A stretch of 64,000 nt of DNA from Macrostomum lignano (lineage: Eukaryota), in assembly GCA_002269645.1 (NCBI GenBank), contig NIVC01000352.1:248001-312000 (forward strand), written 5' to 3'. Shown here piece after piece: positions 1 to 64,000 of the stretch (the first letter of the stretch is position 1; each line of letters begins with the position of its first letter). The notes below the pieces were generated by a model. That model worked only from the letters and a program-made list of their open reading frames with translations. It was not told the DNA's origin and did not search any database. Made by a program: the position numbers and the translations under genes.

Positions 1-418
1 TCAAGTCTCCACCTACCCAGCTCCTCAAGTCTCCACCTACCCAGATCCTCAAGTCTCCACCTACCCACATCCTCAAGTCTCCATCTACCCAGATTCTCAA
101 GGCTCCACCTACTCAGATCCTCAAGTCTCCACCTACCCAGATCCTCAAGTCTCCACCTACTCAGATCCTCAAGTCTCCATCTACCCAGCTCCTCAAGGCT
201 CCACCTACCCAGATCCTCAAGTCTCCATCTACCCAGCTCCTCAAGGCTCCACCTACCCAGCTCCTCAAGGCTCCACCTACCCAGATCCTCAAGGCTCCAC
301 CTACCCAGCTCCTCAAGGCTCCACCTACCCAGATCCTCAAGGCTCCACCTACTCAGATCCTCAGAGCTCCACCTACCCAGCTCCTCAAGTCTCCACCTAC
401 CCAGATCCTCGAGTCTCT
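1..418. repeat. 24-bp tandem minisatellite (CTCAAGGCTCCACCTACCCAGATC), in the intron upstream of the EMG1 last exon
   Basis: About 17 near-identical units read directly; the array runs off the window start. Confidence 0.95.
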
Positions 419-557
419 ACCGACAGATCAATCTACCTATCTAGAGACTTGATGATCTAAACAGATCCCCTAATGTCTACCTTCAATTATTAATGCCTTC
501 AATATAGCATCGCAGGCGCTAAAAAGCTTCCCCTTTACTCATCTATCCCATCCGTAG

Positions 558-870
558 GTGATAAAAAAACCCCATCACGGACCACCTGCCGGCGCAGGCG
601 CACAAGTTCACCACCTCTGTGCAGGCGGATGCCAGCCTGACAGAGCAGCTGAGCCGAACCCCAGTAACAGACCAGCCAGTCGTATTCGTGATCGGCGCCG
701 TGGCTCACGGCTCAATATCGGCCGACTACGCGGAGGGCAGCGTGTCTCTCAGCGGCTATCCGCTCTCTGCCGCTCTGGCCTGCGCCAAGCTAACTGGCGA
801 ATTCGAGGCGTATTGGCGTATTGAAGAGCTGCGCGCTGAACATACTACTGCTAGCCGGACTGATAAGTAG
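558..870 (+). CDS. EMG1: EMG1/NEP1 18S rRNA pseudouridine methyltransferase, last exon (contains a +1 frameshift in an A run)
   Basis: Acceptor CCGTAG|GTG at 557/558. VIKNPITDHLP...PVVFVIGAVAHGSISADYAEGSVSLSGYPLSAALACAKLTGEFEAYW matches the SPOUT C-terminus of EMG1. The frame requires removing one A from 563-569. Stop TAG 868-870; AATAAA at 964-969. Confidence 0.9.
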
Positions 871-1107
871 CTAGTTCTGCTTGGTTGGCCTTGTCGCATT
901 TTCTTCAAGTGCTTCTACTGCTTTTATTCGCTCGATTGTGTCCTGGAGTGCTTATTAACGTGTAATAAATCGATGGTACAAGCGATATGTAGCACTGTCT
1001 TGTTTGGCTTATTCTGTTCGTTTTTTGTACCCGTTTTCATTAGCTTGCGTTCGATTTTTATCTAATCTAGTTTATAGGATGATTAGCTTTCCTTTGATCT
1101 ATTCTAT

Positions 1108-1893
1108 TGATTCCCTCTAATCTATTCTCTAGATTCCCGCTAATCTATTCCCTAGATTCCCGCTAATCTATTCCCTAGATTCCCGCTAATCTATTCCCTA
1201 GATTCCCGCTAATCTATTCCCTAGATTACCGCTAATCTATTCTCTAGATTCTCGCTAATCTATTCCCTAGGTTCCCGCTTATCTATTCCCTAGATTCCCG
1301 CTAATCTATTCCCTAGATTCCCTCTAATCTATTCCCTAGATTCGCTCTAATCTATTCCCTAGATTCGCTCTAATCTATTCCCTAGATTCGCTCTAATCTA
1401 TTCCCTAGATTCCCTCTAATCTATTCCCTAGATTCCCGATAACATATTCTCTAGATTCTTGCTAACCTATTCCCTAGATTTCCGCTGATCTATTCTCTAG
1501 ATTCTCGCTAGTCTGTCCCCTAGATTTTGGCTAATCTAGCTATTCCCTAGATTCCCGATAACATATTCTCTAGATTCCCCCTAGTCTGTTCCCTAGATTT
1601 AGGCTAATCTATTCTCTAGATTCTCGCTAGTCGGCTCCCTAGATATAGTCTAATATATTCTCTAGATTCTCGCTAGTCGGCTCCCTATTTATAGTCTAAT
1701 ATATTCTCTATATTCTCGCTAGTCTTTTCCCTAGATTTTGGCTAATCTATTCTCTAGATTCTCGCTAGTCTGTTCCCTAGATATAGTCTAATCTATTCTC
1801 TAGATTCTCGCTCGTCCGTTCCCTAGATTTAGGCTAATCTATTCTCTAGATTCTCGCTAGTCTGTTCCCTAGATTTAGGCTAATCTACTCCCT
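1108..1893. repeat. 23-bp tandem satellite (TAATCTATTCCCTAGATTCCCGC) drifting into a 46-bp higher-order dimer
   Basis: Read directly; it fills most of the spacer between EMG1 and the next ORF. Confidence 0.9.
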
Positions 1894-1916
1894 ATTGTTA
1901 CCATGCTGTGTAAGCA

Positions 1917-2267
1917 ATGAGCCAGCTGTCACCGCTGCTCCTGGCCGTGCTGCCAGTTATCGCTGTCCTCCGGCCAGTCGCCGGCGTCACCCTGGAGGAG
2001 GCGCTGCGCAGGCCGGATTACTACATCCAGTACGATACCACCCGCTTCAACTCTGCCGTTCACGCCGCGCTGGCCCTGGTCGTCTGCCTGGTGGCCCTCG
2101 TCTCCATCTGGCTGATCGTGCAGGGCTGTTCCGTTTTCGTGTTCCGCCGTAGCGGTCATCGTCGAGGCGTCGCAGGCGGTCGCTGGGGCGACTCGCTGGC
2201 TTCGTCAAATAAGTCGCCAACTACGGCGCTGATTGGCACGGACTTCGACGGCGGCAACGGGTTCTAA
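1917..2267 (+). CDS. Uncharacterised 116-aa single-pass membrane protein (signal peptide, short ectodomain, TM, basic stop-transfer, tail)
   Basis: ATG start; GC-rich codon usage like the other exons; hydrophobic N-terminus (LLLAVLPVIAVL..VAG|V); second hydrophobic run AALALVVCLVALVSIWLIVQGCSVFVF followed by RRSGHRR. No family recognised. Confidence 0.7.
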   Translation: MSQLSPLLLAVLPVIAVLRPVAGVTLEEALRRPDYYIQYDTTRFNSAVHAALALVVCLVALVSIWLIVQGCSVFVFRRSGHRRGVAGGRWGDSLASSNKSPTTALIGTDFDGGNGF

Positions 2268-2377
2268 CTTCTAAGTTAAAGGTGGAATGAAAGCTTTGTC
2301 GGTCAAGAGCATTAAGGGAGAATAGCGGGTACACAGACTGAGATTCACATTGGGTGGGGCAGTCAAATGACCACAGA

Positions 2378-2498
2378 GAGACCTAGGGTAGCGGAGTGAC
2401 CATAGAGTCCTGGAGTGGGGTAGCAGAGTGACCATAGAGTCCTGGAGTGGGGTAGCGGAGTGACCATAGAGTCCTGGAGTGAGGTAGCGGAGTGACCA
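2378..2498. repeat. 32-bp tandem repeat, about 3.5 copies
   Basis: GGGTAGCGGAGTGACCATAGAGTCCTGGAGTG repeated. Confidence 0.8.
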
Positions 2499-2887
2499 GC
2501 AAATAATTTCTTATTTTATAATATGTTTCCATTCGACCAGCATCTATGTGCTTAGCTTTAATCAGTCAATATCATTTTCAAATCGTGTAATTTATATTTA
2601 TTGATTTTTATTTTAAAGCATTCCAATTTTAATGGACAAGTTTTGTCCAGTCATGTCTGGGAATATCCCGACTGACTCTGATTAACGCTTTCTAACTATA
2701 TTTTATTTATAATTTTTGTGTGCAATAGCTTCTCTTCCCGATCAGTTTTTACCTGTATAACCAATTACACGTTTTTATCTGATACTTAACGCTCTTGTTA
2801 TGGTTTTATTGAATATGCTTTACACAATCCAAAGAATTTGCTGATTGGTTTTTGTTTTTTCGTTCTTGATGTCAATGCTGAATGAGC

Positions 2888-3500
2888 TCACTGATGAGGC
2901 AAGCTTACAGAGGAAGCTGGTGAGCAGCTCACTGATGAGGCAAGCTTACAGAGGAAGCTGGTGAGCAGCTCACTGATGAGGCAAGCTTACAGCGGAAGCT
3001 GATGAGGCAAGCTTACAGAGGAAGCTGGTGAGCAGCTCACTGATGAGGCAAGCTTACAGCGGAAGCTGATGAGGCAAGCTTACAGCGGAAGCTGATGAGG
3101 CAAGCTTACAGCGGAAGCTGATGAGGCAAGCTTACAGCGGAAGCTGATGAGGCAAGCTTACAGCGGAAGCTGATGAGGCAAGCTTACAGCGGAAGCTGAT
3201 GAGGCAAGCTTACAGCGGAAGCTGATGAGGCAAGCTTACAGCGGAAGCTGATGAGGCAAGCTTACAGCGAAAGCTGATGAGGCAAGCTTACAGCGGAAGC
3301 TGATGAGGCAAGCTTACAGCGAAAGCTGATGAGGCAAGCTTACAGCGGAAGCTGATGAGGCAAGCTTACAGAGGAAGCTGGTGAGCAGCTCACTGATGAG
3401 GCAAGCTTACAGAAGAAACTGATCAGCAGCTGGCTGATGAGACGCATTGCGTACTACAGGGGAAGCTGAAGAGAAATTCGCTGATGAGGCAGCATGCAGA
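2888..3500. repeat. 26-bp tandem satellite (GCTGATGAGGCAAGCTTACAGCGGAA) with longer variant units
   Basis: Read directly; the longer variant carries an extra GTGAGCAGCTCAC hairpin segment. Confidence 0.92.
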
Positions 3501-4136
3501 AGAAACTGAGAGCACCGACAAAGCGGCAGCTTAGCCCAACTGTGCATAATTTGTACCAACTAAGATGGATTGGCTCTGCTGGCTCCTACAGCAGTCCTAG
3601 CCGCAGTACAATCTCCAAGCTTATTCTCACTGATGGATCGATTATTTTGCGTGTCCTAAAACAAGGACCGCGCGTGTGCGGCACTTGTCTAAATGGGGAC
3701 GCTTTTTGCAAGACAGCTGTGAATGTCGCATCGAAGCAATATCGTAGATAGTGAACAGAAAAGCAGGCACAAAGGCAGTGTAATGTGTAATTAGCAATAG
3801 CTTACTATAGAGAATCTTTAGTAAGGCTGCACATTTTCAGAGTGCTACAACCGTCCGAGAATATCAAATTTACATGTAGCTTGTAGACTTAAACGGGCAG
3901 GCAGCCTGAATACTAGCTGGGGCCCAGATCTAATTTCCTTGGCTGCTACTGTATCGAGGCTATACTCTCAAGTGTAAATATTGTGCTCCGGGGGCCGCTG
4001 TCTGTAAATTGAGGGTGTGACTGTCGTAAAAAGTCACATGGGGGCGCCGCCCCCCTCAAATTATACTCAACTGCAATCGAGGACCGGATGTACTATAGGT
4101 CAAGGTGGCCAATTAAAAACCCAGGAAAAGAATATT

Positions 4137-5505
4137 GTTTGTGGCACTGAAATCTTGTCTGTAGCACTGAAATCTTGTCTGTAGCACTGAAATCTTGTCT
4201 GTGGCACTGAAATCTTGTCTGTGGCACTGAAATCTTGTCTGTGGCACTGAAATCTTGTCTGTAGCACTGAAATATTGTCTGTAGCACTGAACTCTTGTCT
4301 GTGGCACTGAAATCTTGTCTGTGTCACTGAAATCTTGTCTGTGGCACTGAAATCTTGTCTGTGGCACTGAAATCTTGTCTGTGGCACTGAAATATTGTCT
4401 GTAGCACTGAAATATTGTCTGTAGCACTGAAATCTTGTCTGTGGCACTGAAATCTTGTCTGTGGAACTGAAATCTTGTCTGTAGCACTCAAATCTTGTCT
4501 ATGGCACTGAAATCTTGTCTGTGGCACTGAAATCTTGTCTGTAGCACTGAAATCTTGTCTGTGGCACTGAAATCTTGTCTGTGGCACTGAAATCTTGTCT
4601 GTGGCACTGAAATCTTGTCTGTGGCACTGAAATCTTGTCTGTGTCACTGAAATCTTGTCTGTGTCACTGAAATCTTGTCTGTGGCACTGAAATCTTGTCT
4701 GTGGCACTGAAATCTTGTCTGTAGCACTGAAATATTGTCTGTAGCACTGAAATCTTGTCTGTGGCACTGAAATCTTGTCTGTGGAACTGAAATCTTGTCT
4801 GTGTCACTGAAATCTTGTCTGTGGCACTGAAATCTTGTCTGTGGCACTGAAATCTTGTCTGTAGCACTGAAATATTGTCTGTAGCACTGAAATCTTGTCT
4901 GTGGCACTGAAATCTTGTCCATAGCATTAAAATCTTGTCCATAGCATTAAAATCTTGTCCATAGCATTAAATCTTGTCCATAGCATTAGAATCTTGTCCA
5001 TAGCATTAAAATCTTGTCCATAGCATTAAAATCTTGTCCATAGCATTAAAATCTTGTCCATAGCATTAAAATCTTGTCCATAGCATTAAAATCTTGTCCA
5101 TAGCATTAAAATCTTGTCCATAGCATTAAAATCTTGTCCATAGCATTAGAATCTTGTCCATAGCATTAAAATCTTGTCCATAGCATTAAAATCTTGTCCA
5201 TAGCATTAAAATCTTGTCCATAGCATTAAAATCTTGTCCATAGCATTAGAATCTTGTCCATAGCATTAAAATCTTGTCCATAGCATTAAAATCTTGTCCA
5301 TAGCATTAAAATCTTGTCCATAGCATTAAAATCTTGTCCATAGCATTAGAATCTTGTCCATAGCATTAAATCTTGTCCATAGCATTAAAATCTTGTCCAT
5401 AGCATTAAAATCTTGTCTATAGCATTAAAATCTTGTCCATAGCATTAAAATCTTGTCCATAGCATTAAAATCTTGTCCATAGCATTAAAATCTTGTCCAT
5501 AGCAA
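4137..5505. repeat. 20-bp tandem satellite in two homogeneous blocks (GTGGCACTGAAATCTTGTCT to about 4917, then ATAGCATTAAAATCTTGTCC)
   Basis: Read directly; the overlapping QTRFQCHRQ-type ORFs are artefacts of this array. Confidence 0.97.
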
Positions 5506-6721
5506 AAAGTTTTTCTTGACTTTTGTTAATAACGGAATTTAAGCGATCTGGTGTGCCCGCCACAGTTCTTATCAGGTGCTTATGAACTCTGATAAGATTT
5601 GTTTACAAACGTATTTTTTAAATAGCAGCCGAACCGATCCTGTCGTCTGCATTCCTCGAGTCAGCAGATGTTTGATGACGAGAGCAATATGAAAGTAGGC
5701 TTTTACATTAGCATTTTCACGAGTATGCAGCAGCACGTTCGTTCACAACAAGACGAGCTGACAGTTAATGGGTAATAATTAATCAGCTCTTATTGATAGA
5801 AATTTTCATTGCGCAAAGTTGAGTTGGATTTTGCTAGTTGAGTACAGGCTCCGTGTTCCTGATGTTATCCAATGACTTCCGGTCGCATATTTTGGATCTT
5901 GTTTGTTAATTTCCTTGACTAAAATCTCACTTTCTCACGTGTGTCAGAATTCAAGCCATGAGCAATGCAATAAATACACTGCGGAACAAACAGACAAAGA
6001 AGTTGCATCTTCGCAGCGAGGAGATCGTGTTGTGTGTAATTGAGAATGGCGACGAAGACACGTCAAGTTACCAATATCCAATCATGCGATATTATATTGA
6101 GCCGAGCGAGTTGTTAATGCGCCAGCCAGTCCCGCCCGGGGCGCGATGTCAGCGAGGAATTAATCGGTGGGAATGAATTCATGCTAAATAAGCCGCGGTA
6201 ATTAGGGGGGAGGTGCATGGGCGCATTTGGAAGGCGCAGGCACGCGAGGCGTGTCGAGGGCGACTGGGAGCCGGGGAAACCCGAGCCCCGACGTCCCCCC
6301 ACCCCGCCCAAAGCTGGTGCCGAGTATCGCATTACAGCACATTCGCCCGGGCGGGCCCTGCGCAGGACCAGAGCAGGTTTGCAGCTTTATTTGCGCCTTC
6401 GTTAAATGCCTGCAGCTCCGCGTCAAGTGAGAGCTGCCCGCGTCTCCACAAGCAGTTCCAACACAGGCCACCATGGCGGCCGATTGCCATGAAGAGTGTG
6501 CAGCCGGAGCCCAAGCGGTCATGCTTCCAATCTTTTAAAATGATATTCAATTCAACTTGCGAGCAATCTGTTCTATTCTAAAGCTATCTACTTTTCTTCT
6601 GCATTTACTCAGTAGGAAGTTTGTACATATTGAAACGCTTTTAGATGTGTGAGATCCCTTTTAGTGTTTCAATTCTAGGAGTAGATGTTGGCTTTTGAGT
6701 CCTGACTAATTTTTCTTATTA

Positions 6722-6997
6722 CACCTGTCCTAATGGCCAGATGTGCAACCGACAGCTCAGCCGCAGCTATTGCGCAGCGCATCTGAAGGCTGCTTACGGC
6801 TGTTCAGTCCAAGGACTGGGGGGTCACCACACACCCTCAATTACCCCAGCTAATGCTGGCACCTATTTTACAGCTGGGTGAACTGAAGCATGGCAGAGTT
6901 AAGTGTCTTGCTCAAGGGCACAAATTGTTTCGAGTGGATCGAGAATCGAACCCCCGACCTTTTGAGTCGTGAGTCCTCTAACCACTATCGAATCTAC
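6722..6997 (-). mobile_element. tRNA-derived SINE with a CORE-like central domain (family 1, copy A)
   Basis: Reverse complement aligns with 59237-59533: tRNA A/B boxes followed by CCCTTGAGCAAGACACTTAACTC...CTGTAAAATAGG, which resembles the CORE/MIR domain. Confidence 0.8.
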
Positions 6998-8035
6998 TAT
7001 TATCTAGGATTGAAGTCCCAAGGCTCCACTGCCCCATGAATAGCGTGCAGGAAATAATAATTGATAGAGAAATGCAAATTCTGACTTCCATGCCCCCCAG
7101 GCCGGAAGCTGGCCCTACTCTGAAGAAGCCGGAAGGTCGAGCAGTGGGGGGCATCGAAGATCCTTAGATTGAGATAGCCATGATGGATCTCATGGCCCGG
7201 ATTGAACGGAGGAACTTCTTTCAAACCGCTAACGACCAGAACGCGTGCTCATGAGCTGTGCATGCATAGTTTTGGAGGAGTATCGCTGCTGGGGGGGGCG
7301 AATGCTTGGTCTCCCCCTGACAGAGGCAGCAGGAGAAAGGAGGCCAGTGCAAGGGATAAGGAATCGGGGGCAGAGGGAATCGGGGTGGGTTTAAGCCGGG
7401 GTGCGGCCGGGATGGGCCGCCAAGGGGTGGGATCAGGCGGGGCCCGGATGTTGCCGGGGAAAAAGGCGCACACAGCGCATCTCTGTCCGGCTGGCTGCTC
7501 AAAAATTGGCCAATTCAGCTGGAAGTCGATAGCCACAGCCAGCACGCCGCATCTACCGATCCCTTGACCGTCCTTGCGTCAGTCTACATCAATTCATCGC
7601 GGCTACTCCTCCGAAACCTTCTGGCGACAAAGGATTCACTCCCTGATTCGAGCTAATGCTTACTGTTTCTCCCCACCCCCCCCACATAACCTGCGTTTTT
7701 GTTGGTACGTCCTACTGCCTGCTCCGTCTCACCATTGGCTGGGCGGTGGGTCGCACGGCCAGAGCTCATGGTCTCGAGTGAAGATAAAAGTTGACACGCC
7801 TGCACTGCCAGGCTTCATATTATAGCTTTCAACTTTGCAATTTCTATTCATGCAGGGCAGCTTGAGGGTAAGTTTCCTTTGCTTCTGTTGCTCAATGCTC
7901 AGTCGCTAAGGAGAGAATTGTAGTAAGCGAAACCGCCTTCATCCTTAACCGCTGTCCGGACCAAACTGCTATGCGCGACCGCTCCCACGCTTTGGACGGA
8001 GGACTGTTAAGGGCGAGGCTCGCTTGGTTCGGCTG

Positions 8036-8675
8036 GACTCTCTCTCCCCAGACTCTCACTCAGACTCTCACCCCAGACTCTCACGTACCCCAGACTCTCA
8101 CCCAAGATTCTCACCTCAGACTCTCATCCCAGACTCTCACCCCAGACTCTCACCCCAGACTCTCACCCCAGACTCTCACCCCAGACTCTCACCCCAGACT
8201 CTCACGTACCCCAGACTCTCACCCAAGACTCTCACCCCAGACTCTCACCCCAGACTCTCACCCCAGACTCTCTCTCCCCAGACTCTCACCCCAGACTCTC
8301 ACCCCAGACTCTCACCCCAGACTCTCACCCCAGACTCTCACCCCAGACTCTCACCCCAGACTCTCACGTACCCCAGACTCTCACGTACCCCAGACTCTCA
8401 CGTACCCCAGACTCTCACCCAAGACTCTCACCTCAGACTCTCACCCCAGACTCTCACCCCAGACTCTCACCCCAGACTCTCACGTACCTCAGACTCTCAC
8501 CCCAGACTCTCACGTACCTCAGACTCTCACCCCAGACTCTCACCCCAGACTCTCGCCCAAGACTCTCACCTCAGACTCTCACCCCAGACTCTCACCTCAG
8601 ACTCTCACCCCAGACTCTCACCTCAGACTCTCACCCCAAACTCCCACTCCAGACTCTCACCCAGACTCTCACCCT
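8036..8675. repeat. 13-bp tandem minisatellite (CTCACCCCAGACT)
   Basis: Read directly; the PQTLTPDSH-type ORFs are artefacts. Confidence 0.95.
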
Positions 8676-9679
8676 AACTCAAAGATGGGTAAAATTTCCT
8701 GATTCAAAGATAGTGAGCGGGTAGCTAAAGAAACTGGTGCCCTTGAACATATCTCCATGTCAATAATCACTTGATAGATATCCAGGTAGTCTGGCCATCG
8801 ACTATGCCTATGAACTCTGGGTTACTTTCCTGCCTAGTTCATGATGCGGTCTGTGCCCCTTAACTCACTTGATTCTTTGCTTTTACTGGCTCAGCTTCAG
8901 CTTCAGTTTCAGCTCCTTCATTAACTCTATTATTTATTAGTCATGAGTCAGTCATTTCACAAGAAGTATAGTAGAGGCATCTAAAATATCTATTTAAAAG
9001 CATCGTCAAACTACTACTAGTAGACAGTCGCCAATGAAATAAAAAATGCACCGTTGATTCAAAAAAGTTAATAAAAAACAATGATTTATCCTACGACACG
9101 AATCAGAATAGGGAGGAGAGATTTACTGGGAGGCTTTAAGGGAATTTGACAGGCGATGCAGGCCCGTTAGACATGCGAGAGTGGAGGCTCGCTCAGTCAG
9201 TGGAAGTCTTCAATTTAGTAGCGTTTGGGAAAACAGTATGGAAAATGTCTATAGCAGCTATTCACGCAGATCGAAGGACTCAAATTGAGGCGGGGGTGGG
9301 TCAGCCGTGGGGGTCTGTTGGCCATCGATCGGGCCAAAATCAAACTGGAGCGCTTGAACTGCTTGCCAGCGATCGAGTGCCTCTGTCTGCACGGGGTAGC
9401 AACATGGAAACGACCTCTCTACTCGATAAATTCCAGTGCTCAACTACTGTTCTGCAGCTCGCATTCTGCGTTCTCTCTCTCTGTCTCTCTATCTTTAGCC
9501 GGTGCTTTTTGTGTTGCAGAAATTTTACAAAAAACAAACGTCTGCATTTTGTTAATTCGATTTCGAGTTAAGGCAAGCTCTGGTGAGAAATCAATACATC
9601 TATGTTTTACATTTGTTTCCAAATTTTGAGCTCCTTTTACCTCCAGTGCCAGATAAAGAATTCATTGTATGACTGCAGG

Positions 9680-9810
9680 CCAGAACAGGGGAGAGAAGAT
9701 AGTCAAAGGGAATAGAGAAAAGGAAGAGCGATAGAAGAGATGAGAAGCGGAGAAACAAAATAGAAGAGGAGGGGAGAGAAAGGAGAAGGGAAAAGAGAAG
9801 ACGTTATTAG
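9680..9810. repeat. Purine-rich (GA) low-complexity tract
   Basis: Almost only G and A on the + strand. Confidence 0.7.
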
Positions 9811-10134
9811 AGACACAAGACACATAGCTACTGCGAAGTTATCAAATATGCAGTGTAGTGAAGCAACCCACTTTCACTTTAGGAGCATTGGGTGCGGCAC
9901 AATGAACCGAATGCGACCGGACACCCCGAAGCCAGGGTTGGTGAGTAAAATCTTCACATATTTTCAATTCTATAATATCGATCATATGGAATGTTCAACT
10001 ACTTCTGTTTCACTCTCATTGTATACCAGAAGTGAAAGTTTTTACACCATTTTTGTTGCTTTTCAAATTGTCTTCAATGTGGTACTACGAGTAGTATGCA
10101 ACGCAAAATGTAAAAGTTGATGATTTTGACTGCA

Positions 10135-10568
10135 AGCACAGCAGTGCTGCACACACTGGCACAGCAGTGCTGCACACACTGGCACAGCAGCGCTGCACAC
10201 ACTGGCACAGCAGTGCTGCACACACTGGCACAGCAGTGCTGCACACACTGGCACAGCAGTGCTGCACACACTGGCACAGCAGTGCTGCACACACTGGCAC
10301 AGCAGTGCTGCACACACTGGCACAGCAGTGCTGCACACACTGGCACAGCAGTGCTGCACACACTGGCACAGCAGTGCTGCACACACTGGCACAGCAGTGC
10401 TGCACACACTGGCACAGCAGTGCTGCACACACTGGCACAGCAGTGCTGCACACACTGGCACAGCAGCGCTGCACACACTGGCACAGCAGTGCTGCACACA
10501 CTGGCACAGCAGTGCTGCACACACTGGCACAGCAGTGCTGCACACACTGGCACAGCAGTGCTGCACAC
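10135..10568. repeat. 23-bp tandem minisatellite (GCACAGCAGTGCTGCACACACTG)
   Basis: About 19 near-perfect units with no spacers. Confidence 0.97.
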
Positions 10569-11157
10569 TAGACTTTTGAGACGATAATAATTGTACCTAA
10601 AAAATATTTCCACAATTTTTGTTGCTGAATCAATGCGTCAGAAAATAAAGCACTAATATTGCCTCTCTGCAGCCAGCAAGAAAGCAGTTGCAGAACTACC
10701 AAAGTAATTCAAACTTGTTTCCAACCCCGCTGCTGCTTCCTTTGCAAGCCTGGCATGCAGTGAGCTGGCGTGATTAGGTGCGATTGAGCTGCTCGGCTGA
10801 GCCACCTGTCGAGACCTCGCCGGTGACACGCAAGAGATCCCTACAAATATTCCACAAGCGGTCAATTTATTACCTTACGCTCGTATTATTCCCGCCGATT
10901 CCGGCACGGAACTACTCGAGTAAACTGTAATAAAGCCCATTTGCCATGCAACATGCCATGAAGCTCGCCTTTGCACTGACCCACTGTAGCATTCGAACTG
11001 CTCGACTCAGTCTCAAATCTCGCGTAAATATTTTTTTGTTTAACTTTAAAAAGTTTTGATAACTGACGAAAATAGTTCAGAAAAATATCGCAGAGATGAG
11101 AGAGTGCAATGGGAAAGCAATGTTTATTGGCTAGCTGGAATATCTGTCCGTGTCCGT

Positions 11158-11403
<246 letters not shown>

Positions 11404-12659
11404 GTCTATTCGTTAGGAGTATTTTACTATTACTTCTCTGTGTCGGTTCAGTTTTCCAGGAATCCAGGCTTGGAGTTGGAGCCACTTCAGTCCCTTGAGA
11501 ATCGGGAGTCGCAGGAAACATAATCTTGCTTCTTGTAGGTCAAGGCACCAAGGCAATCTAGAGCCTGCACAAGTGCTGTGTTGCGTGAATCCAAGCCTCT
11601 AGCTCTAGTCTGTGTGAAATAAAGGCGGTCTGCCCTTGTTAGTGGAAAGTGTCAAATGAAATGAGACACAAATTTAGTCTCTATTTCTTAGAGTACTTCG
11701 TTTTTTCGACCAATAATCGCCCTAAACAGTCTGTGGGAATCGCCCTCCGCTGTCGCAAAGAATCGCTTTAAACAGTTCCTGGAATCTGTAGTCGTGAAAA
11801 CTCATACGTGTACGAATTGCAAAAACCTAAGGAAGAATTCGAAACTTGCCGAACCAACTGCCTGATGTTTCGTGTGCTTCTTCTCTCTTCTTCTCTGGCT
11901 GTGTAAAGTAGCTAATTTGACACCGGCAGCAACTCAGTAGCGTTCTCACTCTTGTTTGCACAGCCAGGAACAACACACCGCCCATAGTAACTAGTTCAGG
12001 CTAAAATTGCTTCTCCTAAAAGGAGGTGATTCAAGGTGAGAAAAACAGGAATTTTCCCTTCTAGATTTCCCAATTTTCTTCCGCACACAACTCAAGCAGG
12101 GCCATCAGCGGGGTGGAATGAATTCCGCTCTGCAACAAGATGGGAAATGACAAAATCTTGTTGATGCGCTGGTCCGTTCTGAGGCCATCGCTTCTCTATA
12201 GGCCTTGCACATTGCTCCCCGTCAAAGCAAATAGGGGGGGGGGGACTCGCTTCTTGGGAAAACTGCAGTTGTGTGTGCGGTTCCTGACTCCAATGCGGAT
12301 GACGCTAGTTAGCGCTAACAGCTTCCCACTTGCATCCAGCAGCCCATCTAAGTATACATACTGTCTCCATGTACCCTGCCATCCATCTGCTCATTTCTCT
12401 GACCTATTTGCCAACTTATCTTTCTTGATTCTTCTATCTTCGGTCAGCTTCTTTATCGCTACTTTTACTCGGTTGAATTTTTAGTCAAGGTTAAATCTTT
12501 ACTTTGCAGAAGCTTCTCTCTGCTTTGACTATGGCTACTTGGGCCAGATTTGTCTAGCAATATCCTGTCCATCTTACTTGGCCACCCCGCCATTCCATCC
12601 TCTGTTGAGCCCTCGTTGCGGCCAGATCCCATGAGGATCGCGGGTGTTTTCTCCAGGAG

Positions 12660-12963
12660 TCAGAGATGCAGCGGCGGTTGCTAGCGACTCACAATTGGCT
12701 ACAGATCCCGCCTGCCTATAGTCACCGCCTCTCTCCCTCTCACTCTGTGTCTCCCGCCCTCCCGCTTGTCTTTTCCTCTCAAATAACCCCCATTGACAGT
12801 CGCTACAGCGGCAGATCGCATCTGATTTCCTGTGTCCCCGAAGTCAGCTGCAGCAGAGTCCGTCACTGTGTATAGAATTAAAGACCAGGACAGGTCTGAG
12901 CTCTTGTCTCTAAATCTCTCTCGGTGAGTTTGTGGGATACTAATCGATTCTTGCTTTTTACAG
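12660..12963 (+). promoter_or_regulatory. Putative promoter with a 40-nt non-coding mini-intron
   Basis: X-box-like GTTGCTAGCGAC 12677-12688, reverse CCAAT 12694-12698, several CCCGCC boxes, then GTGAGT (12924)...ACTAAT...TTCTTGCTTTTTACAG (12963). Confidence 0.4.
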
Positions 12964-13225
12964 TTGATCGGACAGATCAATAGAGTTTTGAGCAGCTTGA
13001 GGGAGGCTCAAATATTTTTGCTGGCTTGATCCTACTGTCCTGTTTTTTAGTATATGAACTTTACAGATTTATTCTAGACAGTCGGTTCTTGACACAATTT
13101 AAATTCGAACCAAATCTCATTGTTAAACACATTAGTCACTTTGTAGCTGAAGTCATTTTCATTGCGTATATCATTTTTTCCGCAATGTCTAGCTGCTTTC
13201 TTTTTGGCTCGCGTGGGTTCAGAGG

Positions 13226-13452
13226 TTGAGCACTCGCTCTGTGCCCAGTGCAGTGATTGAGCACTCGCTCTGTGCTCAGTTCAGAGATTGAGAACTCGCT
13301 CTGTGCTCAGTTCAGAGATTGAGCACTCGTTCTGTGCTCAGTGCAGTGATTGAGCACTCCTTCTGTGCTCAGTTCAGTGATTGAGCACTCCCTCTGTGCT
13401 CAGTTCAGTGATTGAGCACTCCCTCTGTACTCAGTTCAGTGATTGAGCACTC
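13226..13452. repeat. 31-bp tandem repeat with an internal TGAGCAC/GTGCTCA inverted repeat
   Basis: About 7 units read directly. Confidence 0.9.
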
Positions 13453-15149
13453 GCCCAACAAGTTTTAGTGGCAAGCAAATTTCGAGCTCAGCTGTCAGTT
13501 AGTGCAGCGAATTCTCATCTCGTAGTGACATTTTGGCCTTTTGGTGCGTCAGTCTGGGAGTGGCTTTGCTCAGACAAGGCTAGACAAATCCCTTTGCACT
13601 AATATCAGCGCATATTAAGTTGGAAGACGTTGGCCAGTCTGATTTTTGCCGTCCTTCGCAACTTGTAAGAAAATTTCTTGACAAAAAATCAACCATATGC
13701 ATGCAAATCTTCTTGGCCAATTCTAGAAAAGTTAACCCCGCCGCTCTCGTGAGCAAACAAGCGGCTGTTAGAGCCGGCTAAACAGGCAGCTTAGCAATGC
13801 AGAAGTTTAAACTTTGAACAGGGAATTTGCGTGACAGAAGTTTGCAATGCTAGGAGATATTTGCTTTTAGTTTCCTTTTTGAAGCAGTGGCTCAGCCCGC
13901 CTGTGCCGCTCTTTTGTTACTACTGTGTTGTGGAGACACTTTCGCTTTTTCTGGCCCCTTGACTCCATCTGCATGGGGTCTTACTCATGGGGCCTTGGCT
14001 GCGTGGCGGACCTGGAGCTGCTTCTTACAGAAAATTTAAGCCGTGAGTTCCAAACATAGAAATGGCGCATGCAGAAAATGAATGGTTTTGAGCTTTGTAA
14101 GCTTGGAGGTAACCACGACAGACAGGCTTGCTCTGCGCTCCCCCCGCCACTCATCGATTGAATTCTGGCGGAACTCCCGGCCAAGAGGTGAGTCTGGAGG
14201 GGTGGCTCCTTGGTGTAGTTTTGGACGGGGACTATAGATGAAGATGCTGCCCCCGGGGGGACAGACATGGAAAACTTTCTGTCTACTTGTTGTGGCGTGG
14301 TCCCTCCGAAGAATGGCGGAGAGTTGAAATGGCGGAAGGGCGAACAGAACAGACAGTGCTGCTGCTAATTAAGTGGATGAAGAAACTCTTTCGTTGTAAT
14401 GAAGCATGAGATGAGATTTAGATGAACCAGCAACCATGATAAAATGAAGCTTGGGCCCTGATTCCTCTGCCGTCCTTAGCTCATGTTTTGACTATCAGGT
14501 CATCCATCTCGGAAACCAGAAGCATATAATTATGCGCGATTCTGCCTCAGATCTATCTACCAACTTCTTCCAACGTGTTGGCGACTCTATTCAATCCAGT
14601 CGTGTCTTGAGTCGCAGCTGTCTAGAACGCGATGCATCCTGGATACGACACTATTGCGGATGAGTTGACTCGCACGATTTGATAAAGAGGTAAAGAAGCG
14701 CGAGGCTTCCACCGGATGTTTCTTTTCTGGCGGTCGCTATCACACACGGCGGGAATAAGTTCTGGCCTGATCTTCTGCATGCGAAGAAATGCTGCAGGCA
14801 AGCCGCTTCAAGTCTGCTGGATTCTGGGAGCGATAGACTACGAAGAGGCGTGAGGTATAGAGAAACGATGAGACGGATGAGGAAGCACTTGAGCACGAAG
14901 AACTCAAGGTTGAAGCACACCAGTACTGAAGCAGTTGCTAGTAAAAAATATCTCTAAATTTTTCGCACGCAAATTATCCGACACTGACTCAAAAAACAAC
15001 TTTTCTTGAGAGTGCTGCTTTCGCTGCCCTTTACTTTTTATTGCGCTAACAATTTTGTTTGATTAAATCGAACCAAGTTACTGTAATTCGTATTGTTCAG
15101 CTGTATGGGTCCTGCAGTTCAGTCTTTTTAAGTAGGGAGCGGACTGTAG

Positions 15150-15770
15150 AGATACTATAGAGATATAGAGACTATAGACTATAGACTATAGAGATACTAG
15201 CAATAAAAGATACTAGCAATAAGAGATACTAAAGCAATGAGAGATACTAGCAATAAGAGATACTAAAGCAACGAGAGATACTAGCAATAAGAGATACTAA
15301 ACCAATGAGGGATACTAGCAATAAGAGATACTAAAGCAATGAGAGATACTAGCAATAAGAGATACTAAAGCAATGAGAGATACTAGCAATAAGAGATACT
15401 AGCACCAAGAGATACTAGCACCAAGAGATACTAGCACTAAGAGATACTAGCACCAAGAGATACTAGCACCAAGAGATACTAGCACCAAGAGATACTAGCA
15501 CCAAGAGATACTAGCACCAAGAGATACTAGCACCAAGAGATACTAGCACCAAGAGATACTAGCACCAAGAGATACTAGCACCAAGAGATACTAGCACCAA
15601 GAGATACTAGCACCAAGAGATACTAGCACCAAGAGATACTAGCACCAAGAGATACTAGCACCAAGAGATACTAGCACCAAGAGATACTAGCACCAAGAGA
15701 TACTAGCACCAAGAGATACTAGCACCAAGAGATACTAGCACCAAGAGATACTAGCACCAAGAGATACTAG
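15150..15770. repeat. 16-bp tandem satellite (GAGATACTAGCACCAA), preceded by a dimeric variant block
   Basis: Read directly. Confidence 0.95.
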
Positions 15771-16052
15771 TTCTAAAGGATTCTAGTACGTCACTTGTAC
15801 AAGTGAGGTAGAACCCTATGTGCGGCATCTACATGCATATTCGCTTCAATTTTTACCATGACTTTTGATTTTGGAGTCTGCTCTCAAATAAAACAAATGA
15901 TTTTGCAAATGTGGGGAATAAAAATATCCTCAAAACTCATGACCGGCTCAAATTATAACCACCCTCTCCAGCTGCAGTGTTGCGTCACCCTATTCAGCTG
16001 GTACTACCGCCTCAAACAGAACGACAGCGCATTCCAGAGCATCACAGGCACC

Positions 16053-17488
16053 ATGGCCGCCAGCGGAAATGCCAGCATTGCTGGCCTCAACCTTACCAAT
16101 CCGCTCGGAGAAGACCTCTTGCAGATCTACCAGTGCACACTCACTGAGGACCTCGCCCGCAAAAACCTGGCCTTCTGTCAGGACTTTCTCACCAACCAGA
16201 TGCTTGGCCGCAGTGTTGCACTGTCAAAGTGCCACTGGTGCTGCTGTTCTGTCTCCTATTCAGTGTCGGGTTTGTCGGCAATTGCCTGGTCATTCTCAGC
16301 GTGGCTCTGTTCCCGGCAATGCGATCCAGAACAAACATGTTCCTGCTGAACCTGGCCATCAGCGATGTGCTCGTCTTCGTAGTCTGCCTACCGCTCACTG
16401 CCTACAGCATCGTCAACTCGCGCTGGATATTCGGGGCTGCGCTGTGCAAACTGGCTCCGTTTGTGCAGGGCGTCTCTGTGTCTGTTTCCATCTGCTCTCT
16501 GGCCTCCATGTCGATTAAACGCTACGTACTCATCCGTTTCCCCATGACTGCCAAGGGGGCGCTTACGAACCGCGCCATGTGCCTGTGGCTGGCCGGCATC
16601 TGGCTGCTCTCCATGCTGCTGTGCAGTCCGACACCAATGGCCTACGTGCAAAAGGAGCAGAAAGTCTTCTGGCTGCTTACTGTACACTCTTGCGTCGAGG
16701 ACTGGCAGTCGTCGCAAAGTCGCAGAACGGGATACACGCTCTTTCTTTTATTCGCCCTCTACGTGATCCCGTTGAGCGCCATGACTGTGTTCTACTGCAA
16801 ACTCGGCCGTTCTCTGGTCGTGTCCACCGCCCGCCTGGCCGAGGGCAGCGCGGCTGCCGCCACCAATCAGCGAAGCGCCAGAACGGCCCGACAGAGCCGC
16901 ATCCGCGCCAGCCGCATGATGGTGGCTCTGCTGGTGTCATTCGCCATCTGCTGGCTGCCCTACCATATCGTCAATCTGCTCATTGACCTGCGCTACCCTG
17001 GAAAGCAACCCGATCTCATCGATGGGACTGGCATCGCAAATGGCACATCGGCGGCGGCGGCCGCGGCCAGTGCTATTAACAGTCCCAACGATGGCGACGG
17101 CTTCCTTGTGACGGCCCTGCTGCCTCTGGCAACGCTGCTCGGCTTTGCTAACAGTGCCATCAATCCCATCTGCCTAGTGCTGGTAAGCTCAAAGTTCAAG
17201 ACGTACTTTCGCCTGATAGTGACGCTCCGCTGCTCCGCCGATGATCAGTCAACCCGCGCCAGGGCCGAGCGGGCCCAGATGTATTCGCTGCATTCGCGCA
17301 CCCACCCAGCCTCGCTGCGCTATCGGGAGCCGGGCTCGCCAACGGCAGCCAAACCCGAAGCCGCCTCCGTCTCCGCCATCGCCACCGAAGCGCTGGTGGC
17401 AGCCACTGTCTACGAGGAACCGATTGAGAAAGAAGCCGAACTTCAGGCCCAGCACACGCTTCTGCGTCACGAGAGCGATGAGGACTAA
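16053..17488 (+). CDS. Class A neuropeptide GPCR, NPFF/SIFamide/orexin-receptor-like, intronless, with one frameshift between 16148 and 16229
   Basis: Seven hydrophobic segments with GN (TM1), NLAISD (TM2), W..G..LCK, VQGVSVSVS, CWLP (TM6) and NSAINP (TM7). An upstream ATG in GGCACCATGG context encodes MAASGNASIAGLNLT with two N-glycosylation sequons, but in a different frame. Confidence 0.88.
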
Positions 17489-19053
17489 TGGGAGGAGAAT
17501 GACTAACAAGCACAGCTAGGTGGATAAAATGACCCGGAGGAATTGACGATGGAACCGACCAAATTCGCTACCATTTTTACCTGTACAGTTTTTTGTTATT
17601 ATAGCTAGGTGTTCTTATACTATAGAAGCATGTGCACCCATTATGCTGTGATATACGTATTTTTAAGTAACCATTCGTAAGAAACTGATATTCTATAGGC
17701 TAAATCAGAATAAGCATCTCATTGGCTCAGGCAGCAGCATGCGGATCTATTTCCTTCGGCCCTGCATCTCCAGGAAGGAACCTAATTACCGAAGCCTATC
17801 TCTGGCCCTGCGCTAGCAGACTCGTTAGGGCCTGAGCTGAAATCCTAATTTTTCTTTAGAGCCAAGCCTCGGAGCTCAACTCTGTACAGATTTCTGAAGC
17901 AAGCTCGCTGCTTGCCAATGAAATGCAAATTCACTTAAACTGAGCAGATATGCTCTGCGAGGCGAATCTTTTTTGCATTGCCCGCGCCTCATCCGCAGAG
18001 GTGATCAATTGTGTATCAGCGATTTCTGCTCAGCAGATGTCTCATGCTGCATGCAATATAATTTTGTTTTCAATTAGAAGCTGTATGAAGTGAATTTGAC
18101 AATAATATTACTCAATTTCAATATGCATAATGTATAAAACTGAACGTTTTATGTTGTATGTTTCTGTTTTTCTGTTTGTGAAGTCATGCTGATCTCCCAG
18201 ACTCTGGTGACACTGAGGTAAATGTTGTTTGATTTCAAAAATAGCCATTTTTCAAGAATAATAGCGGCAGAACTGTTATTGCAATACTCGATGCCGTGAG
18301 CAGTTCTCATTTTGTAATCCAGTGTCTAAATTCTGTATCTGCGTAACTCTAAGTAAGACGTCTGTTTGGAAGGGGCGACTGATGACACACGGCCTGCTCT
18401 CCTCAGACCAGGCTTGAGTCCGGATTGCGATCCTTGGGGACATAATGGCTATCGTGCTCGGCCTGATGTCGGCCCCGGCATTCCCACGTCAGCGTCTCGT
18501 CATTTCCTGTCCAATTTTGCGTCATATAAATATGCATATTTTCATCTCATGGCTATTTTTTGTCATTCGCATGCAACAGACTGCCCTTTCCCGCCTCTGA
18601 ATTATCCCAACTGTACTTCTCGAATGTTGATGCAACCCAGCTGTTACGATAATTCATAATTAAGACATAGTGACTAAACATTCAATATATCGTAATTCTC
18701 TCTATTTTCACTTGTAAATTTTCGTCCGTCATTTTTCGCAAACGAAGTAGTTCTTAGTTTAACTTCTGTATTTTATTTATCAACTAAAGTCCCTTCTATA
18801 ATTAAATAAACCACCTACTCGATCTGCAGATATTTTAAGAGTTCATTTTTGTTAATATCGCTCCAGAGACCTTGAGTTGTCTAGCGCACAATCCAACAAA
18901 CACACGCATTTATTTAATTATCAAACAAGGACTCCTTAAACCTTAAACCTTAAACCAAGCCGACTTGAGCATCATTCCAGACTTACTAAATGTCCAGAGT
19001 TATTGCCATAAATTAACTGCCACTAATTTCGCTGTGGTTGCTTCAAGAATGCT

Positions 19054-20403
19054 TCAGTCAGCCTCCATCTGCATGGCCTCGACAGCCTGGCACGCCTTTT
19101 TATCCAACATCAACTGGAGGGGCATAAGAAACAGGACGGTAGACTGCTTCTCCACCGCGATGGCGCCCAGAGTCTGCAGGTAGCGAAGCCGCGCGCCCAT
19201 CGGCGTGCGCCCGATGACCGCAGCGGCTTCGCGTAACGTCAGGGCGGCCGTCAGCTCGCCCTCCGCTGCGATCACGCTGGCGTTCGCTTCGCGCTGCGCC
19301 TCCGCCTCTACAGCCATGGCGCGCTGCATCAGCACGGGCAGGCGAGCGTCCCGGACTTCGACTCGCTCTACCTGACATGCAAGAGGCATTGAAGAGGATG
19401 AAAATGCATGCTAGATTGCTAACAGTAGTACAGAGTGATAAATACACTTGTAAGCTCCTAAACTCAAAGAAGTCTATTAATGAGGGATCAGAGTTATTTT
19501 TCCCATAAAATTGTTATAGTTAATGTCTAACTCGTACAGTATATTACATAGTTTGGCAAGAGATTTCAAAGCCAACACAAGATTTTATTGACAACTTTCT
19601 GCTGCTTTGACTACTCATCAGACTCTGGGAAAGGCATTGTGCTCCCCAACTCGCCTTGACTCCCCACGGGTCGGTGGCAGCATCCAGGCTATCCTGCATG
19701 GCCAGCGCGATGGCACTCTTCTCGCTGAGAATCTCGTGCAGTGACTTGGTGCCCAGCGTGTTGCGCAGCGTTGTCTGCGCCATCAGCCTTGTGGCCCGAT
19801 GGACGTCGCACACTACAACGCTGGATTTCACCGGGTCGAATATTCGGTAGTAGACAACTGCGTCTACCGAGATGGTGACGGAGTCGCGAGTGAGAATCTC
19901 CTGCGGTGGAATGTTGAACGTCACGGTGCGCAGGTCCATCACGTGAACGCTGTCGATCAGCGCGTGGACGAAATACAAGCCCGGGCCTTGCAAGGTGGCG
20001 TTTTATAGCTGTTGTTATCCAGGATTTGATTGATCCAAGAATGACTCACCAATGAGCTCACCTCTGGCTCCGCGAACGCGTCCAAACCGGTAAATTACGG
20101 CCCGCTCATACTGCTGCACAACTCGAACGCAGAGCCATACGGACAGAGGAAATGTGAGTACAATGAGTACAGTGCTGCCGGCTACTAGTGCCAGCTGGCA
20201 TAACCGGACACCCAGGCTGTTGCTGTCATCACTGACGCCGTCGCGATACCCGATGCTCTCACTGCCGTTCTCAATCCAATCACTGGGGAGCTGATCTGGA
20301 AGGTGGAACTAATAGCTGTCGATGTTCTTTTCCCGAATATTCTAGCTTGCATTTCAACTCTTCCCGACTTTGGAATAAGTGCACACTGTACTTCACTGTC
20401 CAT
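19054..20403 (-). CDS. Stomatin / band 7 (SPFH) family protein, three coding exons
   Basis: Exon 20403-20062 (LTFPLSVWLCVRVVQQYERAVIYRFGR; the 5' part needs one frameshift), exon 19986-19655 (GPGLYF...DLRTVTFNIPPQEILTRDSVTISVDAVVYYRI...WGVK), exon 19371-19054 (VERVEVRD...MQRAMAVEAEAQREA...LRYLQTL). The second intron has a GC donor. Confidence 0.92.
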
Positions 20404-22071
20404 AATAGGCTCTCAGAATCCTGACCGGACATTGGAACAAGCGCGCATTTTCATGTTGCATTGCATTTCATTCTTGAGAACTAGACTTCCATGGGAAGCT
20501 CGCTCTCACTCACCTGGCGCGTTCTGAGCAAAAGCTGAATTACTATTGCTTTTGACGATCTAAATGAGAATTCGCCCAATTCAATGTATTTTTATATCTC
20601 AGGGCCACTGGAATATTTAAAAGTAAACAAAGTGTCCGTTGCCGGAAACAAAACAAAAGTAACACAGAACTCCTTGAGCGTCAGGAAAGGATTTTCATCG
20701 AGTTTCTCAACCAAGAATTCTCTCTCTCATTTCCTGATCGGCCTTCATGCACAATCCTTCTTTCCGACCACCGCGAGGAAGGGATTCCACTCTGCCATCG
20801 AGTCGAAAGTTGGCAGCGATTTGGAATGCGGTTGTTTTCTTGATTTGCAAGATTCTTGCAGCTCATGCGATGGATGACCCTTGTTCAATCGCATCAATCA
20901 GCCGCTGGCGATCTGCTACAGGAATTGGTGGCGCCATTCAATGGGGTCGATTTCAGGCTAAAAAATCTCAGTCTCATATTTTTCCCATATTGAATCTCCA
21001 AAGATATAGTCTATGGCCAAGCCTTCCTCAGTGGACTTTGCTAAACTGCTTAAGTCCATGACTAGGGTGGGGATCTGTGGCCTGGCTTGAATGCTATTGT
21101 CCAAATTCCCATTCAGATCGTCAAAGCGATACTAAAGCTATGGTTTAGCTACCGCCTGTAATCTTTGCCGCTTGCAGCAAATAAGACTTCACCGTGAAAC
21201 GATTCCTAGAACTCACTGGCAAATTGAGTAGAAAAGTGGAATATCGCTCACCATTGGAAGCTGTGGTCAGCAAGGCTGGAATGCCGGCGGCGGAGTCGGT
21301 GCCCCGGCTGCTGGTCGCTGGTCTCTGCTGCATCGCTTTTCCCAAGTGTGCGCGGGGCAACCTAAAGAAGCTGGAAATGGCCGGGACAGGCGATGGACAA
21401 CTTTCCCGACCTGCAGAAGCGCCACCATCAATTTCTTTTGTCGAGCGCATTATATATAGCAGTGCTGTTGCCCGGTTCAACCTAAACTGTCCGCACTTAA
21501 CGGAGGAGAAAGTGACGGCTTATGGATGCGGGCACGCTGGCCCCCCGCCTATTCAGGCCTTCAATCTGTTTTCGCGCTTCCTCCCGGGCGCGTCCGGCCT
21601 AGCTATTTTTGCAAGACTCCCTTTTTCATCATCTTTTGCCCTCAGCTCAATGCCAGGATTTGGGCCGCCACTCGAGCGAACAAAGCGTTCAGGGCTGCGG
21701 AAAATGGGGAAGCGCTGCGACTGCGCCATTCCATCCCCGATGTTTTGCAGGCAGGCTGTTGAGAAAACCTCTGAGCCACTCGCTGCTTGCCTCAAATATT
21801 TCTCTAGGGGTTCTGCAGTGTAGTCGTAACCGCTGAGCAGTGCTCCCTTATAGTTTTTTGCCTCTATTTGGTTTATATTTGCCAGCCAAATTCAGTGCTT
21901 TACTGAATTTATATTCAATAAACCAACAAAAGCTACATTGGGTCTGATACACGCTAGTCTCTTGTGCTCTTTCACAGGTGGCCCGTGTGAGCTTTTTTGC
22001 CTGTGACGATTCCGTGCGCGGTAACATGCACGAGAAATGACCTAAGGAGGTTGTCGTATGATTCACAGCCG

Positions 22072-22235
22072 TGAGGGCCAACCCCCAAGGCACAGAGAGT
22101 GTACATGCCTGACGATTAGAAAGTCAGAGCCGCTGTACACCCTGTGTGAGCGTGTGTGTGAGTGCGTGTCTGCGTACAGTATTGGCTCGCTCAGGGGTCA
22201 GCGGAACGGGCTGTTTGCCTCAGCGCCAGCCTTCC
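22072..22235 (+). mobile_element. SINE family 2, partial copy
   Basis: GAGGGCCAACCCCCAAGGCACAGAGAGTGTACATGCCTGACGATTAGA... is shared with 31555-31812, 39785-40085 and 52135-52480. Confidence 0.7.
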
Positions 22236-22629
22236 AGCAAAAATTAAAATTTTTAGCTTTAAACGTGTTATTCGATCCCCTTGCTGCCTGTGAAGCTTGC
22301 GAACGAATACACAGAGATCTCGAATCAAGTCTCTTGAACCTGGAGATTGAATTCCTGCGTTGCAGAACAGAAATTCAAGCGTTTCTACTCCCCTGTGATT
22401 ATAAGTAGTATAAGTAGCTCTGTCAGGAGCAATCGATGGTGGGGTGCAAATACAAATCGCATGTCCTGGCTGAATTTGGCCGAGGCCTATCTATTAGCAC
22501 AGAGACACATTAAGTGCATGAGATATCTTCGAGAAGTACGGACGAACAAATATATGAAATATTCTGATATTTTGAAATTGCTATAAACTCCTTTGCAATT
22601 GTTGCTGCTTTGGCTCAATTGTTTAAATG

Positions 22630-23507
22630 CGCTTACGGACATTTCCCCTCCGGCGTTTCCCCTCCGGACATTTCCCCTCCGGACATTTCCCCTCCGGACA
22701 TTTCCCCTCCGGACATTTCCCCTCCGGACATTTCCCCTCCGGACATTTCCCCTCCGGACATTTCCCCTCCGGACATTTAACCTTCATCTATAACGAAACA
22801 ACAGTGCCTTCGGACATGTCCGAAGAGAACATAAGTTGCATGTATATATATAAATGTATATAAGTGCAAATATAAATGTAATAATATAGTAATATTATAA
22901 TATTATAGTATAAAAATAATAATATACAAAATAATATAATAATAATAATATATAAAAAATTTTTATATATTAATAATAAAGATAATAATAATATTATATT
23001 ATAATTTTATTATAATAAAACATACTAAAACATAATAAAACCATCTACTCTCACTTTTTACTTACATAATTTTTAAAATAAAAGCGATCTAACAGCATAA
23101 CTACATGGATGTGACGTACATGCGTGCAAAACTTCTTTTTGGCATGTTCTAAAGCTCTGTCATTTCGTTATAGCTGGATGGGAAATGTCCGGAGGGGAAA
23201 CGCCGCCGAGGGGAAATGTCCGGAGGGGAAATGTCCGGAGGGAAAAGTTTCCCCGAGGGGAAGTGTCCGGAGGGGAAACGCCGGAGGGGAAGTGTCCGGA
23301 GGGGAAACGCCGCCGAGGGGAAATGTCCGGAGGGGAATCGCCAGAGGGGAAACGCCGGAGGGGAAATATCCGGAGGGGAATCGCCAGAGGGGAAACGCCG
23401 GAGGGGAAATGTCCGGAGGGGAATCGCCAGAGGGGAAACGCCGGAGGGGAAATGTCCGGAGGGGAATCGCCAGAGGGGAAACGCCGGAGGGGAAATGTCC
23501 GGTAGCC
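22630..23507. mobile_element. Foldback/MULE-like non-autonomous element with tandem-repeat inverted arms and a 9-bp TSD
   Basis: Left arm of (GGACATTTCCCCTCC)n, AT-rich centre, right arm of inverted (GGAGGGGAAATGTCC)n units; GTTTAAATG flanks both ends (22621-22629 and 23508-23516). Confidence 0.8.
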
Positions 23508-23619
23508 GTTTAAATGGCATCAATAATCAATAAAATCTAATTTATTCTGAAGTCGGGTTCTTTCTTCCAAAACTTATCCAGTTCGAAATGATCTGATTCA
23601 TCCGGTTCGTTTCCGTTTG

Positions 23620-24112
23620 CATTCACTGACGGATACCAGGGAGTGGGGGTCTAGGTGTCAACTGACCTCCCCATCCCGAGAAAATTGACGGGGCTGTTAT
23701 GACTCCCCTAGGGACACCGAATGTCCCTTTCGTCCTTTTTTAGTTACATTGCACAAAAGTATCTCAAATTCGGAGCTCGGGGGGGGGGTCAAGGGGTCGG
23801 CTGACCCACCCAGAGAATTAGGGGGGGTCATGATCATACAGGAAACAGAATTTTTTCTTTCGCCTGCCCTTTCGTAGTTATATTGCTTGAAAGTATCTCA
23901 AGCTTAGAGTTTGAACTCACTGCCGGAACCAGAGGGGGTCAAGGGGTCGGTTGACCCCCCACCCCGAGAAAATTAAGGTGGCTGTTATGACCCCCGGGAC
24001 AAAAAAATTATTTTTCGTCAGTCTTTTCGTAGTTAAATTGCTTAAAAGTATCTCAAACTCGGAGCTCGAGGGGACTGACCCCCCCCCCGGCAAAATCTTG
24101 GATCCGGCACTT
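23620..24112. repeat. Degenerate roughly 150-bp units (three partial copies), possibly MITE-derived
   Basis: CCCGAGAAAATT..GGCTGTTATGAC, AAAGTATCTCAA and GGGGTCAAGGGGTCGG motifs recur in the same order. Confidence 0.55.
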
Positions 24113-24757
24113 GCGCAGGGCAAAGAAGCGCCCCTTGACTAGGATGAAGGCTGTGCTGCTGCTATTTCAGTCAGGCTCGCAACAGCAGCTCTTGCATCTG
24201 TCGAGGTAAGCCAAGCTGCAATCGCTATTCTTAGCAATTTGTGACGAAATCACGAAAAGTTCTAGCAAACCCATGTGTGGAACGGGTTGACTGTACAGCG
24301 GGGTGAGGGCGATGCTGTACACACAGCTCTTCAAGTGCGCAAGGGGCAGGAATGAGAACTGAGTCAGAAGGGGGCAACGCAGGCAAAAACAGGCAAATAG
24401 CAACGCGGGGCTTTGGCAGGAAATCGTTGGGTGTCCTCTGCCCCCTGCCACGCTTCTGAATCTACGAGCGTAGCACCGCCCACACAGAGGCATGCACAGT
24501 ACACAAATTCATATTTCCCATCGCCTCAGTTCCAGTATAGATAGAGTGCAGAGGGTAGCAGCGGAGGGAGTTGAACAGGTTGGCAATGGTGACGGAGGTG
24601 GGCGCCTTGGCAGCTGACTCCCCCCTCAGTACACAGGCAGTCTTTCCTCGGACACGCCAAACATTGCAGGACTGGAACTTGCTTAGCAAGAACCGGTTTC
24701 GCCCCTGCTGATTCAGTGCAGGGCAGAGCGCTTTCGTTTGAGGGGTTGGCTGGCTGT

Positions 24758-24984
24758 CTATTTTTAGAATCAGCCTCTCAGCCAACCAGATCGAGGCCCG
24801 GATTCCCTTATAGGGTCAGGAGGGGTGGCTGAGCCAGCAAGCCTCACCAGGGGAAGGGGTTGGCCTCATTTCCAACGTGCAGTCCACGAGCAAGGCGAGG
24901 CCGATGACTCAGTGCAGTTGGCTGGAGCTAAATTTAGCATCTGTGCCGCACAGCAAGCCAGAGCTCCGCGTCAGAGTATATAAA
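24758..24984 (+). promoter_or_regulatory. Immediate-early-type proximal promoter
   Basis: MEF2 consensus CTATTTTTAG 24758-24767; one-mismatch CArG CCCTTATAGG 24805-24814; AP-1 TGACTCA 24905-24911; CRE half site CGTCA about 24969-24973; TATATAAA 24977-24984. Confidence 0.6.
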
Positions 24985-25065
24985 GCTAGCCGATTAAGGA
25001 AACTGGCCACAAGGCCTTTCAAAGTATGCGCTACGCTTGCGACAGGACCTAAAAGATTAGCAGCA

Positions 25066-25935
25066 ATGCAGCAGCAGTCGGAGCAGCAGACGGCCCTTTC
25101 AGCTGGCCAAAACAACTCGGAGGTAGAGCCTGAGTTTGCCTACAAGATCTTGCAATGGTCAGTCGCAAAAATTGGTGATTCTCGCAGACGGAAAGGTGGA
25201 GTTGATCTTAGACAGAATCTTCTTCTAGCCAACACGCTGTGTAAAGCGCGAGACAGTCTGCTGGCTGCTAAAATGCAGCAACAGCAGGCTAGACAGATTG
25301 AGCAGCAGCAGATGCAGCAGATGGAGCAACAGAAGCTGGAGCAGCAGCAGCTGGAGCAGCAGATGCAGCAGATGGAGCAGAAGAAGCTGGAACAGCAGCA
25401 GAAGCTGGAGCAGCAGCAAAAGCTGGAGCAGCAAAAGCTGGAGCAGCAAAAGCTGGAGCAGCAAAAGCTGGAGCAGCAAAAGCTGGAGCAGCAAAAGCTG
25501 GAGCAGCAAAAGCTGGAGCAGCAAAAGCTGGAGCAGCAAAAGCTGGAGCAGCAGCAGCTAGAGCAGCAGAAGCTGGAGCAGCAGAAGCAGCGGCAGCAAC
25601 GGCAGCGGCAACAGCAGCAACTACGAAGGCAAAAACTGAAGCGGTCCGCTTCAATTGCGATCGACAACGAAGCTGCAGGATCGGAACCCGGCAAGCGGCC
25701 TTACCTGGAACACGGAACTCAACAGCAGCAGCAGCAGCAGGTGGCGGACCAAGCATCGAGCATTGGCATCTCCATCATTCCCCTGTCCCCGGCAGAGGCT
25801 GCCCGGCTGAGCCGCAGTCAGCCGGTGGTGTCACTCAGCCTGAGCCTCGCCGGCCAGCAGCAGCAGCAGCCGCTTATCTCGTGGACAGCACTGAGCGAGC
25901 CGGTTCACGGAGGCTGCGTGCTGACCTGCGCGTGA
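25066..25935 (+). CDS. Immediate early response (IER2/IER5-like) protein with a Gln-rich (EQQKL)n insertion, intronless, 289 aa
   Basis: AYKILQWSVAKIGDSRRRKGGVDLRQNLLLANTLCKARD aligns without gaps to the IER N-terminal motif ([39 protein letters not shown] in IER5, recalled from memory). The ATG lies about 80 nt after the TATA box. Confidence 0.75.
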   Translation: MQQQSEQQTALSAGQNNSEVEPEFAYKILQWSVAKIGDSRRRKGGVDLRQNLLLANTLCKARDSLLAAKMQQQQARQIEQQQMQQMEQQKLEQQQLEQQMQQMEQKKLEQQQKLEQQQKLEQQKLEQQKLEQQKLEQQKLEQQKLEQQKLEQQKLEQQKLEQQQLEQQKLEQQKQRQQRQRQQQQLRRQKLKRSASIAIDNEAAGSEPGKRPYLEHGTQQQQQQQVADQASSIGISIIPLSPAEAARLSRSQPVVSLSLSLAGQQQQQPLISWTALSEPVHGGCVLTCA

Positions 25936-27049
25936 CACGGCTGAACCCCCTATATATGACCTATTTTTATAAAGCTCTTCTAAAACTCACCGCTGCACTT
26001 GTATTAAGGATCTACAATATTTGCATACTATTTGCCTATTGGTGACTTCTGTGTAATAATTTCTGTACATAAAGTAGTAACTTAACATCCTCTCTGCGAT
26101 AACTCTCCCGTGTCTTTGCTATACCAGATGGCATTCAGCATTGCATGCTCCACTGCTCCTACTATGTGGCAATAGTTTGTAAGAAATGTTCAATTTGCAT
26201 GTACTCGTATTTACTAGTCGTATGTTAATTATGCCAATACAGGCTTGAATTGTTTGCAAATCAAACCAGCATTCCCACAAATAAATCTGCGACGGACTCG
26301 ACCGCTGCCTTCCTGCGATATCTGTGATACGCTCAATAAAAACGCATTGCCCGTAATTTTATGGTATTGGGGAACCATGGATGGTTTGTCACTGCTGACG
26401 TCGATTTTACATGCACTAAAGAATTGATGAAGATGATTTTGAAGCAGAACAACTCTGGTTGTAGCTCTGCTCTAGAGCATACTAGTATTTCGAACTCAGT
26501 TGAAATGGCGCAGCCCCACAGCATTGCGCTCCGAGCTGAATCGATGCGTAATTTCAACGTCACTCGCTCGGCCTCCAGCTCTCTCTTATCCAGAGTAGCT
26601 CGTATCGGGTGACTCAAGCATAAAGCGTATGTACAGTTGGGTAGCTGTGTTGCACAGGAAACGTTTATTTTTCCAAGAACGGCTGACGAACAAGTTTAAG
26701 CTGTGCGTTATAGGCACGGGTTGCGCAGTGGAACACTGCCAATTTTAGCTTAGCCGATCTGTTCACTAGTGTCCTGGGCGGAGTTTTTGGTTCGTTCCTA
26801 TGAAAAGCAGCAGGTGCAGTGGCAGTGACTGTACGAAATCAGAGAAAACAATAAAGCCTTTCCCAGCACACAAAGGAATTATACGCTAGTACGCTTGTAA
26901 ACTCGAAAGCATTTCCTTTTAGGGGCTTCACATGCACATGTGCAGCTGAGTTCTAGCCGGTTTAACCTCGATTTAGATAAAGTTTTATTCAGAAATAAAT
27001 GCACTTTCACATCAAATTCAAATTAAAGTTACAGAATTAATACGCACGA

Positions 27050-28170
27050 ACGGCCCATTAATGGTTGCCCCCAGGACCCGGGTCCGGCACACAATAGCGG
27101 AATGAACTATTTGTCACACTTGCCTCCTCTGGAGGGATGATAGCTCAAGAGACTCTGTCTCCTGTTTTTCACCTTGCAATGCGCACTTCGAAGGGTACTC
27201 GTCCCGTGGGTGTTAAGGTGCCGAGCTGATTCGTTGGCGCCGAGGTCCTGATGTAACCATAAACTCACTTTCTAAGGTCCCAGTGTAACTCCCCCAGCAC
27301 ACTCCCAGCACACTGGACGCAATTCCAGACGTGTTTTTTCAAATGTGACGACCATCAGCTACATCACAGACAGCTCAGCGGTCGGAAATTTTTTGCTCGG
27401 ACAGCCAAGCAGCCTTTCAGGCCCTCTGGTGCAGCACCAATAACTCCACCTGGACTGCAACGCCCAGCTCAATGGGCTCGCCATGGGCAATCAGGTAAAG
27501 TTCAAGTGGATCCCGGGCCAGGTTGGTTTCCTCGGACGAGTGTGCTGACCTGCTGGCCAAGGCTGGTTCCGCAGGCGCACTGTTAGGGCCCGGGCCAGGG
27601 GCCCCTATCCCCGCCTCGGTGATCAACTGGTTTAACTGGGCTGATTCCGAGCATCTCCGCAGGTGGCACGACACTCAGAATTGCAGGCAATCCCGTGATA
27701 ATGTCCCCTTCCTGCCCTCCCTTCCTGTTCCCATGTCTCTCCCCAAATACGTAGAGCCCTCCTAGACTCAACCGCAGCGACCTTAGAGCAGTCAGCATTG
27801 CCCTCTCTGGGCATGGCTGCTGCTCTTGCCATCGCTTCCTTCAGGGCGAGGTACCTGAGAAGCGGTGCCCCTTCTGTCGCTCAGCCAGTAAAAACGCTGA
27901 GCACTTTATCTTCCTTATCTTCACCAGGGCCAGACTCACTCACTTCGGGCCAAAACCCGGTTCTTTTCGACGTTACCTCAGAGAGACGGGACGAGCTGAT
28001 TTCTTCCCCAACGCCGGTGAGGAGGACCGCACTGCAGGAGAGACTGACGGATCCCCCTGAGTGACATCACTTTGACGGAAGTCATTGGTCGCCATGGGCT
28101 AGCGAAATGGGCGGTCTCCTCCGCCTCCTCGCTGCATCCGCCGGTCAATGCTCCCTGTAGCAAAGTCTAG
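27050..28170 (+). pseudogene. Decayed non-LTR retrotransposon fragment (RNase H region)
   Basis: Frameshifted RNase H motifs: YITDSS, NQVKFKWIPGQVGF, ECADLLAKAGS..LLGPGP..IP...W..SEHLRRW. Confidence 0.55.
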
Positions 28171-28429
28171 TAAGTCAAGGCCGGCCTATTGGTTGCTTGG
28201 AATTTAAGGAACTAATTTCCTATATTTGGCATAAACGACGCAACATCCTTGCCAGTTGCAAGTACTACTCGTACCAAGTAGCGAGTAAAGAATTTACTGC
28301 GTTTCTTTTAATGTATGCACAACAGATTATTTAGATCTTCGGAGATGAGATCGGTTTAGCCGTTTTTTTCTGAGATAGATCACACACATTTATTCTGAGA
28401 TAGACAAACCATTTTTAGTACGAGCGTAC

Positions 28430-28618
28430 ATTATTGCTGAACCAATAAGCAAGCTGTTTATGCCAACAAGCTTGAGATTATAAACTTATCAAAGTCATTT
28501 CAGCTGGCTTTATTTTTATAAAATAGTAAATCAGCTTTCTACTTTCAGTCAGTAGCAAAGAAGAATACATAAGCTAAGTGTATGCCTGAGTGGCCCATCT
28601 AGTTATTCTAGTATCTAT
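28430..28618. mobile_element. Fragment of the MITE family also present at 60297-60688
   Basis: Shares TGAGTGGCCCATCTAGTTATTCTAGTATCT, CTTTCTACTTTCAG..AGTAGCAAAGAAGAATACATAAGCT and a further block of about 90 bp. Confidence 0.7.
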
Positions 28619-29169
28619 CAATTGGACGCAGTAAAAACCATATAGGAAGAAAATGGTAAATTAGCATTTAATACGCGGTTTATAAGGAATTTATAAAATT
28701 CTAGCCAACAGTGCACACTGTGACTGAAGGGCCTTGGCTGTTGTCTTGGCTAGTCTATGGGCCATAGACTGCAAAGGCTAAGCAAAGTAACAAAAAAGAC
28801 ATTCACAATGCAGTCATGGTATACTACGAGTATAATTGTCTTCTCTCAAATAATCAATACGCATCTGATTTTGCCACCTGAATTTGATGCTCCTATTAGA
28901 ATGAAATGTCTCGCCGAGGTTTTCACGCAGGGTTTTTCCATTCGGAATTTCGAGTCTAGACATTAAGTATAGACTAGATAAAAAAACTAGACTAGATTAG
29001 AACTAGAATAGACTAGATTTCAAATTCAAACCCGATTGGATTTGACTTGAAACTCCGACTGGACATCCTTTGGCCCAGATGCGCTTCTTTTGGCATCTGG
29101 GAAAATCAGAGAGAAGCCGCTGAATAAGATTTAGAATGGGAAATTAAACACATGTTGTTTTTACGAGTA

Positions 29170-29349
29170 CAGGGACTACTCAACACACCGGGACGGGAAA
29201 CTAGGAATTTTTTACGAGGCTGGTCTTTTATCAGCAGTAGAAAATAACCATAGACAACAAAGTAACACAGCATCTCTCTAATGCAAATAATTGCCAGCCA
29301 GCCTCGTAAAAAAATTTAGTTTCCCGTCCCGGTGTTTGAGTAGTCCCTG
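29170..29349. mobile_element. 180-bp hAT-type MITE
   Basis: About 55-bp TIRs beginning CAGGGACTACTCAA and a perfect 8-bp TSD TACGAGTA (29162-29169 and 29350-29357). Confidence 0.85.
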
Positions 29350-31175
29350 TACGAGTATTTAAGCATCTGGGCTTAAGGTTCGAAGCAGAAAGCATTGTAG
29401 TTGGAAGTTTATTATAATTCTTGTTAGTTACAGTTTCTTGGCTAAATTGAAGATTTTTCTGTCTAGCAAATATCTTTCTGCCAGTTAATTCTGCTTTGCT
29501 GGGAGGCTTTCCCGGATATGCAACTTACACCCAGACAGGGCAGCGGCATCCGCAAGCGGTACCCCCCCCCCCCTCGCACGATGCCAATAGCAAATGCAAG
29601 GTGAGGATTTTGCCTCTCCATTTGGCTCTCCTACCTAATCCATTGGCATTGCGCCAGAAAATTTGGTGATGCCAAAACATGCGACGTAAAGATAATTTTT
29701 TTTGTATGTCGCATTCGCAAAATGTATTCAACAGGTAACAATACATCCTTCCAATTTGAGCTAGATCAATGTCATAACACATACAACTTGAAGACTTCAT
29801 CAAAATGCGACAGGGCAATCCAGTTTTCAAATTTAAAGTCGATCACAAGCAAGAAAAATAGGAGAATTTGTAGTAACTTTTTTAGTAAGAGCATCATTAT
29901 TACGCTAGTATGTATATTATTTAGCTAAACTAATTATTTTATTCCGAGGCCAGCTCCGAAACATTAATTGAGTTCATTTATGAGACGAGTCAAAATGTTT
30001 TCATGAAAAGTATGCTTTCGCTATTCTGAAAATAATACTTTTCCATTTATTCTACGACTTTTTAAAAAAAAACTTAAATTTGTTGCAATGTTATTCCAAC
30101 GTACCTGGCTTCTAGAAGTTTCCTTTTCCCCTTCGCGCATTCTAGCTCGTACGAGTAAAATTTCCAAATTAAGTATAAGATATTTCCCCATTTTTCCGCG
30201 AATTTCTATGGCAAAATATTTCTACGTTTAAACTTTACATAACTTATACTTTAATTATTAGCCATATTATTATTTAACGCATTTACCCTTATTAATTACA
30301 GTACATATTATAATAACCGTATCTTTGTTATAATTTAAAGAAAGTTCCAGAACACCGTTAATTTTCTATAAACCAAGCAAATCCAGCTAATAATCAAGTT
30401 TTTCCGAAATCTCGATTATCAATAACGAAACAAAATAAAGAACCATCGCCTTTACGCCTCATTACTTTAATATTGCTACAAATGAAAAACATTTTAAGGA
30501 CAATTTTGTGCAACAATACGGGTAGAAAATGGTGAAAAGATATATCATCGAAATAAGAAGATAATTATCGCATAGTTCTTGCCTGTTTTTAATACTTTAA
30601 ATTACAAAAATGTTCATTTTCACAAATAATTCAACGTTTTCGTCGCTGCTCATGCCGCAGCAGTAATATTTGAGTGCCAGCGACATTGGAGTGCCAGTGA
30701 CATCTGACTGTCAGATTTAAGTTTTGGTCAGGGATTTGGTTAGGGTCTTCAGTCCAGTTCAGGTGGTCAAATTGATGACAGTCAAATGCCAGAAACCCAA
30801 AATTGTCATCAGGAATAATTTGCCTGATTATAGTTACCAGAATTGCATGTACTGACTAAACAGTGCTGACGACCCAGTCATTGTAAAATAAGTTAAAAAA
30901 TCTCAGGTATTTACGATTTAGACACCTGAGAACTCGTCACCCAAGGCCGAGGTTACGACAATATTTACCGATGGCTATCGATTATATTTTGAGTAGGCAC
31001 ACATAAAAATAAAAGAACCCTGCCAATACGAGTACCTACACCCAGAGTTTTACCCTCAGTTCTTGACGAAGATCCGATAAGCAAGTGACTGCGGACTTTG
31101 CAAACTGTTATTCCATATTTAGTGCGAATCTCGTATCTAGCTGCTGCGCACCAATCAATAGGTCTCTTTTCGTTT

Positions 31176-31925
31176 CTATCTGCATGGTCTCAGGGCCGAA
31201 GCTTTCGTTGGCTGTTTTTGGTTGGCTTCGGCGCCTTTCAACGATCCAAGACCGCGTCGACGGCTGCTAAAAACCAGCATTACGATGACGGCAAAGAGCT
31301 GGGCAAGCAGCATTGCCGTCACCACCAGACAGATGAGCCAGCCGAAGCCAAGTCCGGTTTCGCTATTCATAGTCCGCGCCGAGCTCGCGCCCACCATGGG
31401 CACGTAGTCCGGCTCGTCGCAGACGTCTCCGGTCCAGCCCGAGGGGCACTGGCAGAAGACTCTCACTTTTGTCAGCGCCTGGCCGATTATGCAAAATTGT
31501 TGCGAGTGAAATTGATCAATTGGTGATGGAGTAATCAGATAAATAGCACTAATTAAGGAGGTAAACGCATCTGACTCTCTTGACTTGGGTCTTTGAGCTC
31601 GAAAAATTTGGTTGGTGGGTTTTTGTTCGATTCACACCCATCAGTGACAACCCCCAAGACACAGAGAGTATTCATGCCTGACGATTAGAGAGTCAGGGCT
31701 GCTGTACACCCCGTGTGAGCGGTGTGCATGAGTGCGTGCCTGAGTACAGAAATGGCGCGCTTGTATGTTCTCAGGAGTCAGCGGAATGGGCTGTTTGCGG
31801 GACGATGCTACCAAGGTAACTTTCACCTGACAGAAACCGCCCTCCAGACAGACGCTGCCGTACATGTCCCGGAGGATTTGCAGTTGGCTTTCGGTGCAAT
31901 TCTTCAGCAGCGTAAATGAACTCAT
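31176..31925 (-). CDS. Atypical EGF-domain single-pass membrane protein, paralogue 1 (133 aa)
   Basis: Exon 31925-31827 MSSFTLLKNCTESQLQILRDMYGSVCLEGGFCQ (donor GTGAAA); exon 31478-31176 ALTKVRVFCQCPSGWTGDVCDEPDYVPM..., then a TM helix and RRR. The phase-0 junction completes a six-Cys EGF module. Confidence 0.85.
31555..31812 (+). mobile_element. SINE family 2 copy in the intron of EGF paralogue 1
   Basis: Homologous to 39785-40085 at the equivalent intron position. Confidence 0.65.
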
Positions 31926-32654
31926 GACTTGCGCTTGTTAGCTTTCACTTGTTAGTCCATCAACAGGTGGCGACACGAAGTTTAAGTAATGCTCTCGCTT
32001 TTAGCAGGATGGAGGATTGCATGACAGAGTGACATATTTGCCAGTGAAACTTTCCCGCCCCAATTGAAGTAACAGAGTTGACACGGTGCTAATTAAGCGT
32101 GGGCGAGGGCTAGACAGACAGATTTTCCACAAAGTAAAAGCCGCCAGTCCGCGTTCTTCGCCCTACCCCGGTGCGAATGCCCACGCAACTATATGCGAAT
32201 GATTAGAGATATGCTTGTCAGTAATTTACTTTACAAGCTGTGTTGTACAAAGTAGCCCAAAAAAACTCGAATAAGGTTGCTTGTTGTTAAACGGGGGTGG
32301 GAGGAGAAGCGCTGCCCGCGGATCAGCCCTAGGGGGCTCTGCCGCATGGATCTAGCTGTGGGCCATACTACCAGGGGGCTTTAAGCCCGAGAGGCCACTA
32401 TTGGAACCAGAGCTCAGGACTCTGGGGAGAGCATGGAGCATTGGAGCTACTAACCCAAGCCTATGGACTAAAGACACCGCCAACCCAAAAGTGGAATCAG
32501 GCACGGTGCTAGGACAGAGTCCACTCAGGCCACCACCCAGCAGATAAGTCCCGGAAGTGCGCGAAAAAAGAATTGGAATGAAAAATGCTTGGGTTACTAC
32601 TGATAAGCGGTCCGAGAGCGGGGAGACCCTGAAGTCTCGGAAATGGCTTAATAT

Positions 32655-32977
32655 TGGAGTGAGTCTGGAAGGCTTGTATCCGAGGGCGAGACTCCTATCA
32701 GGCAGTGACCATGATACCTTATAGGGCTGCAAGCCACAAGGGTGTCACCTAACCAGCTCTATATTGGAATGAGTCTGGAAGGCTCCGAGGGCGAGTCTCC
32801 TATCAGGCAGTGACCATGATACCTTATAGGGCTGCAAGCCACAAGGGTGTCACCTAACCAGCTCTATATTGGAATGAGTCTGGAAGGCTCCGAGGGCGAG
32901 TCTCCTATCAGGCAGTGACCATGATACCTATAGGGCTGCAAGCCACAAGGGTGTCACCTATACCAGCTCTATATTGG
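32655..32977. repeat. 105-bp tandem repeat, 3 copies
   Basis: Unit starts recur at 32766 and 32871; the copies are near-identical. Confidence 0.9.
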
Positions 32978-34059
32978 AGGCCAGGCCAAGGGGGCGGAGA
33001 GGGGCACAAGGGGCAAGAGGAAACCGGACTCAGCCGGTTTTCCCCGATTCGGGACGAACATCTGCACATCAAAAAGGGTTTGGTGCTAATTTTTGTTTTC
33101 TTTCTCTCAACCGCGTCAGTACTTCAGCGTTTAGCGTTTGGAGTTCAGGGTCTCAACTCTGAAACGCAAAAGTACAAGTCACATTCGCATCACAATGGTG
33201 ATTCAGGTTAAGTAATCGAAAAAGAACTAACATCAGATGAGGATTTATGTGCGAGTAAGTGTCGCACTTTTGACTGGTAGCTCGAAATTGGAACTCTCCC
33301 TGTTGTGAGCGCGGAAACTAAGGGACGAGATTCAGTGTGGACGTAATGGGTCTGCAGATTTTTTGCTCCTAGTTTATTTTTTTCAACTGCCATCTCGTCA
33401 ACCAACTCGTCCACAAATGGAAAGGAACCACTCGTTTGGTCACTTCATCAACCCAGTTAACAAAACGGCAGTGGTGGTGGTGGTGGTGGTGGTGGTTCCC
33501 GGCCAGAGCTAGTCCGGGAGACGCGCCTCTGGAGGTACTCGAGCACGCGGCAGCCGTCTACGATGACGGACAGTGACGGGTTTGGTCCGAGGACCTCCGC
33601 CCGGATGTCTGCTTGTGTCGGGCATTGGATTATGAGGTATTCGTTGACATTTTGACATGCAATCAACCAATCAACCATCTAACAATGCTCTCCTACTTTC
33701 GAAAAAAGTGTTCCATTCACCTTCAACAGCAATTTTTTAATGTTTAAAAAGATTGCGAAAATGAATTTGACGAGTTCTGATCGATTGCTTGAACGAATGA
33801 ATATTTGGGTGAAATAAAAGTAAAGTAGAAATTAAAGTTAACTCAAGCAATGTCAATGTTTCAAAAAGATCAAAGAAAAACTGCATTCAATGAGTATTCA
33901 CTTCACCATAAAATTCTGGTGGGGCACGGGCCCTCTCACTTCGACACAATTCAGGCTGTTCTGAATGCGCTTGAACATTAGCAGGGGCGCCGACTGGGGC
34001 GCCGTCAAATCTCAGGTCGTCCTCGTCAGAGTTGTGCGGTTGCGCCGCTGGCTGCAATT

Positions 34060-34950
34060 GAGGGGCTGCAGGCGATTAAAATGCACGACCCTTTGCTTTC
34101 GTGCATTGGCCTCGGGCTGAATGCGGTAGGTGACATCCGAGATCTGCTTTTTAACGCGCCAAGGCCCAGTCCAACATCGATGAAATTTGCGACTCTCGCC
34201 TCGCTTCAGCGCCTGATTGTGCTGCCAGACCAGATCGTCCTCCCTGAATGCCTCGCCGTGGCACCTCCAGTCTTACGCTGCCTTCTGGCACAGTTGCGCT
34301 GCCTCCAAGTTTTGTCGCGCCGGCTCCGCAGCTCGGCCACTCATTCACAAGGACGGTGCGCATCCAGCGCCAAACCTCCGTATGCCAAGTCCAGTGGCAG
34401 CCGCAGTTCCCGGCCGAAGGTGTCTGACCAGTCGACATGTAGACTGAAGTGCGGTAGCCCATCAGTGCAATCTGCAGATAAAGATCCCAGTCTCGCTGAT
34501 TCTCGTTCACCCATGCTCGCAGCAGCTGCACCAGCGTCCGGTTCATCCGTTCGCAACCGCCTTCTCCTTCAGGGTGGTAGCCTGTCGTCCGAGTCTTGTC
34601 GATCTTCAGTACTCTCATCGTCTCTTGCACAGCTGCGACTCCGAGAGTTCCGACCCTGATCAGTGTGCACCGACTGTGGGACTCCAAAGCGAGCCACCAA
34701 ATTTCATTGTCCGCCTCGGAAGAGCTGGCCAGCTCACCCGCAGCCTGGTCACGTCCCCTGCCCAAGTAGCGCATCGAGACCGAAGACTGCTAAAATCGCA
34801 TCGAGGCTCTCTAAGACTATTCCGCTGATCCTGTCCTTCACAATTTTGAACACTTAGACTGCTGACAGCCTTTCGAGCCACGGTAGAGCTTGTGGCGAGC
34901 TTCACTGCTATCGCCTTCCAGAGGAAGCTTTACGACTTACGCCAACCTGT
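34060..34950 (-). pseudogene. Internally deleted Ty3/Gypsy remnant: PBS followed by a frameshifted integrase
   Basis: RFGVPQSVHTDQGRN, KTRTTGYHPEGEGGCERMNRTL, WDLYLQIALMGYRTSV..STGQTP, C-terminal WTGPWRV...VVHFNRL; PBS-like TGGCGTAAGTCG on the minus strand at 34944-34933. Confidence 0.8.
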
Positions 34951-35774
34951 CTTTAATTCTCAGGGTGTTAAACCTTAGGCTTTATTGTTAGTATCGGTCC
35001 CGCAGTCTGAAGCACTGCTTGAGCAAGCCATGAATGCAGGCAATGGACAGAGCCATTCGACGACGTCTGTAACAGACGAGCTTGGAGCCTGTGCCCACGT
35101 CTGAGGTTCATAAATTTACAGTTTGTAGGGCACAAGGTATGAGACCGTAAGTCAAAGCCAATTTCGATTTTACTTGAATGCTATCACCAAGCTCCATATT
35201 ACTCAATGCAGTCGAGTTTAGTAAAGTAAAGGCAGTATGCAGAAAGAGAATCAAAATTCAGAGATACTCGAGTAAGTGCGAATATTTCGTGAAGAAGTTA
35301 CAGTAAGCCAGGGACCTCACTAGAAAAACAAATTCGTGTTACTTTTAAAGTCGATGAATTGCTCTCAAAGAGCAAACACATGGGATATTAATAGGTCTTC
35401 TGAATTAGGAGAAATTCTAACTGGAAAACTTTTTTGCAGCACCCTAAACTGCAATACAGAAAAAATTTAGCTCGTAGTAAAATATAAAAGGGCAAGATAG
35501 CAGCACTTGCATAGCTGTGTACCGCAGTGAACTCAAACATGGAGGCCGCCTAAGTGAAATCAAGCAACTCGGGGCTTACGTACTCGTAGAAAAGTCACGG
35601 TAAAAAGAAACTTCAGTAAAATATGAGTTCCAAAGTCAAAAAAGAGCCAGAAGATAATATAAATACAAACTGTCAAATCAGTACAGAATCTTGCAAAAAT
35701 AACATCTAAAAGCGATGAGATAAATATTGTAGACTGCCATAGGATAAATCGATTGTACATTAATAAAAATTAGG

Positions 35775-36572
35775 TCAGGTGTCATTCTCCTCTACGGGCA
35801 GGACGGCGACACTCTCGGCTTTATCGGCCCTCTGAGGCTCGTGGCGTCGGCGACGGAGGTGACGATTGAGACTGTGCCGGTAAAGGACCACCCCGGCAAC
35901 TATGAACAGCACGATAGCTAGCAGGAAGGCCGCAACAAGGACTATTGAGAACAGGCCGCTCAGGCCGGCTCCGGAGCTGGCCATGGGTACGTAGTCCGGC
36001 TCGTCGCAGAGGTCACCCGTCCATCCGGTGGGGCACTGGCAGAAAAGTCGTCCCGGAGGAATCGACTTGAATAAAGATAGGGTTGGAATCGGTTATCATG
36101 GTTGCTTTGGTTATCTAGTTGGCTTACAAATGACTGTAGCTAGCCCCTCAGCTAGCGAGGAGATGAGCAGAATGTCAATTCCACTGACTTGTTCACGGAT
36201 TCATTAGGGTGTGTAGCATAGTAGTACACTTTGATCCAGACTTTTACATCTTCAAGTACTGCACATGTCTTTGTAACTCCTCGAGGGGTTGAACTGCCCG
36301 GCAATCTCCACGCCAATATTTGTGTGATAAACCCAAATTAAGGGTGGCCGAGAAAAAAAGTCAGATGCATTTACCACTGAGCTACTCTGCCTCAAGGGTC
36401 GTACTTGTACTCGTAGATTGCCTTCAACTCCCAGTTTACAGGGACCCTAAGGCAGCTGCGCAGTCCTTACCCGACAATGTCCGCCTTCCTGACACAAGCC
36501 GCCATACAGCTCGACGAGTATCGTCAGCTCCCGGTCTGTGCAGTTCGTGATCGGTGGCACCGTCATTCGCAT
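35775..36572 (-). CDS. Atypical EGF-domain single-pass membrane protein, paralogue 2 (about 130 aa)
   Basis: Exon 36572-36471 MRMTVPPITNCTDRELTILVELYGGLCQEGGHCR (donor GTAAGG; absent from the ORF track); exon 36065-35775 SIPPGRLFCQCPTGWTGDLCDEPDYVPM..., then a TM helix and RRRR. Confidence 0.85.
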
Positions 36573-36989
36573 TGTTGGCACCGTTTCTTGTTTATTGATT
36601 CTTGCTTGATTGAGCAGGGCTTAATTACCCGGTATTGTGGTTTATCAAGTTTATTGTCGTGTCAAGGGTATAGATGAAAGTAACTTGACGCGCGGAGGAG
36701 AGGCGCAAAGTGACAGTTGTTTTAGTTGTAAATCTTAGAGTAGAATAGGGCATAGAATGGACGGCAGGCTCAGGAGCGCTGCTTTAATAATACGTGTATG
36801 CGCTAAAGCGGGGGTGGCTGAGCAGGTGGGTAATGAGTGAGAGAAGTACTGCAAGCTGGACACGCTATGTATTTACTGCTGGCTGTGAGCCGACGCACAA
36901 TCATAAGTTTCAGTTTTGATAGTTTTTCATTTGTAGCAAGGGGTCGGAAAAATGTTTCACCTCAAGGCCAGATGGAGAATCCAGCGTAT

Positions 36990-37200
36990 GACTGCGGACC
37001 AGGTAGAGGAGAGAGGAAGTGGGAATAGAGAAGGGAGAAGAGAGATAGGAGAAAGGAGAGGAGGCGACGGAATAAATGAGAAGAGAGAAGACAAGAGGAG
37101 AGGAGAGAGGAGAGAAAGGAGAAGAGTAGAGAGGAAGAGAATAGAGAAAGAGAGGAGAGAGGAGACAAGAAGAGAGGAGAGATGAGAGAAAGGAGCTTGA
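36990..37200. repeat. GA-rich low-complexity tract
   Basis: Read directly. Confidence 0.8.
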
Positions 37201-37414
37201 TCAGACTGGATTGCTATTGTGAAGCTTCAGAGGATCCGAGGGCTGGATAAAGAGGCTTTGCTGGCTGCATGTGGCCCGCGGGCCGGACCCCTGATTCGCT
37301 GACCCCTGATTTTTAGCATTGATTTTATTGGCCACGGTACGCTCGTATTGCTACAGAGTCATAGAGATTTTTCTCGAGACCTGTTGTTTTACAAAATTGG
37401 GTCTTCTAGTGGCT

Positions 37415-38160
37415 CTTCTCTGACACCATGCAGACACTCCCTGACACCACAGACACTCCCTGACACCACAAACGGACACTCCCTGACACCACAGACACTC
37501 CCGGACACCACAGATACTCCCTGACACCACAGACACTCCCTGACACCACAGACACTCCCTGACGCCACAGAAACTCCCTGACACCACAGATACTCCCTGA
37601 CACTAAAAACGGACACTCCCTGACACCACAGACACTCCCTGACACCACAGACACTCCCTGACACCACAGACACTCCCTGACACCACAGACACTCCCTGAC
37701 ACCACAAACGGACACTCCCTGACACCACAGACACTCCCTGACGCCACAAACGGACACTCCCTGACACCACAGACACTCCCTGACACCACAAACGGACACT
37801 CCCTGACACCACAGACACTCCCTGACGCCACAAACGGACACTCCCTGACACCACAGACACTCCCTGACGCCACAAACGGACACTCCCTGACACCACAGAC
37901 ACTCCCTGACACCACAGACACTCCCTGACACCACAAACGGACACTCCCTGACACCACAGACACTCCCTGACACCACAAACGGACACTCCCTGACACCACA
38001 GACACTCCCTGACACCACAAACGGACACTCCCTGACACCACTGACACTCCCTGACACCACAGATACTCCCTGACACCACAAACGGACACTCCCTGACACC
38101 ACAGACACTCCCTGACACCACAGACACTCCCTGACACAAAAGATACTCCCTGACACCACA
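37415..38160. repeat. 19/23-bp tandem minisatellite (GACACTCCCTGACACCACA with or without AACG)
   Basis: Read directly; the VRECLWCQG-type ORFs are artefacts. Confidence 0.96.
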
Positions 38161-39374
38161 TCGGGGCGCCCAAAATTAAGTTATTCTTGACTAAAGCTGC
38201 CGTGCGCTGATTGACGTCTGTGCGATGTAAGCTCCTCTTTTATGCATCACAATAGCATCGCCTGTTTAACTGCACAAGGGCAAAGCATTACTTGCTACCG
38301 GCTCTTTAGGAGAGCTCAAATGCTTTTCGAATCTGTCGGGACTAAAAATAGCATTTGAGTTACAGATCATCAAAATTGAGCAAGGACCCCCACCGTGTTT
38401 ACACCTTTGGCTGAGGCTATGAAAGTGGTCCGTTGGTTACACATGGCGTGTATGAGCAGAATTAAGACACCGAGTTAGTAGTCTTAATTAGCGTATTAGG
38501 GCTATGCGGCATGCATTAAACGCGCATTAAACGCGCATTGCAATAAGCTAATAACAAAAAATATTTAACTACTGGCAGTAGGGCATATAGAACATAGTCT
38601 GCTACAAAGCAAAAAAGTTATTTTTCTAATTAAGACGTCAGTTTCCACATGAACAGTTACAGTCTGAGGTGGGTTGACAAGGTTGTTAAGGTCAATTTTT
38701 TTATGCTGCTGGAAGCTTTGAAATTTTAATTTGATAATTATTTCAGCCTGGTATCCACGTATTCAGTTTGTTTTACCGCGTGTGTTTCTAAGAAATACCG
38801 TACTGTTTAAAATGCATTTTAATCGCCAGTCGCAAGTGCAGCAACGCCCAACCCACCAGTGAACCGAGCTTCTATCACATTTATCTACTTCTAACACCAT
38901 GGACACAATTTACCATTGTATGATTTTGGAGGGGTATTTTCGAGTCTACCGATAATCTACCGATGCACGCCTTTTCGAATGTCAACAGGCAGTAGTGTAT
39001 GTCGATTGGCCGAATCCCGATTGCATGGCCTCTTGTCTGGAAAAACCTGCCTTCGCACGCAAAAAAAGTAGCTGCATTTGATTCGCATTTCCGTGCTGCC
39101 GAAACCAATTGCATAGAAAGGAATCCGCACACTTTGCAATGTTTTATTTTTCAAATGTGCATAATTATATTCGTTGCAAGTTCGAGATATGCTAAGTCGA
39201 AAAAATATTGTTAAATGAATGTCTGGTATCATGGCTCAATTTGTCGAAATGGGATGTTAGATTTGAAACACACATTGATCTGTTATTATCCTAAAGGGAA
39301 TCCATAAATATCAATATACATCAATATATACATATATTGTATATCAATGCATCAGTAAAAAGCAAAGAAAAAGT

Positions 39375-40228
39375 TCAGGACTTCAACTGAGCGCCTTCAG
39401 CGCCGATAATGAGCTGATCGAATTGCAGATTGTGGCTGCCCGCATTCTCTAGGCTGCTGGTTGAGCTGGCTACCAGCAGTTCGATGTGCCGCCGGCGTCG
39501 CTTAGTTGCCATAGCAACAGCTACGAAGGAAGCCACTGCCAGCAGGGCCAGCAGCACAGCGGCAGCGGCCAGGATGAGCAGAACCGGCCAGCCGCTCGGG
39601 GCCGGTCGAGACAGGCTGGCGCCCACCATGGGCACGTAGTCGGGCTCGTCACAGACGTCCCCGGTCCAGCCCGACGGGCACTGGCAGAAGACTCTCACTT
39701 TTGTCAGAGCCTAAAGGCGATGATGCAAGTGAAATTGGACAATTGTATGATAGAGTTACCGTTAGCAGATAAAAACACTAATTGTTGGTGCCGGAGCAGC
39801 TCAGAGGTAAAGGCATCTGCTAGCTGCCTCTCGTACCACGACCCCTGGTTCGATTCCGCGGTGCACGCTCATCTTAATTTGAGGCTTTGAGTACGAAAAA
39901 TTGGCCAGGGGTTTTGAGCGATTTACAAGCATGAGGGCCAACCTCCAAGGCACAGAGAGTGTACATGCCTGCATGACGATTAGAAAGGCAGGGCCGTGGT
40001 GCATCCTGTGTGAGCGTGTGTGCATGTATGACGTGTTCAGGAGTCAGCAGAAAGGGCCAGGGTTCTTACAACTCCCCTGCGAGTAATAATTGTTAGATTA
40101 TCACTAATTATTCAAGCCTTAATTGTCACCTGACAGAAACCGCCCTCCAGACAGACGCTGCCGTACATGTCCCGGAGGATTTGCAGTTGGCTTTCGGTGC
40201 AATTCTTCAGCAACGGAAATGAACTCAT
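39375..40228 (-). CDS. Atypical EGF-domain single-pass membrane protein, paralogue 3 (144 aa)
   Basis: Exon 40228-40130 MSSFPLLKNCTESQLQILRDMYGSVCLEGGFCQ (donor GTGACA); exon 39710-39375 ALTKVRVFCQCPSGWTGDVCDEPDYVPM..., then a TM helix and KRRRR. Confidence 0.85.
39785..40085 (+). mobile_element. tRNA-derived SINE family 2, most complete copy
   Basis: A-box-like AGCTCAGAGGTAAAG and B-box GGTTCGATTCC precede the shared family body. Confidence 0.72.
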
Positions 40229-40800
40229 GACTGTATTTGATATGGCTGTAATTCTTAGTCTATCGACAGGTAGCAGCACGAATTTTGGGTAATACTCTCG
40301 TTTTTAGCGGGATGGAGGATTGATTGCAGAGCGGTATATTTATAGCCAAGCAAGTGTGGCATTGCCCCTCCCCAATTGAAGTAATAGTTGACATGCTATT
40401 AAGCGTGGGCGAGGGCTAGACAGACAGGCCTGCCACAAAGTAAAAGATGGTCCGCGTTCTTCGCTCTACCCCCCAAAAACAAGCAAGAATGCGAATGCCC
40501 TCGAAACTGTATGCCAATGATGAGAGATGATACGCTTGTCGGCAATTCATTTTACAAGGTTGTTACTTAGAGAAATTCCGTTTTTTGGTTGTTTGAAATA
40601 ACGTCCAAAAAATAGGTTTGTTTTGCTTCAGGTTGTAAACACAATGAAATTACGAGCGTAAAAAGTAGAACGGCGAGAATTTATGAGTAATGTGTCGCAC
40701 TCTGGACTGTAGCTCGAAAAGGAACATTCGAACTCACGCTGTTGTCCTTTAGCGCAGAAACCTAAAGGACAAGATTTAGTCAAGGTCCTTGGACCTTGAC

Positions 40801-43680
40801 CGAAGCTGCAACAAGGCCTAGGGCAAGAAGTGCGATAGCTGTGGCAAGATGAACCACCTCGCTAAGGCTTGTCTCAGTAGCCGTTCGCGCATCAACGCAC
40901 TTGGCCACAACTCGGACGAACCGACCGACCAGTCATACGAGGAAGTGTTCTGCACGCTGGAAGACAAGAACGGGAGCGCAAAGTTCGTCATCAGCATCAA
41001 CGGCCACGCAGTCAGGGCGCTCATCGACAGCGGAGCGAGCTGCAGCGTGCTCGACCTGTGCACCTTCAGGCGGATCAGCAACCCGGGCACCAGGATCGAG
41101 CCCTGCAGCACAAGGGTTTTCCCACTTGGCGCAAGCCAACCGCTGGCCGTTGAGGGACAAGCCAGGCTGATCGTGTCGGCAAACGGGCACAAGCTGCAGC
41201 CGAACTTCATCATCATAAAAAGCAGCTGCACCCCATCATCGGAAGACAGACCAGCACCGAGCTCGGCATGCTACAGGTCGGCCCAGGAGCCAACAAGCAA
41301 CCCGTATTAGTGACAGGTCTCACCGGGTCACGAAACATCAACGACCAGCACCCGACCGACAACCCGCAGCTGCAAAGCGTCCTGACCGAATTCGAGGATA
41401 GGTTTCACGGCATCGGCTGCGTCAAAGGCGTCCGCGTTACCATCAAGCTGCGTCCCGAAGCCACGCCAACATGCCAAGCACCGTCACGCGTGCCAGTGCA
41501 CCTCAGAGACGCCGTCAGAAAAGAGCTGGAAGAGCAGCTTGCTCAGGGCATCATCGAGCGTGTCCACGGACCTACAGCATGGTGCTCAAGAATGGTGGCT
41601 GTTCCAAAGGACGACAAGGGACAAGGGAATCCGCATCACCCAGGATCTCCGCGAGGTCAACAAATTCGTGATTCCCGAGAAGCAACCGATTCCCACATTT
41701 AAGGAGGTTACGGACGAGATGTTTCTCAGAGTTAGATGTCGCCAAGGCCTTTCATCAAATCGAGGTGGCCGAAGATTCGAGGGAGCTCCTGACCTTCTCA
41801 ACGCCACTAGGCCTTATGCGACTGAGGCGCCTCTGCATGGGCTATACGTCAGCCTCCGAAATCCTGCAGCGCGTGATGACGACTGTTCTGAGCGGACTCC
41901 CGGCGTGCGCTGGGTACACGACGACATCCTCATCTACGCCAAGTGTATCGAAGAGCACAACCAGCGACTGCGCGACTGTCTGCAGCGGCTGCGAGACCAT
42001 AATATCACCCTCAACAGGGCGAAGTGCAGGTTCGCGCAGCAAGAAGTCGACTTCCTCGCCATGCGCCTCACAGCAGCCGGAATCCATCCCAGCACAGAGA
42101 AGGTGGCGGCCATTAACTGCTTCTAAAGACCGACCAAACGCTACCGAGGTCAGCCTCGTCACCTTTGTCGCTCGCTTCATTAGCAACCTGTCCGACAGGG
42201 CACGGCCGCTCCGAGATCTGACAAAGCACGGGGCAGAGTGGACGTGGGGCGACCATCAAGAAGCAGCTTTCATCGACATCAAGCGCACGTTAGCCAGTAG
42301 CCAGGCGCTGGCATCCTTCAGCAAAGACCTGCAGTCCCAGCTGATTGTCGATGCCAGTCCAACCAGAGCCGGCGTCATCCTAGCCCAAGTGCAGCCTGAT
42401 GGTTCGATTCGACCGGTGGCCTACGCGAGCCGCAGCCTCAGCGCCACCGCGAGCAGCGGTACTCGCAGACCGAGCGCGAGGCACTCGCAGTAAAGTATGG
42501 CTGCCTAAAATTTCATCATTATCTAAGCGGCTGTGAGCACTTTAAAGTCATAACTGACCACAGACCGCTCGTCTCGATGTTCAGCCCAGGATCTCGGCCG
42601 CATGGGTCTCGAACACATGGCTCTCCGACTGCAGGACCTTGCCTTCAGCGTCGTTTACCAGCCCGGAGCCGGAAACCCGTCCGACGTGCTCAGCCGGCAA
42701 CCGCTACCGCAGCCGCCAAACAACGGAGGCGAGCGGGCCGACGCAGCGTTCGTTGCCATGGTCATACAGGCAGCGACTTCGGTGTCTCTCAGCATATCAG
42801 CGATCAAGGCGGCTTTGGAGCAGGACCCGACAGTGCAGGCTGCATGCCGCGCCATTCGCACCGGCAGCAGATCTGAAGGACATCCGAGGCGTCAGGCACG
42901 AGCTGTCGGAACACGATGGCCTCCTATTGCGCGGCAGCCAGCTGTTCGTGCCTGGGGTGCTGCGGTTCCGGTGCCTTCAACTGGCCTATCAAGGACACCA
43001 AGGCATGCGGAAGACACTAGACCGCCTGCAGTCAAAGGTGTGGTGGCCCGGCATGCGCTCGGCAGTGGAGACTCATGTGGCCACCTGCATCAGCTGCACG
43101 GCCTGTAACAGCGAGGCGACTACGAAGGCAACGCCCTTGAAGCCGTCGGATCTGCCGGATGGGCCGTGGCTCGATCTCGGCCTTGACTTCCTGGGGCCCG
43201 TCGAAGAAAAGTCGTTACTCGTCTGCACCGATCACTTTTCTCGATTTCCGCTGGTTGAATTTATGGCAGACACAACGGCCGCCGCCACCATACGCGTGCT
43301 CAGACGGTGGTTTAGCATCTTCGGCCAGCCGCTCAAGGTGTCAACCGACAACGGGCCGCCTTTCTCATCATCGGATTTCACCAGCTTCATGAAAGACCAA
43401 GGAGTCCACCATCGTCGGATCACGCCGCTCTACCCGTAGGCTAACGGAGCCACCGAGCACTGCAACAAGGGGCCTCAACAAAGCCATACGCGCAGATGTC
43501 GCCGAAGGCAAAGACTGGACGGCAGCTGTCGACGAATACCTGGCCGCGTACCGGCGCACGCCGCACAGCTCGACAGGAGTCGCCCCAGCTAACCTGCTCT
43601 TCGGACGCCAATTCAATGACACAATCCCCAGTCTTCACCACTCGCGACCTGTGAAAGCGACGCTTGTACATCGGCCTTGC
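40801..43680 (+). pseudogene. Decayed Ty3/Gypsy gag-pol (zinc knuckle, protease, RT, RNase H, integrase) with multiple frameshifts and stops
   Basis: CDSCGKMNHLAKAC knuckle; ALIDSGAS protease; VHDDILIY RT; LIVDAS..LAQ..RPVAYASRSL RNase H; GHQG..C..C, LDFLGP, TDNGPPFSS, ITPLYP*ANG integrase. No flanking LTR pair was found. Confidence 0.93.
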
Positions 43681-43877
43681 GCGTACAATTCATGCACTTC
43701 AAGTGCGGCGATTCTCCACCCTCCTCACTCTGGTGGCGTGATTTTATTTCATAGTCTGAAAATCAATAAATATCGATCAGCCCACCTAGCAGGGCTCCAC
43801 CTTTCGTCTCAGCAAACTCTGGCCTTTCTTACTATAGCCATTACAAGGACAGAAGAGACGAGACGAGTCGAGAAAGC

Positions 43878-43908
43878 CAAGTCAAGTCAAGTCAAGTCAA
43901 GTCAAGTC
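43878..43908. repeat. (AAGTC)n microsatellite
   Basis: About 6 units. Confidence 0.85.
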
Positions 43909-45642
43909 CATGGACCTACAGCATGGTGCTCAAGAATGGTGGCTGGTTAATTAGCAACGGCAGAGGAGCAAGCAATGAAACCACTTGGGTCGCAGTTCTT
44001 CTAATTGTGCATGCGAATCGTCAGATGTAATATGTTGATATGGGGGGGGGGCGAGGCAAGGCTAGTTGAGGGTGGTTGGTTGCCGTTTTTTCCATAATTG
44101 TAGCCATTGAGGAGGACTCAGGCCCGGATGAGGCTAATCTATTGAGTTTCGCCGTCTCAAGTGGCGTCAGCACCAGCACGTGTCGATCCACCCCTTAGAT
44201 ACATGTAGCTTAATTAATTGGCTTTCAAATTGAAGCGTTCTTTATTAATTCCTTCTGGGGAGGACCCTTTGATGGAGGAATTTCAGTGAAGGCCTTTTTC
44301 TGTTTAGGGTCTGAACAAAAACAATTTTTTTGCGCTGGTTTTCTGTTAACTTATCGCTAAAAAATGCACCGACGATCAACTAGGCGGGTCGTTCTCAAAG
44401 TTTCGACGTAAGCAGTTAAGCAAATTTTTTTTAATCCGCCTTAAATTGAGGGCTTATTTTTTCATGTGGCTCGACAATACTATTAAAAATAAACGTTTAT
44501 GATTATAAACAGTCATTTTTATTTAAAATTCTTGAGTAAATGTCAAGAGTCTGCGCATCTTCGTTTTTTAATTTATTTTTTGGATTATCGCTTTATAGCG
44601 TAATACCCATTTTATAGATACAATATTTTTCTCACGTGGTCGTATCAAAAAGTAAAACTATCAAATATTATTTATATCTTGATTTCTTACAACCTGAAAG
44701 CCATTAAAACCTTTGGCTTGTTGAATTGACGTTTTTATTTTGACTTTTCTAGAAGCGTGACACTGTATGGGATGAAAAAAACTAACTTTCAGTTCATTCG
44801 TTCAGCTGATAGAATCAAAAGAGAGGTGTGTTTTCATCTGTTATTAAGAAAGATGGTCACAATTTACAATATAGTATCAAATTATTCAGTGTCATTTAAA
44901 ATTGTAAGAATTATGTTAATTAAATCACGAGTTTTTAGTTTTTCAATAGCACAAAATTAACCTAACAAATACAGATTAATCTGTCTACAATAAAACAAGC
45001 AGTACCAGAGTAGTTCTGTTTCAAAGCCTTCATCTGTGGCTTGAAAAAAAGTACTGCCTCTATGCCCCTAGTAAAGTATTAAAAAATTCTCAGCACATTG
45101 TTAGGTTTTTGGAAGGTATTTTTGTACATCTAAAATAAACTTGGCCATTTAAATGCCCAATCTGTTGATGAAAAACAACAGAATTTTACGCTTTGTACTT
45201 AAATTTATACTGATCTAATTTAAACTGGGTGTTGTTAGTTGTTTTTACTCAAAAGAAGATTTTTAGACTGATTTTTTAATATTTTATAGTACATTTTAAG
45301 TAGTCTGAAACAAAAATTAATATGCTAAGAAGCAGGAAAGAATAAAAGATGAATAAAAATGATGCCGTGCATTTTTATAGAAATACCATGAGAAAACAGT
45401 CTTGCATCTATGTATGAAATGATAGTTATAATTATGAAACTAATTTTCTAGAGTTTACTAAAATAACATTTCTATGCTTCTTACTTTCTAATTAGATCGA
45501 TTATGCATGATTAGTGATCTCAATTTTTAGGTAATAGATTCGGACTTTTGTTACATACCAACGACAAAAAGAAAATAGAAACATTTTTTAAAATTACTAC
45601 TGGCAATGGTAAAAATAGTACATCAGAAACGAATAATTATGC

Positions 45643-46013
45643 CAGGGACGTCGCCATGGATTCTATGGTTGAAGGGGGGGGACGAAGCCAAGAATTCAGC
45701 ATGTACACGACTAAATTTCTGCTGTATATTATTTTCGGAATGTGTTGTCAACTATCATTTAAGCGCCATAGGCACTCGTTTTAGTGCCTCAGCTGCACCA
45801 CTTCAGCACTGCTGGCATTCATTTTAGAACCGCTGGCACACATTTTAGAACCACAGGATCCATTTTCGCGCCGCAGACACTATTTTTGTCGTCCTGAAGC
45901 AACATTATTTTTTTCCATAACAGGTCAACGAAGGAATGCATGGTGGGGGACAAAGCATTTTACTGGGGGCTTGTCCCCTGCTGCACTGCCCCCCCCCGGT
46001 GGCGACGCTACTG
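45643..46013. mobile_element. Possible hAT-like MITE nested in the Sola-like element
   Basis: Imperfect TIRs CAGGGACGTCGCCA / TGGCGACGCTACTG; GC-richer than the surroundings; no clean TSD. Confidence 0.45.
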
Positions 46014-46138
46014 ATAACGCCACATCAAGTATTAAAAATTTATCCACATCAGCTCACTGCTTGAAGCTTAAACGTAGATTTATGTCAATAAGTCTAAGAA
46101 GTTAAATCTCAAAACCTATACATTTATCAAATAAATAA

Positions 46139-48454
46139 ATGAATTCCGTTCACTTTCAGCTCAAAAGCAACTGCTTCTTTAGTATGCCATCAAAGAAGCA
46201 GCGCGCTCGCGAGTCTTATAAAAAATGGGAGAATAAAAAGCGTTCCGCTGATCTTGAGGGATTCAAAGAGCAGAATCGATTGAGACAAAAAAAGTTCTAT
46301 TACAAACAAAAAAGTATCATGGAATCGGACGCAGTAAAAGACCAGAGAAGACGTCAGATTAAGCCTAATTCAAGGAATGATACTAAACAGATTAAGAGCA
46401 CTGCGAATGAGCGATTGAGTCGGTCTGAGGCTGCTAAGCAGCGGGAGATGAGAAAGAAAAAGGAAGAAATTTCGCGTTTGCTTGAACGGTTGAAGAAGGT
46501 GGAAGAAGAAAATAAAAAGCTGAAGCAGCAGAAGCGGCGAAGATCTAAGGCTGCTGTTTCTAGACAAGGTGCCTCTGACGATTCAGATGCCGCCGTCAAG
46601 CATATTGTGGATAGCGTCGTAGCAGTGAAACGAAAGAAGCACATGCAAGGCGTAGTTCGGCGCATTTGTGAGACTGCTGAGACTCCTGGAGTAAGAAAAG
46701 AGGTGCTCCGGCGATTGCACTGTTCCGGGAAAATTTTGAAGCCGCTTCCACCGCCAAAAGTGAAAAAGTTGCCAATGGCTGTTTCGGATTTTTTGTGTGA
46801 GGACCAAAACTCACGGGCGACTGCTGGAAGAAAAGAGACCGTGCTCAGAGGGTCGGAAAAGAAGCAGAAACGCTATCTTCTTTACGGAATGCAGATTTTG
46901 TACGAAAAATTTCTGTCTGAACACCCGACTGTAAAATGTAGCAGGGCTTCATTTTACCGTTACAAGCCGCCACATGTGCTTCAACCAAAAGTAGGCAATC
47001 GAGAACAGTGCCTGTGCCCACTGTGCACCAACGTCGACCTTTTGGTTGAAGGAATTTGTAAAGCAAAGCTAATAGATTCAACAGCTGACAAGCATGATCT
47101 TCTACGGAAGATTGTTTGCTCAGACGAGTCGTACAACTGTCTGAACAATATATGCCAGAAGTGCACTCAGCTTTCTCCTATCAAAGCTGGCGCCGCTGCT
47201 AATCAGCCAATTGTTGTGTACGACAAGTGGAAGCGTAGGACTGATGCGAATGGCATGGAGGTTGTAAAGAAAACGATGAACTGTGAGTTTGCCATAGCAA
47301 AACTTTTGAAACATTTGCGCAAATATGGCGCCCACTTCCTGCGCCTCCGACATCAATTTCGCGCTATTCGTCAGCTGAAGGACAATCTGGGCGAGCACCA
47401 CCTGGTGCTACACATTGATTTTAGCGAAGCGTATGGCGCAAAGTACCACCGCGAGACGCAACCAGCCCATTTTGGAGACCGCGGGCAGGTTACAATTCAC
47501 CAGGGTGTCGCCTACGGGGTGTGTGAACGGCGAGGTGTGTCATTTGCTTCTCTGTCGTTGGACCGCAACAAGAAGGCGGAAGCAATTGTTGCACACCTGC
47601 TACCTGTACTGAAGCACTTTTTATCCGTCTTAGGTGAAGTTGAGCGAGTCACCATCATTTCCGACTCCCCCAGCAGCCAATACCGCAACAGAATGACAAT
47701 TTTTTTGTTTGATCGACTGTTGCGGCGAATTGGCATCCATCGCTGGCAGTGGATCTTCACCGAGGCTGGCCACGGCAAGGGTGCCGCTGACGGTGTGGGA
47801 GCGGCCATTAAGCGGCGTTGCGACAACCGGGTGTCTACAGGTGAGCAGAGGCAGGTGGTCACGGTGCAGGACATGATGGAGGCAATGATGATCGGTGGCA
47901 GTAATGAAGAGAAAAAGATTTTGCTTTTCGAGGTTACAACCAGTGACATCGAGGAGTTTGGAAATGTGCTGCAGATGGTGAACCTGTCTACAATGCCGGG
48001 CATTGCCAACTGCCACCACGTCTGCCGAGTTGATGAAAGCGGCATCTTGTATCGGGAGCTGGTCTGTCTCTGCACAAAAGCTAATGATTACTGTCGGTGC
48101 CACAACGCTAGACTGTGGCAACCGCTGGCTTTGCCACCGATGCCAAGACAGCAGACAGTGCTTTCGGTGAAAGATGCAGCTGGTGCCGCAAGGTGTTCAA
48201 CTGGCAAGCGTGTCAGGGGTCAAGAGCGAGGTCGGGGTCATGGTAAGTCGGGGACTGAGGTCGAGCGCTGCAGTTCTACCATCTGTATTCAGCCTGCAAG
48301 TTTGAGAATCCAGTGGATTCAATGCGATGGCTGTGATGCCTGGCATCATTGTGAATGTGCTGGCTTTCCACCAAAGAGCAACCTGCCACAAAACTATTAT
48401 TGCTCACCTGATTGCGCCTTCGACCTCACACAGGCTGAGATGAGGGAACTTTGA
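46139..48454 (+). CDS. DDD-type transposase (Sola2-like) with Cys-rich region and C-terminal PHD finger, 771 aa, uninterrupted
   Basis: HIDFSEAY, IISDSPSSQYRN, EAGHGKGAADGVGAAIKR catalytic-type motifs; CLCPLC..C..C..C cluster; C-terminal CSSTIC..WIQCDGCDAWHHCEC..YYCSPDC (C4HC3). Confidence 0.85.
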   Translation: MNSVHFQLKSNCFFSMPSKKQRARESYKKWENKKRSADLEGFKEQNRLRQKKFYYKQKSIMESDAVKDQRRRQIKPNSRNDTKQIKSTANERLSRSEAAKQREMRKKKEEISRLLERLKKVEEENKKLKQQKRRRSKAAVSRQGASDDSDAAVKHIVDSVVAVKRKKHMQGVVRRICETAETPGVRKEVLRRLHCSGKILKPLPPPKVKKLPMAVSDFLCEDQNSRATAGRKETVLRGSEKKQKRYLLYGMQILYEKFLSEHPTVKCSRASFYRYKPPHVLQPKVGNREQCLCPLCTNVDLLVEGICKAKLIDSTADKHDLLRKIVCSDESYNCLNNICQKCTQLSPIKAGAAANQPIVVYDKWKRRTDANGMEVVKKTMNCEFAIAKLLKHLRKYGAHFLRLRHQFRAIRQLKDNLGEHHLVLHIDFSEAYGAKYHRETQPAHFGDRGQVTIHQGVAYGVCERRGVSFASLSLDRNKKAEAIVAHLLPVLKHFLSVLGEVERVTIISDSPSSQYRNRMTIFLFDRLLRRIGIHRWQWIFTEAGHGKGAADGVGAAIKRRCDNRVSTGEQRQVVTVQDMMEAMMIGGSNEEKKILLFEVTTSDIEEFGNVLQMVNLSTMPGIANCHHVCRVDESGILYRELVCLCTKANDYCRCHNARLWQPLALPPMPRQQTVLSVKDAAGAARCSTGKRVRGQERGRGHGKSGTEVERCSSTICIQPASLRIQWIQCDGCDAWHHCECAGFPPKSNLPQNYYCSPDCAFDLTQAEMREL

Positions 48455-51400
48455 ACATGAACGAACTCAACTCACATGGGAATCAATTTTTAGTTTTTAA
48501 TGCTATCAATATTTAGCTTTTTTATTACGAGCAAAGCATCGATCCATGACTTAGGTTATAGAAAGTTTTCTTTAGGTGGGTTTGAAAGACACCACTTGGT
48601 TTTTAATGAAGACACCACACAAAAGTTGAAAACTTTATGCACCACACACTAACTATAATTGGAAAGATCTTAATTAATCTCTACCGGAACTTACTCGGTA
48701 CCGGCACCGAACTGGATAACATGCATGGGCGGGGGTGGAGAAAAACGATCTTGGAATCATTTTGACAGCAATGCTATGTACATCAAAGATCAGAACAGAC
48801 AAGGGGTGAAGAAGAGAGAGAGAAATTTTCTTCAACCAGTCTGTAGTCAGTCAGTTTGTCCCCCAGTCGGGGCAGTACAGAAGCTCAGCGCTTATGGTCT
48901 CACAAAAAACTAAGTCTAGTATTGGGTTATAGCGATAGATCCCAGTCAGCCGGCCATCTGGTGTGACTACAGCTGACCTCTTTAACCCATGGGGATATGC
49001 CATTGCAGTAAGGTCAAGGTCCACATGCTAAAGCACGCGGCCCCTTAGTGCTTTTACAGATCCATGCTAAGGAAAGTCACGGCTACAAAGAAGCACCCAA
49101 AGAAACTCTTATCTATCACTTCTATAACAAAAATTTGGGCGTGTAGACATCAAACAGTTCTAAGACCCTACAGTGCTACATGTACAATTTATAAGTCACC
49201 CGAGACGACAGGCTTTACTACGTGAGATGCCCCAAATGCCAAATTCTCACGTTAAAAAACCTAAAACAATGTAGGAGTCAACACACAATACTAAAAAAAT
49301 AATTTAGAGCATATAATGAAAATAGCTACTGTAGTCTTTTAAGCATACAGTGGATCGATTCCTGAATCTCGTGTAGGTCTTTTAAAGGACAGTCATCAAG
49401 GCATACAGTGTATTATTTATGCAAAAGTAAACTATATTTTCTGAATTATCTTCAAAACCTGACTTCAAATCTGAAGTAAAATAAAGCTCATTATATTAGC
49501 TCCATATTAAATAAGCTAACATTTTTATGTATTTTTGAAGTTTCTAAATATTCAATGCTGTTGAAGCTATGCAAAGCCTTCTCAAAATTTGTTTCGAAGT
49601 CCTAATAAGTACTGGCAAATCAGTGGTTTGTTTCATATTCTTGTATCAAGGAATTGGATTCGAATATGTGCTTCATTTTACAAATGAGATTTTTCCACTG
49701 GTGCTTGTTATTTTTTTCTTTTTAAATTTAGCTTATTGAAACTAAATGGTGAATGGTTGAACTTCAAAGAAAAACAGTTTTTTAATTATTTTCATACAGA
49801 AAAATTGTTCTAATATTACAGTAAATCATTTTGTTATTGTTATTGTATTGTTATACCCATTTTAGATTACTTTTATATGCTGTATGTTGTTGCATTATTA
49901 TCATTGCTTTGATAAATTTCACAGATGCATGTATTTTTTCCAAATTACTCTAAAACCAAAATAAGGTATGTGATCTTACTTTGCATGCATTTAACCAATC
50001 CAACAGCAATTTCAATGAAAGATTAAAGTTAGAATAGAAATACCGATATTTACCCTAAACTGCCTTGTTTCTGACTTTCACACTACATGTGCTAGTAAGC
50101 TATCAGATAACTTCTAAATTCTAACATCTCTACCTGGTGAGCTTGCAATTTATGCGCTCCATGAATATTACATACTTTTAGAAATTGAACAGAGTTCGCA
50201 TTTTAAAGTTACATCAAAAACAAATTTAAATGAATTTTCTGAAGAAAACGGAGAAAGTAGTATTCAAAATAATGATGATCTCATTTACATTTTCTGAATT
50301 TTTAAGAACTTGAAGACAAACAAGTTTAACAATAACGATGTCCGAAAAGAACTTTTTTCTTTGAAGTTAAAAACGTGTGGTGTAACTGTTTTTTAATAGT
50401 AAAATAAAATCAAATATGACTATTTAAGTGTGTTTATCTTTGTAACTTAATAAAAAAATAAATAGACAAAATATTACTTTTAGGTGTTTCATATGCATTT
50501 TAATTAGATATTGCAGGACAACAACTTTGTCGTCTATACATCCTTACGGTAAAATAAACAAACACGCTTATTTATTGAATATTCAAGGATTTTGTGGTTT
50601 AAAAAACCTATATGGGTTGTGGTGCCACAAATGAAAATTTTAAAGCCAAAAGAATAATATTTCATGCTTTTTAATTTTTTGTTCATAAATTCAAGCTAAG
50701 ATTTGAGAACGACCCAGGCACCAAAGTTCCTTATTTTATTTCCAAATTGTTTAAGACTAACTAGTAAGTATTAAAACAAAGAAATAACTCTGCGTTGTAA
50801 TAAAAATAAGAAAGGACTAAAATTGACTAATGATGTACAGAAACTAGTTTATTTACAATACGATTTGATTTTGAAGCAATTTCTTAAATTTTTCTTTGGC
50901 AGAATTTTCTAGAATATTCACCAGTGACGACTGCAAATTGGAAAACAAACGTGTATATAGATAGACGTTATTAATAGTTATCGTTCGTCGAAAAAAGTGT
51001 CGTTTATTCTAGAACGTCTTGAAGTTTTTTGTGTAGGCCCTAGTCAACAAGCAAACAATTATGCGATTACTCACTGAGATAGCTCATTTATTTTGTATAA
51101 AATGAATAAAACGAGATCAGTCTATTCAGTTAGGCCCTAGGCGGCAGGGCAGGCCAGTTAGGCCTATACTACAGCCTACAGCTACAGGTACGGCATATGT
51201 GAGCCTAGGCCTAATAAAGAATAGAAAAGCAAGATGTTAGTAGACCTAGTGCTTTGTATATGACAACGAAGTAGGCTGAAGGCGGCCTGAAGCCTGAAAG
51301 CCATATTGACTAATGACTATAATGTCAGTAGACATATTTTTAAAAGCCTTAGGACTAAGGACTTGAGTGTGGCACCTGGTAAAATTAGGAATCTGCAGCA

Positions 51401-52134
51401 GAATCAGAATGAAATAGCTTGCTAAAATGCGGAACGCCGGAACCTGTAGTGAAATGGTAAAATGCAGAATGAGCAATGGAATCTATTAACTTTAACTAAA
51501 ATGCACATGCAAAGTAGCTAAAGTGCATTATGATCTATTATATATAATCTTATAACAATAAAGCTTTCAAAATTTTACCAGACTTCTAGAAAGGAAATTG
51601 ATAATAATTTTCAACACCCATTAGCCATATTATTCATAAGAGAACCTATAATATCTTTTTTATACAGTTAAAATGCTATAGGCAAAGCTATATAAATTAA
51701 AAAATAACCTTTTTTATTCTTATGTTTTGCATTTTACTTCAAGTTAGGCCTAGTGGATTATGCAGTTGATTTTACATTTTACCATTTTGCTATAGATTCT
51801 ATATTTTACTGTGCTATTCTATTCTAATTCCATTGCAGATTCTGCATTTTACTGAGGAGGGTAGGCTACTCATAAGTGTAACATTGGCATGGTACACATT
51901 TTTGACTAAAAATGTTGTGGAGCATAGTGGACATAATCCTGATTATGGTCTATATCCATATCTATCCATGACCCTGGTTGTCTAAATTTTTATAGCCTAG
52001 GCCTAACTATATCATGGCTAATTAATGAATAATTTCCTGTTTTACTCTTCTTATAACTTTTAATAATTTAAAATCAAATGGCAATCACTCTCTATTGTTT
52101 ACTATAGAGAACTCTATTATTTTATTTATTTAGA

Positions 52135-52480
52135 GGGGCCATAGCCCAGTAGTAGCGCAGCTGCTCTGGTGTGCCAGCAACCCAGGCTCAATTCCAAGTG
52201 CGGTCACATTAATTTGGGGGTGAATTGGAATCTCGGCTTGGCTCTGCTTGTGCAATTAATGGCCTTGAGAGCCAACCCCCCAAGGTGCAGTAAAGTTTAC
52301 ATGCCTAACAATAAAATAAAGTTTGGGCCACTGTGGACTCCTATGTGATTGTGTGCTTATGTACGTATCTGCGCGCTTGTATGCCTGCTCAGGGGAGTTG
52401 GCAGAATGGGCAATAATGCCTCTCGCCAGTTGTGCGACAATGTCGCTTAAAGTGTGCCAGGGTGCACACAACCCCCTGCC
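52135..52480 (+). mobile_element. SINE family 2, diverged copy
   Basis: tRNA-like head (TAGCCCAGTAGTAG...GGCTCAATTCC) and GAGAGCCAACCCCCCAAGG..TACATGCCT body. Confidence 0.6.
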
Positions 52481-53007
52481 TCTAATAAAAAAACTCTATT
52501 ATTTACTATACTATTGTTTACTTTATATTGTTTTATTATTAGGCCTATATTAAAATAAGTGAAGTAAAGAATGCAAGCAACAGTTTAACTTTTCATTCAA
52601 TAATGGTATTTCATTTATTTATTATACAAAAATGGCTGGGACTGCATTTTTCTTAACTTTAGCTCCTAGCTACCATTCCAATTGCAAAATGTGATTGCTT
52701 GATATATAAAAAATATAAAAAATATATTGCTTGAGTCCTAACCTTAGAAAGTTAAAAGTTCTTCTAGGCTCACAAATTATAAAAAAAAACTAGCAACATT
52801 TATTCATTTCTATTGTTTTATCTCTCTCCTCTTTTGCCTGAAATCAAGGATTTCAATAATATTTAAGCTTAAGTCTAATATTGAGTGGCCAATATTTAGC
52901 CATATCTATATATTCTACCTAAAAACCTTTGTCATAGCCCATAGCCATAACAATTGCAATAAACTTGTCTTAGAGTTAGTTCTTAGAGCCCAAGTGCTTA
53001 AGTTAAA

Positions 53008-53353
53008 AGGCATGTCAACTCAAGCTTTTAGAGTGGAGCTCAAGTAACCTATATACACAAATGATATGTTATTCTGTTCAAATGACACCAGAAAATAGTT
53101 TGGCAAAAAAAGCAACAAGAATTAGACTTGGGAGAACAAGCAAGGGGATAATTAGGTACTATTATGTTAACTTGAGCTCATAAAGTAGAGTCTCTATAAT
53201 TATCCCTCCTTGCTTGTTCTCATTTATCCCAAGTCCAATTTTCGTCACTTTTTGCAAAACCTAGCTTTTAGTGTCATTGTGAGCAAAAATGACATATCAT
53301 TTGTGTAGATAGGTTACTCAGGCTCCACTTTATGAGCTCAAGTTGACAGGCCA
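53008..53353. mobile_element. Palindromic MITE-like element just upstream of CDC37
   Basis: Arms of about 140 bp (GGCATGTCAAC... / ...GTTGACAGGCC); the centre contains another copy of the terminal sequence (AACTTGAGCTCATAAAGT). Confidence 0.7.
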
Positions 53354-53483
53354 TTTGATTCCTGGGTTGACGAGGTTGTGGTCCAATATTGACCTTGTGC
53401 ATGACTGTTTGCCTCCTTGCTTGCTGTCATTGCCTTAATTTTTGCCATTGCCAATAACTCACTTGGTCTTGCAGCTTGCATAA

Positions 53484-55265
53484 ATGTCAAAGGGTATCAA
53501 CTACAGCAAGTGGGACCACATCGAGGTCTCCGATGACGAGGACGACACTCACCCGAATATTGACACGCCCTCGCTGTTCCGCTGGCGCCACGAGGCCCGA
53601 GTCAAGCGCATGGAGGAGCTGGCCAAGGAGAAGTCGGACTTCGAAGCCGAATGGAAGCAGGTCGCCAGCCAGATTGATGAGGCCCAGCGTCAGGCAGATG
53701 CTGGAGACTCAGCGGCTGCCAGTAGGCTGGCCCAGCTCAAGGACCGGCTGAGCAAGCTGGAGGCCCATCGCCAGGAGCTGGCCAAGAAGGAGAAGTCTCA
53801 GCCGCTGAACATCGACACCATCTGCAAGGAGGGCAAGACCAGGACAATTATTAATAAGGCGGCCGCCCAGCCGCCGAAGCCTCGCACCGATGAGGAGACT
53901 TGGAAAAATCTCGAAGAATTTAAACAAAAATACGACAAAGAGATTAAAAAGTTTGGCATGTTCTCCAAATTTGATGACGCCCAGCGATTTCTTGAGGAGC
54001 ATACGCATCTGGTTTGCGAAGCCGCCTGCGACCGATTGGTGCTGTGGTGCGTCGATCTGGCAGTTGAAGAGAAAGCCAGCCTGCTTGAATACGTTACCAA
54101 GCAGTGCATCTGCCTTCAGTTCCTGCTGAAACTCGGCGCCGAGCTGGGCACCGATCCGCGCAACTGTCTGCGCCAGTTCTACGCCCGCCTGCGCGATCCC
54201 CAGCCCGAGTACATGCGGGCATTTGAAGAGGAGCTGGCCGCGTTCAGGTGAGACATTGTCAATTTTTCCTATTGTTGCAGATTTATTAGCAGGACAGGAA
54301 CTGGTTAAACCTAATTTTATTGCCCTCATTATGCCAGATTCTCAGGATGACCAGCCTCACAGATCCTCAGGTTCATGGCAGCACACCTCACAGATCCTCA
54401 GGTTGATGACAGCACACCTACCAGATCCTCAGGTTGATGGCAGCACACCTCCCAGATCCTCAGGTTCATGGCAGCACACCTACCAGATCCTCAGGTTGAT
54501 GGCAGCACACCTCCCAGATCCTCAGGTTGATGGCAGCGCACCTCACAGATCCTCAGGTTGATGGCAGCATGCTGCACACCTACCAGATCCTCAGGTTGAT
54601 GGCAGCATGCTGCACACCTACCAGATCCTCAGGTTGATGGCGGCCACCCTCGCTGATCCTTAAGAGGCTCAGGTCATCATTCTTCCAGCTCTTTACAGCT
54701 GCTCGCAGAGGGATGTCTGTCGATAAGATAGTCAGGCCCGTTGTTCAACATGTGTGATTGCGTGCCTGCTAACAGTACCTGTGTTGCGCGCTCACAAATT
54801 TAAATTTCAATCCAAATACTCCTAGCTAATTAGCACTAACTGCTCTTCCCATCTACTCAATTCCCTTGCAGACAGCGGGTCCAGGATCGGGCCAAAGCTC
54901 GCCTAGAAGACGCCATGCGCGAATATGAGGAGGAACAGCGCCAGGCCCGGCTGGGCCCCGGCGGCCTGGACCCGGTTGAAGTGTTCGACAGCCTGCCCGA
55001 CTCGCTTAAGGCCTGCTTCGAGTCCAAAGACATTGCTCTGCTGCAGAAGACCCTAGCCGAGATGCCCATAGATGAGGCGCGCTATCATATGAAACGCTGC
55101 GTCGATAGCGGCATGTGGGTGCCCGACGCTTCGTCTAAAAAGCTTCTGGAAGGCGATGAGGCCGGCGCGGAGGCTGCGGGAGAGTCCGAGGAGGAGGCGG
55201 AGGGGGAGGCTGCGAGTGAGGGCAGAGATAAGAGCGAAGGCGATTACGCTGATCCAACCGCCTAA
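53484..55265 (+). CDS. CDC37: Hsp90 co-chaperone Cdc37, two coding exons (53484-54247, 54872-55265), 385 aa
   Basis: INYSKWDHIEVSDDEDDTHPNIDTPSLFRWRH N-terminus, LGPGGLDPVEVFDSLP and RCVDSGMWVP; the phase-2 GTGAGA...TTGCAG intron joins the exons in frame. Confidence 0.98.
54345..54655. repeat. 31-bp minisatellite in the CDC37 intron
   Basis: CAGATCCTCAGGTTGATGGCAGCACACCTAC, about 9 units. Confidence 0.9.
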
Positions 55266-55749
55266 CTCACTGTCTGTTGTCTGTAATTCCTTTCTTACAG
55301 GACTGTTTGGATGAATAATGAACCGGTCAAGTAGAAGTATAATGCACAACATTAGCAAGCTTCAACCCGTATCCTATGAGAAATCGTATTATATATATAA
55401 ATTAATTTTTGTGTTTATAATAGAATGGCGCAGTTTCTTTGTTTTCATCTGTAACGCCTTTCTGGATCATTAATTATTAAATGTCAAACATCCCAGAGCC
55501 CCCTCAAACCTTTTAGTGACCTAAAAATGGCGCTTGTTGGTGAATTTTTTGTGCACTCAAAAATGCGAATGAAATTCTGTTAAATTTAACAAACTTGAAG
55601 AGCTCAGATTAGCTGGCCAATTCATATTTGACATTATTGTTTATTATGTATTGTTTGGGTAAAATTATTACAGATATTATCCCAGACTGTAACCATCTTT
55701 ACCACACTTGCGCTCATTATATCTATATATTGAAGTCATGCTAACACAA

Positions 55750-56075
55750 ATTGCTATGGCAACCAATTTATAATGAATAAAATCGTTAGAAGTGTAGCGA
55801 TATCTATATATAATTAAGTTTGTATGGGGATTTTGTACTCCGGCTTAACCACAGTTGCCATTTAAATTGTGTTTGTGTTCTGTGGCACTTGAATTTATGG
55901 TATAGCAACAAGCTCAGCCAATCAGAAAAGTTGACGAGCGTTTTAACAAATTGGCTCAGCCAATCAGAATCGACGTGTTCCACTATAACAAATTTAGGGT
56001 CAGTTGGCTCCTATTTAAACCGCTGAGTTTTCCTGCTCGACGTCAACCTTTGAGCAGCTAAGCTGTAGGTGAGAC
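55750..56075 (+). promoter_or_regulatory. Putative promoter: X-box and tandem CCAAT boxes, then a candidate donor
   Basis: ATTGCTATGGCAAC 55750-55763; GCTCAGCCAATCAGAA twice (55912, 55954); donor-like CTGTAG|GTGAGA at about 56069. Confidence 0.45.
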
Positions 56076-56552
56076 TTACAGTTGATTGAATAAACTCAGT
56101 CGATCAATTTATCAATCATTTTTAGGAATCAAATTTGAAACCATGTCATGCACTTCAGGGCTGACGATCCGGTATCAATTCAAAGCGGCTTTAATTATGT
56201 AATGTAAAAATTCACCAGCTAAAAGCGCCATGACTGCTGTGCACAGCGCTAATTGAAGAGATGTACTTTTCTGTAGCCGAAGCTTCAATATAGGATTTTG
56301 CATGATAATGTAATAGTAGAATACATTCTCCGACCCTATATCCACATGCTAAAAATATATACAGTAGTCTCACCTTTCAAAAATCCCCTCCAAAAAGATA
56401 TTTTCGTCACTGGTCGATTGGATCCAGTCGATCAGCAGCGTTCCTTCATCGGCAAGACTTCGATTGACAGGTAATTAATAGTTTGTAGAACCTTTGGGTT
56501 GTTCTAGTAGGAAAACCGATTCGAGAGAACCTGCATGGTTCTGTGCAGAGAG

Positions 56553-57038
56553 ACTCACGTTTCACTAGCGAATCACTATCACGTACACCATTTTTTAAAA
56601 AACTTTGCCTTCGCAAAAATATGTCTGGTAAATAAACTTTTCTATTATTAATATTCGCCACGAGGTTTCGTCTCCAATTTCCGTTAACTTTTTTCACAGA
56701 GCATTGAAAATTTCTTCATGTATTGATTTGAAAAGTTTGCTATATTCTGAGGGATAAATTATGATCTTCAAAATATATAACGGCGAAAGAATTCGTTCAA
56801 GCGATATGCCTCCAAAAGCTATCACATTGCTATTTTCGCACTATCTTCTCATCGGCAATTTTCAATGCTCTCTACCTGTGAGCACTGGGACTGCTCTCTG
56901 TGAAAAAAATGTAAGCGGAAATTGGAGATTAAACCTCGGCGAATATTAATAATAAAGTTTGTTTACCAGACATTTTTGCGATGGCGAATTGTTTTTTTTT
57001 AAATGGTGTGATACTGATTCGTTAAGTGAAACGTGAGT
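56553..57038. mobile_element. MITE-like long inverted repeat (arms about 150 bp, spacer about 190 bp)
   Basis: 56553-56703 is the imperfect reverse complement of 56891-57038. Confidence 0.8.
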
Positions 57039-57313
57039 GCAGTGAGCCAGTTCTCACGGTGGTTGGTGGCGGTGGATAAACTGGCTTACCTTTTTCGGCC
57101 ATGTCTTTGGGAAAGATCAAATTATATACTGCTGCTGTCAAATGAGAAGTCTTGACTGAATGGCTCACAATTAAAATGCTAAATATTAAATATTAAATAT
57201 CACCGGTTAATTTTTAGCGATGCAGTGCAGCGCAACTACTTTTTTTATTCGCGATTCTAGCTATAGGCATGGCTCATTTGGTCTTGACGTACTAATATAG
57301 TCGGCCTCTCAAA

Positions 57314-57453
57314 GGGGTGAGGAAGGGGGGGCGATTTGGAAGAGACAGGAGAGAAGGTCGGAAAGCATGCTTTTCTATTATTAATATAGGATGAAGCATG
57401 CTTTCCGACCTTCTCTCCTGTCTCTTCCAAATCGCCCCCCCCTTCCTCACCCC
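57314..57453. repeat. Near-perfect 140-bp hairpin (arms about 59 bp)
   Basis: The arms differ only in the length of a G/C run; AT-rich loop of about 21 nt. Confidence 0.9.
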
Positions 57454-58951
57454 TATATAGACAATTGGACCAGCCGTTCCGGTTGTTGCTCTGCAAGAAC
57501 CTATTCTACTGTAATTCTATTCTACCGTCAATAGCTATTACTCTATTTAGTACCTACAAAAGTGCACTAGCAGCTTATATGATAGTATTCATATCACCAT
57601 GCAATTCAATACGTGCTAAAAGCATTCATAACCACGATTTATTAGTTGTACATTGTCCTGCCAATTTTTTTCCTAGATTGTCGCATCCATACTTTTGCAG
57701 TAAATCATAGTTTTAATGCTTGAAAAAACAAATTTAAGTGTATCCTTTTTCTAAGAAACGTAAGTTCATTTTCCTGGATCGTCAGTTGTTTATAAGTATG
57801 AAGTTTAGTACGAAGTTTATATCTGCTGTTGCAGACATTCCCATTAGACATTCCCATTAAAACGGGAATGTCTTTCAGTCAACCTGGTCACCTCAGCCTG
57901 AAGCTCAAAAAATTGATTGAAACCAATGTTAGTTTTAATATTTAAAAAATATTAAAATATAATATTGTGAAAACAATATAGGTCTAAGTAAAATATCAAT
58001 AGTTTGATGGAATACAGGACTATATTGGTCTTATTTTGGATGCTAATATCTTTTAAAAATTGTTTTGTATTTTACTTTATTTGTGGTAATAAGATTCCTA
58101 TGAAATGATGCCTAACTAGCTATTATTGTGCCACAACAAAACATTTTTGACATTAAGTCTTCTATTATCAATGCCTTAGATTTCCAATTCAATTAGCAAT
58201 TCAATTGTATTCGATTGCTGTTTCATTGGTGATGCAATTACAATGATGAGTTAATTTTATTTAATTTTGTATTACTCTGCAGTTTATTACTAATAATATT
58301 TCTAAATAGTTCTTATAGAATATTGCTATTAGAATATAAAAAACAAGATTTTAGGTGTGAATTAATTTTTTTATATTGTAACATTTTTACTTTTTTAGAT
58401 ATTATTAATTATTATCAATTGTACAATAATATAAAATAATAAGACATCAATTTTTGCATGTTACAAATTTGTTATTTGAAAATTTATGATTTTTGTCATA
58501 TCAACTCAATGTATTCATTTATATTGTTGTTCCTAATTAAGATATTATATATTTAAATTTTAAGGAAAGTATACAAAAAATATAAATTGCTGTGCCATTA
58601 CTAGGCCCTATATAATAGACTTTATAAAGTATGATTCATAACAATAGTATATGATATTAGTTAAATGGTAAAAAAGTTTAAATAGACTATTTATAATATA
58701 ATATAATATAATATTTAGATTTATAAAATATAGATCCTTCTATAAAAGTAGTATAAAAATATAAATTATATATACATATTATATTACAATACTATGCAAT
58801 TGACTATTCATATTCAATGTGATTTATACAATCGAATATGAATATTGTTGTAGCAAGATTGTAGTACCATATTTTAGTATAGTCTTAAACTATTAATATT
58901 TATTATAATATTCATTCATTTCAGTTTCCTTAATCTAATAGTTGAGCAACA

Positions 58952-60243
58952 ATGGAGAAGCTTGAAGCACTTGGTAAGTTTTTTATTTGCTAAAAAATTG
59001 GAAAACTATGCTAGCCATTGCAGCTCATTTTCAATATACTCTATATAGTACCTACAAAAGTGCACTAGCAGAACCAGATTCCATCTTGTAAGATGACCCT
59101 TAGCTAAAGTAGGCCTTTTGGCATTTATTTCTTGGGTAGATAAGCCCTTCTCATAATGTTTGAAGTTATTCAATTGTTTTTTTATACCCATACTTATGTT
59201 TCTCTCTCTAATATATCCTCAATCTAAGAGTAAGTTGTAGCCTAGTGGTTAGAGCATTGGACTCACAACTTGAAGGTCGGGGGTTCGATTCTCGACCCAC
59301 TCGGAACAATTTGTGTCCTTGAGCAAGACACTTTAACTCTGCATTGCTTCAGCTCACCCAACTGTAAAATGGGTGCCAGCATTGGCTGGGGTAATTGAGG
59401 GTGCGTGTGGCGCCCCCCCCTCCCCCAGTCCTTAGACTGAAAAGCTGTACGCAGCCTTCAGATGCGCCGCGCAATAGCTGCGGCTGAGCTATCGGTTGCA
59501 CATCTGGCCATTGAGGCAGGTACAATCAATCTAAAAGTAAATAACAAATTTCGACCTCCAATTTTGCAGCCGCCGAGCCGCAGAACCAGGCGCTGATCAA
59601 GCGAGTCGAGGACGCTTTCGGCTCGGCCGGCGCCCCGCTGCAGAAGCCCGGCCGGCTGCTGCTAGGCGAGGGCACGCTGTCCAAGGTGTGCAGAAAAAGC
59701 GAACAGCTCCGACAGTTCTTTCTGTTTAATGACATCCTCATCTACGGGATGCCGCAGTTCCGCGGCTCCTACACCAAGCAGCGGGTGCTGGAGCTGATCA
59801 GCCTCAGCGTGCAGCCTGTGCCCGGCCAGCCCCGCGCTCTCGACCTGCACTCGCCGCAGAAGAGCTTCCGGGTGGTGTGCAACACGGCCGCCGAGGCCGA
59901 GCAGTGGGCCCAGCGCATCCGACTCTGCTCCGAGGACTGCCGCAGGCGGCTCGGCCTGTCAGCCGGCATTTCGCCGGCCGCCGAGACTTCGCCAATCTGG
60001 GTGCCGGACAGCGCCGCCTCGGTGTGCATGCACTGCAAGACTGCCCAGTTTGGCGTTGTTAATCGGCGCCATCATTGCCGGCGCTGCGGCGCCGTTGTCT
60101 GCGCGCCCTGCTCAAATCGTACCTGGCTGTTTCCCAGCATCAGCGCCACTCCGCAGCGGGTGTGCCTGACCTGCTACAACAAGTTGAGCAGCCACTCGAC
60201 TGCCGGTGCCTCCAGCTCGGCCAATGCTGACCAAAGCGAGTGA
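58952..60243 (+). CDS. PH and FYVE domain protein, PLEKHF/phafin family, paralogue A (exons 58952-58973 and 59570-60243; 231 aa)
   Basis: MEKLEAL|AAEPQNQALIKRVEDAFG..PGRLLLGEGTLSKVCRK..RQFFLFNDILIYG (PH) and WVPDS..CMHC..RRHHCRRCG..CAPCS..RVCLTC (FYVE); the phase-1 GTAAGT...TTGCAG intron gives 696 nt in frame. Confidence 0.93.
59237..59533 (+). mobile_element. tRNA-derived CORE-like SINE (family 1, copy B) in the PLEKHF intron
   Basis: TAGCCTAGTGG A box, GGTTCGATTCT B box, CCTTGAGCAAGACACTTTAACTC...CTGTAAAATGGG; matches 6722-6997. Confidence 0.82.
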
Positions 60244-60296
60244 TTGATATCTTGTTGTGGCTTTTCTGTGTGCTTGATGGGTTTTGTCTGAATCAC

Positions 60297-60688
60297 AGAT
60301 ACTAAAATAACCTAAATGGGCCACTCAGGCATAGACTTGGTAAAACCGCTTTCTACTTTCAGTTCAGTAGCAAAGAAGAATACATAAGCTATTTTATAAA
60401 AATAAAGCCAGCTGAAACGACTTCAATAAGTTTAGAAGCCCAAGCTTGCAGGCGTAAACAGCTTGCTAATTGGTTCAGCAATAATGTACATTAGCCAGTC
60501 CACTGAAATGTACATGGCAGGGCGTAGTGTGGAAAGGCGCGTTTGGAGGTTTAAGTGGGGGTAAGAGCCAATAAATGAGCCTTGGCTTTAAAAAGACATT
60601 AAGATGCTTCTGTTTAACTTGCTACTGAACTGAAAGTAGTTTGCACGCAAATGTGCTGAGTGGCCTATCTAGTTATTCTAGTATCTGA
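60297..60688. mobile_element. MITE with imperfect TIRs of about 35 bp
   Basis: CAGATACTAAAATAACC..GGCCACTCAG at the left end versus CTGAGTGGCC..GTTATTCTAGTATCTG at the right end; related to 28430-28618. Confidence 0.65.
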
Positions 60689-60714
60689 TTTTGTCTAAAC
60701 TGGAACTCAAGCCA

Positions 60715-60850
60715 CACAAAACCCAAGCCACATGAAACCCAAGCTATTTGTATCATAACCCATGTCAGTGGAACCCAAGCCACCTGGAACCCAAGCCACC
60801 TGGAACCCAAGCCACCTGGAACCCAAGCCACCTGGAACCCAAGCCACATG
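60715..60850. repeat. 16-bp repeat (GGAACCCAAGCCACCT)
   Basis: About 5 good units plus degenerate ones. Confidence 0.85.
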
Positions 60851-61329
60851 AAAATCAAGTTAGCTAAAACCCATGGAACTTAATGCTACCTAACACCCAA
60901 GCCCTATGTGCCCCATATGCAACTCTACATATTGATTAAATTTAATGGATATTTTTCAATCTGTGTTAATGCCCAAATGCAGTAAGTAAGCAAGGACATT
61001 CTCCACTAGTATTAAAACGATTCCTCAGTAAAAAGCTAAACAATGAAAATGCTCCATTGGATGTGTTTTACAAACTGTTTTTAACTCTCTCTGTGATTTT
61101 AATATTGCGGTCAAAAAATCTTTTTTATTTGCATGCCTAACTATCTCTATCTGGATGCCAAATACATGTACTGCTTGAAGTGATTGCTGCAGGCACAACT
61201 CACTAGCACTATTGAATACGAAGTACTTCCATTTGATCGGATTAATAGTTGTATGCATGTACTGCCTGCTTTGTTACTGCTCCCGAGACGAATGGGAAAA
61301 GTGAAGGAAGCTCCTATTTGGTTGTCAGG

Positions 61330-62135
<806 letters not shown>

Positions 62136-62973
62136 TCACAGTGTCAGTCTATGGACTTATCTTTTCATCTTCCCTGTATTTGAGTGTCTCCCCAGCTGTC
62201 TTCAATCCTACACCATATGATTCATCAAGATTTTCGGCACTTCATCATAAAAATATTTTATTTCCTAATTTTTTACGCGGCTTTGCTTTTCTGTTTCCTG
62301 CGCTTCAAAAAATGGTGCTTTTTGCTGGATTTTGCCGCCTCCTTGCACACACGAAACCCAGCCAGTCGGATCCGGGTTGTTTTCAGCCATGTTCGACTGT
62401 CCTGCTATGATTTACTGCGACAATAATATTTATTGTAATTTTTATTGCACTATGGCGGCTGCCTGGCATTTTTATATTGCATACAAAAACTAATGGCTGA
62501 CAATAAAGATTGTAATTTTTCCCGCTATGAAGACTCGGTTTTCTGATGTTTACCTGACAGTAATTCCTTGGATTGCCCATTCGCCTTTGCCAGCTGTCCG
62601 CAATATATAATTCGGTCTGGTTGCTGACAGCTCACACTTTTGTTTTAATTTGAGGAAAAGTTAGCTATTAACTATTTTAATGAATTGGTTTTTAATTCAA
62701 AAGTGATTACTGTTCTGAACGTAATAAAATAAAGGTGCACGAATTCTGGGTAATATTATATTACTTGTGTTTTTACGGATATTTTTACTATCATAAAATA
62801 TTAGAAAAATGTTGACGCTTAAAAGTCCCAGTGTCAAGAATATTAGTGAAATCTAAATATCGTTTTCATCCATTTTCCTGCATTGCAGTTTATGGCCACG
62901 CTGACTATGATATTATAGAAAATATTTGACTTCCTTATTTCAACCGATCGCCAGCTTGAAAGCTCGGATAGCG

Positions 62974-63843
62974 ATGTCTGGCCTTAGTCGGTTTCGCATG
63001 TGTAAGATAATGCTGCTTTTGACCTTTATCACTTGTGCGTGTCATCTGACGCATGCTTCATACACCCACCTCACTCCTTTTCCTTTGCTGTCCAATCAGC
63101 CCGCATCGCCCACCTCACTCCTTTCCCTTTGCTGTCCAATCAGCCCGCGTCGCCCACCTCACTCCTTTCTCTTTGCTGTCCAAGCCCGCGTCACCCACCT
63201 CACTCCTTACCCTTTGCTGTCCAATCAGCCCGCGTCGCCCACCTCACTCCTTTCTCTTTGCTGTCCAAGCCCGCGTCACCCACCTCACTCCTTACCCTTT
63301 GCTGTCCAATCAGCCCGCGTCACCCACCTCACTCCTTACCCTTTGCTGTCCAATCAGCCCGCGTCACCCACCTCACTCCTTACCCCTTGCTGTCCAATCA
63401 GCTCGCGTTTCCCACTCACCCACTCTTTACACTCCCATCCAATCGGGTGATACGTTTTAATTCCTCCACCGACCTTACTCCTTACTATTTAAATTGATTT
63501 CGTTACTTACCTGTCTAAACCCACTAACTAGTCAGTCGCGCCTCTTGCCCTATTCGCAGCCAACTCAGAGCAGAACATCGAGCGCATCCGTCGAGTTGAG
63601 CAGAGCTTTGGCAGCAGCGGCGTCACCCTGTTACAGACTGGCCGGGTGCTTGTAGCCGAAGGCACCCTGCTAAAGGTGTGCCGCAGGCGGACTCAGAAGC
63701 GACGCGTGTTCCTATTTAACGACCTGCTGGTCTACGGCAGCCCGCTGGCCGGAGACTGTCAGCGGCTGGTGCAGCAGCGGGTGCTGCAGCTGGCCGGGGT
63801 GCAGACGAGGCAGCTGGCTGACGAGGGAGGCGCCTCGTTTCAG
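62974..63843 (+). CDS. PLEKHF/phafin family paralogue B, partial (PH exon 63560-63843; candidate first exon 62974-63001; continues beyond the window)
   Basis: Not in the ORF track. NSEQNIERIRRVEQSFGSSG..TGRVLVAEGTLLKVCRRRTQKRRVFLFNDLLVYG; acceptor TTCGCAG at 63559 has the same phase-1 position as paralogue A; donor at 63844. The first exon MSGLSRFRM|GTAAGA is inferred. Confidence 0.85.
63062..63425. repeat. 44/40-bp minisatellite containing CCAATCAG, in the PLEKHF-B intron
   Basis: TCCAATCAGCCCGCGTCACCCACCTCACTCCTTACCCTTTGCTG, about 8 units. Confidence 0.9.
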
Positions 63844-63852
63844 GTTTGCTAT

Positions 63853-64000
<148 letters not shown>

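Follow-up and report, generated by a model that had tools for sequence, protein, structure and literature searches.

Canonical ErbB ligands (EGF, TGF-alpha, HB-EGF, NRG1, NRG4, Spitz, Keren) carry one EGF module beside a transmembrane (TM) helix, with a first loop of 7-10 residues, an Arg before Cys6 and an intron between Cys4 and Cys5. NRG1 and NRG4 lack a signal peptide, and NRG4 is an EGF-TM protein of ~115 aa. A comparable layout is found in Smed-egf-3, -4 and -5, putative EGFR ligands of planarians (Barberan, Martin-Duran & Cebria 2016, PMC4914847). These proteins begin, without a signal peptide, with Met plus 3-4 residues, and Cys1 is residue 5. Their single EGF module has an acidic, extended first loop of 13 aa. 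Past Cys6 come a YYDPF-type motif ([TS]-Y-[YF]-D-P), a TM helix at a distance of 14-17 residues and a short tail. Expression data exist for the planarian genes, and RNAi gave no phenotype (PMC4914847).

The locus described here lies on Macrostomum lignano contig NIVC01000352.1, in a window of 64,000 nucleotides (contig coordinate = window position + 248000). Three minus-strand two-exon genes in tandem, c1, c2 and c3, were read directly from the sequence (Table 1), and tblastn finds exactly three copies of the family across the 64-kb window. Every intron has a GT donor and an AG acceptor, is in phase 0 and falls one codon past Cys3. ORFs, start codons and splice sites are intact in all three genes, and each frame ends on a stop. 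The DNA between the copies contains retrotransposon fragments and minisatellites.

Table 1. Features of the c1-c3 locus (window positions)
Feature	Position	Strand	Remarks
c1 whole CDS	31827-31925 + 31176-31478	-	133 aa, read directly
c1 exon 1 CDS	31827..31925	-	Met1-Gln33: MSSFTLLK-NCT, first loop, Cys2, Cys3; donor CAG/GTGAAA; in-frame TAA at 31940, 5 codons before the ATG
c1 intron	31479..31826	-	348 nt, phase 0, GT..AG; 76% identity to c3 intron over aligned pairs
c1 exon 2 CDS + stop	31176..31478	-	Cys4-Cys6, DEPDYVPM, TM (about residues 81-99), SSRRRG tail
c1 side of c1/c3 homology tract	31383..32244	-	upstream region, exon 1, intron, exon 2 up to ..VGAS
c2 whole CDS	36471-36572 + 35775-36065	-	130 aa, ATG at 36572, read directly
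c2 exon 1 CDS	36471..36572	-	MRMTVPPIT-NCT..GGHCR; donor CGG/GTAAGG
c2 intron	36066..36470	-	405 nt, phase 0; tRNA-like stretch inside
c2 exon 2 CDS + stop	35775..36065	-	SIPPGRLFCQCPTGWTGDLC-DEPDYVPM, ASSGAG juxtamembrane stretch, TM (about residues 72-90), RRRRH tail
c3 whole CDS	40130-40228 + 39375-39710	-	144 aa, read directly
c3 exon 1 CDS	40130..40228	-	2/99 nt differences from c1 exon 1
c3 intron	39711..40129	-	419 nt, phase 0; insertion of about 50 nt vs c1 intron
c3 exon 2 CDS + stop	39375..39710	-	EGF C-terminal half, DEPDYVPM, TM (about residues 76-94), KRRRRH, 50-aa tail
c3 side of c1/c3 homology (gene-conversion or partial-duplication) tract	39615..40564	-	partner of 31383..32244
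Candidate core promoter of c3, TATAAAT	40338..40344	-	116 nt upstream of c3 ATG; by reading only

The three proteins share the Cys spacing C-x15-C-x5-C-x9-C-x-C-x8-C, N-C-T at Cys1 and DEPDYVPM after Cys6. In each, a single 19-residue window is strongly hydrophobic (mean Kyte-Doolittle 2.8-3.3), and the net charge after it is +3 to +5; that of the ectodomain is -2 to -4. No signal peptide is visible in any of them. An earlier note on this DNA had described the tandem gene structure with its phase-0 intron after Cys3, the Cys spacing, N-C-T, DEPDYVPM, TM helix and basic tail, and the missing signal peptide, all of which recur in 3/3 genes. Its description of the first loop as amphipathic did not hold: the helical hydrophobic moment (0.33-0.37, shuffle mean 0.25) is matched by 15-26% of shuffles and does not exceed chance. 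AlphaFold2 predicts a helix at residues 12-22, but with low confidence (pLDDT 53-63 for the models), and a fold search with these models gave no match with E below 0.34.

Two paralogues of c1-c3 are deposited for M. lignano as hypothetical proteins (UniProt: 'EGF-like domain-containing protein'), namely P0008 (PAA62311.1/PAA55319.1; loci BOX15_Mlig002914g1 / Mlig030020g1) and P0110 (PAA62310.1/PAA55318.1; loci Mlig022086g1/g2). They lie in tandem on another contig, NIVC01001952.1, so that at least five distinct genes of the Macrostomum family are known. The profile that matches them (E-value 7e-14) was made from c1-c3 only. Both are stand-alone genes (118-151 aa) whose products start with Met plus 5-8 residues and N-C-T at Cys1; Cys6 is followed by a D-x-P-D-[YF] or Y-M-P motif, a single TM helix and a basic tail. 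The Cys spacing of P0008 is that of c1-c3 (15/5/9/1/8) and that of P0110 is 16/5/13/1/8. They differ from c1-c3 in that identity is only 30-43%, the EGF module is coded without an intron, and they are annotated. The intronless P0008 continues unbroken across the position of the c2 splice junction (GGHCR/SIPPGRLFCQC), reading GGYCRKIPPGKLYCQC, which validates that junction. Because the two annotated paralogues start in the same way, the absence of a signal peptide is a family trait; at the sequence level, both this trait and the membership of c1-c3 in the family are established. Gene models and family searches bear out a tandem family, restricted to the lineage, of minimal single-EGF proteins tethered to the membrane. 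The suggestion that it constitutes an undescribed system stands only in part: c1-c3 are unannotated and lineage-restricted, but two paralogues are deposited and the planarian Smed-egf-3/-4/-5 share the layout.

We propose, with a probability of about 0.5, that c1-c3 are type III membrane-tethered EGF-type ligands. Each would be a single-pass membrane protein with its N-terminus outside and no cleaved signal peptide, the TM helix serving as a reverse signal-anchor. This orientation would be fixed by two charged stretches, the acidic ectodomain and the RRRR cluster that follows the TM segment, and the charge distribution agrees with the positive-inside rule. The extracellular part, of about 60 residues, would consist of one six-cysteine EGF-like module followed by the conserved acidic/aromatic motif DEPDYVPM, and the Asn before Cys1 is a putative glycosylation sequon site. 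The proteins would most likely act as membrane-tethered pro-ligands of the EGF type, like neuregulin-4, TGF-alpha, Spitz and Smed-egf-3/-4/-5. The module may be presented to the receptor of a neighbouring cell or freed by juxtamembrane or intramembrane cleavage.

The design is probably that of the planarian EGF-type ligands and vertebrate neuregulin-4. In hhalign, the family aligns with Smed-egf-3/-4/-5 (91.8%) with all six Cys and N-C-T in register, and, starting at N-C-T, with spiralian EGF-type ligands (98.5%, E 3.7e-15). N-C-[ST] at Cys1 is present in all family members, in Smed-egf-3 and -4 and in several spiralian EGF-type ligand candidates, versus 0.8% of generic EGF patterns. The planarian proteins differ in retaining the Arg before Cys6, in a first loop two residues shorter, in a Cys2-Cys3 gap of 4 instead of 5 and in a B-loop of 14 instead of 9. 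In cross-profile scoring, the Smed-egf profile ranks the c1-c3 family at noise level, and homology beyond the EGF fold is therefore not demonstrated. With canonical ErbB ligands, c1-c3 share the GxxGxxC module end, L/Q-x-G-G after Cys2 and an aromatic or hydrophobic residue at Cys6+5. This position is aromatic in 5/5 family members and hydrophobic in 20/28 ligands, versus about 18% of generic repeats. Among the best single-domain PDB matches of the family are the EGF/TGF-alpha chimera 1gk5 (E 1.2e-3) and mouse EGF. Pfam hits lie around the gathering threshold: EGF exceeds it in c1, c2 and c3, whereas EGF_2 exceeds it in c1 and c2 and falls just below it in c3. As the earlier note had pointed out, c1-c3 nevertheless depart from the ErbB ligands in their 15-residue first loop, in an intron that is not between Cys4 and Cys5, and in lacking the Arg before Cys6, a position that is V/L/I in the family and Arg in 27/28 known or putative ligands.

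A tentative alternative, appreciably less probable, is that c1-c3 sit at the cell surface without acting on EGFR. A generic (Notch/fibropellin-type) module would then mediate adhesion, recognition or cis-regulation of another receptor, and the pro-ligand-like architecture would be convergent. A ligand-versus-generic HMM discriminant groups the module with generic EGF repeats (c1 -12.8, c2 -12.1, P0008 -10.0, P0110 -7.7; ligand range -1.7 to +27), although its generic set was drawn from the family's own hits and is biased towards that outcome. The family profile scores generic repeats at 25-36 bits and ligands at 5-20 bits. Notch1 repeats top the PDB sequence matches, and a hydrophobic residue precedes Cys6 in 38% of generic repeats and in no ligands. 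On these sequence tests, the module does not group with EGFR ligands. The best scores for the Cys2-Cys6 core (C-x-E/N-G-G-x-C ... C-x-C-P-x-G-W-T-G-D-x-C) come from generic hEGF/Notch-type repeats (Notch1, fibropellin, adhesive plaque proteins). Such repeats, however, have short first loops and occur as tandem arrays within large proteins that are secreted or of type I, whereas in c1-c3 a single module with a long first loop is followed by a conserved tail motif and anchored directly by a TM helix. A lone EGF module directly on a TM helix is the layout of pro-ligands, adhesion proteins being normally multi-domain, and the motif after Cys6 is conserved, with a ligand-like aromatic residue at +5. 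DOS-motif Notch co-ligands (OSM-11, DOS-1..3, DLK1) resemble c1-c3 in being small, with the EGF-like motif as the only recognisable part, and some carry a C-terminal TM helix (Komatsu et al. 2008, PMC2504490). The DOS consensus has eight Cys starting C-x3-C, and DOS proteins have signal peptides (Komatsu et al. 2008, PMC2504490); c1-c3 have neither, which counts against the alternative.

It is unlikely that c1-c3 are silent or decaying recent tandem duplicates whose frames are intact through recency or gene conversion from expressed paralogues. Their absence from the deposited GenBank annotation, which the earlier note had anticipated, and from a 15-billion-protein collection (including Logan/SRA assemblies) that does contain their neighbours would fit such a history. 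So would the repeats between the copies and the TATA region of c1, which is degenerate relative to c3, where the TATAAAT follows a CAATTGG block that is conserved in c1 too. However, the M. lignano annotation is transcript-based and drops both novel transcripts below RPKM 0.5 and models overlapping repeats (PMC5730564). The gap is thus a sign of low or conditional expression, or of the repeat filter, and not of unjoined exons as had been supposed; by the same token, the annotated P0008 and P0110 have transcript support. The c2 and c3 introns hold tRNA/SINE-like stretches, seen by eye, for which Rfam and ARAGORN made no call. The intact frames and splice sites argue against decay, as does the pattern of substitution. 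The 64 ectodomain codons compared between c1 and c3 show 7 synonymous changes against 1 non-synonymous (dN 0.007, dS 0.19, binomial P=1.6e-4), and dN/dS between c1 and the old paralogue c2 is about 0.21; selection on the protein is therefore required. Identity between c1 and c3 is 94-98% in exons versus 76-83% in the intron and upstream sequence. To judge from the synonymous excess and the readthrough of the c2 junction in P0008, c1-c3 are real coding genes, intact and selectively maintained, and we count selection and gene structure as established on these grounds. Absence from a transcript-based annotation still counsels caution about their expression.

Less probable still are incomplete models, in which an upstream exon would add a signal peptide or more domains, or in which the units would be alternative 3' ends of a larger gene. 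An upstream exon probably does exist: 2 nt before the ATG, c1 and c3 have an AG that coincides in position with the annotated acceptor of the 5'-UTR intron in P0110. Yet the upstream exon of P0110 contributes one Met codon only, with an in-frame TAG 4 codons ahead. The intronless P0008 has an in-frame TGA 4 codons upstream of its ATG. The ATG lies 5-10 codons ahead of the N-C-T Asn in 5/5 paralogues, Smed-egf-3/-4/-5 begin similarly close to Cys1, and no unit lacks a TM segment and a stop codon of its own. That c1-c3 are exons of one large multi-EGF gene was rejected, each having its own TM segment, tail and stop and the paralogues being stand-alone.

The ectodomain would be the functional part of c1-c3. 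The c1/c3 homology ends within exon 2, and because it stops there the TM segments, tails and 3' flanks, which are not alignable, are unrelated. Selection holds the ectodomain near-invariant, whereas one TM segment and tail can be exchanged for another. The expanded EGFR family of M. lignano, with eight receptors and only two ligands identified as of 2016, would be the leading receptor candidate.

The three minus-strand genes c1, c2 and c3 have a single-EGF pro-ligand architecture, in a form nearest to that of flatworm candidates. Direct reading of the minus strand bears out what the earlier note had described, namely two-exon gene models whose introns are all GT..AG, in phase 0 and placed one codon past Cys3, and predicted proteins in which 9-10 N-terminal residues lead to Cys1 within an N-C-T sequon. 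The cysteines are spaced 15/5/9/1/8 and are followed by DEPDYVPM, a single strongly hydrophobic segment and a cluster of arginines. The net charge is -2 to -4 for the ectodomain and +3 to +5 for the first 15 residues past the TM helix. The first loop had also been described as amphipathic, which its hydrophobic moment fails to support, being not significant against shuffles. A tblastn search of the window detected no copies beyond these three.

Pfam recognises c1-c3 as generic EGF/EGF_2 only, with matches beginning at Cys2. EGF (PF00008) scores 22.0-22.4 in all three, above the gathering threshold of 21.5, while EGF_2 (PF07974) scores 24.0 and 22.3 in c1 and c2 and 21.9, just under its threshold of 22.1, in c3. 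Calcium-binding EGF modules carry the consensus [DN]-x-[DN]-[EQ]-C at Cys1; the residues ahead of Cys1 in c1-c3 read LLKN or PITN, and a cbEGF identity was rejected by this reading. The fold modelling proposed in the earlier note proved uninformative: two AlphaFold2 runs gave pLDDT values of 53 and 63, too weak to inform, and Foldseek returned nothing below E 0.34 from the PDB, EGF, Notch, Jagged and COX EGF modules being mixed without discrimination.

Features of the window, with positions on the forward strand
Feature	Position	Strand	Remarks
c1	exon 1 31827-31925, exon 2 31176-31478	minus	133 aa; read from sequence
c2	exon 1 36471-36572, exon 2 35775-36065	minus	130 aa; read from sequence
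c3	exon 1 40130-40228, exon 2 39375-39710	minus	144 aa; read from sequence
19-nt minisatellite CTGACACCACAGACACTCC	37420-38160		~37 copies; between c2 and c3
105-nt repeat	32651-32978		3.1 copies; upstream of c1
(GAGAAGA)n tract	37078-37190
Intact 771-aa ORF	46139-48454	plus	Cys/His-rich; PHD-like C-terminus by eye
116-aa ORF	1917-2267	plus	signal-peptide-like N-terminus, TM helix, basic stretch; RRPDYY in ectodomain
Rhodopsin-type GPCR	16229-17488	plus	single-exon
Band_7/stomatin-like exons	19054-19993	minus
Gln-rich KLEQQ-repeat ORF	24877-25935	plus
Cdc37	53484-55265	plus
FYVE/PH genes	59686-60243	plus

Among the surrounding features, the N-terminal exon of Cdc37 (53484-54248) is 100% identical to the M. 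lignano hypothetical protein BOX15_Mlig015904g1, and two FYVE/PH genes are annotated downstream. Over 43484-64000 the window agrees at 100% identity with NIVC01000352.1:291484-313265 (GCA_002269645.1), so that adding 248000 to a window coordinate gives the contig coordinate; the Platyhelminthes origin presumed earlier is borne out. The 771-aa ORF lacks a Pfam match and is absent from the public proteins; it may be transposon-derived or an unannotated gene. The 116-aa ORF likewise has no Pfam match, and its resemblance to the family is at chance level (E 1.6). LTR-retrotransposon pol ORFs (Integrase_H2C2 and rve; 40849-43439, plus strand) lie directly upstream of c3, and an integrase-like fragment without a Pfam match at 1e-3 (34151-34774, minus strand) lies between c1 and c2. 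Stretches resembling a tRNA or SINE are seen in the c2 intron (~36360-36395) and in the c3 intron (~39800-39870), the latter inserted by comparison with the c1 intron; ARAGORN and Rfam called nothing in the window, these stretches included.

Run exhaustively with HMMER over 1.84 billion cluster representatives, a profile built from c1-c3 alone gave 108 matches. Most of these are multi-EGF or EGF-plus-TM proteins aligned from Cys2 on; in three proteins only does the alignment begin ahead of Cys1 and take in the TM helix. P0008 (151 aa; E 7e-14 over positions 7-103) is the M. lignano hypothetical protein PAA62311.1/PAA55319.1, P0037 (117 aa; E 9.6e-6 over positions 8-106) corresponds, together with P0110, to the M. 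lignano hypothetical protein PAA62310.1/PAA55318.1, and P0089 (121 aa) stems from the Tara Oceans metatranscriptome. P0008 and P0110 are encoded in tandem on contig NIVC01001952.1 (10001-10456 and 18844-19352), 8.4 kb apart. The assembly contains the pair twice, once on a 219-kb and once on an 81-kb contig, in keeping with the large-scale duplication known for the DV1 genome. Genes c1-c3 belong with P0008 and P0110, as judged from significant full-length similarity that includes the part before Cys2. All five members lack a signal peptide and have N-C-T at Cys1, a first loop of 15-16 residues, a TM helix and a basic tail; P0008 is intronless, with a cysteine spacing identical to that of c1-c3.

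The profile search that the earlier note had called for recovered two M. lignano paralogues. A five-sequence family profile retrieved only its own members from 5.8 billion clusters. A word-indexed protein search with c2 gave no match at E<=10. No mention of Mlig002914, Mlig022086 or Mlig030020 was found in the literature, and fragments of c1-c3 and P0008, looked for as a possible counterpart of the single 'M. lignano EGF' ligand of Barberan et al. 2016, were not found in that paper's supplement, whose OCR text is partly illegible at this point. P0089, P0056 and P0021 (from metatranscriptome, Logan and JGI data) are small EGF-TM proteins without signal peptide; the N-terminus of P0089 reads MTHYI-NCT and its first loop has 9 residues. 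Their scores are weak, and a distant kinship, in other marine invertebrates, is possible.

The planarian putative EGF-type EGFR ligands were listed by Barberan, Martin-Duran and Cebria 2016 (PMC4914847), where Smed-egf-3 begins MERNCTADELLYEKDKTFC... and Smed-egf-4 MYKNCSITESLDEFGEKLC.... Smed-egf-3, -4 and -5 resemble the family in their unusual layout: their Cys1 comes after three or four residues, with an N-C-T/S sequon and no signal peptide, their acidic first loop is 13 residues long, and behind the single EGF module follow a [TS]YYDPF motif, a TM helix and a short tail. With the Smed-egf-1 to -5 set the likeness lies in the short signal-less N-terminus, the sequon at Cys1, the extended acidic loop and the EGF module that sits immediately before the TM helix. 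N-C-T at Cys1 is found in several other spiralian EGF-type candidates too; among non-family matches, 6 of 764 EGF patterns (0.8%) carry the Cys1 N-C-T/S sequon. The family aligns by hhalign with Smed-egf-3/-4/-5 at 91.8% (E 7e-7; full register, including N-C-T), with spiralian EGF-type candidates at 98.5% (E 3.7e-15; from N-C-T on) and with canonical ligands at 97.4% (from Cys2 on), probabilities that we down-weight since generic EGF repeats score higher in controls. Reciprocal HMM scores between the family and Smed-egf are ~0-6 bits, and the Smed-egf-3/-4/-5 profile favours known ligands, ranking the family 62nd-120th.

Like EGFR/ErbB ligands, c1-c3 are TM precursors with one EGF module as the whole content of the ectodomain, which is what Barberan et al. 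2016 (PMC4914847) require of a ligand. Position Cys6+5 (EGF Leu47) is another likeness, being Tyr or Phe in all five family members and hydrophobic in 20 of 28 ligands, versus ~18% of generic repeats. In contrast, the Cys1-Cys2 loop has 7-10 residues in the ligands and 15 in c1-c3, and the Arg before Cys6 (EGF Arg41), which 27 of the 28 ligands and candidates have, is V, L and V in c1, c2 and c3 and I in P0008 and P0110. The earlier note's non-ErbB reading holds for the first loop and the missing Arg; the single-EGF TM layout and the hydrophobic Cys6+5 are ligand-like. Absence of the Arg implies a non-canonical binding mode or another partner.

The ectodomain HMM of the family gives 25-36 bits to generic EGF repeats and 5-20 bits to ligands. 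A cross-validated ligand-versus-generic HMM discriminant was positive for 26 of 28 held-out ligands (median +15.3, range -1.7 to +27.1) and for 4 of 140 held-out generic repeats (median -20.4). It gave -12.8 for c1, -12.1 for c2, -10.0 for P0008 and -7.7 for P0110, values biased toward "generic" because the generic set was drawn from the family's own matches. To the conclusion that the module probably does not lie nearer to the EGF modules of ligands than to generic repeats we attach moderate weight. Sequence matches in the PDB are Notch1 repeats mixed with EGF, TGF-alpha and NRG1. A DOS-motif Notch co-ligand was considered and rejected, since six cysteines spaced 15/5/9/1/8 do not satisfy C-x3-C-x(3,8)-C-x(2,5)-C-[KVER]-C-x(10,12)-C-x(1,3)-P-x(6,9)-C-x(1,4)-W-x(1,4)-C. 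That the module serves some interaction other than with EGFR has the generic scores and the missing Arg on its side and the ligand-like layout and Cys6+5 residue against it; we find this somewhat unlikely, if the strongest of the alternatives.

The salt bridge between ligand Arg41 and receptor Asp355 is near-universal. The family might comprise genuine, Macrostomum-specific EGFR ligands in which this bridge was swapped for a hydrophobic contact, having co-evolved with the lineage's EGFR expansion, a proposal that we regard as doubtful. Taking FRGDSF as the human EGFR loop, the aligned loops read LKGIPF in M. lignano EGFR-4 and FSEKSL in EGFR-7, from OCR-noisy published sequences and a gappy loop that make the alignment unreliable. 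Eight EGFRs and only two ligands are reported for M. lignano (Barberan et al. 2016, PMC4914847), a disparity that the swap, if true, would explain.

Over their first 64 codons c1 and c3 show 7 synonymous differences and 1 non-synonymous one (dN 0.007, dS 0.19; binomial P 1.6e-4 with 150 non-synonymous sites and 42 synonymous ones), and against c2, the older paralogue, dN/dS is ~0.21. The identity of c1 and c3 is 98% in exon 1, 94% in the 5' part of exon 2, 83% upstream and 76% in the intron. Their homology ends abruptly past ..DEPDYVPMVGAS, and neither the TM segment nor the tail nor the 3' flank can be aligned. A ~0.9-kb tract of conversion or partial duplication is compatible with this mosaic, which shows selection on the ectodomain, with interchangeable anchors and tails. 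The c3 ATG has a TATAAAT 116 nt upstream, itself preceded by a CAATTGG block that c1 has too.

The three genes are missing from the protein collection that holds their window neighbours, and hence are unannotated. The earlier note ascribed this to exons never being joined, an explanation that gives way to the origin of the GenBank annotation: it comes from a genome-guided transcriptome (Wudarski et al. 2017, PMC5730564) and drops novel transcripts below RPKM 0.5 as well as models overlapping repeats (PMC5730564). The gap thus counsels caution as to expression or repeat filtering, and overlap with repeat annotation could be its cause. Set beside the substitution pattern, we consider it improbable that c1-c3 are silent duplicates.

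An acceptor-like AG is seen 2 nt upstream of the ATG in c1 (CAAG/TCATG, 31927-31928) and c3 (ACAG/TCATG, 40230-40231), and the annotated 5'-UTR intron of P0110 ends at the matching place (TCAG/AACATG, ~18996-18998 of its contig). From their position, these AGs may mark the end of a 5'-UTR intron or serve as spliced-leader acceptors. Incomplete gene models are very improbable, given that in-frame stops lie 4 codons upstream of the start codon in both P0008 and P0110. In c1 such a stop lies 5 codons upstream. P0008, reading GGYCRKIPPGKLYCQC without an intron at the place of the c2 splice (GGHCR/SIPPGRLFCQC), validates that junction.

From the acidic ectodomain, the basic cluster past the TM helix, the six cysteines and the sequon, c1-c3 would be type III membrane proteins, each displaying one N-glycosylated EGF module. 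NRG1 and NRG4, as well as the planarian genes, are precedents. We put at about one in two the probability that c1-c3 act as membrane-tethered or shed ligands, with EGFR paralogues as the leading candidate receptors; redundancy among the genes is likely. For Echinococcus, the MALAR yeast two-hybrid system has been applied to EmNRG and EmER1/2 (PMC12963305). What stands of the earlier interpretation is a membrane-tethered single-EGF family of candidate ligands with a non-canonical loop; its wholly undescribed status does not. The start of the TM helix in c2 reads ASSGAGLSG (juxtamembrane, 35950-35990), where c1 and c3 have VGAS. Rhomboid needs the small-residue stretch ASIASGA of Drosophila Spitz, which the c2 stretch, speculatively and by eye, may resemble.

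As a flatworm model, M. lignano is both transgenic and able to regenerate, and in planarians and tapeworms EGFR signalling governs how stem cells behave and how organs regenerate. The five or more small EGF-TM genes of the family, of which the deposited annotation lacks three, are concrete candidates for the missing M. lignano ligands. Type III EGF proteins can escape searches that demand a signal peptide or use transcript-filtered annotations. Should the family bind another partner, it would be a compact case of reuse of the pro-ligand architecture; its value is mainly that it offers orphan-ligand candidates in an animal whose regeneration is readily studied.
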